From an uncultured Candidatus Saccharibacteria bacterium (GTDB taxonomy: Bacteria > Patescibacteriota > Minisyncoccia > UBA6257 > 1-14-0-10-40-38), in NCBI GenBank assembly GCA_964543265.1, contig CAZIWN010000003.1, positions 1 through 62,593 of the forward strand: a DNA stretch of 62,593 bases, given 5' to 3'. The translations under genes and the position numbers were made by a program. Under the pieces are notes generated by a model. That model was not told where the DNA came from, searched no databases, and saw nothing but the letters and a program-made list of their open reading frames with translations. This document shows positions 1-62,593 of this stretch, piece after piece. Every line of letters begins with the position of its first letter. Within the stretch, counting starts at the first letter, position 1.

Positions 1-60
1 AAATAATCCACGAGGAGAGTCTGGTAGACCATATCGCGAGAATCTTTAGGTTTTAGCTTT

Positions 61-164
61 AAATTCCCATCTACTTCGTTACAGTCTTAAATACTTCCCT
101 CGAAGTATTTAATTATTAATACATCTCGGTCGCATTTAAGCCCAAGCCTTGTATATGGGAATTT
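61..164 (+). repeat. Structured ~100-nt intergenic repeat, copy 1 of 5 (conserved core inside a copy-specific closing stem)
   Basis: Closing stem AAATTCCCAT (61-70) / ATGGGAATTT (155-164). Inner hairpin TTAAATACTTC-CCTC-GAAGTATTTAA. Core CTTCCCTCGAAGTATT...TTAATACATCTCGGTCGC aligns with the cores of the copies at 12274, 21645, 23204 and 60743. Confidence 0.5.
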
Positions 165-176
165 ATTTTCTATCAA

Positions 177-241
177 TCCCTCAGACCCACCCTTCATTAA
201 ATTCCACTAGATTTTTAAAAAACTAAATTTGTGCGCCCATG
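177..241. repeat. Direct repeat DR-a: duplicated tRNA-Arg 3' end plus ~55-nt trailer
   Basis: 60/65 nt identical to 333-397, and the last 42 nt are identical (aattccactagatttttaaaaaactaaatttgtgcgcccatg). It contains the complement of the tRNA-Arg 3' acceptor strand, but no complete tRNA is attached. Confidence 0.8.
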
Positions 242-332
242 GGAAGTGAACGTCGTCCCTCGACTTGGCTCGGGACTCTTTCAAAACCCTCGGTTTTGAA
301 TAATTTCCTATACGGAGGGAAACCGGCAGCTT

Positions 333-397
333 TCCCTCCGAACCACCCTTTGTTCAATTCCACTAGATTTTTAAAAAACTAAATTTGTGCGCCCATG
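333..397. repeat. Direct repeat DR-b: authentic tRNA-Arg 3' end plus trailer
   Basis: Partner of 177-241 (period 156 nt). Overlaps the 3' end of the intact tRNA-Arg at 388-459. Confidence 0.8.
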
Positions 398-459
398 TGG
401 AATTGAACCACAATCTCAGCCTTCGCAGGGCTACGCTCTATCCGTTGAGCTATGGGCGC
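388..459 (-). tRNA. tRNA-Arg (anticodon GCG)
   Basis: The reverse complement folds as a cloverleaf. Acceptor GCGCCCA/TGGGCGC; D-arm GCTC-AACGGATA-GAGC; anticodon arm TAGCC-CTGCGAA-GGCTG; T-arm TGTGG-TTCAATT-CCACA; discriminator A. CCA is not encoded. Confidence 0.9.
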
Positions 460-560
460 AGTTTATCTATTCAAGATTAACCGATTAAATAAATGACGGC
501 AATATTCGTACGAGATAAATTGATTTATTAAGATAAAATAGATAAGATAATTACTTAGAA

Positions 561-632
561 GCGGGCGTCGTATAGTGGCCATTATGCGACCTTGCCAAGG
601 TCGAGATGGGAGTTCGATTCTCCTCGCCCGCT
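561..632 (+). tRNA. tRNA-Gly (anticodon GCC)
   Basis: Acceptor GCGGGCG/CGCCCGC. Anticodon arm CGACC-TTGCCAA-GGTCG. T-arm GGGAG-TTCGATT-CTCCT. Confidence 0.9.
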
Positions 633-642
633 CAAAACTAAA

Positions 643-1425
643 CTAATCTTCTTTCTTTAGGATAACGCTTATAAAGAATATAAATGCCGCAGAGGCAACT
701 ATTACTGGTCCTAAATCTAAATTAAATTTAGAACTAATTATTAATCCAGAAATTACGGAAATCAGAGCCACAAGAACAGAGGTTAAAATATCCAGATTTA
801 GACTTTTGGCTAAATTTCTAGAAGTTGCCGCTGGAATAATTACGAGCGAACCCATTAAAAGCACTCCTAAAAATTTTAGTCCTAGAATTATTGCGACAAC
901 AAAACAAAGCAAGAAAGTTAGATTAATTAAGGAAGTATTTATTCCTGAAACTCTGGCAATATCTTCGGAAATAAAAGATAGTGTAAATTTTGATTTGAGT
1001 TTCAAGATTAAAATAATAATTACAATCGAGGATATAATTCCAAAGATTGATTCATTAAGGGTGAGGTTTTGAATATTTCCAAATAAAGCATCTAACAATT
1101 CCTCTCCTGAATTAATAAGCAAGCTACCCAGGGCCAGAGAGGCAGAGAAGATGACGCCAATAACTGTTTCTGCTGAAATTTTTGTTCTCCTTTCTAGCGC
1201 CCAAACAAGCAGAGCTCCTAAAAGCAAAGCTAGTCCTCCCCCGATTAAGGGATCGATGCTAAACATTACAGCCAAACCAAGACCAGGAAGGGCGATATGA
1301 CTCATGGCGTCTGCCGCTAGGGTCATCTTGCGAGTTAAAGCAAAAACCCCAACAATACCCGAAAGAGCTGCGACAAATATAATGGAAATTATTCTTAAAA
1401 ATTCTAAATTAATTATTTGATCCAT
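643..1425 (-). CDS. Metal (Zn/Mn-type) ABC transporter permease, ABC-3 family
   Basis: 260-aa polytopic protein with the ZnuB/MntB-like motif DAMSHIALPGLGLA. Lies 4 nt downstream of the ATPase gene. Confidence 0.8.
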   Translation of the reverse strand: MDQIINLEFLRIISIIFVAALSGIVGVFALTRKMTLAADAMSHIALPGLGLAVMFSIDPLIGGGLALLLGALLVWALERRTKISAETVIGVIFSASLALGSLLINSGEELLDALFGNIQNLTLNESIFGIISSIVIIILILKLKSKFTLSFISEDIARVSGINTSLINLTFLLCFVVAIILGLKFLGVLLMGSLVIIPAATSRNLAKSLNLDILTSVLVALISVISGLIISSKFNLDLGPVIVASAAFIFFISVILKKED

Positions 1426-1429
1426 AAAA

Positions 1430-2146
1430 TTAATTACTTGGTTTATCTAAATCGTGAAGATGGTGCATTACTCTCGAGCCATATAATCTATCTAAAACTT
1501 CTGGGGTTAAGGTTGAGTGCGGATCTCCCACACAGGAGAGTGATTTATTTAAACAGATAACCTTATCAGCGTAACGACCAACTAAATTAAGATCGTGTGA
1601 AATAAAAATAAGGGTGAACCCTTTTTCGTCTTGAAGATGGTGAAGTGTTTGATAGATCTGTTCTTCTCCCGGCAGATCAACACCGGAAGTTGGCTCATCA
1701 AAAAGAAGAAGATTTGCATCACCTATTAAAGCGAATGCGATTAATGCCCTTTGCAATTCTCCTCCGGACAATTTAGCTAATGGCCTAGATAATTTATCGC
1801 TATTTAAGTGAACTAATTTTAAAGCTTCAAAAATATGATTTCTTTTAATTTTAGAAATATCGCATTTAAGAGATAGGAAGTCTTTAAGTGTGATTGTTAG
1901 ATTTCTTTCTAAATCTATTCTTTGAGGAACATATCCAATCTTAATTCCATTACCCCATTCGATCACTCCCTTATTATAAGAGGTGGATCCGATTAAGCAT
2001 TTAAATAGAGTTGTCTTACCAGATCCATTTGGACCAATTATGGCTACCGACTCACCTTTTAAAACATTAAAAGAGAGGTTTTTTAAGATAACCTCTTCAC
2101 CAAAACTAACCCCCAAATCATTGACTTCTAGAGCTTTTTCTGCCAT
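1430..2146 (-). CDS. Metal ABC transporter ATP-binding protein (ZnuC-like)
   Basis: Walker A GPNGSGKTT, ABC signature LSGGELQR, Walker B LLLFDEPTSGVD. Confidence 0.85.
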   Translation of the reverse strand: MAEKALEVNDLGVSFGEEVILKNLSFNVLKGESVAIIGPNGSGKTTLFKCLIGSTSYNKGVIEWGNGIKIGYVPQRIDLERNLTITLKDFLSLKCDISKIKRNHIFEALKLVHLNSDKLSRPLAKLSGGELQRALIAFALIGDANLLLFDEPTSGVDLPGEEQIYQTLHHLQDEKGFTLIFISHDLNLVGRYADKVICLNKSLSCVGDPHSTLTPEVLDRLYGSRVMHHLHDLDKPSN

Positions 2147-2286
2147 AATTTATTTCGATAAAAGACTTTTAGCTTGATAGCTTATTTACTTGATTTATTC
2201 TATCCTAAATCTATATCTTTTAAAAGTCTGTGATTTTAAAAGATGGCTTAAATTAAGGTAACTTTTAATCATTTTATTCGTTCTAT

Positions 2287-2850
2287 ATGATAGAACACGA
2301 AGATATTTTAATAGAGGGAGCTTCGAAAGGAAGCCAATCAGACTTTGCTAAGTTATATGATGCATATATAGAACAAATCTATAGATTCGCATATTTTAAG
2401 CTTAGTAATAAAAAAGATGCTGAAGATTTGGCCCACGATGTTTTTTTAACTGCGTGGCAGAATATGCCAAATTTCATATCTATGGGCCACCCCTTTTCAA
2501 GCTGGCTATATAAAATAACTAAAAATAAAATAATAGATCGCTGGAGAGGAAAGAAAAACAATATCAGCACAGAGACGATGAAAGAAAACGGTCAAGAAAT
2601 AGAGTTTTCTTCTAATTTAGTTGAAAAACTAAATACTGATATGACTTCTGAGGTGGCAATTTCTGCAGTGAAAAAGCTGGACCACATAAAACAAGAGGTT
2701 ATGTTTTTGAAGTATGTTTCCGAAATGGATACTAAGGAAATTGCGAAGGTGATCGGAAAGACAGAAGGGGCAACAAGGGTGATATTGCATAGAGCCATAC
2801 AAGAAGTTAAAACAAATTTAAATGAACAATATGGAGGAAATCTTGTCTAA
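2287..2850 (+). CDS. ECF-type RNA polymerase sigma-70 family factor
   Basis: Region 2-like DLAHDVFLTAW..SWLYKITKNKIIDRWR and region 4 HTH EIAKVIGKTEGATRVILHRA. Confidence 0.8.
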   Translation: MIEHEDILIEGASKGSQSDFAKLYDAYIEQIYRFAYFKLSNKKDAEDLAHDVFLTAWQNMPNFISMGHPFSSWLYKITKNKIIDRWRGKKNNISTETMKENGQEIEFSSNLVEKLNTDMTSEVAISAVKKLDHIKQEVMFLKYVSEMDTKEIAKVIGKTEGATRVILHRAIQEVKTNLNEQYGGNLV

Positions 2851-3205
2851 AAAGTTAAAACAAGGAACATATCAAGAAATTGATAAGAATTTCACAGACG
2901 TTTCGAAGCGCCTGATTTTTGCTTCTTCTCAAATCAAGAGATTTTCTCTAAAAGAATATTTTACGGAGCATAGACTATCGTTATCTTTTTCGTTTGCAGC
3001 TGCCCTATTAACATTGGGTCTTTTGCAGGGAATAAATTATTTTAGAAATGACAATTCGCTTGCTATGTCTAAAAACGCACAAGCCACAAAGTCTGAGGAT
3101 TTAAATCTAGATATTAAACTAAAAGAGATACAATATTTTTCCGACTCAAGAGATGAGGTGGCGGTACTTTTGAAAGAAATTAAAGATTTTGATTCTAGGC
3201 AATAA
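2822..3205 (+). CDS. Putative membrane anti-sigma factor (single-pass)
   Basis: Overlaps the sigma gene's 3' end. Has a central TM segment LSLSFSFAAALLTLGLLQGI. No recognisable domain; the call is positional. Confidence 0.4.
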   Translation: MNNMEEILSKKLKQGTYQEIDKNFTDVSKRLIFASSQIKRFSLKEYFTEHRLSLSFSFAAALLTLGLLQGINYFRNDNSLAMSKNAQATKSEDLNLDIKLKEIQYFSDSRDEVAVLLKEIKDFDSRQ

Positions 3206-3213
3206 AAATAGAT

Positions 3214-4062
3214 ATGAAATTTAAGATGTTAAAAAATAATGTGTTTTGGCGCTTTTCTTTTTCGGCCGTATTAGCCGTTTGTTTTTTAACGTCAAATAAT
3301 AGCGTTGCCCTAGCCCAATCTGATGAACTAATAAAATCTGCTAAAACAGAGGCTTCTAGCGCCGTGTCTAAAATATTAGATTTAAAAAATCAAAACCTAG
3401 ATATAAAAGATAAAACAAAAATCGAGATATCTCTTAAAAAGCAAAGCTTAAGTAAAATAGTAGAGATAATGCTTCTTGAAACCAAACAATCAATTTCCAA
3501 CCTAGAAGAAATAAAAGACATTGATTCTAAAATATTAGAGATTAGAGATGGTCTTGTTGTTTTTATGAATGATTACTCTATTGAATTAAGCGACTTGAAT
3601 AAATCATTGCAGGATTCTCAAGACTTAGAGTCCTTAAAGATTATGACCCAGAAAGTTTCTGATATTAAGGAAAAATCTGATAAAGCAGATAAATTATCTG
3701 ACGATCTTTCTTTGTTTTATGAAAATGGAAAGGCGGTTAGAATTGCTGAACAAAGATTCTCTAAAATCAGCAATCAGATTAAAAAGATGGGAATAAATTC
3801 TAAAGATGCGGAAACCATAGATATAATAATGAAAGACGCTTCTAAAAACATAAAAGAAGCTGGAGAGTTGGTGAGTGAAGGAGCTAAATATTTTTTACAA
3901 GAATCTGAAAATTTCAAAGATTTTATCGCTTCAGGTAATGGTGATATTTTAACAACTAAAGGAAAAGAAGATAAATATATAAAGACTTTAGCTCAGACAT
4001 CGCTAGTTAAGATTAAGGTTGCATATAAAGGATTTATATCAATATCCGACATCATCAAATAA
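3214..4062 (+). CDS. Secreted coiled-coil protein of unknown function (third gene of the sigma module)
   Basis: N-terminal signal-like segment ...AVLAVCFLTSNNSVALAQ. The remainder is K/E/D/S-rich and helical-looking. Confidence 0.5.
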   Translation: MKFKMLKNNVFWRFSFSAVLAVCFLTSNNSVALAQSDELIKSAKTEASSAVSKILDLKNQNLDIKDKTKIEISLKKQSLSKIVEIMLLETKQSISNLEEIKDIDSKILEIRDGLVVFMNDYSIELSDLNKSLQDSQDLESLKIMTQKVSDIKEKSDKADKLSDDLSLFYENGKAVRIAEQRFSKISNQIKKMGINSKDAETIDIIMKDASKNIKEAGELVSEGAKYFLQESENFKDFIASGNGDILTTKGKEDKYIKTLAQTSLVKIKVAYKGFISISDIIK

Positions 4063-4088
4063 AAACACCCCGATATCGGGGTGTTTTT
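4061..4088. terminator. Bidirectional intrinsic terminator
   Basis: AAAAACACCCCGAT/ATCGGGGTGTTTTT is a perfect palindrome flanked by A- and T-runs, between convergent genes. Confidence 0.8.
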
Positions 4089-4106
4089 ATTTGATTGCAA
4101 TAAATT

Positions 4107-4385
4107 TTATTTATTGACTGCTTCTTTCAAGAGTTTTCCGGCTCTGAATTTTGGCTTAATGGAAGCTGGAGCCATTTTCTTTTCACCGGTTCTAGGATTT
4201 CTTACTTCTCTGGCTGCTCTTTTCATGGTTTTGAATGTTCCAAAACCAGTGATAGCAACTTCATCTCCCTTTGCAAGGGTCTTTGTAATTGTATCGAAGA
4301 GAGCTTCGACTGCTGCTTGAGCTTGTTTCTTTGTCTCAATCGCTGCTGCCTGCATAACTGCATCTATTAATTCGTCTTTTTTCAT
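4107..4385 (-). CDS. hup: DNA-binding protein HU
   Basis: 92 aa with classic HU sequence: MKKDELI..., GFGTF, RNPRTGE. Confidence 0.9.
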   Translation of the reverse strand: MKKDELIDAVMQAAAIETKKQAQAAVEALFDTITKTLAKGDEVAITGFGTFKTMKRAAREVRNPRTGEKKMAPASIKPKFRAGKLLKEAVNK

Positions 4386-4536
4386 TTTTTTATTATTTTT
4401 AAATTATTTGGACTCGGTCTTTTGTTTATAAGTAAGCCTAGTCTCTTGTAAAACAAGGAGAAACGACCTTTCCTTGATACCTAGTCAGTATAATACATAG
4501 ATTATCAAATTTACAACTACGAGTATTAACTCCCTC

Positions 4537-6060
4537 TTAGCGAGCATATTCCACCGCCCTTAGTTCCCTGATAACGTTAACCTTAATTTCTCCAGGATAT
4601 TTCATTTCTGCCTGAATTTTACCAGCTATATCGCGAGCCATTTGTAAGGCTTTAAAATCATCAACCTTTTCAGGAACAACGAAAACCCTCATTTCCCTAC
4701 CAGCAGAAAGCGCATAGGATGTGCGAACACCGTCGAAGCTATTAACTATGCGTTCCAAATCCTGCAATCTCTTTATATAAGCTTCAACCGTATCGCGCCT
4801 AGCTCCTGGACGAGCGGCAGATAAGGCATCTGCGGCTCCAACGATGAATGATTCTGGCGTGGAATATGGATATTCCTCATGATGACTTTCCATGGCTCGA
4901 ATAACCGCTTCTTCAATTCCGTATTTTTTCAAAATTTTTCTTCCTAATTCAACATGGGTTCCTTCAACCTCATGACTGATGGCTTTACCTATATCGTGTA
5001 AAAGCGCTCCTTTTTTAGCGATCTCGACGTTAGCGCCAAGTTCAGCTGCAATTATTCCAGAAATATGAGCCATTTCTATAGAATGAACCAAAACATTTTG
5101 ACCATAAGAAGTTCTGAAATGAAGCCTACCTAAAAGCTGAACAATTTCTCTTGGAAGTCCAACTATACCAACCTCAAGAGCGGCTTCTTCTCCAATGGCG
5201 ATCATTCTTTTACTTAATTCGTTGGTAGCTTCTAAGACTTTTTCTTCTATTTTGGCTGGATGAATCCTTCCATCTTTAATTAATTTTTCCAAAGCAACTT
5301 TTGCAATTTCGCGCCTTAAAGGATCAAAAGAAGAAATAACCATAGTGTCTGGAGTTTCATCAACCACCAGCTCAACGCCAGTTAATCTTTCTAGGGTTCT
5401 GATATTTCTACCTTCTTTTCCAATAATCTTTCCTTTTAATTCTTCACTGGGTAACTGAAAAACTGTGGTAGTAAGATCGGCAACGTGACTTCTGGAGTAT
5501 CTTTGAATGGCGGTGGTAATAATTTCTGAAGTTCTTTTTTCTATGTCTTCCCTCTTATCTCTTTCTAGTCTCTGAATGAGTCTTGGAAGCTCTTCTTTGT
5601 ATTCACTCTCAACCTTACCGAATAATTCTTTTTTTGCCTCTTCCTTGCTAAAGCCGGCTATTTTTTCCAATTCTCCACTTAAAGATTTTTTAATTACGTC
5701 AACTTCTTTTTTTATGGCCTCGATATTGCTATTTTCTGTTCTTAGAGCAGCTTCTTTTCTGTCTATTTCCTTAATCTGCCTTTCGAGAGATTCTTCCTTG
5801 GCTTGAATTTTTGCCTCTAATTTTTCTATAGCGACCATCTTTTCCCTTTCCTCATTCTTCTGAGAGTCTAAAAGAGATCTTGCCTTTTCCTTGGCCTCTA
5901 AAATAAGTTTTTCTGCCTCTAAGCTAGCCGATGCCTTTTTAAGCTTCAGCTCTTCTTCTAGCCCGCTTAGCTTCTGTTTAGTTATTAATCTTGGAATAAA
6001 GTAACCTAAAATCACGCCAGCTATCAAAATACCAGCCTGTAAAAAGATGTTTGGATTCAT
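4537..6060 (-). CDS. rny: Ribonuclease Y
   Basis: N-terminal TM, long coiled coil, KH region (GKIIGKEGRNIR), HD domain (LLHDIGKA). Confidence 0.9.
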   Translation of the reverse strand: MNPNIFLQAGILIAGVILGYFIPRLITKQKLSGLEEELKLKKASASLEAEKLILEAKEKARSLLDSQKNEEREKMVAIEKLEAKIQAKEESLERQIKEIDRKEAALRTENSNIEAIKKEVDVIKKSLSGELEKIAGFSKEEAKKELFGKVESEYKEELPRLIQRLERDKREDIEKRTSEIITTAIQRYSRSHVADLTTTVFQLPSEELKGKIIGKEGRNIRTLERLTGVELVVDETPDTMVISSFDPLRREIAKVALEKLIKDGRIHPAKIEEKVLEATNELSKRMIAIGEEAALEVGIVGLPREIVQLLGRLHFRTSYGQNVLVHSIEMAHISGIIAAELGANVEIAKKGALLHDIGKAISHEVEGTHVELGRKILKKYGIEEAVIRAMESHHEEYPYSTPESFIVGAADALSAARPGARRDTVEAYIKRLQDLERIVNSFDGVRTSYALSAGREMRVFVVPEKVDDFKALQMARDIAGKIQAEMKYPGEIKVNVIRELRAVEYAR

Positions 6061-6332
6061 GTTTGTTTTTTACCCTTAAGCTCTCCAAACTAACAAAAGA
6101 AAACACAAGACTTAAGAGAAATAAATTAGTTGTTAATTCAAAATCGATCATATTTTTATATTACAATAATTACATAAAAAAGTATATATAATATATTAAT
6201 TAAACTGGCGTTAAAACAATTAGCACTTAGGCATCTAACTCGCTAAATTTTTAGCCTAAAAATTTAGCGAAGTGCTTTTATTCTGTTATAATCGGTTTAA
6301 ATTAGGAAATTTAGACCGATCAGTATAAAAGC

Positions 6333-7889
6333 ATGAAAAACACTTTAATTCTTCTTATAATAGACGGATTTGGGCTTGGTAGGAAAGATTTTACTAATCC
6401 CGTTGAAAAAGTTAATCCAAAAAATATCAATTTTATAAAAAGCCATTTTTTATCTGGCTCACTGCAAGCTTCGGGAATTGCGGTTGGGCTACCTTTTGGA
6501 GAAGAAGGAAATAGCGAGGTTGGCCACTTAACTTTGGGTTGCGGAAGGATTCCAGCCCAGCACTTCCCTAAAATAAATTTAGCGATAAAAAACGGCGACT
6601 TCTTTAAGAATAAACAACTTCTAGAAGCAATGAATCATGTTAGGAAGAATAAATCAGTGCTAAACTTGGCCGGACTTTTAACGGAAGGAAACGTACATGC
6701 ATCATTAGAACACATAGAAGCTATTTTAAAGATGGCGAAAAATGAAAATGTGCCAAAATTGAATTTTCATTTATTTACCGACGGAAAAGACAGCGCACCA
6801 AAATCGGCCCTAAGACTTATCGAAAAAATAGAAGGATTAATTAAAAAATATGAGCTTGGAAAAATTGCATCAATCTCTGGAAGATATTATGCGCTAGATC
6901 GTGATGAACACTACGAGAGAACAGAAAAAGCATATTTAGCTATGACTGGGCAAATTAAACCAGAGCAAAATTTCAAAGAAAAAATTAAGAAGCACTATGA
7001 AAGAGAGTTGCCAGATGAACATATAGACCCAATGGTAGTTGGACCAGGGGCTGATTTTGTAAAAAGTAATGACGCTTTAATATTTTTTGATTTTCGCGAA
7101 GATAGCATTAGGCAATTAGCTAGTTCGTTTATTTTAAAAAATTTCGAAAGATTTCAGACTGTGGCCTTAAATAACTTATACATCACGACGATGACTAGCT
7201 ATTCTGAAAAATTTCCAGTTGAACCTATATTTCCCAATGAAGTAATAGAAAATACTCTTGGCAAGGTTCTTTCTGATGCTGGAAAAATTCAATTAAGAAT
7301 TGCTGAAACAGAAAAATACGCCCATGTCACCTATTTTTTTGATGGCTACAGAGATAAGCCGTTTGAAGGAGAATATAAAGTTTTAATACCATCAAAAAAA
7401 GTCTTAAAGGTGGATAGCGCACCAGAGATGATGGCGAGCGAAATATCGAATAGAATAATGGAATCTATTTCTGAAGGTGGATTTGATTTTATACTGGCTA
7501 ACTTTGCCAACACCGACATTATGGCTCATACGGGAAATTTTGAAGCTGGAGTAAGAGCTGTCGAGGTGGTAGATGAGGAGATTGGAAAAATAATGAATAT
7601 GGCCCTGCAAAAAAATGCGACACTCATAATCACCTCTGATCATGGGCACGTTGAGGAAATGCTTAATCCTTATACCGGAGAGCGAGAAACTAAACACGTG
7701 CCAAGTTTGGTGCCGATTTATTTAGTGGGAGAAAAATTCAGAAGAATAAAGGAAAAAGCTGAAATTAATGAAATTGAAGATCAAGCCATGGGATTTCTTT
7801 CGGATGTCGCCCCGACTATTTTAGATTTAATGGGCATACCTAAACCTAAAGAGATGACTGGGGTTAGTATTTTAAAAATACTGCAATAA
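6333..7889 (+). CDS. gpmI: 2,3-bisphosphoglycerate-independent phosphoglycerate mutase
   Basis: Motifs NSEVGHLTLGCGR, ANTDIMAHTG and TSDHGH are typical of iPGM. Confidence 0.85.
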   Translation: MKNTLILLIIDGFGLGRKDFTNPVEKVNPKNINFIKSHFLSGSLQASGIAVGLPFGEEGNSEVGHLTLGCGRIPAQHFPKINLAIKNGDFFKNKQLLEAMNHVRKNKSVLNLAGLLTEGNVHASLEHIEAILKMAKNENVPKLNFHLFTDGKDSAPKSALRLIEKIEGLIKKYELGKIASISGRYYALDRDEHYERTEKAYLAMTGQIKPEQNFKEKIKKHYERELPDEHIDPMVVGPGADFVKSNDALIFFDFREDSIRQLASSFILKNFERFQTVALNNLYITTMTSYSEKFPVEPIFPNEVIENTLGKVLSDAGKIQLRIAETEKYAHVTYFFDGYRDKPFEGEYKVLIPSKKVLKVDSAPEMMASEISNRIMESISEGGFDFILANFANTDIMAHTGNFEAGVRAVEVVDEEIGKIMNMALQKNATLIITSDHGHVEEMLNPYTGERETKHVPSLVPIYLVGEKFRRIKEKAEINEIEDQAMGFLSDVAPTILDLMGIPKPKEMTGVSILKILQ

Positions 7890-7911
7890 AAATTTGATAT
7901 AATAGAGATAT

Positions 7912-8283
7912 ATGAAATTTATTTCTCATTTAATATTTCTTTTCCTAGTTAATTTGGGAGCCATTCTTTTAGTTGAAAAACTAACGCCTCTTTTTAAGAT
8001 AACGGGAGGAGTTGTTGAATTAGTTAAAATAACCGCAGCTTTAACACTGATAAACCTCATTTTGAAGCCGATAATTAAGTTTTTACTGTCGCCGGTCATA
8101 ATCTTAACTTTTGGATTGGCAACAGTATTGATAAACTTAGCGATTTTATTTACTCTTGACTTTATGTTTCAATCCCTTACAATATCAGGTATATACGGAC
8201 TCGTTTATTCAACGATAGTAATCGGACTTGTGAACTTTTTCATCAATTTTTCTGCGCATCATTTGTTTAAAAAATCTATATAA
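7912..8283 (+). CDS. 4-TM membrane protein, phage-holin-4-like family
   Basis: 123 aa with four hydrophobic segments. The LKPIIKFLLSPVIILTFGL pattern resembles the PF04020-type family. Confidence 0.5.
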   Translation: MKFISHLIFLFLVNLGAILLVEKLTPLFKITGGVVELVKITAALTLINLILKPIIKFLLSPVIILTFGLATVLINLAILFTLDFMFQSLTISGIYGLVYSTIVIGLVNFFINFSAHHLFKKSI

Positions 8284-8285
8284 TA

Positions 8286-8501
8286 ATGAATATAATTACG
8301 ATTTTACAGGTTGCTGTTTCGGCAATCATAATAGTGCTCGTTTTACTACAAGAAAGAGGAGCTGGAGCTTCTGGTCTTTTTGGCAATTCTGAGGCTGGTT
8401 TTTATGAAACAAGAAGAGGATTAGAGAGAGGTATTTTTATAGCTACAATCGTGCTAGTTGTTGTGTTCGCAGGATTATCAATTCTGAATTTGTTACAATA
8501 A
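8286..8501 (+). CDS. secG: Preprotein translocase subunit SecG
   Basis: 71 aa, two TM segments, VLLQERGAGASGLFG motif. Confidence 0.8.
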   Translation: MNIITILQVAVSAIIIVLVLLQERGAGASGLFGNSEAGFYETRRGLERGIFIATIVLVVVFAGLSILNLLQ

Positions 8502-8649
8502 GTATTTAAAGAAGTAAATGTTGTTTTCGAGCAAAAGCTCGAAATGAATTAGCGCGTCTTATTCGCTCGCTAAGCTTCGTGAAGTGATTTTATTCAATTA
8601 ATATCGCTCGGAAGCGAAAGATCCCGAACATAAGAAGGAATAAAATCAA

Positions 8650-10302
8650 ATGCTTTTAAAATTTCATAAACTTTTCGACGCTTTAACAAAAAACGAAAGA
8701 CAGATCTTTGAAGGAGCTTTAATGGTTTTTTTAGTTGCTTTTGTTCTTAATGGAATAAATTTATTTTATAAAACAACGACTATCAGGCCTATTGCTGGGG
8801 GAATTTTTAATGAAGGGGTTGTGGGACAGCCAACTAATTTAAATCCTATACTTTCTTCTAATAATGAAGCTGATAGAGACTTGATTGAATTTTTGTTTTT
8901 AGATGCCGGATCTATGCTTAAAGAATACAGAATATCAAACAATGGAAAGACTTGGGACTTGGAAATGAAGGAGGGTATGAAATGGAGTGATGGAGAGAAA
9001 ATAGATGGAGACGATTTAATCTTCACACTAAAAGCAATTCAGAACCCAGAAACAAGATCTCCAATGTTCCCTGCTTGGGACGGAGTAATAGCTGAAAAAA
9101 TAAATGACTTGGAAGTTAAAATAAATCTAAAAACTCCATACGCATTTTTCTTGGACAACTTAAAAAATTTAAAGCTTATTCCAGAACACATCTTTGGCAA
9201 AATACCATTGTCTAATATAAGGTTGTCAGATTTTAATTTAGAACCAATTTCGAGCGGACCATTTGCGTTTAAAGAATATACGAAAAGAAAGGATGGATTT
9301 ATTAAAGAATATTCGTTTTCTGAAAATCTTAATTTTAATGGACAACATCCATTGATTAAGGAGTTTAATTTTGTTTTCTTTGCAGATATAAGAGAAGCGA
9401 TAGAAGCTTTTAATAAAAAAGAGATAAATGGCTTAGGTGGACTGACTCCAGACCAAGAACAAGCAATAGAAATAAGTCACGAATTAAATGAGCTTAAATT
9501 GCCTAGGTATTATTCCCTATTTTTGAATCCATCAACATTTACACCATTTCAAGATAAGGAAGTGAGACGTGCAATAGATTTGGCTATAGATAAAAGCAGA
9601 ATTATTAAAGAAGTTTTCTTGGGTAAGGCCACAGAAGTTGATGGACCGATAATGCCTGGAATGGAGGGATATAAGCCTGGACAAGTTGTTTTCGATGTCG
9701 AACAAGCAAAGGACATATTGGCAAAAAACTCATGGAAAACCGGAGAGGAAGGTATTTTGGAAAAGGTTTCTGGGGGCAATGTTGTGCAGTTAAAATTTGA
9801 AATGGTTGTCCCTAATATAGATTTTTTGAAAAAAACAGCCGATATAATAAAGGAAAATTTAATGGCTGTGGGTATTTTTGCCAATATAAAATTATTGGAA
9901 CCACAAGAAGTAACTTCTCAAGTAATAAAACAAAGATCCTATGAAGGGTTGTTGTTTGGAAGCGTTTTGAAGAGCAATCCGGATATAATTTCTTTCTGGC
10001 ACTCATTGGAGAGATTTTATCCTGGGCTGAATTTGTCTCTTTATGAAAATAAAAGCTTAGATGAAACGCTGGAGTCTGCTAGAAAAAATTTAAATAAAAA
10101 TTCTAGGATAAAAGAGGTTAAAAAAATTCAGGAAATAATAAGAAACGACAAGCCTTCAATATTTTTATATTCTCCAAACTATTTATATGTAACGTCTAAT
10201 GATCTAAAAGGATTTAGAACAAAACTGATGATAGGATATCCATCTAAAAGACTGTCTGATGTTAGCGAGTGGAATCTAAAAACAGCTAGAGTGTTTAAAT
10301 AA
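8650..10302 (+). CDS. ABC transporter substrate-binding protein, family 5 (peptide/nickel type), membrane-anchored
   Basis: 550 aa with an N-terminal TM. Overall family-5 SBP look (WSDGEKIDGDDLIFT..., FLYSPNYLYV). Confidence 0.65.
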   Translation: MLLKFHKLFDALTKNERQIFEGALMVFLVAFVLNGINLFYKTTTIRPIAGGIFNEGVVGQPTNLNPILSSNNEADRDLIEFLFLDAGSMLKEYRISNNGKTWDLEMKEGMKWSDGEKIDGDDLIFTLKAIQNPETRSPMFPAWDGVIAEKINDLEVKINLKTPYAFFLDNLKNLKLIPEHIFGKIPLSNIRLSDFNLEPISSGPFAFKEYTKRKDGFIKEYSFSENLNFNGQHPLIKEFNFVFFADIREAIEAFNKKEINGLGGLTPDQEQAIEISHELNELKLPRYYSLFLNPSTFTPFQDKEVRRAIDLAIDKSRIIKEVFLGKATEVDGPIMPGMEGYKPGQVVFDVEQAKDILAKNSWKTGEEGILEKVSGGNVVQLKFEMVVPNIDFLKKTADIIKENLMAVGIFANIKLLEPQEVTSQVIKQRSYEGLLFGSVLKSNPDIISFWHSLERFYPGLNLSLYENKSLDETLESARKNLNKNSRIKEVKKIQEIIRNDKPSIFLYSPNYLYVTSNDLKGFRTKLMIGYPSKRLSDVSEWNLKTARVFK

Positions 10303-10308
10303 AGCTCA

Positions 10309-10391
10309 GGGCAAGTGGCGAAATGGCAGACGCGCAGGCTTCAGGAGCCTGTGATCGCAAGATCGTGAGGGTTCAAATCCCTCCTTGCCCA
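10309..10391 (+). tRNA. tRNA-Leu (anticodon CAG)
   Basis: Acceptor GGGCAAG/CTTGCCC. Anticodon arm CAGGC-TTCAGGA-GCCTG. Long variable arm (GATC-GCAA-GATC). T-arm GAGGG-TTCAAAT-CCCTC. Confidence 0.9.
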
Positions 10392-10511
10392 CAAAAATCA
10401 ATTTAATATTTTATCTAAATTTTTTAAATTTGGTCGATAACTTTTTAAAATTTAAATAGAAATTGGTTTCCTAAAAATAAAATTAATAAATTAAAAACAA
10501 AAAATAAAATA

Positions 10512-12269
10512 ATGATGGAAAGAAGAAGAACGAACAATGGGCCGAGGAGATTTATAAAAAGAGATCCTGAAGCTGTGCCGGTTAAAAAAGATACTCGCCA
10601 TATGGATGGCGAAGAAACGGTAAAATTTGTACCGCTGGGAGGATTGGATGAAATCGGAAGAAACTCCGCCTATTTTGAATATAAAAATGAAATCGTGATG
10701 ATTGATACAGGAATACAGTTTCCAGAAGAAGAAACTCCTGGAATAGACTTTATTATTCCAAACGTATCATCTCTCGAGAGTAAAAAACAAAATATAAAAG
10801 GAATTTTATTTACCCATGGACACTTGGATCATATCCATGCCCTCCCCTATCTTTTAGAAAAATTGGGTAATCCACTCCTTTATACAACAAATTTAACAAA
10901 AGCATTAATAGAAAAAAGATTAATAGAATTTCCAAACGTTCCCAAAGCTAGGTTCGTAATTGTAAAACCTGGAGATAGGGTTAGAATTTCTGAAAATTTT
11001 GAGGCAGAATTTTTTGCTGTAAGCCACACCATCTTCGACGCTATCGGAGTGATGTTGCATACAAAAATTGGAAAGCTGGTCCACTTTGGAGACTTTAGAT
11101 TAGAAACTTCCAGAGACGGAAAACCTCAAGAATTAGAAGTCTTTGAATGGCTTGGAAAACAGAATGTTCACACAATATTTATAGACAGCACAAATTCTAG
11201 AAATGAAGGTTTTTCTATGTCTGAAGAATTAGTTGAAGAAAACCTTGAGAAATTAATGGTTGGAGCCAAGGGAAGAGTTATTATGGCTTGTTTTGCTTCA
11301 ATCTTAAACCGCTTGGGCGAAATTATTAGAATTGCTGAAAAGCTTGGAAGGAAAGTTGCGCTAAATGGAAGATCGATGAAGGATAATATTCAAATTGCCC
11401 AAACCCTTGGATACATCAAACCTCAAAAAGGAACAATAATTCCATTGGAAGAAATTGGTAAATTTAAAGACGAAAAAATTCTTATTTTAACCACGGGCAG
11501 CCAAGGAGAAGAAAATTCCGGTTTAATGAGAATTGTAAGCAAAGAACACCACTTAGTTGAACTTAAGAAAACTGACACGGTTATATTTTCATCTTCAGTT
11601 GTTCCGGGAAATGAAAGATCTGTTCAGGCCCTACAAGACAATGTCGCCCGACAAGTTGATGAGCTATATAATTCAAAATTATTAGACATTCACGCCTCAG
11701 GACACTGTACCTCGGAAGATATAAAGCTAGTTATGAAATTAGTTAATCCAAAATTCGTTGTGCCGGTGCACGCCTATTACTTTATGAGGAAATTGGTTGT
11801 TAAGCTCGCTGAAAAAGTTGGAATTCCTCCAGAGAGAGTTGTGGTTATGGAAAATGGAGACGTGGCCAAAATCCAACATGATAAATTTATCATCTCTGAA
11901 GATAAGGTAAATACCTCATATGTCATGGTAGACGGACTTGGAGTTGGAGACGTTGAAGAGGTTGTGCTTCGCGACCGCAGAGTTTTATCTGAAGAAGGAA
12001 TGATCGTGATTATTGCCACAATTGATAGAATGACCGGCAGAAGCTTAAAGAATCCAGATATCATTTCTAGAGGATTTATTTATTTGAAAGAAAATAAAGA
12101 ATTACTTGAAGAAATCAGGAAGAAGCTAAGGGGAGTTATTATGAAAATCCCAAATCAGGAAGCTGATGCAGACTTCATTAAAACTTTAATGAGAGAAAGT
12201 ATTTCTTCTTTGATTTTCAGCAAGACTAAGAGAAGACCGATGGTACTACCGGTAATCATCGAAGTCTAG
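10512..12269 (+). CDS. rnj: Ribonuclease J
   Basis: Metallo-beta-lactamase motif HGHLDHIHA, a beta-CASP region and an RNase J-length C-terminal domain. Confidence 0.85.
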   Translation: MMERRRTNNGPRRFIKRDPEAVPVKKDTRHMDGEETVKFVPLGGLDEIGRNSAYFEYKNEIVMIDTGIQFPEEETPGIDFIIPNVSSLESKKQNIKGILFTHGHLDHIHALPYLLEKLGNPLLYTTNLTKALIEKRLIEFPNVPKARFVIVKPGDRVRISENFEAEFFAVSHTIFDAIGVMLHTKIGKLVHFGDFRLETSRDGKPQELEVFEWLGKQNVHTIFIDSTNSRNEGFSMSEELVEENLEKLMVGAKGRVIMACFASILNRLGEIIRIAEKLGRKVALNGRSMKDNIQIAQTLGYIKPQKGTIIPLEEIGKFKDEKILILTTGSQGEENSGLMRIVSKEHHLVELKKTDTVIFSSSVVPGNERSVQALQDNVARQVDELYNSKLLDIHASGHCTSEDIKLVMKLVNPKFVVPVHAYYFMRKLVVKLAEKVGIPPERVVVMENGDVAKIQHDKFIISEDKVNTSYVMVDGLGVGDVEEVVLRDRRVLSEEGMIVIIATIDRMTGRSLKNPDIISRGFIYLKENKELLEEIRKKLRGVIMKIPNQEADADFIKTLMRESISSLIFSKTKRRPMVLPVIIEV

Positions 12270-12273
12270 ATAA

Positions 12274-12381
12274 GATGCTATTAATTTTAGAAATTGTGGC
12301 GTTGCTCCTCCTTGGAGTATTCGCATAGCTTACATACACCTTCGTCGTCGCGCCTTACACTTTCAAAAATTATTTAGCATC
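12274..12381 (+). repeat. Structured ~100-nt intergenic repeat, copy 2 of 5
   Basis: Imperfect ~28-bp closing helix (GATGCTA...GTGGCG / CGCC...TAGCATC). Core GTTGCTCCTCCTTGGAGTATTCGCATAGCTTACATACACCTTCGTCGTCGCGCC. Confidence 0.6.
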
Positions 12382-12389
12382 CGTAGATC

Positions 12390-12432
12390 ATACACAAAAA
12401 TCCGCCACGAAAATGGGCGGATTTTTGTGTAT
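12390..12432. terminator. Intrinsic terminator after rnj
   Basis: 17-bp perfect stem ATACACAAAAATCCGCC / GGCGGATTTTTGTGTAT with a 9-nt loop. Confidence 0.75.
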
Positions 12433-12435
12433 GTA

Positions 12436-12464
12436 TTGACTTTTTAATATTTTAATGCTAAAAT
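12436..12464 (+). promoter_or_regulatory. Near-consensus sigma-70 promoter of GC-rich cassette 1
   Basis: TTGACT, 17-nt spacer, TAAAAT. The SD GAAGGGGG precedes the GTG start at 12506. Confidence 0.6.
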
Positions 12465-12505
12465 AGACAGCAGAAACTCAAACAAAACAAAGAAGGGGGT
12501 GTCGC

Positions 12506-13084
12506 GTGAACATTTATGTGGTTCTTGGCAGTGTCTTGGGAGCGTTGCTTTATTTGCCCTTGTGCTATCAGATTCTGCAGAGGAAAACGACGCAGAATTT
12601 GTGGACGTGGGTGATGTGGGGTATCCTGGACGCGATCGCGCTTCTATCTGTCATATTCCAAGGTGGAAACTATCTCTTATTGGCGGTGTATGTGCTCGGG
12701 AGCACTGCGACTTCTATTGCGATCATCAAGTCTGGAGCCAAGTCTAGCTGGGGCAGATTTGAAACAGTGATTGCACTTCTGGCAGTCGCATGCATGGTCG
12801 TCTGGAGCTTTTCCGGGGCTAAGGTTGCGACTATCGCCAGCACGCTTGCCATAGTCATAGCTGCGCTTCCGCAGATGAAAGATGCCTGGAAGCGACCGCA
12901 CGAGAATCCATGTCTCGTGTATGTCGGCTATACGTTCGCCAATCTTTTTTCCGCAATTGGCGGGAAAGATTGGTCGGTGGAAGAGCGTTTCTATCCGGCA
13001 TCGTGCACCGTTCTCTGTTTAGTAATAACAATACTGATCGCTCGCAAGTTCTGGCTACTAAAGCCAGCTCTAGTGGTCGATTGA
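12506..13084 (+). CDS. GC-rich 6-7-TM membrane protein with two PQ-loop-like motifs
   Basis: 192 aa with a GTG start. LPLCYQILQRK after TM1 and ALPQMKDAWKRP after a later TM. The coding body is visibly much more GC-rich than its flanks. Confidence 0.6.
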   Translation: MNIYVVLGSVLGALLYLPLCYQILQRKTTQNLWTWVMWGILDAIALLSVIFQGGNYLLLAVYVLGSTATSIAIIKSGAKSSWGRFETVIALLAVACMVVWSFSGAKVATIASTLAIVIAALPQMKDAWKRPHENPCLVYVGYTFANLFSAIGGKDWSVEERFYPASCTVLCLVITILIARKFWLLKPALVVD

Positions 13085-13110
13085 TTCCCGCAGATGTACG
13101 CATCGGCGGA

Positions 13111-13150
13111 AAAAGGGGGCAGGTGGTCGAGAAGACTACCCAGCCCCTTT
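13111..13150. terminator. Bidirectional terminator (cassette 1 / ileS)
   Basis: AAAAGGGGGC...GCCCCTTT stem followed by CTTTTTTTTT, between convergent genes. Confidence 0.7.
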
Positions 13151-13161
13151 CTTTTTTTTTA

Positions 13162-16100
13162 TTAAATTTTCTTTAAAAATATTTCGAACGGAGAACTGTC
13201 TATTTCTCCACGAGAGACAAAGTCGTGAGATATTTTTCTATTATCAGAAAATTCGAACAGAGCCACTCTTTTAGCTTTTAAAGAGGATTTAAATTCATCG
13301 ATAAATTTATTAATGATATTTAAATTTTCTTTTGAGGCCGAAATTGAAATCTCTATTCCCTCACCCACTTTCAAACCAGCGTCTTGTCTGGCTTTCTGGC
13401 AGGTGCGCAAGATTTCTCTAAATCTTCCTTCGGCGAATAATTCTGGAGTTATATTTCTATCTAATTCCAATTCGTTTTCTTGGTCTGCGCCAAAAACGAC
13501 TTCTTTGACGTTGATTTCGTCTTTAATAATCTCTATTAAATCTTTATTTTTGGATAAATTTTTTTCTGCTGATTTAACACTTAATTTAGCTAAGGGTTGG
13601 CGGATCTTGATTCCAATTTCTTGTCTCAATGAGAGCGCGTCTGAACAAATTTTCCTCAAAGCTTCCATATTTACAATCAACGCTTTGTTGGCTGGCGTTA
13701 ATTTTTTAAATTTTGGCCAAGTCTCTAAATGCACTGATTCAAGCTTATTTCCAGCATATAAAGATTTATAAACCGCATCTGCTAGAAATGGAGAAAGTGG
13801 AGCAATTAATTTCGAAATATTGAGTAATGCGAAATTTAAGGTTGCAGAGGCAAAATTTAAATCACTCTCTGAAGACGGAGAAGCAAATCTATCTCTCGAA
13901 CGCCTGATATACCAGCGAGATAAATCATCCACTAGCGCCTCTATGGCCTTGGTGGCCGATAAGGCGTCGTAAGCATCTAAGCTTTTAGTTGTGGCTTCTA
14001 CCGCCTCATTAAGACGGATTAAAATCCATTTATCTAAAAGATTAGGAGATTTATCAGGATTAACTTTAGAGATATTAGAGAAAGCATGAGAATAGGTTTT
14101 AAGATAAGCAAAAGAATTATAAACAAGCATATGTAGCTTTCTATAAACTTTCATAATTTCCGCTTCATCATAGCGCTTAGCTTCTCCTGGGTCGCTGGCG
14201 GAAAAGAAAAACCAGCGGATGACATCAACTCCAAATTTTTTAATAGTTTCCATTGGCTCAACAACGTTGCCTTTAGATTTGGACATTTTCTGTCCGTTTT
14301 TATCTAAGAGGAGTCCAGTTGAGATGACATTCTTATATGGCGCGCCCTTGCCTAAAAGGCATGAGATAGCGAGAAGCGTATAGAACCAGCCGCGAGTTTG
14401 ATCCATGCCTTCAGAGATATAATCCGCTGGAAAAGATTTTTTAGTTGTGATGAGATTTGAATTTTCGAAAGGATAATGGATGGAAGCGAATGGCATGGCG
14501 CCAGAATCGAACCAGACGTCTAAAACTTCTTTGACGCGAGTCATTTTCTTGTGACATTTTTTGCAATTCAAATGAACCTCATCGATAAATGGTTTGTGAA
14601 CGTCTAAAAGTCCATCTCCGTTAAATGGAAGATTGCTTGATTTAATATTTCTCAACTCTCCTGGCTGAATATATTTATATTCAAAGGTTTCTTTTTCTGA
14701 TCTTGAATTTAGAGCGGCATCAAGAAGCCATAATGGATCTCCGTGACTTACGATAACTATATTTTTGCCTTTGTATTTAGAGTTGATTTCCCTAAAAGCC
14801 TCGACAATTCTGCGCCTGACTTCAATTTTTGATTCCCCTCCTTGCGGCACTATAGAAAATTTTTCTGGGCCTTGGCCGTGGAATTTTATATATTCTTCAA
14901 TTTTCTGGCCATTAAAAACTCCGGTATCAATATCTTTTAATCTGTCGTCTTTATGAATTTTGGCCCCAGTGGTTTTAGAAATAATTTCTGAGGTTTCTAA
15001 AGTTCTGGCGTAGGGCGATGAAAAAATTAAATCTATCTTTTTGGTTTTTAATTTTTTAGCTAAAGATTCTATTTGCTTAATTCCCTTCTTGGTTAAATGA
15101 GATGGATTCTTTTTTTCATAATCCCCCATGGCGAGAATATTTTTTAAATTATGTTCTGCCTCTCCGTGCCTAACTAAGAAAAAATTGTTGCTGTTATTTT
15201 CACCATATTTTTCTAAATCAGAAATAGAGCTCACAACTTGGTGAGTGTTACAACTAGAGCATTCCCAGATTGGAAGTGGTGTTCCCCAATATCTTTCGCG
15301 AGAAATCGCCCAGTCTTTCAAGTCTTTCAGCCATTCCCCAAAACGTCCATTTTTAACGTGTTCGGGAATCCAATTAATCTTTTTATTTTCTTTAATTAAG
15401 ACATTTTTAACTGCCGACATCTTAATAAACCAAGAACTTCTGGCATAATAAAGAATTGGCGTGGAACATCTCCAGCAAAATGGATACTCGTGTTTATATA
15501 ATTCTCTTTTAAAGAGATTATTATTTGATTTTAAATATTCAAATATCTTGGCTTCGGTGGCTTTTGACTTAACATATTCTCCGGCAAAATCTTTTACTTC
15601 TGAGACAAATTTTCCTGCATCATCTACAGTATGGAACCTTGGAAGTCCTAATTTTTCTCCCAAAACATAGTCATCTTCTCCGTACATAACGGCAGTGTGC
15701 ACCACTCCAGATCCATCGGAGGTCGTCACAAAACTAGCTCCATATACTTGATATGATTTGGCTGATTTTAAGCTTTTAATATCAAATAATGGCTCGTATT
15801 TTAGGCCGATTAAGTCTTTACCTTGAAGCTTAAAAAGTATTTGCGCGTTTTCACCCAAAACTGAACTCACTCTTTCTTCGGCTAAAACAAATATTTCTCC
15901 CCCAACTTTTACACCCACATAATTTATTTTTTCTCCCACAGCCAGGGCAACATTGCCTGGAAGCGTCCAAGGGGTTGTTGTCCAAGAAACGATATAAGCA
16001 TTATCGGCAAAAGAAACTGTGCCAGTGCGCTGGTTTTTTAAAATTTTAAATTTAACGAAAACTGATTCATCTTCCACTTCTTTATATCCTTGAGCGATTT

Positions 16101-16674
16101 CGTGAGAAGAAAGAGCGGTGCCACACCTCGAACACCATGGAAGAACTTTGTGTCCTTTATATAAATACTTTTTCTTATCTATTTCTGATAATAAATTCCA
16201 GATGCTTTCGATATAGTTATTTTCATAAGTGACATAAGGATTATCCATATCCAGCCAGAAACCCATTCTTTCAGTTAATTTTTCCCAATCGGATTTAAAT
16301 TCCCAAACCGAAGATTTACATTCCTTATTAAATTTAGCCACTCCAAAGGCCTCTATTTCTTTTTTAGATTTCAAACCCAGCTTCTTCTCTACCCCAAGCT
16401 CAACCGGAAGTCCGTGCGTGTCCCAACCCGCTTTGCGAGGCACATAAAAACCCTGCATAGATTTGTAGCGCAAAATAAAATCTTTGAAAGATCTGGCTAA
16501 AACGTGGTGAATTCCTGGGCGGCCGTTGGCGGTTGGCGGACCTTCGAAAAATCTGAATACTTTTTTACCTTGCCTATTTTTGAGCGATTTTTGGAATATT
16601 TTTGAAGTTTTCCAAAATTCTAGTGTCTTTTCTTCAACCTCGCTCATGTTGAAGTTTTTTAAATCTCTTAACAT
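13162..16674 (-). CDS. ileS: Isoleucyl-tRNA synthetase (type 2-like) with an inserted histidine-phosphatase domain
   Basis: HIGH-type PGIHHVLAR, editing-domain TTTPWTLPGN, KMSKS. 1170 aa; residues ~497-685 carry RHGEAEHN...SHGD (see finding). Confidence 0.9.
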   Translation of the reverse strand: MLRDLKNFNMSEVEEKTLEFWKTSKIFQKSLKNRQGKKVFRFFEGPPTANGRPGIHHVLARSFKDFILRYKSMQGFYVPRKAGWDTHGLPVELGVEKKLGLKSKKEIEAFGVAKFNKECKSSVWEFKSDWEKLTERMGFWLDMDNPYVTYENNYIESIWNLLSEIDKKKYLYKGHKVLPWCSRCGTALSSHEIAQGYKEVEDESVFVKFKILKNQRTGTVSFADNAYIVSWTTTPWTLPGNVALAVGEKINYVGVKVGGEIFVLAEERVSSVLGENAQILFKLQGKDLIGLKYEPLFDIKSLKSAKSYQVYGASFVTTSDGSGVVHTAVMYGEDDYVLGEKLGLPRFHTVDDAGKFVSEVKDFAGEYVKSKATEAKIFEYLKSNNNLFKRELYKHEYPFCWRCSTPILYYARSSWFIKMSAVKNVLIKENKKINWIPEHVKNGRFGEWLKDLKDWAISRERYWGTPLPIWECSSCNTHQVVSSISDLEKYGENNSNNFFLVRHGEAEHNLKNILAMGDYEKKNPSHLTKKGIKQIESLAKKLKTKKIDLIFSSPYARTLETSEIISKTTGAKIHKDDRLKDIDTGVFNGQKIEEYIKFHGQGPEKFSIVPQGGESKIEVRRRIVEAFREINSKYKGKNIVIVSHGDPLWLLDAALNSRSEKETFEYKYIQPGELRNIKSSNLPFNGDGLLDVHKPFIDEVHLNCKKCHKKMTRVKEVLDVWFDSGAMPFASIHYPFENSNLITTKKSFPADYISEGMDQTRGWFYTLLAISCLLGKGAPYKNVISTGLLLDKNGQKMSKSKGNVVEPMETIKKFGVDVIRWFFFSASDPGEAKRYDEAEIMKVYRKLHMLVYNSFAYLKTYSHAFSNISKVNPDKSPNLLDKWILIRLNEAVEATTKSLDAYDALSATKAIEALVDDLSRWYIRRSRDRFASPSSESDLNFASATLNFALLNISKLIAPLSPFLADAVYKSLYAGNKLESVHLETWPKFKKLTPANKALIVNMEALRKICSDALSLRQEIGIKIRQPLAKLSVKSAEKNLSKNKDLIEIIKDEINVKEVVFGADQENELELDRNITPELFAEGRFREILRTCQKARQDAGLKVGEGIEISISASKENLNIINKFIDEFKSSLKAKRVALFEFSDNRKISHDFVSRGEIDSSPFEIFLKKI

Positions 16675-16682
16675 GTTTTTGT

Positions 16683-18374
16683 TTATATTCTATTCAAAAC
16701 ATTAATTCCTAAAATTTTTAATCCGTTTTTCAAAACTGCACAAACCGTATCAATCATCATCAACCGAGCGTTTCTAAGGTTAATATCTTTATCTTCTATA
16801 ATGCGGGTTGATTCATAGAATCTGTTGGCATCGTTAGCTAATTCATATAGATAGAGAGCTAAACTATTTAAAGAATTTAAATCTGCGCATTTTTTAATTG
16901 ATTCTGGGAAAAGTAAAATTCTTTTCATAATCCTTTCTTCTTCTGGAGAATTAAGCAGAGAAGTGTCTCCTTTTTTCTTATCTTTCACTTTCATTAAGAT
17001 ATTTAAGAAACGGACATAGGTGTATTGGAGATAAGCAGAGCTGTTGCCGGAGAAATCGAGCATAGCATCCCAATTGAAGACAATATCGGAATATGGGTGC
17101 TGTTTGAGATCGTTATATTTTAAGGCACCTATACCAACTGTTTTTGCGATGACACTAATCTCTTTATCCCCTAGCGATGAATTCTTTTCTTTAACTCTCT
17201 CTTTAGCTAGATCGACAATTTTATCGGCTAATTCTTTTAGTTCGATAATTTTTCCTTCACGGGTGGCAAGTTTTTTGCCGTCTTCGCCTAAAACCATTCC
17301 AAATTTAACGTGAATTAATTCTGTGTCTTCTAGCCCTAAGAGCTTGGCAATCGCGAATAATTGTTCGAAGTGCAGGGTTTGCTGATTAGCAACGACGTAT
17401 AAAATCTTTGATGGTTTGTAGCTTTTAATACGATCTTTCAAACTGGCGATATCGCGGGTAATGTAGAGCGTGGCGCCGTCGGATTTTCTAATCAGTGCTG
17501 GCGGTAGGTTTTCTAGTTCAATAATCTGAGCCCCTTCTGATTCTTTCAGAATTCCCAAGCTTTCAATTGAATCAATAGTTTTGCCTAAAACTTTTTCGTA
17601 GGCGCTTTCTCCTCTTACCACATCAAAAGACACCCCTAAAATTTCGAGCATTTTGTCGGTATCGGCCATAGAAAGACTGCTAAACATTTCCCAAAGCTTT
17701 CTATTTTCAGGATCTCCGTTTTCTAATTTTCTAAATTCTTCTTGGCCTTTAGATTCTAATTCTGGACTAAGCTTTAATTCTTGATGAAATTTAACGTATA
17801 AATCTAGCATCGTCGCCATCGGATCTTTTTTTAACGTTTCTTTGTCGCCCCAGATTTTATAGGCAGCGATGAGTTTGCCGAATTGTGTTCCCCAGTCGCC
17901 GATAAAATTCCAACGGACAACGTTGTAGCCCAAAGTTTTATAGACATTGGCTAAGCCGTCGCCAATGATAGTGGAGCGCAAATGGCCAACGTGCATTGGT
18001 TTGGCGATATTAGTTCCGCAATATTCTACGATGACAGTTTCCCCTCTTCCGATTTTAGATCGGCCAAAAGAATCCCTGTCTTTATAAATACTCTTTAACT
18101 CTTCTTGGAGAAATTCTTTTTTGATAAAAAAATTGATGAAGCCTGGAGCGACAAGCGAAACCGAAGAAAATCTTTTCAAGATTTCTTTATCTGCCAAAAG
18201 GGTTTTAACAATCTCTTCGCCGATTTTTACTGGAGCTGTTTTATTCTTTTTAGCTAGAATAAAAGCGAGATTCATCGAATAATCCCCAAGTTTTTCATCT
18301 GGGGGGGTCAAAATATCAAAATTATCTTCTTTAAATTTGCTAGCTATTCTTTCTTTTAACCAATCTTTTAACAT
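16683..18374 (-). CDS. argS: Arginyl-tRNA synthetase
   Basis: 563 aa with class I motif PMHVGHLRS and an ArgRS-typical C-terminal anticodon-binding region. Confidence 0.9.
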   Translation of the reverse strand: MLKDWLKERIASKFKEDNFDILTPPDEKLGDYSMNLAFILAKKNKTAPVKIGEEIVKTLLADKEILKRFSSVSLVAPGFINFFIKKEFLQEELKSIYKDRDSFGRSKIGRGETVIVEYCGTNIAKPMHVGHLRSTIIGDGLANVYKTLGYNVVRWNFIGDWGTQFGKLIAAYKIWGDKETLKKDPMATMLDLYVKFHQELKLSPELESKGQEEFRKLENGDPENRKLWEMFSSLSMADTDKMLEILGVSFDVVRGESAYEKVLGKTIDSIESLGILKESEGAQIIELENLPPALIRKSDGATLYITRDIASLKDRIKSYKPSKILYVVANQQTLHFEQLFAIAKLLGLEDTELIHVKFGMVLGEDGKKLATREGKIIELKELADKIVDLAKERVKEKNSSLGDKEISVIAKTVGIGALKYNDLKQHPYSDIVFNWDAMLDFSGNSSAYLQYTYVRFLNILMKVKDKKKGDTSLLNSPEEERIMKRILLFPESIKKCADLNSLNSLALYLYELANDANRFYESTRIIEDKDINLRNARLMMIDTVCAVLKNGLKILGINVLNRI

Positions 18375-18437
18375 AAACTATATAAGAAATATTAAACTTT
18401 TAATGGATTAAACTCAAATTTCTTATATAATGAATTT

Positions 18438-18875
18438 ATGGAAGTTTTGTCAGAAAATAAGAAAGCAGGGATGGAGTATGAAATCCTTGAGAAGTTTGTG
18501 GCAGGGATTGAGCTTAAGGGTTTTGAAGTTAAGTCCGCCAGAAAGGGCAGTTTTGCTGTCTCTGGCGCGTCTTGTGTGCCCGAGGGAAGTGAAGTATTCC
18601 TGATAAATTCAGATATTCATCCGTATCAGAATAATAATTCCCCGAGTGATTATAATAGTAAGCGAGCGAGAAGATTATTGCTGAATAAAAAAGAAATTGA
18701 TTATTTGTTGGGAAATTTTAATAAAGGAATGAAAATTATTCCTCTGAAAGTTTTTTTGAAAGACAATTTGGTTAAGATTGAAATCGCGTTGGTGAAAAAT
18801 AAGAAAAAAGGAGATAAGAGAGAATATTTGAAAGAAAAGGATACGAGGAGGGAAATTAAGAGAGTGGTTGGGTAA
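18438..18875 (+). CDS. smpB: SsrA-binding protein SmpB
   Basis: 145 aa, GIELKGFEVKS and RKLLLNKKEI-type motifs; tmRNA gene nearby. Confidence 0.85.
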   Translation: MEVLSENKKAGMEYEILEKFVAGIELKGFEVKSARKGSFAVSGASCVPEGSEVFLINSDIHPYQNNNSPSDYNSKRARRLLLNKKEIDYLLGNFNKGMKIIPLKVFLKDNLVKIEIALVKNKKKGDKREYLKEKDTRREIKRVVG

Positions 18876-18892
18876 GAATAGAAAAATGAAGA

Positions 18893-19714
18893 TTAGCTAC
18901 AAGAAAATTTTGCTTGAGGAAAATTTTTAAGCCTGACTTCGTATCTAACTGGAACATATTTGTTTCTCATGTTTTCTGGTATAAAAACTATAACCATTTC
19001 GTTTTTAATTTTTAAACTTAACAAAAAGACCATAATTTCTTCACATAAATTAATGAGATTTTCCCAACAAATTTCTAGGATTTCTTTAATTCCCTGCCCT
19101 TTATGCGTTGGAAAGATTGTTTTTAATTTATCTCCTTCTAAGATATATTTTAATTCTGATAGTTTAAATCCTTCGTGTTCAATTTCTGCACGAGTTTTAT
19201 TAAAAATAATAAACCAATTTTTTTGATGATCTTTTATCATGCTTGATAAGGCAATAAATCTTTTATCATCGCCTTTTAGGGTAAATCTTTTTAATCCTTT
19301 TTCATATTTTTTAGCATCATCGTCAAACAAAAAACCGATATTTGATCCCATAAATCTAGAATGACGTATTAAGCAATTAATTGCTATCTTTCCACGAATA
19401 AAAAAGTCTTTAAAATGCATATTAATATTGTCATCAATTGGATTTTTTATATCTATCTGACTTCCATTACGGATTCCGTCCTTGCCCTCATCGATATCTT
19501 TCAAGTGGTTAGATATTAAATTTTCCAAACTTTCTTTTGCGTATTTGGTTTCTAATAGATTTTGGAAAATCGCTTCATAACTTTTATCATATGCTAGTCT
19601 TTCATTCCTCGGATAAGCACAATCTCTTATTTGGCACATTTGCATAATAAATCTATTAAAAAAGCCCTCCTTGTCATTCATTGTATAAGAATGCCTTAAA
19701 ATACTTAGTTCCAT
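18893..19714 (-). CDS. Hypothetical protein (orphan, between smpB and ssrA)
   Basis: 273-aa AT-rich ORF. I recognise no motif. Confidence 0.5.
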   Translation of the reverse strand: MELSILRHSYTMNDKEGFFNRFIMQMCQIRDCAYPRNERLAYDKSYEAIFQNLLETKYAKESLENLISNHLKDIDEGKDGIRNGSQIDIKNPIDDNINMHFKDFFIRGKIAINCLIRHSRFMGSNIGFLFDDDAKKYEKGLKRFTLKGDDKRFIALSSMIKDHQKNWFIIFNKTRAEIEHEGFKLSELKYILEGDKLKTIFPTHKGQGIKEILEICWENLINLCEEIMVFLLSLKIKNEMVIVFIPENMRNKYVPVRYEVRLKNFPQAKFSCS

Positions 19715-19791
19715 ATTATGATTATATGATACTTATTCACGTAAATATACAAATAAACCACCTAGAAATTGGAGTGGTTTATTTGTATTTG

Positions 19792-20139
19792 TGGAAATGG
19801 CGGGAGTTGAACCCGCGTGCAAAAGTTAAATTATTTCCGCGTCTACAAGCTTAGTAGTTGGCTTCTTGCGAAGCTAAAACGATATAGAAAATTTTAATTT
19901 TTAATCCCGATTCGAAAATTTTCTGGAAAATTCGTCGGGACGATCTCTATATATAACACCGGAGAATCCCCTATGGAGAATCGAGGTCCGATGACACCAG
20001 GTTAAGCTAAAGCGAAAGCTGGCATTCTGCTAACTGAATTGTTGGCAGTAATTGTTTGCCTGAATTGATTTGCGAGTACTCTGGCGAAACTCGGCTTGCA
20101 ACGGAAATTATCTAATTTAAGCCAAAGCCTGTCATTCCC
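19792..20139 (-). ncRNA. ssrA: tmRNA (SsrA)
   Basis: 5' GGGAATG pairs with 3' CATTTCC-A, including the G3:U70 wobble. T-arm GCGGG-TTCAACT-CCCGC. Internal tag frame reads ...GCC AAC AAT TCA GTT AGC AGA ATG CCA GCT TTC GCT TTA GCT TAA (ANNSVSRMPAFALA*). Adjacent to smpB. Confidence 0.85.
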
Positions 20140-20147
20140 GTAGCTGT

Positions 20148-20176
20148 ATTATATCAGAATCGAGTTTATTTGACAA
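20148..20176 (-). promoter_or_regulatory. ssrA promoter
   Basis: On the minus strand: TTGTCA, 17 nt, TATAAT, then 8 nt to the mature 5' G. Confidence 0.6.
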
Positions 20177-20198
20177 GAGCTGGAAAAACCTTTAAAAT
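20170..20198 (+). promoter_or_regulatory. Consensus sigma-70 promoter of GC-rich cassette 2
   Basis: TTGACA, 17-nt spacer, TAAAAT. SD AAGGAG lies 11 nt before the ATG at 20245. The -35 overlaps the ssrA -35 on the other strand. Confidence 0.6.
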
Positions 20199-20244
20199 AG
20201 TCTCTAGTACCTAGTTTCTTGGGAATTAAGGAGATCTTTCCCAG

Positions 20245-20457
20245 ATGGATTGCCAGACTTTCAGGGCGTTGGCGAGCAGGGATCCGGGTAAGGGTGGTCT
20301 CGAGCCCGACACGGCGGCGAAGTTCGCCAGGCATGCGGTGAAGTGCGGTGAATGCTCCATTTTTCTGGTCACGAGGACGAAGATGGGCGAACAGGGCAAT
20401 GCGCGCCTAGTTGCCGATCTGGTGGAGAAAGAAAAGGAGGATATCGCGAGAAACTGA
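20245..20457 (+). CDS. GC-rich mini-protein with ZAS-like motif (HxxxCxxC), paralog 1
   Basis: 70 aa: MDCQTFRAL...HAVKCGEC. SD AAGGAG upstream. Confidence 0.6.
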   Translation: MDCQTFRALASRDPGKGGLEPDTAAKFARHAVKCGECSIFLVTRTKMGEQGNARLVADLVEKEKEDIARN

Positions 20458-20487
20458 AACGGAGCAAAAATCAGGAGGAGTGATTCG

Positions 20488-20730
20488 ATGCTCAAGAAGA
20501 GGAGGAGGATGACCTGTCAGGAATTCCGAGAGGCGTTTTCAAAAGAAGGGAGCGAAGCGGGACACGAAGACGGATTCGAGGCGAGAATGGCAGAGCAACT
20601 CGCACACGTCAGAAGATGCAAGAAGGGATGTTTCGAATTCATGAACAGAAACTCCCCTACCAAGCCCAAGAGGGCGAAGCATGGAAGCGGGAGTTGGTGG
20701 TTCATCAACCCACAATTGGCCTTTACGTGA
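20488..20730 (+). CDS. GC-rich mini-protein with ZAS-like motif, paralog 2
   Basis: 80 aa: ...MTCQEFREAF...HVRRCKKGC. SD AGGAGG upstream. The terminator's 5' arm lies inside its 3' end. Confidence 0.6.
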   Translation: MLKKRRRMTCQEFREAFSKEGSEAGHEDGFEARMAEQLAHVRRCKKGCFEFMNRNSPTKPKRAKHGSGSWWFINPQLAFT

Positions 20731-20755
20731 GGCCAAGTGTGGGTTGTTTTTTTAT
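20706..20755 (+). terminator. Intrinsic terminator after paralog 2
   Basis: 16-bp stem CAACCCACAATTGGCC / GGCCAAGTGTGGGTTG (one mismatch) followed by TTTTTTTATTTT. Confidence 0.75.
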
Positions 20756-20842
20756 TTTAATTTGCTTTTTTAATATTTCGAAAACATAATTATTTAGTCT
20801 CCCGGTTTCGAAAGACCTGCTGGATTCATGGAGGGGCGAACC

Positions 20843-20986
20843 ATGATGACCTGCGAAGCTTTCAAAATCCTTTCAAGGAGAAAAGATCTCGGAAGAACAG
20901 CGTCGCTTCACACCCTCCAAGAGATGGTGAAGCACGCCATAAAGTGCAAGGGATGCACCAGAAGGGACTTGAAACAGAAGAAATGA
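20843..20986 (+). CDS. GC-rich mini-protein with ZAS-like motif, paralog 3 (below the ORF-track cut-off)
   Basis: 47 aa: MMTCEAFKIL...HAIKCKGC. SD GGAGGGG lies 5 nt upstream. An alternative in-frame ATG at 20828 gives 52 aa. Confidence 0.55.
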   Translation: MMTCEAFKILSRRKDLGRTASLHTLQEMVKHAIKCKGCTRRDLKQKK

Positions 20987-21001
20987 TGAATGAACAGCTC
21001 T

Positions 21002-21044
21002 AGACCTCGATCCTGCCAAAGGCGTTTCGAGGTCTTATATTTTA
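21002..21044 (+). terminator. Intrinsic terminator after paralog 3
   Basis: AGACCTCGA / TCGAGGTCT stem, 16-nt loop, then TATATTTTA. Confidence 0.6.
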
Positions 21045-21096
21045 CAAAATCAATATAACTTACTACAATAACAATAATAGATTCCTTAAATAATAG

Positions 21097-21633
21097 ATGT
21101 TTAATAAATATAACAACCGACCACAACCTAGAGAGACTCATAAAATAAACGAGAGAATAACAGCTTTAGAGCTTAGAGTTATTGGCGCTGAAGGAGAAAA
21201 TCTTGGAGTTATTTCGAAAGAAGAGGCCTTAAAAATAGCCAGAGAAAAGGGATTGGATTTAATAGAAATCTCCCCCAACGCCCAACCGCCAGTGGCGAAA
21301 ATAATGAGCTTTGATAAGTTTAGATACGAAGAGGAGAAGAAAGCGAAGAAAGCGAAGATTACTCAAAAAGGAAACGAGATGAAACAGATCCAAATCAGCG
21401 TCAAAGCCGCAAAAAATGATTTGGAAATAAAAGTGAGACAATTAGAGAAATTTATGGAAGCGGGACATCCGATTTCTATAGTTTTAACTTTAAAAGGAAG
21501 AGAAAAAGCTAATAAGGACTGGGCGAAGATGAAGATGGAAGAGTTTCTTAATATGATTGGGATGGAATTCAGAATAGTGTCGGCACCTAAGTTCGGAGGA
21601 TACGGCATAAACGCAATTATTTCAAAGAAATAA
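21097..21633 (+). CDS. infC: Translation initiation factor IF-3
   Basis: INERITALELRVIGAEGENLGV... and a typical IF-3 C-domain. Followed by rpmI-rplT. Confidence 0.9.
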   Translation: MFNKYNNRPQPRETHKINERITALELRVIGAEGENLGVISKEEALKIAREKGLDLIEISPNAQPPVAKIMSFDKFRYEEEKKAKKAKITQKGNEMKQIQISVKAAKNDLEIKVRQLEKFMEAGHPISIVLTLKGREKANKDWAKMKMEEFLNMIGMEFRIVSAPKFGGYGINAIISKK

Positions 21634-21644
21634 CCTTGGTTGTT

Positions 21645-21753
21645 AGTATTAATCTTTTTAGCGACCACTTCGTTATTCTTCCTCGAAGTATTCGCATGGC
21701 TCTTACATACATCTTCGTCAGAATGCCTCGTGTTCACTAAAAAGATTAATACT
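21645..21753 (+). repeat. Structured ~100-nt intergenic repeat, copy 3 of 5
   Basis: 17-bp perfect closing stem AGTATTAATCTTTTTAG / CTAAAAAGATTAATACT. Core TTCTTCCTCGAAGTATTCGCATGGCTCTTACATACATCTTCGTCAG. Confidence 0.65.
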
Positions 21754-21866
21754 TTAGACGCTAGCTAACCTCGTTTTCTATTGAAAAATAAAAGCTCTTT
21801 ACAAGACAAATGTTTTAGATTACACTATTATTTACTATAAATTTGGCTCGTTAAGCCATCAAAATA

Positions 21867-22040
21867 ATGAAACACGCTTTCAGAGATAGGATAAAAATAA
21901 CGGGAACAGGAAGGTTAATGAGAAGACCTATGAGACAGGGTCATTTTAAAGCCAAGAAAACCACAAAACAGAAAAGAAATTTGAAAGGTACGATGGAAGT
22001 TAATAAGGCTGACAGAGATTATATTAGACAGAATTTTTAA
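21867..22040 (+). CDS. rpmI: 50S ribosomal protein L35 (below the ORF-track cut-off)
   Basis: Hand translation gives MKHAFRDRIKITGTGRLMRRPMRQGHFKAKKTTKQKRNLKG... (57 aa), between infC and rplT. Confidence 0.85.
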   Translation: MKHAFRDRIKITGTGRLMRRPMRQGHFKAKKTTKQKRNLKGTMEVNKADRDYIRQNF

Positions 22041-22046
22041 AAAACC

Positions 22047-22391
22047 ATGACAAGAGTAAAGAGAGGTAAAACAGCTACTAAAAAACGCGTAAAACTCCTT
22101 AAATATACTAAGGGTTTTAGATGGAGCAGAAAATCTAAAGAAAGAGCTGCAAAAGAAGCATTATTGCATGCTTGGACTCACGCTTTCCAAGGTAGAAAGG
22201 AAGAAAAGAGAAATATGAGATCTCTTTGGCAAGCTAAGATTAATGCCGCAACCAGACTCAATGGAATGACTTATGGAAATTTCATTTTTGGAACCAAGAA
22301 ACACAAAATTGAATTAGACAGAAAAGTTTTGGCAGACATTGCAGAGAATCATCCAGAAGCTTTCAAGAAAATCGTAGAATCTGTTAAATAA
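22047..22391 (+). CDS. rplT: 50S ribosomal protein L20
   Basis: MTRVKRGKTATKKRVKLLKYTKGFRWSRK... is classic L20. Confidence 0.9.
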   Translation: MTRVKRGKTATKKRVKLLKYTKGFRWSRKSKERAAKEALLHAWTHAFQGRKEEKRNMRSLWQAKINAATRLNGMTYGNFIFGTKKHKIELDRKVLADIAENHPEAFKKIVESVK

Positions 22392-22394
22392 AAT

Positions 22395-22421
22395 AAAAAA
22401 CCGCCACAATGGCGGTTTTTT
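22395..22421. terminator. Bidirectional terminator
   Basis: AAAAAACCGCC-ACAAT-GGCGGTTTTTT between convergent rplT and the MGMT-like gene. Confidence 0.75.
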
Positions 22422-22731
22422 ATTTTTCAACTCTATCCCCTACAATTTTTACCCCTTCAGACAAAAGCAATTTCTTTTTTAAAGCTATACCGCGATTGTA
22501 GCCGCCAAGTTTATGACTGGAAAGTATCACTCGGTGGCACGGGATTTGCTGGTAGTTCTGGTTTTGGCTCATTATTTTGCCCACTAGGCGCCATCCCCGG
22601 GTTAGGCCTGCGATAGTGGCCACCTCTTTGTATGTTAAAACCTCTCCTTTGGGGATGCCTTGGACCACTCCTATAATGCGGCCTATGATGTCTTGGTTGT
22701 TGTTGCTGCCCCACGTTTTCTTGTTTTTCAT
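22420..22731 (-). CDS. Methylated-DNA-protein-cysteine methyltransferase-like protein (single DNA-binding/active-site domain)
   Basis: 103 aa with IPKGEVLTYKEVA and the active-site IPCHRV. Confidence 0.75.
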   Translation of the reverse strand: MKNKKTWGSNNNQDIIGRIIGVVQGIPKGEVLTYKEVATIAGLTRGWRLVGKIMSQNQNYQQIPCHRVILSSHKLGGYNRGIALKKKLLLSEGVKIVGDRVEK

Positions 22732-23173
22732 TTTGAGCTTGAAGCTGAGCCGGTTTTTTAATATAGGCGTAGGCTTTTTCTAAAATCTTAATTGAGTATT
22801 TATATTTAGCCAAAATACGCTTGGCTTCTGATAATGTAAACCAACCATATCCTTCATGGTATTCTTTCAGAATTATTGTAGATTGAGTAGTTTCGGCAAG
22901 ATAGAGTATGACAATTTTGAAAATATCGTCTGGACCTTCCTTATAGACGAATTTTTCGTAAGTTTTGAAATTGCCAAGGAGTTTAAGTTCGGAGCTTTTT
23001 AGCCCAGTTTCTTCTCTAACTTCTCTGAAGGCTGTCTGCCAACTTCTTTCATCGCCTTCTATTTTTCCCTTTGGAAAATTCCAGTAGTTCCTGCCGTGAT
23101 ACAAAATCAAGAATTTGATTCCCTCTTCGGTCTGCCTGAAGATAACAATCCCGGCAGATATCACTTTTTTCAT
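22511..23173 (-). CDS. Nudix hydrolase with a long R/P/Q-rich C-terminal tail
   Basis: Nudix box GKIEGDERSWQTAFREVREETG. The last ~73 codons overlap the MGMT-like gene out of frame (22511-22731). Confidence 0.7.
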   Translation of the reverse strand: MKKVISAGIVIFRQTEEGIKFLILYHGRNYWNFPKGKIEGDERSWQTAFREVREETGLKSSELKLLGNFKTYEKFVYKEGPDDIFKIVILYLAETTQSTIILKEYHEGYGWFTLSEAKRILAKYKYSIKILEKAYAYIKKPAQLQAQNEKQENVGQQQQPRHHRPHYRSGPRHPQRRGFNIQRGGHYRRPNPGMAPSGQNNEPKPELPANPVPPSDTFQS

Positions 23174-23203
23174 ATGTTTTTTAATTAATAAATGACAATC
23201 TGC

Positions 23204-23280
23204 TGCGTTGCAACCTGCGAGACTCCTTCGGAGTAGTTATATTACTATACCTCAGTCGTTTCTCGGTCGCGCCTTGCATC
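23204..23280 (+). repeat. Structured intergenic repeat, divergent copy 4 of 5
   Basis: TGCGTTGC...GACTCCTTCGGAGTAG...TTACTATACCTCAGTCG...GGTCGCGCCTTGCATC shares the blocks GCGTTGC, CTCCTT(C)GGAGTA, TAC(T)ATAC and GTCGCGCCTT with copy 2. Confidence 0.4.
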
Positions 23281-23364
23281 TTATCCTTTCTTAATTAAAA
23301 CGCTTAATTAATATGCTTTAATAATAACAGATATTTATCATTTTAGGAAGCCCTCACATTTTTT

Positions 23365-23399
23365 ATAAAAAAAGAAGACCGCCAGCGAAGGAGGTCTTC
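23365..23399 (-). terminator. Intrinsic terminator of GC-rich cassette 3
   Basis: On the minus strand: GAAGACC-12 nt-GGTCTTC followed by TTTTTTTAT. Confidence 0.65.
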
Positions 23400-23418
23400 C
23401 TTCTGCGGCGGTCGGCGA

Positions 23419-23637
23419 TTACGAGTAGATGATCTGCTCTCCTCTGGGTCCGACTGTGAACACCTCCGCAACGAAGCCTGGCCCAGAACCTTGGCAGGAA
23501 ATCCGCGAGGAACCTACGTCGAATCCAGCTCTGGACATCGAGCTCCTGAGATCGCTCTCGGAACCCGAACCTTCCACGATTTCCCGCAGAAGAAGTCTTG
23601 CCTCTTCTGCGGTCAGGTCGCGAAATGCCTTGGGCAT
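23419..23637 (-). CDS. GC-rich 72-aa protein of unknown function
   Basis: MPKAFRDLTAEEARLLLREIVEGSGS.... Strong G-at-codon-position-1 bias in this frame, with its own promoter, SD-like AAAGGA and terminator. Confidence 0.55.
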   Translation of the reverse strand: MPKAFRDLTAEEARLLLREIVEGSGSESDLRSSMSRAGFDVGSSRISCQGSGPGFVAEVFTVGPRGEQIIYS

Positions 23638-23684
23638 AACTTATCCTTTTTTTGCCTAGGATTCAATCCTCGTCAATCTTTACT

Positions 23685-23713
23685 ATTGTATCAGATAGTA
23701 TAAATATTGTCAA
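23685..23713 (-). promoter_or_regulatory. Near-consensus sigma-70 promoter of GC-rich cassette 3
   Basis: On the minus strand: TTGACA, 17-nt spacer, TACAAT. Confidence 0.55.
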
Positions 23714-23724
23714 TAGTACTTATT

Positions 23725-25470
23725 TTATGAGCGCTTTAAGAGTTTGAGCATCTTTTCGAGAGGCCAAGCGTTAATAATATCTTCTTTCTTTGCCCAGCCG
23801 CGGCGAGCGAGGCCAACGCCTAAATCTAGATAAGAAAAACCGCCGATTGAATGGGTATCGGAATCGATAGACATTTTTACGCCTGATTCAACGCACATTT
23901 TTATATATTCGTCGTTTAAGTCTAGTCTTTCTGGCTGAGAGTTAATTTCTAAAATAATCCCCTTTTCTTTGGCATGTTTTATTATTTCTGGAATGGAAAC
24001 GGCATAAGGATCGCGCTTGCCCAATCTTCTGCCGGTTGGATGAAAAAGAATATTTACATAAAGATTATTCATTGCTTTTTTAATCCTTTCTGTTTGTTCT
24101 GTTTCGGACAAATTAAATAGCGAATGCACAGAAATTGAAACAATATCTAATTGTTTAAGGATTTCGTCTGGCATATCCAAAGAGCCGTCTTCTAAAATAT
24201 CACACTCCGTGCTCTTGAGAATTTTAAATTTAACACCTTCTTTTTCGAATTTTTTATTAAGCCTATCGATTTCTTTCATCTGCTCAATAATTCTTTTTTC
24301 ATTTAAGCCATTTGTCATGGCTAATCTTTTGGTATGGTCAGTTATGGCAATATAATCCAAACCATATTTAATGGCGGCATTAGCCATTTCTTCTATGGAA
24401 GCGTCTCCATCTGTCCAATTAGTTTGAGTCTGAAGGTCACCTTTTAAGTCACCATAATTTATTAGCTTAGGAAGTTTTTTAGCGCGAGCTAATTCTATTT
24501 CCCCCCTGTTTTCGCGAAGCTCTGGAGGAATATAGTCCATTTTTAATGCAGAATAAATATCTTCCTCTGTTTCTCCAGCAATATACTTTTCTTCGCCATC
24601 GTCTGAAATTTTATAAAGCCCATATTCATTAAGCTTCATCCCATATTCAATAGCGACTTTTCTCAAAGCAACGTTATGATCTTTAGATCCAGTGAAATAA
24701 CTTAAAGCGGCGCCGTATGATTTCTTTTCAACTACGCGCAGATCAACTTGAATACCTGATTTTAAAAGAACGGCTGATTTGGTTTCACCTTTGGCTAAAA
24801 TCTGAAGCACGCCATCCATGCTGGTAAAAAAATCCATAACTGGGGCGCTGTTTTTTGATTCAATTAAGATATCTACATCGCCTATGGTTTCTTTTCTCCT
24901 TCTAATGGAGCCGACGATATCAAGACGCGTTACGCCTTTGATGTTTTTTAGATCTGTTTCGATTTTTTTTATTTCAGACGATAGATAGCCGTATAAAAAT
25001 CTGCCCTTTGATCTTTTTAAAAATTCTATCCCTTTTAATATATTTTCTTCGCTTTTAGCGCCAAAACCCTCTAGAGATTTTATTTTCCCGCTTTTGGCGG
25101 CACTCTCTAAATCTTCTAGATTTTTTATGTCTAATTTTTTATAAAGAGCTTTGATTTTTTTAGGTCCCAGTCCACCAACTCGTCTTAGATTAGTTAAATC
25201 AACTGGAGTTTTCTTTTTTAGATCTTCGTAAAATTTTATTTTGCCGGTTTTTAAATATTCTTCGATTTTTTCTGCGGTGCTTTCACCAATACCAGCAATT
25301 TCTTTTAGGGCGTCTATTCCGCCTTTTTTATACACATCGCCAAGATCAAAACTTAAAGAAGCTATAATTTCGCTGGCTTTTTCATAGGCGCGAGGCTTGA
25401 AAGGAACGTCTTGCATATCAAGATACTCCCCTATTTCTTGGAATATTTCAGCTATAACCTGATTTACCAT
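23725..25470 (-). CDS. polX: DNA polymerase X family protein with C-terminal PHP domain
   Basis: HhH motifs, nucleotidyltransferase GSIRRRKETIGDVDIL, PHP ITDHTK...HS...DSDTH. I chose the start at MVNQVIAEIF (ATG 25470) over the GTG at 25530, which overlaps the upstream gene. Confidence 0.85.
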   Translation of the reverse strand: MVNQVIAEIFQEIGEYLDMQDVPFKPRAYEKASEIIASLSFDLGDVYKKGGIDALKEIAGIGESTAEKIEEYLKTGKIKFYEDLKKKTPVDLTNLRRVGGLGPKKIKALYKKLDIKNLEDLESAAKSGKIKSLEGFGAKSEENILKGIEFLKRSKGRFLYGYLSSEIKKIETDLKNIKGVTRLDIVGSIRRRKETIGDVDILIESKNSAPVMDFFTSMDGVLQILAKGETKSAVLLKSGIQVDLRVVEKKSYGAALSYFTGSKDHNVALRKVAIEYGMKLNEYGLYKISDDGEEKYIAGETEEDIYSALKMDYIPPELRENRGEIELARAKKLPKLINYGDLKGDLQTQTNWTDGDASIEEMANAAIKYGLDYIAITDHTKRLAMTNGLNEKRIIEQMKEIDRLNKKFEKEGVKFKILKSTECDILEDGSLDMPDEILKQLDIVSISVHSLFNLSETEQTERIKKAMNNLYVNILFHPTGRRLGKRDPYAVSIPEIIKHAKEKGIILEINSQPERLDLNDEYIKMCVESGVKMSIDSDTHSIGGFSYLDLGVGLARRGWAKKEDIINAWPLEKMLKLLKRS

Positions 25471-25477
25471 TTTGGGT

Positions 25478-26119
25478 TTAGTGAATTTTATGATGCTTCT
25501 CGCTGAAATTTCTTTCGAAAGAAATTTCACTCTTTATATGAGGAAAGCTATTTTTAAGAGGCAAAAATAAGAAGGCTGATCCTATAGCTAAAAATCCTGC
25601 CCATAAGAACACCACCTGAAAACCGAATAAATCGGCATAATATCCTCCAACGGCTGTTGCAAGTGATGTTGCCACGCCAACAGCGAAAACTGATTCTAAA
25701 CTCCACTCAAAGCTAACCTTCTTCTTATCTACGTGCTTAGTGAAGAGATTGTACCAAGCTGGAACTGCCCAAGCCATACAAATTGCCAAAAAGACTTCTA
25801 CGGCATATAAATGCCATGGCTTAGTTGAAAAGGCATACATAATTGGTACAAAACCGCTTAATAGATATCCCCAAAAAACTGCCCAAAATTGAGTGCGCTC
25901 GCCATCTACTTTGTCTAAAAATTTTGCTATTGGGAGCTGAAGAACAGATTTCACCACCCAATACGTCGCAGAAACGAAACCGGCAATTTTAATCGATCCT
26001 CCCTGGATTTGATCTGTTATAAAAATAGAGAAAAATGGGGCAAAAGAAGCAAAGGCCGAGTTGAATAAAAAGTCGCTAGCAACCATGTATTTTATTATCT
26101 TGTTGATGTGTTTAAACAT
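25478..26119 (-). CDS. Half-size (6-TM) MFS-like membrane protein
   Basis: 213 aa, six hydrophobic segments, MFS motif-A-like LDKVDGER. No second half is adjacent. Confidence 0.5.
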   Translation of the reverse strand: MFKHINKIIKYMVASDFLFNSAFASFAPFFSIFITDQIQGGSIKIAGFVSATYWVVKSVLQLPIAKFLDKVDGERTQFWAVFWGYLLSGFVPIMYAFSTKPWHLYAVEVFLAICMAWAVPAWYNLFTKHVDKKKVSFEWSLESVFAVGVATSLATAVGGYYADLFGFQVVFLWAGFLAIGSAFLFLPLKNSFPHIKSEISFERNFSEKHHKIH

Positions 26120-26201
26120 AATTTAAGTATAGCCATGAATGGTTAAAAATTAAATGCCGAAAAGTGAAATGCACTTATGGCGCATTTTATATATCTACTA
26201 A

Positions 26202-27632
26202 TTAATAAATTATGCCTTGTAGCTTCTTTTGCTTTTCAGAAAAGATAAGAGAAAGAGAAATTGCGGCTATTACCCAAAAAATAAGAATTCCGGAAGATGA
26301 ATCCCAAAAATAATGATCGAAAATTCCCAACATAAGATTTCCAATCAGAACGCAGAAGCATAGAAGCGATAATAATTTATTTTCTGTTTTATAGAATAAA
26401 GACTTAGAAGATTTAATCAAAATATAAAAAATACACAGTAAAAAAATAAATAAACCAATAATTCCCATTTCTGAAGCTATAAGTAAATATAAATTATGAA
26501 CTGGTTCAAATTCCCAAAAATCCTTAAAACCGAAAAAAGAATAAATATTATTTCTTATCGAATAAGCAACACTGGAGCCGATTCCAACTCCCAAAATTGG
26601 ACTATCAGAGATTGTACTTAAAGCCATTTGAGAATAACTTATTCTTTCCAAAAGAGCGCTTGAGCCGGCAATATTTTGAAATCTAGGCAAGATTATGTCT
26701 CCTAAAGCAAAAACCGCAATAAAAATAGATAAAATAACCGAAATTAATCCAAACCAAATCCTGCCACTGCCAGTTTTTTTAATAATACTCTTAAATTTTC
26801 TTCGAGAATAAAAAAGAATTAAATAAAATAAACTTAAAGAAATAAAAGATGCGGCCATAGCAGATCTGGAAAAACTCACCATCATTCCGAAAACACAAAT
26901 AATTAAGGCGATCTCGGATATGGCAAGTTTTAAAATTCTTATCCTGGAGTGATTTATAATTAATTTTTCTATAAAATAAGCGCAAATCATTACGCATAAA
27001 AATAAATATGCTCCTAAAATATTTGGATGAGAAAAAAGCCCATATCCGCGAACAAGAACTGCCCCAGGAAAAGCCACCTTACTTATTCCCGGAAGGAAGC
27101 TTAAAAAAACCTCTCCTAAGGCATGTAGTCCAAAACTTCTAAAGGTAAAAAATTGATAGGCTGCTAAAAAAGAATTAAAAACTCCCATAAAAACAATAGC
27201 GGTTAAAAGCTTATTAACTAAGTTGTTTTTAAAGATGAAAAAGCCGAAGCAAAATGAAAACAATAAAATAATCTTTAACCTTAAAAATACCGAGAAAGAA
27301 AGAACTGGGAGAACCGAATTAATAACAGAGATTAAGGAAATAATTAAGAAAATTATTCCTATATTTACTATGTATTTATGACTTCTTATAAAAATCTTAA
27401 ACTCTAAAAAAGTATTTTTATTTAAAAGCAAGGTAATTAAAAAATAGATAAGGAAGAGAATGATGACTAAATCACTTAAATTAATAAATATAGACTGATA
27501 ATCGTTAGGTATTTCTGAAAATCTTTTTATTAAAATCCTGCGATTTATTGAAATTGAAGCAATAAAAAGAAAGATAAATAAATTATTTAAAAAATTCCAA
27601 GAAATTATTTTAAAATTTTGAAAGTATTTCAT
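26202..27632 (-). CDS. O-antigen ligase/polymerase-like (Wzy_C-type) membrane protein
   Basis: Polytopic 476 aa. FSHPNILGAYLF and EPVHNLYLLIASEMGIIG motifs. Confidence 0.65.
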   Translation of the reverse strand: MKYFQNFKIISWNFLNNLFIFLFIASISINRRILIKRFSEIPNDYQSIFINLSDLVIILFLIYFLITLLLNKNTFLEFKIFIRSHKYIVNIGIIFLIISLISVINSVLPVLSFSVFLRLKIILLFSFCFGFFIFKNNLVNKLLTAIVFMGVFNSFLAAYQFFTFRSFGLHALGEVFLSFLPGISKVAFPGAVLVRGYGLFSHPNILGAYLFLCVMICAYFIEKLIINHSRIRILKLAISEIALIICVFGMMVSFSRSAMAASFISLSLFYLILFYSRRKFKSIIKKTGSGRIWFGLISVILSIFIAVFALGDIILPRFQNIAGSSALLERISYSQMALSTISDSPILGVGIGSSVAYSIRNNIYSFFGFKDFWEFEPVHNLYLLIASEMGIIGLFIFLLCIFYILIKSSKSLFYKTENKLLSLLCFCVLIGNLMLGIFDHYFWDSSSGILIFWVIAAISLSLIFSEKQKKLQGIIY

Positions 27633-28761
27633 TAAGAATAGCTGTTATAAAAATTAGGAACAAAAAATAGACGGATATGGTTTTTGGGCCTCTAAACATA
27701 GACCTGGATTCACCAACCTTATTAACTTTGAGCCACATAAGAATTATAAAGATACATTCAATACTAAGAAAGATGCCACCTATAATTCCGGTTAGCAGAA
27801 TAAAACTTTTTAAACCAGCTATATAAAGAAAAATCGGCAAGAAAACTACGGCCGAGAATCTTATTATTTTTCTTATTTTTAAATCAAACCTTAAGATATT
27901 GAAAGTATTTAAACCAACTACAATATAAGAACTCCAAAGACACAAAACACCCAACACGCCAATTGTTATTAAAAAAATGGGATGAATTCGGTCAATCAAA
28001 CCAGAAACAGAATCTTCGGAAATACTCCCATAAGACAAACTCAAAACCCCAAAAACGAAAACTGCATAGATTATCCCAGGAATTATTGTTCCCAATAAAA
28101 CAGATTTTTTAAGATTTTTATCCGACTTAATACTTTTAAATCCCCTAAAATAATCAACCAATGAAGGAATAGCAACTGATCCCGAAAGAGAAAAGAGGAT
28201 GGTTCCTAGTGGTATAAAAATATTTTTTAAAGAAACTACTTCAGGAAAAATAATTCCCGAGCCTAAATTGGTTAAATTTTTAAATCCATAAATGAAAATA
28301 GAAAGAATAATGCCTATTATTCCCCACGTCACAAGGAGCTCTGTAAAAGCTAGTTTTTTAACATTTAGGAAAATTGCGAAGGATCCAAAAAGCCAAAAAA
28401 TTAAAACTTTTAAGATTTGACTCATGTCTGGGTAAATGAGATTTAAAAAACTCTCTGAGAGAATTAAATAAATAACCATAACCAAAATCATCTCAACCAC
28501 ACCCATCAAGATCGATGACCAAAAAGCATACTTACCTAAATACATTTTTGCATATCCCACAAAACGATGATTACCAGGAGTTCTTTTTATGATATCCGCA
28601 TACATTAAATGAATTAGACAGAATGCCCAAATACTTATTCCTAAAAATAAAAATCCCAGCAAAATGCCGGAACTTTTAAAAACATAGGGAAGAGCAAAGA
28701 CCCCAGCCCCAATTATGGTGCCGGAGAGAATACCCATTGGAAGCAAAAAATTCTTATACAT
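27610..28761 (-). CDS. Amino-acid permease-like membrane protein
   Basis: 383 aa, ~11 TM. N-terminal GTIIGAGVFALPYVF is typical of amino-acid/aromatic permease families. Confidence 0.55.
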   Translation of the reverse strand: MYKNFLLPMGILSGTIIGAGVFALPYVFKSSGILLGFLFLGISIWAFCLIHLMYADIIKRTPGNHRFVGYAKMYLGKYAFWSSILMGVVEMILVMVIYLILSESFLNLIYPDMSQILKVLIFWLFGSFAIFLNVKKLAFTELLVTWGIIGIILSIFIYGFKNLTNLGSGIIFPEVVSLKNIFIPLGTILFSLSGSVAIPSLVDYFRGFKSIKSDKNLKKSVLLGTIIPGIIYAVFVFGVLSLSYGSISEDSVSGLIDRIHPIFLITIGVLGVLCLWSSYIVVGLNTFNILRFDLKIRKIIRFSAVVFLPIFLYIAGLKSFILLTGIIGGIFLSIECIFIILMWLKVNKVGESRSMFRGPKTISVYFLFLIFITAILNEILSKF

Positions 28762-29121
28762 TTATTGTTTTACTTCGTAAACTTGATCGCCAACTCTGGC
28801 ACGCTTAGAGACTTTTACACCAATCAACTTTCCTTTTGGGGCTACGGAAACATTTTTATGATCTATTTGAATTGATTTTAAAATTTCTTCGAAATTTGTA
28901 GTTGCTCCTTTGATTTTTATTTTTGAACCTGCCTTTAAGGGTTTTTTAAACTTAAAAATAGCAACTTTTATTTTGTTGTAGAAATGAGTAACTTCCCCTA
29001 TCGGCTTACCTAGATTTTCAACTTTTTTTATTTTTACTACGGACTTTTTAATAACCCTGCTTTTTGTTTTGGGTTTTGATTTGGATTTGGACTTAGCCTT
29101 TTTCTTGATGATTTTGGCCAT
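28762..29121 (-). CDS. Small protein: Lys-rich N-terminus plus EF-Tu-domain-2-like beta-barrel
   Basis: KKKAKSKSKSKPKTKSR tail, then GEVTHFYNKIKVAIFKF..LKAGSKIKIKG...VGDQVY. Confidence 0.35.
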   Translation of the reverse strand: MAKIIKKKAKSKSKSKPKTKSRVIKKSVVKIKKVENLGKPIGEVTHFYNKIKVAIFKFKKPLKAGSKIKIKGATTNFEEILKSIQIDHKNVSVAPKGKLIGVKVSKRARVGDQVYEVKQ

Positions 29122-29172
29122 AGTAATTAAATTAATAATTTTAAGTGAGAACTTAAAATCTAAAGAAGAAAA

Positions 29173-29796
29173 TTAACAAATATTTCCTAAATATTTTCTG
29201 TCTTTTTCAATCATTTCAACCAACTTATCAACTAATTCAACTGGATCGCTCGAATAAACAATATTTCCCATTCCTCTATGGGAATTTTTTACTATTTCCT
29301 CAACCATATCCGCAACACCTCCGGTTTTAGTCAAAACCGCCATTGGCTTATTGCTTTCAAAGCCGATAGTGAATTCATTTAAGGTTCCTATTCTTCCGCA
29401 AATAAAAACTATACCAGCGGCTGCTTTCATTAAAAGAAGATTTCTGCCGGAATATTCTTGGCCCGTGTAAACAATGCTGTCATGATAATCTAACGGTAAA
29501 TGATAGGTTTTAACGTGAGCTAATTCTGATCCTGCCGGAGAATAACCGATAACAGTTCCACCTTCTTCTTTGGCGCCCTTAGCTGACCAATAAGGAATTC
29601 CGGTTGTGGCTCCAGTAACTAAAATCATTCCCCTCTTAGCAATCTCTCGCCCAACTATTTCGGCTTTATCTATGGCATCAATTGCGCAATAACCAGTTTC
29701 TGCGGCTCCAGATACAGCAATTGATAATTTTACACAATAAGGATCCGTTTCCCCTTTAACACCTTTTTTATCTTTAGAAGCTATTTTTTTAGGCAT
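29173..29796 (-). CDS. LOG/TIGR00725-like Rossmann-fold protein
   Basis: IAVSGAAETG..., LVTGATTGIPYWSAKGA, TGGVADMVEEI pattern. Confidence 0.5.
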   Translation of the reverse strand: MPKKIASKDKKGVKGETDPYCVKLSIAVSGAAETGYCAIDAIDKAEIVGREIAKRGMILVTGATTGIPYWSAKGAKEEGGTVIGYSPAGSELAHVKTYHLPLDYHDSIVYTGQEYSGRNLLLMKAAAGIVFICGRIGTLNEFTIGFESNKPMAVLTKTGGVADMVEEIVKNSHRGMGNIVYSSDPVELVDKLVEMIEKDRKYLGNIC

Positions 29797-29844
29797 GATT
29801 TTTACTTAGATGTGATAATTATAACATAGACACACTTCTTTATT

Positions 29845-31194
29845 TTAAAGATTAAATGATTCGCCTTGGCGAGGAACATAAGCAGAAATAGCTAATTGAT
29901 CATTTATTTTAGCTCTTAAAGCAACGCTTGCCGATTCTTCACCTTGAACAACAAAAACTTTTTTCAAAGAATGCCTCATGGGACTTAGCCACTCTATTAA
30001 TTGTTTTTGATCTGCGTGAGCACTCCAAGCGCCGACTGCTTTTATCTTTGCGCGAACTGGAATTTTTTCTCCAGCAAGAGTTATCGATTGAACTCCGTCT
30101 AAAAGCTGCCTGCCTAAAGATCCTTCGGCCTGATAACCGACTATAAAAAGAGTGCTATTTGGATCTGGAAGATAGCGAACCTCATGATGCAGGATGCGCC
30201 CACCATGACTCATACCTGAGCCGGCAATAATTATCTTGGGAGCTGGAACGGTGTTGATCATTTTTGAATCATCTGTAGTAGGCGTCATCGTGAGTCCCTT
30301 AAATTTTAAAAAGTGATCAACTGACTCCATTGTGCGGGATCCATCCTCAACAAAATAATCTTTATATTTTCTATAAACCTCAACTAATTTTATAGCCAAG
30401 GGGCTGTCTAAGAAGATTGGTATTTTGGGAATCCTCATATTATCAAACAACTCGTCTATGGAATATAAAAGTTCTTGCGTGCGCTCCATAGCAAAAGCAG
30501 GGATGAGAAGTGTTCCGCCGGCTTTGACCGTATCCTCTATTAAATCTTCTAAATCATCTCTTCTTACTCCACTTGGTTCGTGAAGTCTGTCTCCATAGGT
30601 TGACTCGATAATGCAGTAAGTCGGATTTTTATCATAAAAATCTTTGTTGCCGATAATTGGAGCTGGAGAATTTCCAAGATCGCCAGAAAAAATAATTTTT
30701 TCGCCCTCACATTCAATAACCAAAAAACTTGATCCTAAAATATGGCCCGCGTTATAAAAAGTTACCCTAAATGGACCAATTTCAAAGGGATGATAATAAG
30801 GAACTCCTTCCCAATAAAGCATTAGATTATGAACATCTTCTTCTTTATAAAGAGTTGGAAGTTTAAATTTTATAGCTTCTTTCTCTAAAATACGCTCGGA
30901 ATCAACTAATAAAACTTCTGACAAATCCCTAGTCGGAGGAGTGGAATATATCTTGCCCTTAAACCCTTCTTTTAAGAGTTTTGGTAAACGACCGATGTGA
31001 TCGATGTGGGAATGAGTTATTAAAACTGCGTTAATTGTTTTTGGATCATAAGCAAAAGGATCCCAATTGTGACGCTCTGAAAAATTACTTCCCTGCTGAA
31101 GACCGCAATCAATTAAAATTCTAAATCCCTCTGATTCGAGAAGATAGTTTGAGCCAGTTACAGATTTGGCTCCGCCTTGAAAAGTTATTTTCAT
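29845..31194 (-). CDS. MBL-fold beta-CASP family hydrolase (RNA-metabolising type)
   Basis: HSHIDHIGRLP, a beta-CASP-length insert and C-terminal SAHAD. Confidence 0.75.
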   Translation of the reverse strand: MKITFQGGAKSVTGSNYLLESEGFRILIDCGLQQGSNFSERHNWDPFAYDPKTINAVLITHSHIDHIGRLPKLLKEGFKGKIYSTPPTRDLSEVLLVDSERILEKEAIKFKLPTLYKEEDVHNLMLYWEGVPYYHPFEIGPFRVTFYNAGHILGSSFLVIECEGEKIIFSGDLGNSPAPIIGNKDFYDKNPTYCIIESTYGDRLHEPSGVRRDDLEDLIEDTVKAGGTLLIPAFAMERTQELLYSIDELFDNMRIPKIPIFLDSPLAIKLVEVYRKYKDYFVEDGSRTMESVDHFLKFKGLTMTPTTDDSKMINTVPAPKIIIAGSGMSHGGRILHHEVRYLPDPNSTLFIVGYQAEGSLGRQLLDGVQSITLAGEKIPVRAKIKAVGAWSAHADQKQLIEWLSPMRHSLKKVFVVQGEESASVALRAKINDQLAISAYVPRQGESFNL

Positions 31195-31253
31195 AAAAAT
31201 AAAATTCTAATACCAAAAAGGTATTGAATGATATTATTATAGACTAAAAAGAT

Positions 31254-32465
31254 TTAATTTTCTCTTTTAGTTATTTTCTCAACAGTATTTTTATCGCTCC
31301 AAGGAATTTTTTTACCGCCTGCCATTCTTAAAAATCTTTCCGAACCCTTGCCGGTAATAATGATTACATCACTGGGTTTAGCTGATGAAATTGCTGATTT
31401 AATCGCCTCTCCTCTGTCGATTATTTTTTTATATTTTTTATCTTTAGGAATACCTTTTGAAATTTCATCTAAGATAGTATCTGGGTTTTCATTAAAGGGA
31501 TCTTCATTAGTTAAAATAATGTCATCGCAATAGTTGCTTGCAATGCGGCCAAATTCTGGCCTTTTCCATTTATCTCTACCACCCCCAGCAGAACCAAAAA
31601 CACAGATAAGTTTTTTGTTGGGGCGCATCTTTTTTAGAGACGAATAAACTGCCTTCATAGAGTCTGGTGTGTGAGCGTAATCAACAATAACTTCGAATGG
31701 GTTTTTAATTACAAACTCCATTCTTCCTGAAACTCCTTTAAATTGAGAGATTGATGATATTATTTTTTCCTTAGAAACTCCAAGTTCTAAAGCAATACTT
31801 GTCGCAGCTGATGCGTTTTCTATATTAAAATCTGAATCGAACCAATTTTTAAAAACTTCTTTGCCGCCGAAAAACTTTTCTCTAATTTCTAATGAATTAA
31901 ATTTAATTATCTTACCAAAACCCTTAGCTAAGCTGGCAAATTTTTCACTTTCCTTGTCATTATTGTTTACTACAAATAGTTTTTCTTTTTTTCTGGATTT
32001 AGTGGCAATATTATCAAAAAATTTTAATTTTGCGTTCAGATAATTTTCAAAAGAACCGTGAGACTCGATGTGTTCTGGGTGGATATTCAAAAAAGCTGCA
32101 CAATCAAAATCTATAAACATATCTCTATACTGCACAACTCCTTGAGAAGTTACTTCTAAAATCGCGAATTTACAGCCGGAATTTTTTGCTTGAGAAAGAA
32201 ATTTTTGGATAAAAAATCTTCCTGGCATAGTGTTTTGTGTGGGATTAACGGTTTCAAGGTCGCCAAACTTCATATTAGCGGAAGATAACATGGCTGTTTT
32301 AAACCCAGCAGATTTTAAAATGAAATATAAAATTTCTGCAGTGGTTGATTTGCCTTTGGTGCCGGTTATACCAATGACATATAAGTCTTTTGAAGGAAAG
32401 TTGTAGATGGCGGCTCCTAAAAATGATAGAGAAAAATGATATAGCTGTTTTAGCTTAGAAAACAT
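31254..32465 (-). CDS. murE: Mur ligase family protein (MurE-like, short N-terminus)
   Basis: ITGTKGKSTT P-loop, DYAHTPDS, GSAGGGRD. Confidence 0.65.
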   Translation of the reverse strand: MFSKLKQLYHFSLSFLGAAIYNFPSKDLYVIGITGTKGKSTTAEILYFILKSAGFKTAMLSSANMKFGDLETVNPTQNTMPGRFFIQKFLSQAKNSGCKFAILEVTSQGVVQYRDMFIDFDCAAFLNIHPEHIESHGSFENYLNAKLKFFDNIATKSRKKEKLFVVNNNDKESEKFASLAKGFGKIIKFNSLEIREKFFGGKEVFKNWFDSDFNIENASAATSIALELGVSKEKIISSISQFKGVSGRMEFVIKNPFEVIVDYAHTPDSMKAVYSSLKKMRPNKKLICVFGSAGGGRDKWKRPEFGRIASNYCDDIILTNEDPFNENPDTILDEISKGIPKDKKYKKIIDRGEAIKSAISSAKPSDVIIITGKGSERFLRMAGGKKIPWSDKNTVEKITKREN

Positions 32466-32493
32466 ATAAATAACTATAAGTGAAAATTTCTTT

Positions 32494-32537
32494 AAAATAA
32501 AATCACCCTCGCCAACCTTGCGGTTAAACGAGAGTGA
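32494..32537 (-). terminator. Intrinsic terminator of GC-rich cassette 4
   Basis: On the minus strand: TCACTCTCG-17 nt-CGAGGGTGA (with a G:U wobble only in the minus-strand RNA), then TTTTATTTT. Confidence 0.6.
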
Positions 32538-32554
32538 ATTGAGTCAGCGACCAA

Positions 32555-32923
32555 TCAGGCCGCGACTACCACCCCCTGACCACCCCTGCACATCTGGAAC
32601 GCCGAGCAATCTGCGCATGCAGGCTTGGGGACTGCCCCCACGTCTTCTCGGCACACCCTCTGAAGTGCAATTTCCGAGAAGTCTCCTTCAACGTCGCTCG
32701 CGCACCCATCGTGAGGATCAAAGACCCCAACGACAGGGACCTTGTCTCCGTCTTCCGTGATGGGTGCAGTCTCGGACCCATCTTCTCCATAGACGACTTC
32801 GAGATCCAGGCAGACCGGCAGCCGAAGAGCATCATCTCGACGAGAGAGATGCCTTCCTCTGCCAACACCCCTCAACTGATTCATGAACTCTTCGTCATCT
32901 CTCAGCTGTCCCACACTGGCCAT
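32555..32923 (-). CDS. GC-rich acidic 122-aa protein with a C-terminal Cys cluster
   Basis: MASVGQLRDDEEF...CADCSAFQMCRGGQG. Strong G1 codon bias. SD-like AAGGCGGAG lies 9 nt before the ATG; the ORF-track version starts at GTG 32956. Confidence 0.5.
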   Translation of the reverse strand: MASVGQLRDDEEFMNQLRGVGRGRHLSRRDDALRLPVCLDLEVVYGEDGSETAPITEDGDKVPVVGVFDPHDGCASDVEGDFSEIALQRVCREDVGAVPKPACADCSAFQMCRGGQGVVVAA

Positions 32924-33003
32924 GGCCCCAAATCTCCGCCTTCTTTCCCTAGGCACCGGACAATTGCCCGCGACCCCATATCGCAGGCCAAGTACTGATT
33001 TAT

Positions 33004-33033
33004 ATTATATACCCTATTTTGAAATTAATGCAA
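33004..33033 (-). promoter_or_regulatory. Candidate sigma-70 promoter of GC-rich cassette 4
   Basis: On the minus strand: TTGCAT, 18-nt spacer, TATAAT, immediately after the ruvA stop. Confidence 0.45.
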
Positions 33034-33040
33034 CTATCCC

Positions 33041-33616
33041 TTATGATTTCTTATTTCTTAGAGCTTCTTTTAATCTCTCCTTAAAACCGGTAGTTTTAGG
33101 ATTGATTTTGCTGACTATATTTTTGGCTTCGAGCTTTGAATAACCCAAAGTCACCAAGGTTTCCTCTAGTTCTAAATCTGACTCCATAAGAGTTAAGGTT
33201 TGGCTTGATACTGGAAGATCTAATTTACCTTTTAATTCTAAAACAATTCTTTCTGCAGTTTTTTTACCAACTCCAGAGGCGCGAGTTAAGAGATCTGCCT
33301 TGCCCTCATTAATAGCAGTTACTATCTGATCGATTTTCCCCAATCCAAGAACAGACATAGCTGATTTTGGTCCGATGCCAGAGATACTAATTAATTTTTC
33401 GAAAATGTTTAACTCTGATTCAGTTAAAAACCCATAGAGATCTAAGGCGTCTTCTTTGACGTTGAGGTGAGTAAAAATTCTGGAATCTGCTTCACTTACG
33501 GAAACATTTTTTAGAGTGTTTTCTGAGGCATAAATTTTATAAAAAATTCCTCCAACATTGATAGTGAAAAAATTCTGCCTTTTTTCTGATATCTTACCGA
33601 ATAAGGAATGAATCAT
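33041..33616 (-). CDS. ruvA: Holliday junction branch-migration complex subunit RuvA
   Basis: Tandem HhH motifs GIGPKSA and GVGKKTAERI. 191 aa. Confidence 0.85.
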   Translation of the reverse strand: MIHSLFGKISEKRQNFFTINVGGIFYKIYASENTLKNVSVSEADSRIFTHLNVKEDALDLYGFLTESELNIFEKLISISGIGPKSAMSVLGLGKIDQIVTAINEGKADLLTRASGVGKKTAERIVLELKGKLDLPVSSQTLTLMESDLELEETLVTLGYSKLEAKNIVSKINPKTTGFKERLKEALRNKKS

Positions 33617-33664
33617 ATAAATTCAATATATCTTAAAATGGACAAACAAAAAAGGGCCAAGCCC

Positions 33665-34525
33665 TTATTTTATGTAGATATTTTTAGCTCCTTTAATCTC
33701 GAAATAAAGAGCGCATGAAGTATTGCTACCGGAGGAACCGACTTCCCCTATCTTGGTGCGCCTAGAGATAAAATCTCCAAGAGAAACTTTTATATTCTTT
33801 AAATAGCCGTAAATAGTCTTTGTTCCATTAGTGTGCTCTATTTCAATGAAGTTTCCTAGGTCTTTCTTTGAATAATTATCAGAAGAAATATTAGTAACAA
33901 CTCCTTCTGCACTATTTATGACGCTGGCTCCACAGGAACTTGAAACAACGACATAATTAAGAGTTTTATTTATCTCTGAAAGATTGCCTTTTAGGGGAGA
34001 ATCATAGTAACCAGTGATCGTTGGTAGTTTTACGGCTTCCGGCTCAAGAATTTCCGTTTTAGAAGGGATGGTTATTTCCGCGCCAACGCGCAAAACTCCA
34101 TTTTTTAATTCTGGATTACTGACAGTTAAATCTTTGGTTGTTAAACCAAAACTTGCGGCTATTTTCTTTAAGGTGTCACCCTTAGATATCTTGTAAACCT
34201 CAAAGCCTTTGCCAGAATTTGTCGAAAGTATTTTTGAATTAAAATTATTAACCGCTGTTCCAAAGAAATCTAATATTGGTGGGTCTATTTCATCTTCGGC
34301 ATCCTTATCTATGCCATAGATATTATCCATACTGCCAAAAGCAGTCCCGTCTTGGCTTAAAATTGCTAGTCCAGAGAACTTATTAAGCTTCTTAGATTCG
34401 GAGGACTTAATATAGTTGTTTCCCCCGAAAACGTCGCCAAAAAAGGCCAGATTGCCTACGATGCCCACAAAAAGCAAAAAAACCGATAGAACGGTTGTTA
34501 ATTTGAACTTATTCAGTTTTTGCAT
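33665..34525 (-). CDS. Membrane-anchored LysM plus M23-like peptidase domain protein
   Basis: N-terminal TM. LysM YKISKGDTLKKIAASFGLTTKDL. C-terminal M23-like HTNGTKTIYGYL...GEVGSSG. Confidence 0.65.
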   Translation of the reverse strand: MQKLNKFKLTTVLSVFLLFVGIVGNLAFFGDVFGGNNYIKSSESKKLNKFSGLAILSQDGTAFGSMDNIYGIDKDAEDEIDPPILDFFGTAVNNFNSKILSTNSGKGFEVYKISKGDTLKKIAASFGLTTKDLTVSNPELKNGVLRVGAEITIPSKTEILEPEAVKLPTITGYYDSPLKGNLSEINKTLNYVVVSSSCGASVINSAEGVVTNISSDNYSKKDLGNFIEIEHTNGTKTIYGYLKNIKVSLGDFISRRTKIGEVGSSGSNTSCALYFEIKGAKNIYIK

Positions 34526-34551
34526 TATCTTACTTATACACTAATACTATC

Positions 34552-36363
34552 ATGGAGTTAAACCCTAAGCAACAAGAAGCAGTTAATTACGAAGGTGGAC
34601 CACTCCTAATAGTGGCTGGAGCTGGATCTGGAAAAACTAAGACCTTAACCGGAAGGGTTGTTAAAATAATGCAAAAAGGCGCAAATCCAGCATCTATTTT
34701 AGCCATAACATTCACAAATAAAGCCGCTAAGGAAATTAAAGACAGAATAATGGCCTCTGGAATAAATATCAGTCAAAGCAATTCCCCATTTTTGGGGACA
34801 TTCCACTCTTTTGGGGCAAGAATTTTAAAAGAGGAGGCGGAAAAAGAAGGAAGAAATAAAAATTTCACCATTTTTGATGCAGACGATTCATTATCTTTAT
34901 TAAAAAAGATAATGAAGCAATATAATATTTCTAAAGAAAAATATAAACCGAGTGAATTGTTAAGAAATTTTTCGGCGATAAAAAGCGAATTATTAAACCC
35001 TGAAGGAAATCTTGAAACTATTCCCGAGAGATTATTTAAGGAATATGAAGAGGAGTTGAAAAAAAATAATGCATTTGATTTCGACGACTTGATACAAAAA
35101 CCGGTAAAAATACTTAAAGAAAATCCGGAAATATTAAGAAAATATCAGGAAAGATATAAATACATCTTAGTTGATGAGTATCAAGACACTAATACAGCAC
35201 AATATACGCTGGTTAGATTTTTGGCTGAAAAGCATAGGAATTTAAGTGTGGTTGGAGATGACGCTCAAGCAATTTACTCTTTTAGAGGAGCTGATTATAG
35301 AAATTTTTTAAATTTCGAAAAGGATTATCCAGGGGCAAAAGTAATTAAACTTGAAGAGAATTATAGATCTTCTGGAAATATTATCCGAGGAGCTTCTGGG
35401 GTTATCAAAAATAACAAAAACCAAAAACCAAAAGAACTTTGGACCAGTAAAAATCAAGGCGACCCTATAAGAGTTATTTCCGCAAAAAGCCAGGAATTTG
35501 AAGCTGAATTTATAGCAAAAACAATTAAAGATATCTTGAGAAGAAAGGAGCCAAATAAATCTATTGCAATCCTTTACAGAACCAATGCGCAATCCAGAGC
35601 TATTGAACAGGCTTTGATTCGCGCAGATATTGCTTATAAAATTTTTGGCGGATTGAAATTCTACGAAAGAAAAGAAATTAAAGATATTATTTCTGGACTT
35701 AGATTAGCTTCTAATCCTTTTGATAGCGTTGCCGTTGAAAGAATAAAGAAAACATTTTATAAGGCCGTGGCTGAGAAAGTGATATCTAATATGACTAGCG
35801 CCGGTAGTTCTGGGGTGGGAATATTGGATTTGATAAATACATTTTTAGGAACTAGTGATTATTTTGCGGTATTAAAATCTGAATTTGGAAACTCTAGAGA
35901 AAGAATTGAGAACATAAATGAACTTATCGCTTATGCTGGAGAATTTTCTAGTTTGCCGGAATTTTTAGAACAAGTTTCCCTACTACAATCATCCGACGAG
36001 CAGAATAAAAAAGATTTATTTGGAAAAGAGCCGACTGTAAATTTAATGACTATACACCTATCTAAAGGATTGGAGTTTGGAACAGTGTTTTTGTGCGGAG
36101 TAACCGAAGGAGTGCTTCCCCATGAAAGATCTTATGCGACAACAGAAGACATGGAAGAAGAAAGGAGATTGATGTATGTTTCGATGACTAGGGCCAAAGA
36201 AGAACTATATATAACCTACAGCTCTGTGCCTTCCAGATTTATTTATGAAATACCGCAAGAACTAGTTCAGGTTTATAATTTTGGTGGAGTTTCTGGCAGA
36301 TTTGAAAATGATTATGGAGGAGATCTTCCAGATGAGGATGAAAGATATATAGAATATGATTAA
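34552..36363 (+). CDS. pcrA: UvrD/PcrA/Rep-family ATP-dependent DNA helicase
   Basis: AGAGSGKT, VDEYQDTN, YRSSGNI, TIHLSKGLEF, VSMTRAK. Confidence 0.85.
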   Translation: MELNPKQQEAVNYEGGPLLIVAGAGSGKTKTLTGRVVKIMQKGANPASILAITFTNKAAKEIKDRIMASGINISQSNSPFLGTFHSFGARILKEEAEKEGRNKNFTIFDADDSLSLLKKIMKQYNISKEKYKPSELLRNFSAIKSELLNPEGNLETIPERLFKEYEEELKKNNAFDFDDLIQKPVKILKENPEILRKYQERYKYILVDEYQDTNTAQYTLVRFLAEKHRNLSVVGDDAQAIYSFRGADYRNFLNFEKDYPGAKVIKLEENYRSSGNIIRGASGVIKNNKNQKPKELWTSKNQGDPIRVISAKSQEFEAEFIAKTIKDILRRKEPNKSIAILYRTNAQSRAIEQALIRADIAYKIFGGLKFYERKEIKDIISGLRLASNPFDSVAVERIKKTFYKAVAEKVISNMTSAGSSGVGILDLINTFLGTSDYFAVLKSEFGNSRERIENINELIAYAGEFSSLPEFLEQVSLLQSSDEQNKKDLFGKEPTVNLMTIHLSKGLEFGTVFLCGVTEGVLPHERSYATTEDMEEERRLMYVSMTRAKEELYITYSSVPSRFIYEIPQELVQVYNFGGVSGRFENDYGGDLPDEDERYIEYD

Positions 36364-36367
36364 ATAA

Positions 36368-37129
36368 ATGAGGCAAAAATTTGGACAGCATTTTTTAAAA
36401 AATCAGAATGCTGTTAAAAAAATAATAGATGGATTGGATATAAAACCCGGCGAAAAAATAGTTGAAATTGGACCAGGAGAGGGAGCGCTAACATATCCAC
36501 TCCTTAAAGAAATTCAGAGAAATAATGCTGAATTTTTAGGCATAGAGAAAGATCTTTTCTTAGCAGAAAAACTAGTAAAAGAAGGATTAAATGTGGTTGC
36601 AGCTGATGCTCTTGAGGAAATTCCAAAGATGGATGCGAATAATAAAAATTGGAAGCTTTGCGGAAATATTCCTTATTATATTTCTGGATTTCTTTTCAGA
36701 ACTATTAGCGAATTAGAGAATAGGCCCAAGAAAATTATCTTAATGATTCAACGCGAAGTAGCTGAAAGAATCACGGCTAATGCTCCTGAATTAAATATGC
36801 TCGCTGCATCTATTCAGGTTTGGGGAATTCCTAAAATAATTATGAAACTGGGTCCTGAAGATTTTTCTCCGAAACCAGAAGTTGATTCTGCAATAATTGA
36901 AATAGATCTAAAGCAAAATCAATTAAATTCTGATGAATTGAAAAAATATTACGAGACAATGAGAGCGATTTTTAAACAGCCGAGAAAAACCCTATATAAT
37001 AACCTAAGAGAACATTTCGAAGATCAAGATAGAATTAAAAAACTTCTCGAAAAATTGGAAATAAAATCAGAAGAAAGAGGTCAGAATTTGAGCATAGAGC
37101 AATTAATCCAGATATCTAAAGAGATTTAA
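36368..37129 (+). CDS. rsmA: 16S rRNA (adenine1518/1519-N6)-dimethyltransferase
   Basis: FGQHFL start, EIGPGEGALT SAM motif, GNIPYYIS. Confidence 0.85.
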   Translation: MRQKFGQHFLKNQNAVKKIIDGLDIKPGEKIVEIGPGEGALTYPLLKEIQRNNAEFLGIEKDLFLAEKLVKEGLNVVAADALEEIPKMDANNKNWKLCGNIPYYISGFLFRTISELENRPKKIILMIQREVAERITANAPELNMLAASIQVWGIPKIIMKLGPEDFSPKPEVDSAIIEIDLKQNQLNSDELKKYYETMRAIFKQPRKTLYNNLREHFEDQDRIKKLLEKLEIKSEERGQNLSIEQLIQISKEI

Positions 37130-38606
37130 AAATAGCTTGATAATTTAATCTTTCCAAAGGAGAGGAGTCGTCAGTTAAAATGAGATTATCTTGATTAAAT
37201 TCAATCTTTTTAATATTTTGCGTTAAAAAATTTATCGCTTTTGGATACGACGAAGAAATATTTTTTAATTTTTCTAAATTTATTTCATCATCACTAGCAA
37301 GAATAAAGTGGGATCCGGACGATAAATCTACTAAATAAGTATTTTTAAAAACTGAGGCGATTGTGTTGATTGTTGGATTAATTATTAATCCAGAATCTGA
37401 TCCGTCATAAATATTCATAGCCATCAAACCTCCTTTGGTTAATGACTTTTTAATGTGACTAAAGCTTTCGCGAGTATCTAAATAAAAAGGTGTCTCCCCC
37501 ATTCCCCTAAAGAGATCAACTTCCACTAGATCAAATTTTTCCTTGTTTTGGTTTAAAAACAATCTCGCATCTTGTATAGATATTTCTAAATTTTTTGCTT
37601 TATCTAGATGAAAAAAATCAAAACCCAGATCAACAACTTTCTTATCTATCTCAACAGCTTTTAAGCTGACTCCTGGAATATCTTTATAAAAATAAGGAAT
37701 AGTTCCAGCTCCTAGACCTAAAAGGAGAATGCGCTTTGAATCTTTTATAAAGGGAGAAACTTCAAACATATCATAAATATTAGCGCTTTCTTCATTGTTT
37801 TTATGATTATTGTTTTTATAAAAAACAGATTGAGCAAATAAAAAACCCTTATTGGATTTTAAAACATAGACATCTTTAAGATCTTTAATTTCTAAATATC
37901 CATATTGAGATTCTCCGGAATAAAGAATTGATTCGTCAATGTTTTTTTCCCTTAAAGAAAATAGACTTGGGAGAAAAATTAAGACAATTAAAATTTTGGA
38001 AGATAATTTGCTAAAAATTAAAATACATAAAAGAGCAAAGCAACCAAAATAAAAAAGGATAGACAACTTAACCCCCAAACTAGGAATTAGAAAAAAATTG
38101 GTTAAGAATATTGCAAATAACGAACCGAAGCTTCCCACTCCGTATATTTTCCCCGAATAAGAAACAGAATCCAGCCCCTTAACGCTCGCAATCTTCAAAA
38201 AATAAACAGAAAAAGAAGATAGGGCAAAGGACGGGATGAAGAGAGTGAATATAGCAGATAATACTACTCCCCACTCAAACCTATACAAGGATAGCGATTG
38301 CAAAATTTCATTGTAAAAGAGAGATATTAGTAAAAGCCAAAAATAGCCAATAATTGAAAAAATCTTAAAAAATATTTCAAAATTAGTTTTTTTAGAAAAA
38401 TAGCCACCCAAATAATAACCGACAGCAAATGAAAAAATAGAAACGCCTATAAGAGCACTTGAAACATAGACAGAATAACCAAAATATGGAGACAAAATTC
38501 TGAAACCTAAGATTTCTAAACCTATAGAAATGAAACCAGAAAGAAATGCTTTAAAAAACAGACTTATCCCGATATTGGAATTATTCATATGTGATATAAT
38601 TATCAT
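37116..38606 (-). CDS. Polytopic membrane protein fused to a spermidine-synthase-like methyltransferase-fold domain
   Basis: ~7 N-terminal TM segments, then LLLGLGAGTIP...VEIDKKV...VDLF. Confidence 0.6.
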   Translation of the reverse strand: MIIISHMNNSNIGISLFFKAFLSGFISIGLEILGFRILSPYFGYSVYVSSALIGVSIFSFAVGYYLGGYFSKKTNFEIFFKIFSIIGYFWLLLISLFYNEILQSLSLYRFEWGVVLSAIFTLFIPSFALSSFSVYFLKIASVKGLDSVSYSGKIYGVGSFGSLFAIFLTNFFLIPSLGVKLSILFYFGCFALLCILIFSKLSSKILIVLIFLPSLFSLREKNIDESILYSGESQYGYLEIKDLKDVYVLKSNKGFLFAQSVFYKNNNHKNNEESANIYDMFEVSPFIKDSKRILLLGLGAGTIPYFYKDIPGVSLKAVEIDKKVVDLGFDFFHLDKAKNLEISIQDARLFLNQNKEKFDLVEVDLFRGMGETPFYLDTRESFSHIKKSLTKGGLMAMNIYDGSDSGLIINPTINTIASVFKNTYLVDLSSGSHFILASDDEINLEKLKNISSSYPKAINFLTQNIKKIEFNQDNLILTDDSSPLERLNYQAIFKSL

Positions 38607-38633
38607 TATAAAACAATTGCCTCAATTGTAGCT

Positions 38634-39440
38634 ATGAAGAAAATATTTTCTATATCGATAATCGCATTTTCGATCTTTTTGGGAATGATCATAATAGGTC
38701 GTTTTTCTACGTCTAAAGAAAAAAATAATGCCGAAGCTTTAAGCTACAAGGTTGTGACTGAAGATAAAAAAACCAAAGACGATAAAGGAAGATTTATCGA
38801 AAGCCTAGAGGATATAAAACCAACAAAACAAGATATCCCCACTGACAACACCGGCAGCTTAACTATACAAACAGACGGTAATATAACTAACCAAATTGCC
38901 AACCAGATAGCTCAAAAGATGATAGGTGGAGCTAAAGACCCAGACGCACTAATAAAAGACTTAAAATCTGGAGATCCTGAATCTGTGGGCGACGTATATG
39001 CAATAACTGGGCAAATAATTAATGAAAAATCAAAAGAAATAAATCCAGAGAACTTAAAACCTAAAGTAGATTTTAATCAATTAAATTTAATAACCGACAA
39101 CTCAAAGACTGCAAAAGAGAAGTACTTCTCTGATTTAGATTATGTTTTAAATTCTGAAATCAAAACTAATAAAACTGGAGACTTAAGCGCCAAAACATTG
39201 AATGATACTTATTTAAATATAGATTCTGTAATAAAAGATTTAAAAAATCTTAGAACTCCGAGTGATTTAGCGCAATTTCACAGCGAGGTGATTTCTGTTC
39301 TTGGAGGAATAAAAAATAGTATTTCTCAGCTAATAACAATCAATTCTGATCCGGCGAAACTTTTAATTATTCTATCTTCAATGGAAAAATTAAATAAAGA
39401 ATTTCAAGAATTATTTAAGGGTGCTAGTAAATTGATTTAA
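38634..39440 (+). CDS. T4SS-like cluster gene 1: N-terminally anchored orphan
   Basis: TM IIAFSIFLGMIIIG. The rest is hydrophilic with no recognised motif. Confidence 0.5.
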   Translation: MKKIFSISIIAFSIFLGMIIIGRFSTSKEKNNAEALSYKVVTEDKKTKDDKGRFIESLEDIKPTKQDIPTDNTGSLTIQTDGNITNQIANQIAQKMIGGAKDPDALIKDLKSGDPESVGDVYAITGQIINEKSKEINPENLKPKVDFNQLNLITDNSKTAKEKYFSDLDYVLNSEIKTNKTGDLSAKTLNDTYLNIDSVIKDLKNLRTPSDLAQFHSEVISVLGGIKNSISQLITINSDPAKLLIILSSMEKLNKEFQELFKGASKLI

Positions 39441-39441
39441 A

Positions 39442-40941
39442 ATGAAAAAAAGATTTTTAAAAATAATCTCCATAATATCGCTAGCATCACTTCTTTTGAT
39501 GTCTTTTTTTCCGGGAGGAAATTTAAAAGAAGTTTTTGAAACAAAAAAGGCGGAAGCGACACTACCGACTCTTGATTATGCCAATCTCGGAGTTGCCTTA
39601 ACGCATTTGATTGAATATATAGTTGACGTTCTTAAGGAAGCTGCCATTGCCGAACTTAAAAAACAAATATTAGATCAATTAGTAAACCAGGTCATTCAAT
39701 GGATACAGGGCGGAGGAAAACCTAAATTTGTAACAGATTTTGACGGTTTTTTGAAAGAGGCTGGTAATAATGCCGTTGGGCAATTCGCTGAGGATCTGGG
39801 TCTGGAATTTTTATGCAGTCCATTTAATTTACAACTAAGATTTGCCCTATTCCCTGTTGCAAAATTTGGAGGTAGTGGAAAATATTCATGCACACTGGAT
39901 ACAATAGTTGCTAATATCGAGGACTTTAAAAATGACTTTAGAAAGGGAGGGTGGATTGCTTTTGACCAATCCTATGAACCACAAAATAATTTCTATGGAG
40001 TATTAATAACTGCTAATATGGAGAAAAATTCTAAGATCGCAGAGGCAACATCGAAAGCAGTTAATGAAGTTAACCAAGCATCAGGATTTTTATCCAGCAA
40101 AGATTGCGAGGAAGACCCATCTTCTAGCGCGCCTGATGAAGATGGCGATGGTAAAAAAGGAGATATCTTATCTAAGTGCACAGTAACGACCCCCGGAAAA
40201 CAAATAGGAGATTTAACATCTAGAGCGCTTGGTAGCGATTTCGATTTTATAGTTAACGCAGATGGAGTTGGCCAATATGTGGCAGCGATAGCTGATGCAG
40301 CAATAAATAGCTTGATAATTTCTGGCGCCGAAGGACTTTTGGGAGCCAAAAATGGACGCCAAGGCCAAAATGTTCAGGCGGATCCTTGCTCTGGCTTAAC
40401 AGGAAGAGCGCTTGATGCTTGCAAAAATTATCAAAAAACCAGAGGGGCTGAAATTAGAGCACACATAGAATCATTAAAGGGTCAAATAAATCCTCAATTA
40501 GACAATAGAAAAGATGCGAAGAGTGAAATGACTTCTTACGTAGCAAAGTTAGATAATTACATAATAGATTTAAATATTATTAGCGGTAAAATCAATGCTC
40601 TAAGTTGCCCAAGTAAAACAAGTTATCTTAATGAAATAAAAACAGAAATAGATTACGCCAGCACGACTAGACAAGCTAAGTTGAACGAGTCCAGCGAAAA
40701 CGATCTCGTGATAAGTAATTTAGAAAATGCCTTGATTGATTTAGACGAGGTAGCGTCTTCAACAGATGAAGTTAAATTGGTGGATATAATTTCTAATGTT
40801 CAATCTTATATAAGCGACCCGCAACAGGGTGAGAAATTCTTAGAAAAACAAAAAACCGATTTAGCCACCCTAGAAACCAGAATAGACGATAAGCTAACCA
40901 GGTTTAATGGATTATTGAGTGATTGTGTGGCTGGAAGATAA
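39442..40941 (+). CDS. T4SS-like cluster gene 2: secreted 499-aa orphan
   Basis: Signal-like N-terminus, several Cys pairs, coiled-coil C-terminus. Starts 1 nt after gene 1. Confidence 0.5.
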   Translation: MKKRFLKIISIISLASLLLMSFFPGGNLKEVFETKKAEATLPTLDYANLGVALTHLIEYIVDVLKEAAIAELKKQILDQLVNQVIQWIQGGGKPKFVTDFDGFLKEAGNNAVGQFAEDLGLEFLCSPFNLQLRFALFPVAKFGGSGKYSCTLDTIVANIEDFKNDFRKGGWIAFDQSYEPQNNFYGVLITANMEKNSKIAEATSKAVNEVNQASGFLSSKDCEEDPSSSAPDEDGDGKKGDILSKCTVTTPGKQIGDLTSRALGSDFDFIVNADGVGQYVAAIADAAINSLIISGAEGLLGAKNGRQGQNVQADPCSGLTGRALDACKNYQKTRGAEIRAHIESLKGQINPQLDNRKDAKSEMTSYVAKLDNYIIDLNIISGKINALSCPSKTSYLNEIKTEIDYASTTRQAKLNESSENDLVISNLENALIDLDEVASSTDEVKLVDIISNVQSYISDPQQGEKFLEKQKTDLATLETRIDDKLTRFNGLLSDCVAGR

Positions 40942-40952
40942 TTAAAATAAAA

Positions 40953-43232
40953 ATGTTTCATAAATTACTAAAAAATAAAAAATTCATACTGGCCACAATA
41001 TTAATTGCTGGACTGTTTTTAATTTTTAGCACAAAAAGCGCTAATGCGTGCAATGTGTTCACTAATGGAACCGCGTGTATAGAGGAATTTGTAACCTACA
41101 TCATTCAAACTATTACTTATGCAATATTCTTCGTTTTAGGAAAAGCGATAAATCTTATTTCTCAATTTTTATTTCCTGTCGTCTATCTTGGCAATCAAGC
41201 GATAGGAAGTCCGTTAGTCAGGACCGGATTTAAAATTTGCCTACAGATAGCTAATCTTGGTTTTGTGGTTTCGATTATATATGTAGCTTTTGCAACAATA
41301 ACAAAGTTTAATGACTATAAGATAAAAGATTTTTTAATCAAACTCATAACAGCGGCTGTTCTTATAAATTTCAGCTTTGCCATGGCGGGAACAGTAATGG
41401 ATATAAGTAATGTGATTGGAAATTATTTTCTATCTAAGTCAATCCCGGGAGATGGAAATCTAGAAGGATTTTCAACACAAATGGCAAATGCTTTTAATTT
41501 GGGTAAACTTAATGCCGTTAAAGAGGGGCCAAACGAGGGATTTACAGATAACCTTTCGTCTCTAGGAAGATCTTTTTTGAATCTGATATTTTCTATGGGG
41601 CTTTCTATTTTTATAAGCATAATAGTTTTGCTTACGTTTATTGGCATTGTAGGAATGATGTTGGCGAGATATGTCTGGATGGTAATTCTTATAACTTGCA
41701 TGCCGATTATCTGGCTTTGTTATATGAGTCCGTTTCCAGAAATAAAAGGGTATTTCAATAAGTGGTGGAAAATGTTTTTGAAGTGGATATATTTTTATCC
41801 AGTCACAGCATTCTTTCTTTATCTTGCGCTACTAACAGCAACAAGCGTAACCAATGGAGCATCTAGCGCTGTTTATTCCCAAGGCTCAGCTCAAGAATTA
41901 AATAAAACGATATTAAATGAATCTGGATTGACTGGATTAATTGACGCAATACTTAAAGCAGCAATGTTTATGGCGGCGCTTTATCTTGGAAGCCAAGCTG
42001 GAGGAGGATTTATGAAGACAACAATGAGCTGGGCTAATGGGGCTAAAAATAAATTTGTAGGAACTTATAGAGCTATGGGAGGTGCTCCGATTAAGGGAGT
42101 AAAATATGTCGGCCAGGGAGCTAGAAGATACGGGACTTCGCTTTTAAGAACAGAGGGAAACTTATTTGGTAAAAAAATTCCGTTCATAGGGGGAAAACAA
42201 AATATAGAAGCCATGAAGTCTCTGGGGGGAGATATTAAAGGATTTAAGGGGGCTCTTTATAGAGGACTACTCAACGCAACGGGTATAAGACCAGCTGCTA
42301 GAGTGGTGGGTAATGCGCTAGAGGCAGCTTCTAGTGGAAAAAATATAAAAGCAGAAGCAGAAGCTAGATTGAAGGATAGATCTCATGATGATTTGGCTAG
42401 AAATTTCCCAACCTTAACCGATATAGAAAAAATGGTGGCAATAGAGCGAGCTAAGAAAGATGATAAATTAGACAAATATGATATGGTGGATTATTTAGCT
42501 AAAGCGAATAAAAATACTTGGGAAAAATTTGGCTCTACAAAAGACCTTGAAGCTATTGAAAAAAAGACTGGAATAAATCAAGAAATGGCTAAGGCTTTGC
42601 AAAATAAAGACGATGAGACTTATAAAAAAGCAATGACTGCGTTTTATTCTAAATTTAAGGAGGGCGACGTAAAGACATTAAGCGACGATGCCTCAAGGCA
42701 GGAATTTGATGAAACTGGTAAGAGTAAACTTCATAAGGCTCTCGGAAAGGATAACTTTAATGCCTTAAGAGATGGGATATCTGATGTCTTATTAAAGAAA
42801 TTCCCAAGCGCATACATAGGTAGAGTTATAAAAGATCTTCCAAACCTTAAAGCTGTTGACGCTTTTAAGGTAAGACTCATAACAACATCATCTCTAAGAT
42901 CGGAAATAGGTGGAATTGGATCTGATAAGGCTAAAGTGGATAAAATTACAGATTTACTACAATCAGCTGGGTTGATAACGAGCTTTAATAACGATGTAGA
43001 ATTAGACACCGCAAATAATCAATTTAAATTAAAGAAGCCAATAACAAAAGAAGAGCTTATCAAAAAATATGAAAATGAATCTGACCCAGTTAAAAAATCT
43101 GAAATAAATAAAGTAATAATGCACTTTTTAGAAAGTGATGATGCTAACGTTAGCAAGGCTTTAAATAGTGGAATAAATAAGAGACTAACCGGTTTCGTTG
43201 ATGACTCTGGAACAACTACGCAAAATCCATAA
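40953..43232 (+). CDS. T4SS-like cluster gene 3: VirB6/TrbL-like polytopic protein with a long hydrophilic C-terminal half
   Basis: ~8 TM in the first ~370 aa, then a ~390-aa soluble region. Start moved to ATG 40953 (MFHKLLKNKK). Confidence 0.55.
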   Translation: MFHKLLKNKKFILATILIAGLFLIFSTKSANACNVFTNGTACIEEFVTYIIQTITYAIFFVLGKAINLISQFLFPVVYLGNQAIGSPLVRTGFKICLQIANLGFVVSIIYVAFATITKFNDYKIKDFLIKLITAAVLINFSFAMAGTVMDISNVIGNYFLSKSIPGDGNLEGFSTQMANAFNLGKLNAVKEGPNEGFTDNLSSLGRSFLNLIFSMGLSIFISIIVLLTFIGIVGMMLARYVWMVILITCMPIIWLCYMSPFPEIKGYFNKWWKMFLKWIYFYPVTAFFLYLALLTATSVTNGASSAVYSQGSAQELNKTILNESGLTGLIDAILKAAMFMAALYLGSQAGGGFMKTTMSWANGAKNKFVGTYRAMGGAPIKGVKYVGQGARRYGTSLLRTEGNLFGKKIPFIGGKQNIEAMKSLGGDIKGFKGALYRGLLNATGIRPAARVVGNALEAASSGKNIKAEAEARLKDRSHDDLARNFPTLTDIEKMVAIERAKKDDKLDKYDMVDYLAKANKNTWEKFGSTKDLEAIEKKTGINQEMAKALQNKDDETYKKAMTAFYSKFKEGDVKTLSDDASRQEFDETGKSKLHKALGKDNFNALRDGISDVLLKKFPSAYIGRVIKDLPNLKAVDAFKVRLITTSSLRSEIGGIGSDKAKVDKITDLLQSAGLITSFNNDVELDTANNQFKLKKPITKEELIKKYENESDPVKKSEINKVIMHFLESDDANVSKALNSGINKRLTGFVDDSGTTTQNP

Positions 43233-43241
43233 AAAAATATA

Positions 43242-44138
43242 ATGATAAGAATACAAAAACAAGAAGCTGAAAAAAGATGGGGTGAATTATCCCCTACGTT
43301 AAGAGAGGCGCTTTTTAGCGAGGAAAATTCCAGCGTTGTTTTACAAGTATCTGGAGCAAAAAAATTAAATGAAAAACAGATAGAGTGGCTACTTGTTACA
43401 ACCGGAGACGTGATAATGGGATTTATTCCATTGGATCCGGTTAAAATTGCCGAAGAAATCTCTGAAAGAACTGGGATCGATAAACAAACGGCTTATGAAA
43501 TCTCTCAAGAACTAAGCAGAAAAATATTTGATAAATTAAAGTCCGAAATAGAAAATATTGGAATTGGGGCTTCTGTCATTTACAATAATTCATCGATAAA
43601 CTCGGATCAAACACAATCTATACCTAAGACTACAAATGAGTTTAGAAACATGATGAATGATAATCAAAACAAAATACAACCAGAGCCTGGTATTCAAAGA
43701 GGGCAGGCCATGCAAAATTTAGAAAGTAGATTGAGTGGTTATAATCAAGAATCTCGCCCAAGAGAGTTTTTAAATGAATTAACCAATGATAGAAATAAAA
43801 GATTTGAACAAAGCACGTTTAATAATCGTGGCGGTTTTTCAAACAACGCAAAAACGGAAGAAACTCACGAAGCTCCATTTATAATTCACGAAGAAAAACC
43901 TGTATTTTCCAAAGAGCAAACTGGTTTTAAAAAAGAGGAGTCCAACTCCCCTATGTCATATCAGCCCTTTAAAATCCAAGATGTTAAGCCACAAAAGGAA
44001 GCTCCTATATCTGCAAAAATAGACTTTGGAGAAGAAAAGCCTCGCAAAGCTTCGCCTTGGGATGATAAAGATAAAGACGACAATATAAGAGTAGTTCACT
44101 ATAGCGATTTTAAATCGATGCCAAAAAAACAGAGTTAG
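43242..44138 (+). CDS. T4SS-like cluster gene 4: hydrophilic orphan
   Basis: 298 aa, N/Q/E/K-rich, no TM. Confidence 0.45.
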   Translation: MIRIQKQEAEKRWGELSPTLREALFSEENSSVVLQVSGAKKLNEKQIEWLLVTTGDVIMGFIPLDPVKIAEEISERTGIDKQTAYEISQELSRKIFDKLKSEIENIGIGASVIYNNSSINSDQTQSIPKTTNEFRNMMNDNQNKIQPEPGIQRGQAMQNLESRLSGYNQESRPREFLNELTNDRNKRFEQSTFNNRGGFSNNAKTEETHEAPFIIHEEKPVFSKEQTGFKKEESNSPMSYQPFKIQDVKPQKEAPISAKIDFGEEKPRKASPWDDKDKDDNIRVVHYSDFKSMPKKQS

Positions 44139-44151
44139 CTGACTCTGTTTT

Positions 44152-44619
44152 TTATCGATAATCAATTCTGTGAGCTCGGCGAATTTCTCCAGTGGTTTTT
44201 CTTAAATCTTCTTCCGATTCCCTACCCTTAAAAATCTTTGAAGATTTTTCCCTGGTTCCAATTGGGTTTGATGAGGTTGATATTTTAAGAAATAAATCTT
44301 TAAGAGGATTGGATGACTGGCTTGGTTTTTGGACAATCTTGCCCTCTTTTTTCCACAAAAAAGATCTTGGATGCCAAAGATAGTTAAAAGCAGCAAGTAC
44401 AATTTTTGTAGCAGGAACTCCATTAAACTTTCCGAAAGCTAGAATAACAGCAACTAATCCTAAAAATATGGAAATGATTATCCAAAGCCAAAATTGAAGA
44501 ATATAAAAAAGAATTATAGAGATAACGACGGCCGTGGCGATGTAAAAAAACTGCTTTATAGTAAGCGGACCAACTATTTTAGGAGAAACGTCTATAAATT
44601 GAGGGACCTGAAATTGCAT
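44152..44619 (-). CDS. PrgI/VirB3-like small membrane protein
   Basis: MQFQVPQFIDVSPKIVGPLTIKQFFYI followed by two TM segments, as in PrgI-family proteins. It is the only minus-strand gene in the cluster. Confidence 0.55.
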   Translation of the reverse strand: MQFQVPQFIDVSPKIVGPLTIKQFFYIATAVVISIILFYILQFWLWIIISIFLGLVAVILAFGKFNGVPATKIVLAAFNYLWHPRSFLWKKEGKIVQKPSQSSNPLKDLFLKISTSSNPIGTREKSSKIFKGRESEEDLRKTTGEIRRAHRIDYR

Positions 44620-44723
44620 ATTAGCTTAATTATACAACAATTAAACAAATACTAAATAATAGAGCGCAAATTTCAACAAATTTTGAAGTTAAAAAATATA
44701 TAGGTGTGTTATAATTTTATGTA

Positions 44724-45404
44724 ATGAATAAGGGCGAGGCATTTCCTACACAATCTCTTTTAGATATAGAAGACATAAAAGACAATACCGTTATTTTAAA
44801 AGGCGGGAAAATGCGCCAGATCTTGGCTGTTTCTGGGATGAATTTTGATTTGAAATCAAAAGAAGAACAGGAAGGAATAATTGGCTCATTTCAATCTTTT
44901 TTAAATTCTTTAAAATTCACGGCTCAAATATTTATACACTCTAGAAAAATAAACATAGATAGTTATTTGGAAAAATTAATAGACTTGGAGCAAAGAGAAG
45001 AAAATGAACTTTTAAGAAATTTAATAGCTGATTATAGGGATTTTATAAAATCATTTATTAAAGACAACGCAATAATGAATAAATCTTTTTTTGTGGTTGT
45101 TCCCTACGACACAGTATCCCTATCCTCAGCAACGGAAGGCGTTTCAAAGATTTTTGGAATTTTTGGAAAAAAGGAAAATAGCGAAGAAAAATCTCAAAGT
45201 CAGCAATTAGAAACAATGGAAAAGGATAAGCAATTAAGAGCCCATATCGAACAAATAACCCAAAGGACTAATCAAGTTATAGGAGTTTTAAATCAGGCAG
45301 GGCTCCGAGCCATACAATTAAACGACGACGAGTTGGCTGATCTTTTTTACAATATTTACAATCCAGATGCTATGGAGAAAAAAGATATATTAAAAGCTAA
45401 TTAA
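44724..45404 (+). CDS. VirB4-like ATPase, N-terminal-domain fragment as a separate ORF
   Basis: LLDIEDIKDNTVILKGGKMRQILAVSGMNFDLKSKEEQEGII resembles the N-termini of Gram-positive VirB4/TcpF/Orf16-type ATPases. It stops 8 nt before the ATPase ORF, in a different frame. Confidence 0.5.
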   Translation: MNKGEAFPTQSLLDIEDIKDNTVILKGGKMRQILAVSGMNFDLKSKEEQEGIIGSFQSFLNSLKFTAQIFIHSRKINIDSYLEKLIDLEQREENELLRNLIADYRDFIKSFIKDNAIMNKSFFVVVPYDTVSLSSATEGVSKIFGIFGKKENSEEKSQSQQLETMEKDKQLRAHIEQITQRTNQVIGVLNQAGLRAIQLNDDELADLFYNIYNPDAMEKKDILKAN

Positions 45405-45412
45405 ATAAAAAA

Positions 45413-47116
45413 ATGGAAAGCGATAAAATAAAAAATTTAATAGCTCCACCAGCACTAGAGGTTAATTCTAATTATTTAAAAATTGGAGATAAATATGCTA
45501 AAACTTTTTTTGTCTTTACGTATCCTAGGTTTTTAAATACTGGATGGTTTTCCCCCATCATCAACATGCCTAATTTGCTTGATATCTCTATATATATAAG
45601 CCCCACAGATCAAGCTCTGGCATTGAAAGACTTAAAGAAGAAATCTGCGCAAGTTCAGGCGCAAATGATGATGAATCAAGAAAAGGGACTGGTGAGAGAC
45701 CCGATGCTTGAAACAGCAATTAATGATATTGAAAACTTAAGAGATTCCCTACAACAAGGGCAAGAATCTATATTTTCTTTGGGAATATATATAACGATAT
45801 ATGCAAATGATCAAAAAGAATTAAAACAACTAGAGGGAGATGTTACTAGTTTACTTGAGTCTAGATTGGTTTACTCAAAACCGGCTATTTTTCAACAAAT
45901 GGAGGGATTTACCACGGTTATTCCGCTAGAAAATGATAAGTTAAATATAACAACAACGTTTAACACTGGGCCGCTGTCGTCTATTTTCCCTTTTATATCC
46001 ATAAATTTAACATCTGATACAGGAATTCTTTATGGAATAAATCGACACAATAATACCCTGGTTATTTTTGATAGATTTAGTTTGGAAAACTCTAATTTAG
46101 TTATTTTTGCTAAATCAGGATCTGGTAAATCGTATACGACAAAATTAGAAGCAATAAGACTTTTAATGACCGGAACAGATGTGATTATTATTGATCCTGA
46201 AAATGAATACGAAAGACTAGCTGAAGCTGTTGGTGGAAGTTTCTTTAGAATATCCTTAACTTCCCCACACCACATAAATCCATTCGATATTCCAGTAATC
46301 CCCCATGGAGAAGATCCAGCTGACGTGCTTAGAAGCCATATAGTAAATATGACTGGGCTTTTAAAATTAATGCTTGGAAAGATGGAGGTTGAAGAAGAGG
46401 CCATGCTTGATAGGGCCATAACAGAAACATATGCCTCAAGAGAAATAGTGCCGGGAAAAGATTTTTCAAATAAACAACCACCGCTATTACAAGATTTGGA
46501 ATCGATACTGCGAAATATGGAGGGCGGAAAATCTATAGCTGAAAGACTTTATAAATATACAAAAGGAAGCTATGCCGGATTTTTGAATGATTACTCTAAT
46601 GTTGATATTAAAAACAGAATGATTGTGTTTTCTATACGCGACCTAGAAGATGAATTGAGGCCAGTTGCTATGTATATAGTGTTAAATTTCGTATGGAATC
46701 TTGTCCGCTCACAATTAAAGAAAAGGGTTCTTATAATAGACGAGGCGTGGTGGATGATGAAGTATGAAGATGGAGCATCTTTCTTATTTGGATTAGTTAA
46801 GAGAGCTAGAAAATATTTCTTGGGAGTAACAACTATTACTCAAGATGTTGAGGACTTTTTAAAATCTCCTTACGGGAGACCAATTATTACTAACTCATCG
46901 CTACAAATACTTTTAAAACAAGCGCCAGTAATGATTGAGGCACTAAGCAAGACATTTAATTTAACCGAAACCGAAAAAAGCGTGCTTTTAGATGCTGAAG
47001 TCGGCCAAGGATTATTCTTTGCGGGATTAAACAGAGTGGCAATTCAAGTGGTTGCTTCTTATTTGGAAGATAAAATAATAACCACTAAACCGGAACAAAT
47101 ACTTCAGGGATTGTAA
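45413..47116 (+). CDS. VirB4-type (AAA_10-like) secretion ATPase
   Basis: Walker A KSGSGKS (GSGKS at 46118-46132), Walker B VLIIDEAWWM, TITQDVEDF. Confidence 0.75.
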   Translation: MESDKIKNLIAPPALEVNSNYLKIGDKYAKTFFVFTYPRFLNTGWFSPIINMPNLLDISIYISPTDQALALKDLKKKSAQVQAQMMMNQEKGLVRDPMLETAINDIENLRDSLQQGQESIFSLGIYITIYANDQKELKQLEGDVTSLLESRLVYSKPAIFQQMEGFTTVIPLENDKLNITTTFNTGPLSSIFPFISINLTSDTGILYGINRHNNTLVIFDRFSLENSNLVIFAKSGSGKSYTTKLEAIRLLMTGTDVIIIDPENEYERLAEAVGGSFFRISLTSPHHINPFDIPVIPHGEDPADVLRSHIVNMTGLLKLMLGKMEVEEEAMLDRAITETYASREIVPGKDFSNKQPPLLQDLESILRNMEGGKSIAERLYKYTKGSYAGFLNDYSNVDIKNRMIVFSIRDLEDELRPVAMYIVLNFVWNLVRSQLKKRVLIIDEAWWMMKYEDGASFLFGLVKRARKYFLGVTTITQDVEDFLKSPYGRPIITNSSLQILLKQAPVMIEALSKTFNLTETEKSVLLDAEVGQGLFFAGLNRVAIQVVASYLEDKIITTKPEQILQGL

Positions 47117-47143
47117 TAATAAAATCTGTTATTATTACTATAA

Positions 47144-47608
47144 ATGGAAGAAGAGATTAAACCGAGACTTTCTGGGACAGAAGCCTATTTTTTAATAGCT
47201 TTTGCCTTGATTGCCGACCTTATAAATTGGATACCAGTGATAAACATCATCACAACAGTTGTTACTGCTGCTTTTTTTCAATTTTATTTCTTTATAAGAA
47301 AGGTAAAAGGGGCTCAATGGAGCTTAATTGGAAACATAATAGAATTTATACCAGTGGCCAGCGTTTTACCGGCGATAACGGCTGGAGTTGTGGGAACAAT
47401 TATAGCGGATAGAATCCAAGCGAAAATTGATAATAAGATGGCGCAGACCGATTCTTTAAAAGAGCCTGATTTAGGATATAATTATAAAGATATAGAAGAC
47501 CAACAAGAGGAAGATGTTGAGGTTGAGAATGGTGCGGAAGAAAATGAAGAAAAAAACGAAGGCGAGCCGACAGAGGAAGAATCTGTTCAAGAATCTATAA
47601 AAAAATAA
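47144..47608 (+). CDS. T4SS-like cluster: 3-TM protein with an acidic tail
   Basis: Three hydrophobic segments, then an E/D-rich C-terminus. Confidence 0.5.
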   Translation: MEEEIKPRLSGTEAYFLIAFALIADLINWIPVINIITTVVTAAFFQFYFFIRKVKGAQWSLIGNIIEFIPVASVLPAITAGVVGTIIADRIQAKIDNKMAQTDSLKEPDLGYNYKDIEDQQEEDVEVENGAEENEEKNEGEPTEEESVQESIKK

Positions 47609-47620
47609 TTAGAAGCTTTA

Positions 47621-48307
47621 ATGAAATTTTTTAAAATAGCTATTTTAGTAATAAGTATAGTATTACCGGCTGTTTTTTATCATGAAACATCTTTCAGCGC
47701 AGTTTCTAATCCGGAAATAGTAATGACATGGAAAGCTAATAGCTTTATCCCCCACTGGTACAAAGGAAAAGCTATGCCCATCAGAAATTCTGAAATAAAG
47801 GCGGGTCTACTTTTAACAGACAATGGGAAGGTTGTGGATTTGTCTAGGTATGAAATAAGATGGATCGGCGATAATGGAATTTTTGAAAAAGGAATTGGAT
47901 TGGTTAATTTAAGTTTTAAATTAAATAAATTAATTTCGGAACCACAAAACTTAACAGCCACAGTTGTTGGATATAATGGTCAAAACATAAAGAAAACAAT
48001 GTCTATACCGGTAGTGGTGCCAGAAATTTCTGTGGATACTAATTTAAATTCTTCTCTCGTAAAAGATGGTGGATTGGCTTTATTAAGAGCAGTCCCACTA
48101 TTTTTTAACATAAATAAAGAATCTGATATTAATGTTAAATGGAATTTAAACAATAAATCATTAGCTAGTGAGTCGGCTGACGGATTAATAGAGTTAAATG
48201 TGCCGAAATTTGGAATGGAAGCATTTACCATAGACCTAACTGCAAACAATAAGCTTCAGGAGTTGGAAATTGCATCCACTGAAAAATATTTCAATATAAT
48301 AAAATAA
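47621..48307 (+). CDS. T4SS-like cluster: secreted 228-aa orphan
   Basis: Signal/anchor IAILVISIVLPAVFY. Beta-rich-looking remainder. Confidence 0.5.
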   Translation: MKFFKIAILVISIVLPAVFYHETSFSAVSNPEIVMTWKANSFIPHWYKGKAMPIRNSEIKAGLLLTDNGKVVDLSRYEIRWIGDNGIFEKGIGLVNLSFKLNKLISEPQNLTATVVGYNGQNIKKTMSIPVVVPEISVDTNLNSSLVKDGGLALLRAVPLFFNINKESDINVKWNLNNKSLASESADGLIELNVPKFGMEAFTIDLTANNKLQELEIASTEKYFNIIK

Positions 48308-49116
48308 TGCTTAAAAATAAATTTCTAAGAAAATATTTAGTATTGATGTTGTTTTTTTTGTTATTTGTATCTATAAAGCAAAGCGTTTTAGCTATTGAAT
48401 ATAAAACACAATTATCTGTTCCGATACCGGTTGATTGCGACATACTCCCATCTTCAGGGCAATTAGATCCTGGTTGTGAAAAAAAAGAGATTGGAGGATT
48501 GGTTGATATTGTGACAACGATGTATAGGTTTGCCGTTGGGGCTGGAACGTTTTTAGCCATAATAATGATTGTAATAGGAGGAATACAATATACGGCCTCT
48601 GAAGTTGTTGGATCTAAAGAAGATGCAAAGAAAAAAATTCAAAATGCGATATATGGATTGATATTACTTGCAGTATCTATACCAATTCTTAAATTTATAA
48701 ATCCGCAGATCACACTATTAAGCGATAGCGACATAGGAGATGTCGGAGAAATAAAATCGAGCTACGGAACAACATCGGAACCAAGCCTTTGCGGAACGTC
48801 TCTTGCGTGCTCGCCTATTGGATCTGTACTTATAGATAAAGATTATGACGTGGTGAGGGGTTGTGGCTCTGATTGTAGATTTGTAGAACTAGATGGCGAT
48901 GCTGAAGATTATTACGATGGAGATATAGATGGATATAAAGAGAAGAATAGGTGCGGAACACCGATATCTCAATGCACGAGCTTAAATACTATAATAAATC
49001 AATCCACGACAACTTTCCCGGATGGAGAAATAGTTGTGCAAACCGACTTTTGCTCACTAAACTGCACAATCAGGCACTACTTTGATAGGACAAGTATGAA
49101 AAATAAAACCGAATAA
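48307..49116 (+). CDS. T4SS-pilin-like (VirB2/TrbC-type) protein with a Cys-rich C-terminal extension
   Basis: Signal, then the hydrophobic hairpin GAGTFLAIIMIVIGGIQY...KKKIQNAIYGLILLAVSIPILKF, then ~125 aa with 8 Cys. Confidence 0.55.
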   Translation: MLKNKFLRKYLVLMLFFLLFVSIKQSVLAIEYKTQLSVPIPVDCDILPSSGQLDPGCEKKEIGGLVDIVTTMYRFAVGAGTFLAIIMIVIGGIQYTASEVVGSKEDAKKKIQNAIYGLILLAVSIPILKFINPQITLLSDSDIGDVGEIKSSYGTTSEPSLCGTSLACSPIGSVLIDKDYDVVRGCGSDCRFVELDGDAEDYYDGDIDGYKEKNRCGTPISQCTSLNTIINQSTTTFPDGEIVVQTDFCSLNCTIRHYFDRTSMKNKTE

Positions 49117-49120
49117 AAAA

Positions 49121-50248
49121 ATGAAAAAAATAATTTTAATAGTTTTGATTTTTATTGTTTTATTTGGCGGATTTTACTTCTTTTATATGCGCGGCGGGGA
49201 GGTTTTAAATAATGAAACGCAAAACAATAATCTTCCAGGGTCTTCAACTACTCAAAACAATAAACCAAATTCAAACACCACAAAAACTACGACTTCAAAA
49301 TATAAAAAAATAGCTGGTGATGTTTTTGCTTATTCGATAAAAGATGATGGTGTTTATTATGTAAGAAATGATGGAAAAATTTATTTTTTAGAAGGAAGCC
49401 TTGATCCTCAAGAGATTTCTAATTATGGGATAGATAATTTGTCGGAAATAAAAATATCTTCTGACAATAGCTACTTATTGGCCTCCTACAGAGACAATAA
49501 CAACTATAAGTTCCCTTATTTTGATTTTAAAAAGAGGGAGTGGACTCCGTTGCCAGACGGAATAATATCTGCGGATATTAGCCCAACATCTAAAGAATTA
49601 ATTTATTTATTAGAAAAGAGCTCTGGAAATGTTCTTTATATTAAAGATCTCGTAAAAAATCAAACAAAAGAACTTGCAAAAATTAATTTGAGCGATGTTG
49701 ATTTAAAATGGCTTGATGCTCAAAGAATTGTTTTTATGGAAAAAGAATCAAGAAATATCGCGTCTAGGATCTGGTTGTTTAATTTAAAAACAAAAGAACT
49801 TCAATTAATAAATGGAAATGGAGAAAAAAGATTGCTAGTGAATTGGTTTAATAATAATGCTTTTGCTTTAAAATTTTCGGAAAAAGATCAAAAGGGATCA
49901 CTTTCTTTTATAAATAAAGATTTGATTGAAATATCTCAAGAATCTCTCTCAACTCTGCCAAATAAATGCGGATATTTAAACGATAAAACGATGCTTTGTG
50001 GAGTTTTTAAAGAAATTCCGGCTGGAGTTTTTTTGCCCGATGATTATATGAAGAAAAGTTTTTATTCTGATGATGATCTTTATTTATGGAATCCTTCAAC
50101 TGGAAACAAAAAAATGATTCCGACAGGAATAATTAGCCAAATTGACATTACTCAAATAAGGGCAACTGGAACTAAAGCGTATTTTGTAAATAGATTCGAC
50201 AACTCATTGTATCAAATAAATATTGCTGAGTATTTAAGCAATCCCTAA
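49121..50248 (+). CDS. TM-anchored beta-propeller-like (TolB/WD40-like) protein
   Basis: N-terminal TM, N/T-rich linker, then repeated beta-strand-like segments. Confidence 0.4.
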   Translation: MKKIILIVLIFIVLFGGFYFFYMRGGEVLNNETQNNNLPGSSTTQNNKPNSNTTKTTTSKYKKIAGDVFAYSIKDDGVYYVRNDGKIYFLEGSLDPQEISNYGIDNLSEIKISSDNSYLLASYRDNNNYKFPYFDFKKREWTPLPDGIISADISPTSKELIYLLEKSSGNVLYIKDLVKNQTKELAKINLSDVDLKWLDAQRIVFMEKESRNIASRIWLFNLKTKELQLINGNGEKRLLVNWFNNNAFALKFSEKDQKGSLSFINKDLIEISQESLSTLPNKCGYLNDKTMLCGVFKEIPAGVFLPDDYMKKSFYSDDDLYLWNPSTGNKKMIPTGIISQIDITQIRATGTKAYFVNRFDNSLYQINIAEYLSNP

Positions 50249-50275
50249 TACATAAAGAATAAGTGGTTCTTAAAT

Positions 50276-50307
50276 AAAAATACCGCAATTGTAATCGCGG
50301 TATTTTT
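50276..50307. terminator. Bidirectional terminator closing the cluster
   Basis: AAAAATACCGC-10 nt-GCGGTATTTTT between convergent genes. Confidence 0.7.
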
Positions 50308-50309
50308 AT

Positions 50310-50738
50310 TTATATAGGCCTTACAACAACGCAACGATCTCTACCCTCTCCACTGCTTTCTGTCTTAACATCTGGTCGAACAGCTAGCTCTGTGTGGACA
50401 ATGCGCCTCTCATAAGCGTTCATAGCGGGAAGGCGAACCTCTGATTTTTGACTAGAGGCACGCCTAGCGGCTGCCTTTGCAAGCTCTATGATTAATTTTT
50501 CTCTTTCTTTTTTGTAACCATTAACGTCTATTAGAAAATACTCCATTCCAGCCTTCTTGGCCATGAGGCGAATAATACAATCTAAATTAAAAATAAGTTC
50601 TGGCAACCACTTTTTAATCCAATTACCTTCATTTACAAAAATATCTATGTGGCGGCCTTCAAAATCTATATTAACCGTAGGCTCAGAGAGTCCTAGAAGA
50701 TTTAAGATATTTTCTATTTGTAATTTAAAGCTTTCCAT
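50310..50738 (-). CDS. jag: Jag/KhpB-like R3H RNA-binding protein
   Basis: R3H ERRIVHTEL, downstream of yidC. Confidence 0.8.
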   Translation of the reverse strand: MESFKLQIENILNLLGLSEPTVNIDFEGRHIDIFVNEGNWIKKWLPELIFNLDCIIRLMAKKAGMEYFLIDVNGYKKEREKLIIELAKAAARRASSQKSEVRLPAMNAYERRIVHTELAVRPDVKTESSGEGRDRCVVVRPI

Positions 50739-51456
50739 TATTTTTATTCACTAAAGCAGATTCTTTATTCTTTAAGTGTTTATTTGTGAAAAATTGCTGA
50801 ATTAACGAGACGAGGGCTGTGGTTGCTATATATAAAACTATTCCCGAAGGAAGCTTCCAAAAAATAAAAATCATAAGTATTGGGAGCATAAAGGCGGTTT
50901 GGCGCTGAATTTTCGCCTGAGGATCATTACTGTCCTTAGAAGCCCCAACACTAAAGTATCCTTGCAAAAATTGGAAGACTGCTGCTAAACATATGATTAG
51001 TATATTGGCGTTTTGGAGGTTAATCAAGCCAAAAGAAATTTCATTTAAAGATTCTGGTTTTGATATGAAAGAATAAACAAGATCAAGTGAGGAGCCCTTT
51101 AATCCTGAATTCATAACCTTATAAATAGCTATAAGAATAGGAAGTTGAATTATTAAAATAATAAAGCTAGAAAATGGATTAACCTTATTCTCTTTATATA
51201 GAGCCATCATGGCTTCGCTTTGGCGGACCTTATCGTCTTTATGCTCTTCTTGTATCTTTTTTAAATCACCCTGCAGGCGCCTCATGGCCCCTTGATGCAT
51301 CTGCATCTTATGATTTAGGGGATATAAAATTAATTTAATTAAAATTGTTAAAAGAATAATGGCTATGCCTAAATCTTTAAAAGCGATCGTGTTATAGAAA
51401 AAAATAAGAAGATTGAATAGTGGCCTGTAAATAATTTCGTTCCAAATAAATGACAT
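50725..51456 (-). CDS. yidC: Membrane protein insertase YidC (short form)
   Basis: 243 aa, 5 TM, with rnpA-yidC-jag synteny. Confidence 0.85.
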   Translation of the reverse strand: MSFIWNEIIYRPLFNLLIFFYNTIAFKDLGIAIILLTILIKLILYPLNHKMQMHQGAMRRLQGDLKKIQEEHKDDKVRQSEAMMALYKENKVNPFSSFIILIIQLPILIAIYKVMNSGLKGSSLDLVYSFISKPESLNEISFGLINLQNANILIICLAAVFQFLQGYFSVGASKDSNDPQAKIQRQTAFMLPILMIFIFWKLPSGIVLYIATTALVSLIQQFFTNKHLKNKESALVNKNNGKL

Positions 51457-51468
51457 TTTGTTTTTATA

Positions 51469-51786
51469 TTAAAACTCCATTAATTTTTCGATCTCTTTTC
51501 TTATAAATAAGAGATTGAAGTCTTTTTTTAATTTCGGCGATGTTAAAATTACATAATCCCTACAAGGAACCTTATTTAAATACCCTTCTAAGGATATAAA
51601 AATAAACCTCTTAAGTCTATTTCTAATAACGGCGCTATTTATATTTTTTTTACTTAAAATAACTGAAAAGCGATTAACTACCCCACCGTTAAACCCCTTA
51701 ACTACAAAAAAATCTGTTTTTTTAGAAATTTGAGGAGTTTTATTTAAAAAAATCTGCGCCTTAAAGCGGTTTATTTTTTTTAGCAC
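51469..51786 (-). CDS. rnpA: Ribonuclease P protein component
   Basis: RNRLKRFIF motif, downstream of rpmH. Confidence 0.8.
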   Translation of the reverse strand: MLKKINRFKAQIFLNKTPQISKKTDFFVVKGFNGGVVNRFSVILSKKNINSAVIRNRLKRFIFISLEGYLNKVPCRDYVILTSPKLKKDFNLLFIRKEIEKLMEF

Positions 51787-51813
51787 GAATATTTAGTTAT
51801 TTTTTAACAAAAA

Positions 51814-51948
51814 CTAAACAGCTAACCTTTTTCTACCCTTTTGTCGCCTAGCTTTTAACACGCGTCTTCCGCCATATGTTCTGGATCTCTTTAAAAATCC
51901 GTGAGTTCTTCTCCTTTTCTTCTTGCTTGGCTGATAAGTTTGAGACAT
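51814..51948 (-). CDS. rpmH: 50S ribosomal protein L34 (below the ORF-track cut-off)
   Basis: Hand translation gives [44 protein letters not shown]. Confidence 0.9.
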
Positions 51949-52289
51949 TTTTTAAAAAAACGTAATTATTACTAATGGATAGATAATAATCATTTTGTCG
52001 GGAAAAATCAACCCTGAGCTATTTTGCGAACATTAAATTTATACATTATTTTTAAGAAACGACAAGACTATTATTTTGTTAAAAAAGTTATTAACATGAT
52101 ATCAACAGATTATTAAGGAAAATTTTTTTGACTTAAGCCGTCGAAAGAATAGACTGATTAATATATAGGTTTATTCTCTTGTTGTAGAAAAAATATTTTT
52201 TATTTTGAGGATGAATCTGATTGATTTTGTATCGCAGAAAATGAGATCTAGTCGAAACGTGGGTAATTATAAAAAATAATTTTAAATTA

Positions 52290-53654
52290 ATGGACTTTGA
52301 CTCTCTTTGGCAAGCGGCTCTATCTGATATAGAACTACAATTATCTAAAACTAACTTTATAACCTGGTTTAAGAATAGTAGATTAATAGAAAAAAACGAT
52401 GGAGCAGCTACTGTTGCGCTACCAAATCACTTTGCCAAGGAATATGTTGCGAATAAATACTATAAATTAATACTTGGAGCATTAAGAAATCTAGACGAAA
52501 CAACAAAAAAAGTAGATTTTATAGTTTTAGCTCAAAATCAGACGTATGTTCCTAAGGAAATAAAAAATCAGATGAAGAGCGCTGATGATATGGGTCAATT
52601 ATCGTTTAATGATTTTAAAATAGATCCAGAAACTGGAATAAATCCTAAATATACTCTTAGCTCATTCATAGTTGGTAAATCTAATGAACTTGCCTTTGCT
52701 GCCATACAAGGAATAATTCATGAAATAGGAACAAAATATAATCCATTATTTATATATGGAGGTGTTGGTTTAGGTAAAACACATTTAATGCAGGGTGCTG
52801 GAAACGCTATTAAAGATCTTTATAAAGGTAAAGTGAGGGTAAAGTATGTTTCTTCTGAAAAATTTACTAATGACGTTATTTGGGCTATTAGAAATAAAAG
52901 AATGGAGACTATTAAAGAGAAATATAGACTAATTGATGTATTAATAATTGACGATATTCAATTTATTGGAGGAAAAGCTGCAACTGAAGAGGAGTTTTTC
53001 CACACATTTAATGCTTTATATGAAAATAATAAACAAATAATAATATCTTCGGATAGGGCTCCTAAATATATACCAACCCTTGAAGAAAGGCTCAGGTCTA
53101 GATTTCAGGGTGGAATGATAGCAGATATTGGATTTCCTGATTATGAGTTAAGGTGCGCAATAATTAAAACTAAATCACAAGAAAAAAACCTTCAATTAGA
53201 GGATTCTTTAGTTAATTTAATCTCAAGTAAGGGGCAAAAAAGCATTAGAGAGATAGAGGGAGTGTTAAATAGATTATTATTTTACCAAAACACGAAAAAA
53301 GAGCCTTTAAATCAGAAATTAATAGAAGAAATTCTTAATGAATCATCTGAAAAAACAACACAAAATATAAATCCTAACCAGATTATAAAAGCTGTATCTG
53401 ATTATTTCCAAATAACGCCAAATGAAATATTTAATAGGTCGAGAAAAAAAGAAATTGCCGAAGCTAGGCAGATATCTATGTATTTATTAAGAGATGTTTT
53501 GAATTTATCTTACCCTTTTATTGGTAAAAAATTGGGAAAAAGAGATCATACTACGGCTATTTATTCTTATGAGAAGATATCTAAAGAAATAAATAAAAAT
53601 CAATTCTTAAATCAAAAAATAATTGCAATTAAAGAATTAATTAATAAAGAATAA
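52290..53654 (+). CDS. dnaA: Chromosomal replication initiator DnaA
   Basis: GGVGLGKTHL, IIDDIQF, C-terminal ARQISMYLLRD...LGKRDHTT. Confidence 0.9.
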   Translation: MDFDSLWQAALSDIELQLSKTNFITWFKNSRLIEKNDGAATVALPNHFAKEYVANKYYKLILGALRNLDETTKKVDFIVLAQNQTYVPKEIKNQMKSADDMGQLSFNDFKIDPETGINPKYTLSSFIVGKSNELAFAAIQGIIHEIGTKYNPLFIYGGVGLGKTHLMQGAGNAIKDLYKGKVRVKYVSSEKFTNDVIWAIRNKRMETIKEKYRLIDVLIIDDIQFIGGKAATEEEFFHTFNALYENNKQIIISSDRAPKYIPTLEERLRSRFQGGMIADIGFPDYELRCAIIKTKSQEKNLQLEDSLVNLISSKGQKSIREIEGVLNRLLFYQNTKKEPLNQKLIEEILNESSEKTTQNINPNQIIKAVSDYFQITPNEIFNRSRKKEIAEARQISMYLLRDVLNLSYPFIGKKLGKRDHTTAIYSYEKISKEINKNQFLNQKIIAIKELINKE

Positions 53655-53917
53655 TTTAAGAATTAGAAAAATATTGAAATGAAAATATTTGAAATGTAAA
53701 TTGTTTATAAGATGTTTAAAGTTTGTTAAGTTCTTAAGTATAAAATGTTTATTATTTAGAAATTTATAAAACTATAAACAAGTTACTAGAAAAATATTAA
53801 GAGAAGTTAACATGGGTTGTTAGTGAAAGTATGTTTTATAAATAAAGATAATTCCGAGTTTTACATAGAGTTATTAGTCCCCTATTACTACTACAAGTTA
53901 ATTATATATATATATAA
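53655..53917. other. Candidate oriC (dnaA-dnaN spacer)
   Basis: Several TGTTTATAA / TTATAAACA-like 9-mers (53702-10, 53746-54, 53772-80) differ from the TGTGGATAA consensus only at the central GG. (TA)n AT-rich tract at 53895-53915. Confidence 0.4.
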
Positions 53918-55033
53918 ATGAAATTAATAGTATTAAGAGAAAATTTAAAAGATGGTTTGGATTCTATATCTAGAGCAATATCAGAATCTGGTAATTTACC
54001 TATATTAAAAAATTTTTTAATAGAGACATTACCTAATAATAAAATTAAATTTTCATCAACTAATCTTGAATTAGGAATTAATAAAATATTCGGAGCAAAA
54101 ATAATCGAAGATGGTAAATTAACGATTCCATTTTCAGCCTTTAATAGTATTATTTCAAATCTTGATTCGGAAAGGGTTAATTTAGAAACAGAATCTAATA
54201 ATTTAATAATTAAAACAGATAACTATCACGCGAAAATACAAACAATATCTTTTGATGATTATCCTATAATTCCAAAAATAGAGAATTTTGATAAATTTAT
54301 AGAAATAAATTCAAGCGAATTAATAAATTCTTTAATTAAAGTCTCTCAAGCAGCTCAATTTTCAGAAATAAGACCTGAATTATCAGGTGTTTTATTTGAT
54401 TTTCAAATAAATACTTTTAAAATGGCTGCAACTGATAGTTTTAGATTAGCCGAAAAAATATTATTCAATAAATCGTTTAAGACGAATATGGATAGTGGCT
54501 TCCGACACATTATACCTCTTAAGACTATAAACGAAGTTATAAGAGCGTTTGGAGGTGATAGCGCTATAAGTATCTTTATAGATCAATCACAAATATTATT
54601 TAAAACTCAAGATTGCGAAATAATTTCGAGATTAATAGATGGAGAGTATCCAGACTATAATCAGATAATCCCTAAAAACTTTAGTTCAGAGATAATCTTA
54701 GAAAAAGATAAATTATTAAATTCTATAAAATTAGTTTCTAGTTTTTCTGGAAAGGCTGGAGAGATTAAATTTAAAATAAAAGAAGGAAGATTACTTGAAA
54801 TATATTCATCTAATCAGTACGTTGGAGAAAACAACTATTTAATACCAATAACCCTGAAAGGAGATGAATTTAAAGAAATAAATTTTAACTCTAGGTATGT
54901 TTTAGATGGTTTAAGATCTATTTCCTCTAAAGATATATTCTTTGGATTTAATGGTGATAATAAACCTGCGCTAGTTAAAAATACTCAAAATGACGATTTT
55001 CTTTATATATTAATGCCAGTTAAACCTATTTAA
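53918..55033 (+). CDS. dnaN: DNA polymerase III beta subunit (sliding clamp)
   Basis: 371 aa immediately after dnaA, with three-domain clamp-like repeats and a PALV...MPV C-terminus. Confidence 0.85.
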   Translation: MKLIVLRENLKDGLDSISRAISESGNLPILKNFLIETLPNNKIKFSSTNLELGINKIFGAKIIEDGKLTIPFSAFNSIISNLDSERVNLETESNNLIIKTDNYHAKIQTISFDDYPIIPKIENFDKFIEINSSELINSLIKVSQAAQFSEIRPELSGVLFDFQINTFKMAATDSFRLAEKILFNKSFKTNMDSGFRHIIPLKTINEVIRAFGGDSAISIFIDQSQILFKTQDCEIISRLIDGEYPDYNQIIPKNFSSEIILEKDKLLNSIKLVSSFSGKAGEIKFKIKEGRLLEIYSSNQYVGENNYLIPITLKGDEFKEINFNSRYVLDGLRSISSKDIFFGFNGDNKPALVKNTQNDDFLYILMPVKPI

Positions 55034-57461
55034 AAATAATTACACTAGATTCTTTTTTAAAGTTATTTATATCGGTAATAGTTATTTTTAATAAGTTTTG
55101 ATTCTTAGGGTTAGAAACATTAATAGATCTTTGATATTTATAATTATTGCCTAGGTTTATAAAATTATTTTTTTCTATTTTATCTATTAAAAAGTCGTTA
55201 AAAAATAATTCAATACTTTTTATTTCATTTTTACTTTCAATATCTGTATTTATATTAAATATATTATTCGAATTTATAAATTCACCATTAAATGGGCTTA
55301 ATATTTTTATTTTAATTTGATCAATATTACTTGAGTTAGTTTGAGAAATTACGGCATCTAACGGAATAGGTTTATTAAAATCACTCCAATTTTGTATATT
55401 TTTTGAAGCCCACAATATCACGCTATCTTCCCAGTTTTTAAATTGAGGATCTTTTTCTGGGTTGTCTGGAATATTTCCAAGAGGATCGTTTTTATCTACA
55501 TAAAAAAGTGTGTCGTGAATTTGCGGGTAATTTATTCCATTAGATTCAAAATTTGTGATATATTCACCTTTTAATATTGGTTTTTCTGGTAATTCATAAA
55601 TTGGTTTATTAAATAATTCTGGAGTAAATTTTGGAAGAATTGCCGACATTAAATCTTTCCAAATAGGAACAGCTGCATAAATACTGGCACCTTCTTTAGT
55701 CATCGGAGAATTGTCGTTATTACCAGCCCAAAGACCAATAACAAGATTTGGTGTGTATCCAACAGTCCAAGCATCTTTATAGTCGTTAGAAGTTCCTGTT
55801 TTAACAGCTATTTGATAATCAGATAGCTGTGGTATATCTAAACTTCCTCCAAAAACCTGTCTTCTAGCTTCTGAGTCTGAAAGAATATCGGTAATCATAT
55901 TAGAATAAAGTGGATCGATGACTGATTTTCCTGGATTTTCCTGATATTTTTCTAGAACTCTTTTTTTATCAGATATTTCTAAGATTATTTTTTGATCTTT
56001 TTTTACTCCCTCTTGTGAAAAGACGCTATAGGCACCAACTAAGTCGTAAAGAGTTACTTCCCCACCTCCTAAAACGAGAGATAAGCCATATCTCCCTTTT
56101 TCTGTTAATGTTTTTAATCCAAAATCACTAGCTGTTTTTAAGGCATTATCTAATCCTGAAAGATATAGAGCTTTAACAGCTGGAACGTTGATTGATTGGG
56201 CTAGCGCGTGACGAACATCCATCGGTCCTCTAAATGTTCCCGTGTAGTTTTGTGGTTTATAGCTGTTTTCTGGAATTTCTGTTGTATCAAATTCTGTTTC
56301 TGTGTCGAAAATAATACTTTCTGGAATAAATCCTTTTTTAAACAAAGAAGCATATATAATTGGTTTTAGTGATGATCCAGGTTGTCTTAATCCTTGATAA
56401 GCAACGTTAAAATTTCCATCATTTTCTATATCAAAGTAATCCTTAGATCCAACAAGGGCCAATATTTGACCTGTTTTTGGATCTTCTACTACTAAAGAAG
56501 CATTGGTTCCTTTGTAATTTTGTGCGTTTCTTTCTACTCCAGCAGTTAATATTTTTTCTGCCGCTTGCTGAATTTCCCAATTAAGCGTTGTTATAACTTT
56601 TAATCCACCAGTTCTAACTGCTTCTTCGCCATATTCTTTATCTAAATAATCCTTAACCATCATGACGAAGTGTGGAGCTTTTATGTTTTGAGACGGGCTT
56701 TCAAATTTTATCTCTTCTTTCTGAGCATTATTTTTTTCTTCTTCGGAAATATAATGTTCTTGAAACATTCTTTCTAAAACATAATCCTTTCTAAACATTA
56801 AAGCCTTTACGTTTTTGCCCCATGGAGAATAAAAGCTTGGTGCTTGTGGTAGGGCCGCGAGTAAAGCTGATTGGGCGAGATCAAGATCTTTAGCTGATTT
56901 TCCAAAAAATGCTAAACTTGCAGACTCGATTCCGTAAGAGTTGTTTCCATAAGGAATTTGATTTAAATAAAGTTCTAATATTTGATCTTTTGAGTATTTT
57001 TTTTCTAATCTATAAGCTAAGATTAATTCTTTTATTTTCCTACTAATTTTTTTCTCGTCACTTAAAAAGGCTTTTTTTGCTAATTGCTGGGTTATAGTTG
57101 ATCCTCCTTGGGAATATTCGCGATTTAAAATATTAGCTATCACTGCTCTTATGGTAGATTTTAATTCCAAAGCAGAATGATTATAAAAACTTGCATCTTC
57201 AACTGCGAGAGTGGCGTTTTTTATATTTTCAGATATTTCTTCCAGTGGAATAATGGTTCTTTTTTCTTCTCCATATATCTCAAAGAGTAAAACTTTACCA
57301 GTGGAGTCGTATATTTTAGTTGATTCGTTAACTTTCCTAGACTCAAAGACATCCGAGGATGGCAAGTCTTTAATTAATAAATATATCCAAACAAAACTTA
57401 TTATAAGTATTAAAAAAAAAGATGCGACGATAAGGGCTGTTATTTTTTTTAAACTAATCAT
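55026..57461 (-). CDS. Class A penicillin-binding protein (glycosyltransferase plus transpeptidase) with an extra C-terminal domain
   Basis: GT51 motifs EDASFYNH and GGSTITQQ. TP motifs SSLKP (SxxK) and KTGTS. Confidence 0.85.
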   Translation of the reverse strand: MISLKKITALIVASFFLILIISFVWIYLLIKDLPSSDVFESRKVNESTKIYDSTGKVLLFEIYGEEKRTIIPLEEISENIKNATLAVEDASFYNHSALELKSTIRAVIANILNREYSQGGSTITQQLAKKAFLSDEKKISRKIKELILAYRLEKKYSKDQILELYLNQIPYGNNSYGIESASLAFFGKSAKDLDLAQSALLAALPQAPSFYSPWGKNVKALMFRKDYVLERMFQEHYISEEEKNNAQKEEIKFESPSQNIKAPHFVMMVKDYLDKEYGEEAVRTGGLKVITTLNWEIQQAAEKILTAGVERNAQNYKGTNASLVVEDPKTGQILALVGSKDYFDIENDGNFNVAYQGLRQPGSSLKPIIYASLFKKGFIPESIIFDTETEFDTTEIPENSYKPQNYTGTFRGPMDVRHALAQSINVPAVKALYLSGLDNALKTASDFGLKTLTEKGRYGLSLVLGGGEVTLYDLVGAYSVFSQEGVKKDQKIILEISDKKRVLEKYQENPGKSVIDPLYSNMITDILSDSEARRQVFGGSLDIPQLSDYQIAVKTGTSNDYKDAWTVGYTPNLVIGLWAGNNDNSPMTKEGASIYAAVPIWKDLMSAILPKFTPELFNKPIYELPEKPILKGEYITNFESNGINYPQIHDTLFYVDKNDPLGNIPDNPEKDPQFKNWEDSVILWASKNIQNWSDFNKPIPLDAVISQTNSSNIDQIKIKILSPFNGEFINSNNIFNINTDIESKNEIKSIELFFNDFLIDKIEKNNFINLGNNYKYQRSINVSNPKNQNLLKITITDINNFKKESSVIIFK

Positions 57462-57569
57462 TTTTTAAGGGAATTATTGCGTCGTCTCTATAAAATATAA
57501 AATATTTTCTAAAAATAGCAAGGCCCGGGCAGAGCCCGAGCCTTTTAAGTTTATTAACTACGATTATTA

Positions 57570-57749
57570 TTAAAATTCCTCATCTTCATCATCCTCATCG
57601 TCTTCCTCATCTTCCATGTCTGGATCTAAATCCAAATCATCATCCTCGTCATCCATTTCTATATCGTCATCTTCTTCGCTGTATTTATCTTCTAAGTCTT
57701 CGTCGTCAGAGATTTTGCGGGTATTTTTTTTATTTAATAATTCAATCAT
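57570..57749 (-). CDS. Highly acidic 59-aa protein (below the ORF-track cut-off)
   Basis: MIELLNKKNTRKISDDEDLEDKYSEEDDDIEMDDEDDDLDLDPDMEDEEDDEDDEDEEF*. A GC-rich hairpin (57521-57548) lies downstream. Confidence 0.45.
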   Translation of the reverse strand: MIELLNKKNTRKISDDEDLEDKYSEEDDDIEMDDEDDDLDLDPDMEDEEDDEDDEDEEF

Positions 57750-57921
57750 GTTTTTATAATTGTAGTCGACAAACCGTTTTTAAATGACCTTTTTAATTCT
57801 GTATTTTTTTCAGTATGCGCTGTGACCGCAAGAAGAAAAAATCTATTTATGGGAAAGATTATAATCCCGAGATTTTTTTTGTCAATAAATATATTTATTA
57901 AGAGGAGGCTCTTTAAGGTAA

Positions 57922-58395
57922 TTAAATCAAGTCTTTATCAAAAGCCCTTGTTAAAGAAATGGCTATTGCGTCCCAGGAATCGTCGTAACCCTCTAATTTA
58001 TCCAACTTAAGTATGGTTTTAACCATTTTAGCAACCGACGTTTTATCTGCAGATCCATAGCCGGTTACGGACATTTTAATATCTTGTGGTCTATATTCTT
58101 TTGTGTTTATTCCGTTTTTTAATAAACAATGCATTATTACGCCCCTTGCTTCAGCTACAGATATTCCGGTTTTTTGATTTTTGGTGAAAAAAATTTTTTC
58201 AATTCCAGCTTTTTCAGGCTTCCATAGTTTTATTAAAGCCTCTAGAGAATTATTAATTTCTAGAAATTTGAATTTAATTTCTTTTTCTTTAGGTTCTATT
58301 GTTCCGTAATCTAATAAGCTTAATTTATTACCTTCAGATTTTATGATTCCATAGCCTATTCTAGATGTTCCAGGATCAACTCCTAAAATGATCAT
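57922..58395 (-). CDS. ruvC: Holliday junction resolvase RuvC
   Basis: MIILGVDPGTSRIGYG start, 157 aa. Confidence 0.85.
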   Translation of the reverse strand: MIILGVDPGTSRIGYGIIKSEGNKLSLLDYGTIEPKEKEIKFKFLEINNSLEALIKLWKPEKAGIEKIFFTKNQKTGISVAEARGVIMHCLLKNGINTKEYRPQDIKMSVTGYGSADKTSVAKMVKTILKLDKLEGYDDSWDAIAISLTRAFDKDLI

Positions 58396-58419
58396 AAATT
58401 AAATATCTAAAATCAAAAT

Positions 58420-58947
58420 TTAAGATTCTTTACTAGTTACTACTTCGGAAACGTCTTCTAAATTTTCTAAGTCTTCAACTATCTTATCTAGAGATTTAGC
58501 GCCTTCGTCGCTGATTTTTTGAGGATAGAGTGGTATAAATTCCCAATTTTCGTTTTTAAAGGCCCATAAAACCGATCCTTGATCTGCTAGCTTTGCGTTA
58601 TTGTTTTGTAAAACTTTTTTTAAATCAGCCAAGGTCCTGTTTTTATTATCTGTGAGTGTTTTTATGATGATGGCGACTTTTTCTGGACCATAAGCTTCAT
58701 AAATAACCTCTTCAAATACTTTACCTTCAGATGACTTATTAATTGCTCTCTCTATGTTGTCGTTAGGCACTTCAAAATCCCGAGCCTTATTAATAATTGA
58801 TCTTAGGCGAGGATTTGAATTAGGGTCTTTATTGTCTCTTGCGGCTACCGATATAGCTTTTAGGAATTTACCAAAAATTTTAGCTTTTTTCTGGTCATTT
58901 GCCCCTTTTTTATTCTTTATTTGGCTCCACTTGTTATGTCCTGACAT
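58420..58947 (-). CDS. YebC/PmpR-family protein (short)
   Basis: MSGHNKWSQIKNKKG is the canonical N-terminus. The ORF-track N-terminal extension is rejected. Confidence 0.8.
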   Translation of the reverse strand: MSGHNKWSQIKNKKGANDQKKAKIFGKFLKAISVAARDNKDPNSNPRLRSIINKARDFEVPNDNIERAINKSSEGKVFEEVIYEAYGPEKVAIIIKTLTDNKNRTLADLKKVLQNNNAKLADQGSVLWAFKNENWEFIPLYPQKISDEGAKSLDKIVEDLENLEDVSEVVTSKES

Positions 58948-59013
58948 ATGGCAATAGTGTAAAATGTAAAAAGCAAAATGTAAAATTAATGAATTTATTC
59001 TATAATAAGTGTT

Positions 59014-60738
59014 ATGGATTTTAATTCCAATCAACTTTCGGAAAAAATTCAAAAAATAAGAGAGGAGGCCGAAGAAAAGGATACAGAGAGATTGGCTATG
59101 CAAAAGGGCTTCAATTATATAAATGGGACTTCTTCTCCTGTAAAAATTGATGCCTTAAAGATGATTCCCGAAGATAAGGCCAGGAGTTTAGGTGTTGCGA
59201 TAATTGAATCTAATGGGCCCATCTTAGGAATAGCTTCTATTAATCCAGACTCTCAAGGGGTTTTGGATTTATTAAAAGAATTTAAAGATAAGGGATATAG
59301 TTTTAAAGTTTTTTTAGTTTCAAAAAGAGCATTAGAGAGAATATTTACTTTTTATAAATTCACTTCAGAAAAAAGCTCTATAACTAGTAGGGTTAATATA
59401 GAGAAGGAGAGAATAATTTTCCTAACCAAAGAACTCCAGAGCATACAAAAAACATCCAAATTCATTTTAAGTTTTGATTACGATAAATCTTCTGTGGCCG
59501 AGTTTTTGGAGATAGTTTTATCAGGCGCTTTGGCTAATAAGGCCTCGGATATCCATTTTGAACCAGAAGAGTCAGGTATTAAATTAAGATATAGAATCGA
59601 TGGAGTTCTACAGGATGTTGCAACTGAAATTTCTAGGAATTTTTACCCCTCTGTTATTTCAAGAATAAAATTGCTTTGCAATTTAAAAATTAATATATCA
59701 GATAAGGCGCAGGATGGGAGATTTACTATTGGTTTAACTGAAAAGGACATAGAACTGAGGGTTGCGATTGCGCCATCGGAGTTTGGAGAAATTATAGTTA
59801 TGAGAGTCTTGGATCCAGACTCTATTAAGATAACTTTGCCGCAGTTAGGATTTAGAAAGGATGACTTAGAAATAATAGAGGTTGAGCTTAAGAGGCCAAA
59901 TGGAATGATTTTAAATACTGGACCAACTGGTTCTGGAAAAACGACTACTCTTTATGCCTTTTTGAGACATAAAGCTAATTCGGAAATTAAAATTATAACT
60001 ATTGAAGATCCTATAGAGTATCACGTAAAAGGCATTGAGCAGACGCAGGTAAATGAAGAGTCTGGATATACCTTCGCTAATGGTCTAAGAAGTCTTATGA
60101 GGCAAGACCCAGATGTGATTTTAGTCGGAGAAGTTAGAGACAAAGAAACAGCTGAAATATCTATTGGGGCTGCATTAACTGGCCACTTAGTGTTTTCAAC
60201 TATTCACGCCAACGAGGCTTCGCTCGCCATCCCCCGCTTGGTGGACTTGGAGGTTAAGCCTCAAAGCATTGGCCCAGCCTTAAATTTAGTTATAGCTCAG
60301 AGATTATTAAGAAGATTGTGCGAGAATTGTAAGAAGATAAAAAAAATAGAAAAAGAATTAGAATCTAAAATAAGAAAATTAATAGAAAGGTTGCCTAAAA
60401 GAGTTGATAAGAGCATCTATAAAGACATAAGCATTTTTGAGGCTGGTAAGTGTGAAAAGTGCAACAACACCGGATATAAGGGCAGGGTTGGAATTTATGA
60501 ACTATTTCTAAATGATCCTGGTTACGAAAAAATAATTAATGCTGATTTGATAGAAAAATTAAAAACAAATGAAAACGTTGAAGATTTAATTAGGCGTCAG
60601 GCTGGAGGAAGAGAGATGAAAGAATACGCAATCTCTCACGGAATGGTTACTATGCAGGAGGATGGGATATTGAAGGTTATTACGGGGCAGACTGATTTTG
60701 CTGAAGTAGAAGATGTTACTGGAACCATATTGTGGTAA
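59014..60738 (+). CDS. pilB: Type IV pilus/type II secretion assembly ATPase (PilB/GspE family)
   Basis: Walker A GPTGSGKTTT, MRQDPDVILVGEVRD, tetra-Cys CENC...CEKC. Confidence 0.85.
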   Translation: MDFNSNQLSEKIQKIREEAEEKDTERLAMQKGFNYINGTSSPVKIDALKMIPEDKARSLGVAIIESNGPILGIASINPDSQGVLDLLKEFKDKGYSFKVFLVSKRALERIFTFYKFTSEKSSITSRVNIEKERIIFLTKELQSIQKTSKFILSFDYDKSSVAEFLEIVLSGALANKASDIHFEPEESGIKLRYRIDGVLQDVATEISRNFYPSVISRIKLLCNLKINISDKAQDGRFTIGLTEKDIELRVAIAPSEFGEIIVMRVLDPDSIKITLPQLGFRKDDLEIIEVELKRPNGMILNTGPTGSGKTTTLYAFLRHKANSEIKIITIEDPIEYHVKGIEQTQVNEESGYTFANGLRSLMRQDPDVILVGEVRDKETAEISIGAALTGHLVFSTIHANEASLAIPRLVDLEVKPQSIGPALNLVIAQRLLRRLCENCKKIKKIEKELESKIRKLIERLPKRVDKSIYKDISIFEAGKCEKCNNTGYKGRVGIYELFLNDPGYEKIINADLIEKLKTNENVEDLIRRQAGGREMKEYAISHGMVTMQEDGILKVITGQTDFAEVEDVTGTILW

Positions 60739-60742
60739 GTAG

Positions 60743-60838
60743 TTTAGAATTGCCAAATACTTTGTTGCTCCTCCTTGCAGTATTCGCTTCGCTTACATAC
60801 AGCTGCGTCGTAGCTCCTCGTATTTGTCTAATTCAAAA
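60743..60838 (+). repeat. Structured ~100-nt intergenic repeat, copy 5 of 5
   Basis: Closing helix TTTAGAATTGCCAAATAC / GTATTTGTCTAATTCAAAA (imperfect). Core TTGTTGCTCCTCCTTGCAGTATTCGCTTCGCTTACATACAGCTGCGTCGT. Confidence 0.6.
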
Positions 60839-60891
60839 TTATTTCAGCTCTAATCACATCTATAATACGGGATGATTCTATTGTTGATTAT

Positions 60892-60923
60892 AAAAAAATA
60901 ACCCCGAGTGCGGGGTTATTTTT
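60892..60923. terminator. Intrinsic terminator after pilB
   Basis: ATAACCCCG-AGTG-CGGGGTTAT flanked by A- and T-runs. Confidence 0.75.
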
Positions 60924-60927
60924 AATA

Positions 60928-61068
60928 AAAAGGCATTAACCTGGGGGCTTAAATTTGTTTCGTGGGGAAACAGGTTTAGAAGTATACCGAGGATGGTTCC
61001 AGCCGGAGCCAAAACGTCCTAGATTTAAGTATATTTCCCGGCCCCCAGATTAATGCCTTTTATTTTTG
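60928..61068. ncRNA. Candidate structured ncRNA of unknown class
   Basis: ~20-bp closing helix: AAAAGGCATTAA+CTGGGGGC (60928-60948) pairs with GCCCCCAG+TTAATGCCTTTT (61041-61061). Internal hairpins TGTTTC-GTGGG-GAAACA and GGTTCC-AGCC-GGAGCC. U-runs on both strands. Relatively GC-rich. Confidence 0.4.
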
Positions 61069-61199
61069 CGTTTCTAGTTGAGCTAGACCATTTTAGCATA
61101 TAATTATTAAGCTGTCAATAGTTTTAGTAAAAATGCTTAAAAACTTAATAAAAACGTGATTTACTTTGGTTTTTGGTGTATTATGGGTATAAGAAATAT

Positions 61200-62189
61200 A
61201 TGGATAAGAGCGTAAATGGAGACGGTTCTATAATAGATTCGGTATTACGTCCTGGTTCTTGGGGTGAATATGTCGGCCAGGATAAGGTTAAAAATCAATT
61301 AAAGGTTATTTTGGATGCTGCAAAAAAAAGAGGCGAGGTTTCTGACCACCTTCTTTTTTATGGACAAGCTGGGCTTGGGAAGACGACGTTGGCTCATTTA
61401 GTGGCTAAAGAAATGGGGGTGAATTTAAAAATCACAGCTGGACCAACCCTGGAAAAGGTTGGAGATTTAGCAGCTATTCTTACTAATTTAGAAAACGGAG
61501 ATGTCTTATTTATAGATGAAGCACATAGAATAAATAAGATGACCGAAGAGGTGCTCTACCCCGCCATGGAAGAGAGAAAGCTTAATTTAATGGTTGGTAA
61601 GGGCCCTTCAGCAAGAAGCTTGGCGCTCGATTTGCCGGCATTTACATTGATTGCGGCAACAACCAGAGCAAGTTTATTATCTAGTCCCCTACGATCAAGA
61701 TTCGGAGCTTCTTTTAAGCTTGATTATTATGAGAATAAAGATATTGAGGCGATTTTGAAAAGATCTGCAGTTGTTTTAGGGATGAAAATAGATGATAGTG
61801 GTTTAAATGTTCTAGCTAAAGCTTCTAGATTTACTCCTAGAACCGCTAATCGTTTATTGAAAAGAGTTAGGGATTATGCTTCCGTGGCCGGTTCAGAGGT
61901 GATCAACGAAGATGTTGTGAGAAGAACTCTGGATTTATTAGAGATAGACCATTTAGGGCTAGAACCTTATGATAGAAGATTGATTGAGACGATTATTAAA
62001 AAATTTAAGGGCGGTCCGGTTGGAGTGGCAACTTTGGCGGCTGCTTTGAATGATGACAGAGGAAATATTGAAGACGTGCATGAGCCATATTTAATGAGTA
62101 TTGGTTTAATACAGAGAACTTCTTCCGGAAGGGTGGTTACGGAGTTGGGGTATGAACATTTGGGAATAGATAGATTCTCTGTGATCTAG
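61200..62189 (+). CDS. ruvB: Holliday junction branch-migration ATPase RuvB
   Basis: GQAGLGKTT, FIDEAHR, sensor/arginine-finger region. Start placed at ATG 61200 rather than TTG 61173. Confidence 0.9.
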   Translation: MDKSVNGDGSIIDSVLRPGSWGEYVGQDKVKNQLKVILDAAKKRGEVSDHLLFYGQAGLGKTTLAHLVAKEMGVNLKITAGPTLEKVGDLAAILTNLENGDVLFIDEAHRINKMTEEVLYPAMEERKLNLMVGKGPSARSLALDLPAFTLIAATTRASLLSSPLRSRFGASFKLDYYENKDIEAILKRSAVVLGMKIDDSGLNVLAKASRFTPRTANRLLKRVRDYASVAGSEVINEDVVRRTLDLLEIDHLGLEPYDRRLIETIIKKFKGGPVGVATLAAALNDDRGNIEDVHEPYLMSIGLIQRTSSGRVVTELGYEHLGIDRFSVI

Positions 62190-62240
62190 TTTTAAAAAAT
62201 ATTTTGAAAAATCAACGTTTGGCTTTAATATGTTTTTATA

Positions 62241-62593
62241 ATGAAAAACATTATTTTAAAATCCGAAAAAGAGTTGAAATCTTTGGCGGAGAATATTTTT
62301 GAGGTTTTTAAAAATAAAAAAGACTCAAATGTCTTAGCATTATCTGGGGATTTGGGATCTGGAAAAACGACTTTTACAAAGTATTTGGCTAAGATCTTAG
62401 GGATTAAGAATAGGATTTTAAGCCCGACATTTATGATTTTTAGGGTTTATGATTTGGATTTTAAAAAAACAGGGTTTAAGAAGTTTTATCACGCCGATTT
62501 TTATAGAATGAAAAATATTGATGAGCTAAAAAGCGTAAGTTTTTTGGAGGTTTTAAAAAATCCAGAAAATTTAGTTTTAATAGAGTGGGCTGA
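62241..62593 (+). CDS. tsaE: tRNA t6A biosynthesis ATPase TsaE (3'-truncated by the window end)
   Basis: GDLGSGKTTF, SPTF, HADFYR, LIEWA. The frame is open to the window end. Confidence 0.75.
   Translation, partial: MKNIILKSEKELKSLAENIFEVFKNKKDSNVLALSGDLGSGKTTFTKYLAKILGIKNRILSPTFMIFRVYDLDFKKTGFKKFYHADFYRMKNIDELKSVSFLEVLKNPENLVLIEWA

Follow-up and report, generated by a model that had tools for sequence, protein, structure and literature searches.

The closest described relatives of the locus analysed here are the type IV secretion systems (T4SSs) of a Patescibacteria clade, which Quinonero-Coronel et al. (2025) surveyed over 2,417 Patescibacteria genomes (PMC12102498). These systems are derived from the MPF_FATA type, contain TrsD and VirB4, PrgI, VirB6 and VirB2 pilins without a relaxase, and are found in the neighbourhood of dnaA/dnaN/rnpA/rpmH/ksgA; VirD4 homologues occur in 2,918 genomes, mostly distant from virB4 (PMC12102498). 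For epibiotic growth in Saccharibacteria, both the T4SS and its pilins proved essential (Wang et al. 2023, PMC10633639). A pilus has been discussed as a conduit (PMC12857230), and tubular structures, possibly T4SS pili, have been reported where the parasite meets the host (bioRxiv 10.64898/2026.06.21.733656). An earlier note on this DNA had called clusters of this kind only sketchily characterised, a statement outdated by the published architecture (PMC12102498, 2025) and essentiality (PMC10633639, 2023). The relaxase-less, origin-proximal type of system is already known from papers of 2023–2025, and the present copy fits it as an ordinary representative.

The cluster is, almost certainly, a vertically inherited chromosomal T4SS of this clade, with the Paceibacteria-type arrangement and derived from MPF_FATA, the monoderm conjugation machinery; the bacterium that carries it is an ultra-small, Paceibacteria-type member of the Patescibacteria. 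It shares with the systems of the clade (PMC12102498; S. epibionticum SEML1_0006-0019, PMC10633639) a monoderm-type VirB4 with a separate TrsD-like ORF, PrgI/VirB3, VirB6, a VirB2-like pilin, the lack of a relaxase or T4CP nearby and a chromosomal place by dnaA, dnaN, rnpA, rpmH and ksgA, as in Paceibacteria/Microgenomatia. Unlike Saccharibacteria, which have a 6-gene pilin array, it encodes one pilin with a long C-terminal extension, and it has no peptidase or lysozyme gene directly 3' of virB4. The new features are the variable, often Cys-rich extension of the pilin; an inverted PrgI gene and an inserted fused MFS/spermidine-synthase gene, both confined to the present lineage; and the recognition of six supposed "orphans" as conserved components in a fixed order, among them a TolB-like propeller (g11), a weakly Ig-like protein (g9) and a family without a Pfam model (g2). 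In PMC12102498 and PMC10633639, these six accessory families appear to be left as unannotated grey genes.

Gene content and chromosomal setting

The eleven tightly packed ORFs that the earlier note had drawn at 38634-50248 were all recovered by ORF calling (Table 1), and the hydropathy topologies agree with the TM layouts it had given. The window, i.e., the whole analysed stretch of 62.6 kb, places the cluster among core genes, with uvrD-rsmA upstream and jag-yidC-rnpA-rpmH-dnaA-dnaN downstream; the previously named flanks (rsmA, the spermidine-synthase-like gene and jag-yidC-rnpA-rpmH-dnaA), including rpmH, were correct. The proposed closeness to the origin stood in part: dnaA, the one basis from which it is inferred, is nearby, but no DnaA-box cluster was found.

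Table 1. Features of the locus (positions in the window)
Feature	Coordinates	Strand	Description
LysM + M23 peptidase	33665-34525	-	Pfam + NCBIfam; 4 kb upstream, outside the cluster
g1	38634-39440	+	268 aa; unnamed family; N-terminal TM helix
g2	39442-40941	+	499 aa; secreted/anchored; large unnamed family
g3	40953-43232 (ORF from TTG 40923)	+	extended VirB6/TrbL-like
g4	43242-44138	+	298 aa; hydrophilic
Hairpin	44130-44153		CAGAGT-TAGCTG-ACTCTG then TTTTTT; read directly from the sequence
g5	44152-44619	-	PrgI/VirB3-like, 2-TM
Divergent g5/g6 intergenic region	44620-44723		extended -10-like TGTGTTATAAT at 44706-44716
g6	44724-45404	+	TrsD-like; VirB4 N-terminal domain as separate ORF
g7	45413-47116	+	VirB4-type ATPase
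Walker A of g7	46118-46132		GSGKS
Walker B of g7	46727-46756		VLIIDEAWWM
g8	47144-47608	+	154 aa; small membrane protein
g9	47621-48307	+	228 aa; beta-rich, secreted/anchored
g10	48307-49116	+	VirB2-type T4SS pilin
g11	49121-50248	+	TM-anchored TolB/PD40-like beta-propeller; last in block
Inverted repeat I21	50271-50312		20-nt, perfect-like, 2-nt loop, 95% complementary
rpmH	51814-51948
Secretion ATPase	59014-60738		PF00437; GspE/PilB-type

All of g1–g11 are present in an unchanged order in 22 species-level genomes; of the other 58, most carry part of the block. The order uvrD-rsmA-(g1 to g11)-jag-yidC-rnpA-dnaA-dnaN is conserved, and a comparison of synteny, which the earlier note had proposed, shows that dozens of species-level genomes carry the block at this place; the fixed chromosomal location argues for vertical inheritance over a mobile element. 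Pfam searches with all large non-overlapping ORFs and phmmer searches with all ORFs of at least 50 aa revealed no relaxase, T4CP, VirB11 or integrase among the scanned ORFs of the window, nor were any found in 85 related loci, which confirms the earlier reading that these components, including a VirD4-type coupling protein, are lacking. No att-like repeats above chance were found, the GC content of the cluster equals that of the flanks with no GC island, and searches of the cluster for a VirB8-like or VirB1-like protein gave none. The secretion ATPase encoded further downstream in the window matched GspE/PilB models at 1e-124 or better, and its assignment to the VirB11 type (5e-13) was rejected.

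Motor, putative platform, pilin and accessory proteins

Profile searches clearly indicate the identity of the VirB4 motor. The g7 protein exceeded the cut-off of NF045971, the VirB4-like CD1110 family (3.3e-115, 386 bits; cut-off 325), and also matched P-loop_TraG (1.7e-29) and AAA_10 of Pfam; its match to pCF10 PrgJ (3e-42), compared with only 1e-4 for R388 TrwK, shows at the sequence level an affinity with monoderm MPF_FATA systems. More than 8000 homologues have E < 1e-30, the best 120 being 70–100% identical, and VirB4 identity among many Patescibacteria is 70–96%. The g6 protein matched NF041427 TrsD/TraD (5.1e-11) and the VirB4 N-terminus in NCBIfam, as well as PF26593 TraC-like; 76 loci encode it as an ORF of its own and 2 as a fusion with VirB4, and fused g6-g7 forms of 780–809 aa were found among homologues at 70–75% identity. 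PF12666 PrgI was matched by g5 (6.4e-8, 33.5 bits; Pfam cut-off 27), whose gene has the minus orientation in the window and five near relatives alone, all 73 other carrier loci having it on the plus strand.

The pilin g10 matched PF18895 T4SS_pilin (1.5e-6, 28.6 bits; Pfam cut-off 26.6). Its signal peptide is followed by a core of two helices (approximately aa 68-137) and, at the C-terminus, by a Cys-rich extension of 132 aa. The length of the extension among orthologues varies from 2 to 478 aa (median 176), Cys-rich sequences are frequent, and in one related locus the extension bears an M23 peptidase domain. NF045849, a model of a Mycoplasma-ICE pilin-like protein, was matched by 22 of the 30 g10 orthologues, presumably always under its 40-bit cut-off, since the best E-value was just 8.5e-8. 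The earlier reading of a two-ORF VirB4 ATPase with both Walker motifs, a PrgI/VirB3-like protein on the opposite strand and a VirB2/T4SS-pilin-like protein was thus upheld.

The g3 protein most likely starts at ATG 40953, which gives the 759-aa database form. In it, a disordered linker joins a polytopic membrane part (about 350 aa) to a folded, hydrophilic domain of about 290 aa at the C-terminus. PF19590 TrbL_3 is the precomputed database label of g3 and its orthologues, and the AlphaFold 2 model (mean pLDDT 68.5) gave as its top three Foldseek matches the R388 VirB5/VirB6 (TrwJ/TrwI) stalk chains 8rt9_F, 8rtd_L and 7o3v_G, with marginal E-values of 0.015–0.06, probability 1.0 and TM-scores of 0.41–0.50. 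This label and the structural match to TrwI support the earlier view of a predicted extended VirB6/TrbL-like protein; on the other side, our hmmscan runs found no TrbL match in g3, and among 25 hhalign targets PrgH ranked first and TrwI second, both with low probability.

The earlier note had regarded more than half of the components as orphans, which is overstated, since every such gene has a conserved family in related loci; conservation, position and topology are the sole basis for the putative roles of g1, g2, g4, g8, g9 and g11. In g1, a TM helix (residues 1-27) precedes a helical extracytoplasmic part; homologues are the first gene of the block in 36 related loci, and no family was matched in Pfam, NCBIfam or PDB-profile searches. 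The g2 protein, present in 45 related loci, has eight Cys; its N-terminal domain is conserved, and its C-terminal part is a helical bundle. About 5,450 representative clusters belong to its family at E<=1e-3, and 2,291 at <=1e-30. Its AlphaFold 2 model is confident at residues 320-499 only and yielded generic helical bundles in Foldseek, with pKM101 TraC/VirB5 (1r8i) in seventh place (E 0.12); hhalign against TrwJ was negative, and a possible VirB5-like role is a weak lead. The g4 protein, at the same position in 59 related loci, has no TM helix; its N-terminal domain (about 100 aa) is helical and conserved, its tail is of low complexity, and no family or structure was matched in Pfam, NCBIfam and the PDB. 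For g8, seen in 48 related loci, three TM helices are estimated (hydropathy resolves two hydrophobic stretches), followed by an acidic tail; the conserved motifs are D in TM1, KGV and E-x-IP...LP, and neither PrgF nor the other pCF10/R388 proteins compared proved similar. The g9 protein (70 related loci; 228 aa compared with about 330 aa in orthologues) may be Ig-like, as weakly suggested by a profile match to the T4 Hoc Ig-like protein (0.0027) and weak Ig_3, Big_2 or BiPBP_C matches in a few orthologues. The g11 profile matched TolB structures in the PDB (8e-7), in agreement with the TM-anchored beta-propeller proposed earlier; g11 is present in 57 related loci, and PD40 and PG_binding_1 were each found in 3 of 26 orthologues.

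Relation to other systems, assembly and role

Like the MPF_FATA conjugative systems (pCF10 Prg/Pcf, pGO1 Trs, CTn2 CD1110), the cluster encodes a VirB4 that reaches the CD1110 equivalog cut-off and PrgI and TrsD homologues, and has neither outer-membrane core proteins nor VirB11. It differs from them in that no relaxase, T4CP (PcfC), PrgK-type hydrolase, PrgL/VirB8-like protein or adhesin was detected in the cluster, in the VirB2-type pilin, which the Gram-positive MPF_FATA systems lack, and in its extended VirB6 (759 aa versus 266 aa in PrgH). With regard to the Mycoplasma ICEs (Mbov_0395 pilin-like protein, Mbov_0397 VirB4), NF045975 was matched by g6 (40 bits) and g7 (299 bits); these matches and those to NF045849, all under the curated cut-offs, suggest that a wall-less MPF_FATA lineage, too, has a pilin-like protein by VirB4. 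The Mycoplasma ICEs are mobile, with a DDE transposase and DNA-processing genes, which the present block lacks. R388 Trw and Agrobacterium VirB (MPF_T) share the VirB2-VirB3-VirB4-VirB6 logic of pilus biogenesis, and the predicted g3 structure can be superposed on the TrwI/VirB6 chain in the stalk of R388, but VirB7, VirB9 and VirB10 of the outer-membrane complex, VirB11 and VirD4 have no counterpart in the cluster, its one VirB5 lead (g2) is weak, and its VirB4 is distant.

In Gram-negative systems, pilus biogenesis needs VirB4, and in the R388 structure of Mace et al. from 2022 the pilin is reportedly assembled on a stalk formed by VirB6. Assembly of the present components as a pilus-building machine is somewhat favoured. 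The split VirB4 (g6 and g7) would be the sole motor, docking at the membrane via PrgI/VirB3 (g5), with the extended VirB6 (g3) as membrane platform or stalk; the motor would pull the VirB2-type pilin (g10) out of the membrane into a polymerised pilus, on whose surface the variable Cys-rich C-terminal domain would be exposed, assuming a VirB2-like topology. The proteins g1, g2, g8, g9 and g11 may be lineage-specific envelope parts that take the structure across the cell wall, and g4 is probably a cytoplasmic accessory to the machine.

Homology to the Saccharibacteria system suggests, at about even odds, a role in contact and material exchange with the host cell lived upon, not conjugation; by this analogy, the machine would most likely work as a pilus, powered by VirB4, with which the cell contacts its host or exchanges material with it. 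For identity, assembly and role taken together, we put the probability at roughly 0.7. The non-conjugative chromosomal secretion or pilus machine of the earlier note is in line with the profile and structure tests, the lack of mobility genes, the flank-like GC content and the conserved place. The T4CP search covered the 62.6-kb window, and a T4CP gene could lie in another part of the genome; since VirD4 homologues are mostly far from virB4 (PMC12102498), substrate transfer via a coupling protein is possible.

Protein export has been proposed by Wang et al. as a possibility for the system (PMC10633639), and T4CP-less exporters of effectors or toxins are known, namely Ptl and Brucella VirB (PMC12102498, PMC12857230). 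An exporter of protein effectors into the host cell or medium, with the pilin as a short channel or adhesin only, would also agree with the several proteins of the cluster predicted from topology to be secreted. It is nevertheless unlikely: among the genes of the cluster and those next to it, Pfam and NCBIfam searches revealed none recognisable as coding for an effector-like protein, a toxin or a chaperone, and the fixed order of all eleven genes resembles that of structural parts. Effector export and the pilus model are compatible and not mutually exclusive.

H. pylori ComB is a DNA-importing T4SS without relaxase and T4CP, and a similar machine, importing host DNA for nucleotides or genes, could be imagined in Patescibacteria, where nucleotide synthesis is missing. 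Archaeal Ced also imports DNA with neither component (cited in PMC12102498), and g7 gave weak NCBIfam matches to CedB (2.7e-11) and CedD (1.7e-6), but these are well under the cut-offs and reflect generic P-loop similarity. Competence of S. epibionticum needs T4P and ComEC, and deletion of comEC ends transformation with viability kept, whereas the T4SS is still essential (PMC12857230, PMC10633639); with no ComEC or DprA-type gene found in the cluster by Pfam and NCBIfam, DNA uptake appears improbable. An integrative conjugative element, intact or degraded, whose T4SS moves DNA and whose relaxase and T4CP were missed as too divergent or lie elsewhere, is very improbable: VirB4, PrgI and TrsD do share homology with proteins that serve conjugation in pCF10, pGO1, CTn2 and Mycoplasma ICEs, T4CP homologues are far from virB4 in many Patescibacteria genomes and 109 relaxases occur across 103 genomes (PMC12102498), but the mobility genes and att repeats are absent as described, the GC content does not deviate, an unchanging place among core genes in dozens of species is not expected of such an element, and in S. 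epibionticum the T4CP is non-essential and the T4SS essential (PMC12102498).

Neighbouring peptidase and intergenic elements

The LysM + M23 peptidase has a homologue upstream of rsmA/uvrD in five related loci. VirB1-like proteins with M23/LysM domains are known from Patescibacteria (PMC12102498), and the enzyme is possibly a VirB1-type cell-wall hydrolase partner of the pilus machine, or a plain housekeeping enzyme.

An extended -10-like element lies between g5 and g6; promoter-like matches were not above chance overall. The hairpin covers the stop codon of g4 and abuts that of g5; it is missing from the consensus scan listing and, judging from its sequence, is likely a terminator between these convergent genes. 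The inverted repeat between the convergent g11 and jag is likely a bidirectional terminator that ends the block.

Core components of the cluster

ORF calling on the window confirmed the eleven genes (g1–g11, in map order) that the earlier note had described as a type IV secretion system (T4SS)-like cluster, with the same coordinates, strands and spacing; ten lie on the plus strand and the PrgI/VirB3-like g5 on the minus strand. The membrane topologies proposed there were reproduced by hydropathy analysis. A single N-terminal hydrophobic segment was found in each of g1, g2, g9 and g11, the N-terminal half of g3 is polytopic, g5 contains one long hydrophobic stretch compatible with two helices, g8 has two stretches compatible with about three helices and followed by an acidic tail, and g10 combines a signal peptide with two transmembrane (TM) helices; no TM segment was detected by hydropathy in g4, g6 or g7. 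Coordinates are collected in the table.

Coordinates of features in the window and in related loci (L numbers)
Feature	Sequence	Position	Strand
Class I aminoacyl-tRNA synthetase	window	13162-16674	-
tmRNA gene near smpB (one unannotated ORF between)	window	19789-20139 and 18438-18875	- and +
Stretch of about 950 nt without an ORF of at least 90 aa	window	20140-21096	
LysM and M23 peptidase protein	window	33665-34525	-
Regions of the GC-skew observation	window	34000-35000 and 51949-53917	
Fused MFS/spermidine-synthase-like protein	window	37116-38606	-
Cluster g1–g11	window	38634-50248	
Most probable start of g3 (ATG)	window	40953	+
Hairpin and T-run downstream of g4	window	44130-44153	
g5, inverted PrgI	window	44152-44619	-
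Extended -10-like element, TGTGTTATAAT	window	44706-44716	
Walker A (GSGKS) of g7, position as in the earlier note	window	46118-46132	+
Walker B of g7	window	46727-46756	+
20-nt inverted repeat ending the block	window	50271-50312	
PF00437 ATPase	window	59014-60738	+
Inverted PrgI region	L082	8249-9161	
Inverted PrgI region	L085	6883-7699	
Pilin core fused to M23 peptidase domain	L019	12134-12946	+
Four tandem pilin genes	L077	3746-9938	

Sequence comparison identifies g7 as a VirB4 ATPase of MPF_FATA affinity with its nearest relatives in Patescibacteria. It matches the NCBIfam equivalog NF045971, "VirB4-like conjugal transfer ATPase, CD1110 family" (386 bits against a curated cut-off of 325), as well as the Pfam models P-loop_TraG, AAA_10 and DUF87, and phmmer relates it to pCF10 PrgJ with an E-value of 3e-42, compared with 1e-4 for R388 TrwK. 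The top 120 homologues are 70–100% identical, and those named by source are Patescibacteria, Parcubacteria or Paceibacterota. The preceding g6, which carries a TraC-like PF26593 label, matches NF041427 TrsD/TraD (5e-11) and VirB4 models over their N-terminal 200 residues. A frameshift or pseudogene origin of the two-ORF VirB4 was ruled out because the split is the norm: g6 is an ORF of its own in 76 of 78 related loci and is fused to VirB4 in the other two; fused forms of 780–809 aa also occur among homologues with 70–75% identity. The product of g5 belongs to the PrgI/VirB3 family PF12666 (33.5 bits; cut-off 27).

The pilin g10 matches T4SS_pilin PF18895 (28.6 bits; cut-off 26.6), with a core at about residues 68–137 and a cysteine-rich extension of 132 aa. 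In 72 orthologues this C-terminal extension measures 2 to 478 aa, with a median of 176, and is frequently Cys-rich. Of 30 orthologues, 22 matched the NCBIfam model for the "Mbov_0395 pilin-like conjugal transfer protein" of Mycoplasma integrative conjugative elements (ICEs), with a best E-value of 8.5e-8 that should lie below the 40-bit cut-off; these matches hint at a possible MPF_FATA ancestry of the pilin. Some relatives have unusual pilins. In locus L019, the pilin core (aa 34–104) is followed within the same protein by a C-terminal M23 peptidase domain (aa 166–263), and one member of the pilin alignment from which L019 was left out also matches peptidoglycan-hydrolase models. The Spechtbacterales locus L077 contains four tandem genes for pilins with very Cys-rich extensions (11–22 Cys), similar to the arrays of pilin genes described in Saccharimonadia and Microgenomatia.

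The protein g3 is considered the VirB6/TrbL-like polytopic protein near virB4, with the caveat that this call relies on the precomputed collection label of g3 and its orthologues (PF19590 TrbL_3) and on Foldseek, our own hmmscan being negative and hhalign weak. An hmmscan search of Pfam with g3 and 20 homologues found no TrbL/VirB6 match, PrgH and TrwI ranked first in hhalign with a probability of just 7–13% against single-sequence targets, and a profile search of PDB sequences returned low-complexity matches (TolA, SMC), which were discarded as meaningless. AlphaFold2 modelling of g3 gave a mean pLDDT of 68.5, with values well above 80 in the TM and C-terminal domains. The three best PDB matches of this model in Foldseek were chains of the R388 TrwJ/VirB5-TrwI/VirB6 stalk (probability 1.0, E-value 0.015–0.06, target TM-score 0.41–0.50); judging from their length and helical content, the matched chains would be TrwI/VirB6. 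At 759 aa, and with a disordered linker leading to a hydrophilic, folded C-terminal domain, g3 corresponds to what PMC12857230 calls an "extended VirB6". Its start codon is most probably the ATG listed in the table, because the database copy of the protein is 759 aa long.

The hairpin with its T-run and the terminal inverted repeat make it probable that g1–g4, g5 and g6–g11 form separate transcription units in the lineage of the window. The extended -10-like element, a match to the consensus only, ends 7 nt before the ATG of g6, so the g6–g11 transcript could be leaderless or have a very short leader. Promoter-like and terminator-like sites in the window occur at chance level, and the Rfam scan revealed no RNA family in the cluster.

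Conservation across related loci

A genome scan with a VirB4 alignment, using one genome per GTDB species, yielded 579 confirmed loci, and the best 80 of these were kept. All of the 80 belong to Patescibacteria MAGs, with Harrison-, Jorgensen-, Nomura-, Kaiser-, Azam-, Zambryski-, Taylor-, Specht- and Portnoybacteria and Paceibacterota among their titles and generic "uncultured Saccharibacteria" submitter labels on many. Iterative profile searches of the ORFs of the loci with the eleven window proteins and flanking genes, many loci being cut off by contig ends, recovered g7 in 81 loci, g6 in 78, g5 in 74, g9 in 70, g10 in 66, g4 in 59, g3 and g11 in 57 each, g8 in 48, g2 in 45 and g1 in 36. 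Every gene of the cluster is thus conserved, and the description of six of them (g1, g2, g4, g8, g9 and g11) as orphans does not hold.

The recurrent gene order is uvrD-rsmA-1-2-3-4-5-6-7-8-9-10-11-(jag)-yidC-rnpA-dnaA-dnaN-pbp1, and the complete set g1–g11 is present in this order in 22 loci; as judged by gene comparison, this pattern marks an ancient chromosomal operon passed on by vertical inheritance rather than a mobile element. Two local differences were noted. The minus-strand PrgI gene is found only in the window and its near relatives, which include GCA_009694925.1 ("Ca. Pacebacteria") and GCA_943354155.1 and have 96% identical VirB4, and is oriented the opposite way in all 73 other loci carrying PrgI. 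Next to the inverted PrgI, the close relatives have one more small gene (23S_rRNA_IVP or GIY-YIG) that is missing from the window; the inversion and the extra gene point to an insertion or inversion on a small scale. Between rsmA and g1 lies the gene for the fused MFS/spermidine-synthase-like membrane protein (NF037959, 1e-41). It is absent from all 80 genome-scan loci and present in L082, L083 and probably L085; among the loci compared, this insertion is confined to the lineage of the window and its 96%-identical relatives.

Relation to described systems and possible role

A study of 3,035 Patescibacteria genomes (PMC12102498, 2025) described a monophyletic VirB4 clade nested in MPF_FATA, with TrsD as the most frequent partner and PrgI/VirB3, VirB6 and VirB2-like pilins as others; relaxases were nearly absent, the coupling proteins (T4CPs) were sited away from virB4, and dnaA, dnaN, rnpA, rpmH and ksgA were enriched near virB4 in Paceibacteria and Microgenomatia. 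The window agrees with this description in its parts, in the missing relaxase and coupling protein and in its location by dnaA/dnaN/rnpA/rpmH/ksgA. The T4SS of Saccharibacteria likewise has neither coupling protein nor relaxase, and Tn-seq showed that epibiotic growth depends on both the system and its pilins as essential parts, a requirement established for S. epibionticum alone (PMC10633639, 2023). The cluster is a genuine, well-preserved member of this recently characterised system; the view that it encodes a chromosomal, non-conjugative T4SS-like machine was correct, but the architecture, the absence of DNA-processing genes and the proximity to dnaA had already been published.

The analysis establishes the parts list and the absence of DNA-processing genes nearby; the mechanism beyond that is inferred. 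VirB4 (g6 and g7), presumably anchored via PrgI, would use the VirB6 platform to extract pilin and build a pilus with the variable C-terminal domains exposed on its outside, the conserved secreted and anchored proteins would carry this structure through the wall, and the machine, by homology to Saccharibacteria, may mediate contact or exchange with the host. A review of these T4SSs (PMC12857230, 2025) speculates on a pilus conduit, and tubular structures, possibly T4SS pili, were reported at the parasite–host interface in a preprint (10.64898/2026.06.21.733656, 2026).

The residual value of the cluster lies in its unnamed conserved components. A profile search of the PDB indicated that g11 is a TolB-like beta-propeller (8e-7); PD40 and PG_binding_1 domains, each found in 3 of 26 orthologues, suggest a cell-wall-associated scaffold. 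The protein g9 is weakly Ig-like. The g2 family is large (5,450 representative clusters at E<=1e-3) and has no Pfam model. AlphaFold2 modelling of g2 with 15 sequences was confident solely in the C-terminal helical bundle, the conserved N-terminal domain being modelled poorly (pLDDT <50). Foldseek searches with this low-confidence model returned generic helical bundles, with pKM101 TraC/VirB5 (1r8i) at rank 7 (E-value 0.12), and hhalign gave about 1% probability for the single-sequence target TrwJ; a VirB5-like g2 is no more than a lead. The g1, g2 and g4 profiles had no match in the PDB, and no relatives of g1, g4 and g8 were detectable among solved structures or the T4SS proteins of pCF10 and R388. 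When the cluster profiles were compared with pCF10 Prg/Pcf and R388 Trw (hmmsearch and hhalign, with the low sensitivity of single-sequence targets), VirB4 alone was significant, and hmmsearch, hhalign and phmmer revealed no sequence similarity to VirB8-like (PrgL) or VirB1-like (PrgK) proteins in the cluster. The LysM and M23 peptidase protein encoded 4 kb upstream, with homologues at the same position in L003, L008, L009, L019 and L043, may supply the VirB1-type wall hydrolase that the cluster itself lacks, or may have a housekeeping function.

Perhaps, with a probability of about one in five, the strictly ordered families g1, g2, g4, g8, g9 and g11 constitute an envelope module specific to Paceibacteria, which takes the place of VirB5, VirB8 and VirB1 in a pilus importing host macromolecules, with a pilin of ancestral type. 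In such a machine, g2 would sit on the extended VirB6 as a stalk or tip protein of VirB5-like function, g11, with its peptidoglycan-binding domain in some orthologues, would anchor the machine in the wall, and the hypervariable Cys-rich C-terminal domain of the pilin would be a surface-displayed module for host specificity or wall breaching. All parts together would make the pilus conduit, and the pilin would be ancestral to MPF_FATA and shared with Mycoplasma ICEs, not borrowed from diderm systems.

Compared with the pilus model, it is less likely that the cluster encodes an effector exporter, which we consider rather doubtful, or a DNA-uptake machine, which seems improbable. An ICE is very improbable: Pfam scans of the window and phmmer searches of 85 related loci found no relaxase, as the earlier note had proposed, the queries R388 TrwC and pCF10 PcfG giving no matches in the window or the loci; the coupling proteins TrwB and PcfC likewise had no matches in either, in accordance with the same note; the Tn916 integrase gave nothing there; Pfam scans detected no integrase or transposase domain in the window ORFs; att- and oriT-like repeats do not exceed chance level in the window; the GC content of the cluster (0.32–0.37) equals that of its flanks, without a compositional island; and the position is conserved across species. 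Two VirB8 proteins, also used as phmmer queries, had no match in the window or the 85 loci. VirB4 queries, used as positive controls in phmmer, matched every locus.

The obligate epibiotic or parasitic way of life found in a very large part of bacterial diversity is believed to rest on the T4SSs of Patescibacteria. The window offers a clean, complete example of the Paceibacteria type, and its parts list shows which of the genes annotated as "hypothetical" belong to the machine as fixed components, namely the g2 family, the TolB-like propeller, the Ig-like protein, the small membrane protein (probably 3-TM) and the pilin with a variable displayed domain. Structural and genetic studies can take all of these as concrete targets.

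Flanking genes and the remainder of the window

The cluster lies 1.5 kb downstream of rsmA and 1.6–2 kb upstream of rpmH-dnaA, and the same dnaA/dnaN/rnpA/rpmH/ksgA-type neighbourhood recurs in 43 loci. According to Pfam scans of all large non-overlapping ORFs of the 62.6-kb window, supplemented by NCBIfam for some, the remainder is housekeeping: an ABC transporter, a sigma factor, RNase Y, iPGM, RNase J, aminoacyl-tRNA synthetases, SmpB/tmRNA, IF3, PolX, a Mur ligase, RuvA, RuvB, RuvC, UvrD, RsmA, Jag, YidC, RnpA, L34, DnaA, DnaN, PBP1 and YebC. The sole PF00437 ATPase (574 aa), whose gene lies between yebC-ruvC and ruvB at a distance of 9 kb on the downstream side of the cluster, was rejected as VirB11, its matches being far better to GspE/PilB-type models (1e-124 to 1e-127) than to VirB11 (5e-13); it belongs to a separate type IV pilus/T2SS machinery.

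The origin of replication was not located, since the GC skew follows the coding strand and a search with the E. coli-type consensus found no DnaA-box cluster. The minimum of the cumulative GC skew falls not at dnaA but at about 34.5 kb, where the coding strand switches between the M23 peptidase gene on the minus strand and uvrD on the plus strand.

The tmRNA gene encodes the tag ANQFRQTITANNSVSRMPAFALA. The adjoining stretch without long ORFs has a slightly raised GC content and no Rfam match. An unusual insertion was observed in the 1170-aa class I aminoacyl-tRNA synthetase (tRNA-synt_1 and Anticodon_1), where a His_Phos_1 domain (residues 499–664) is located between the halves of the catalytic domain.
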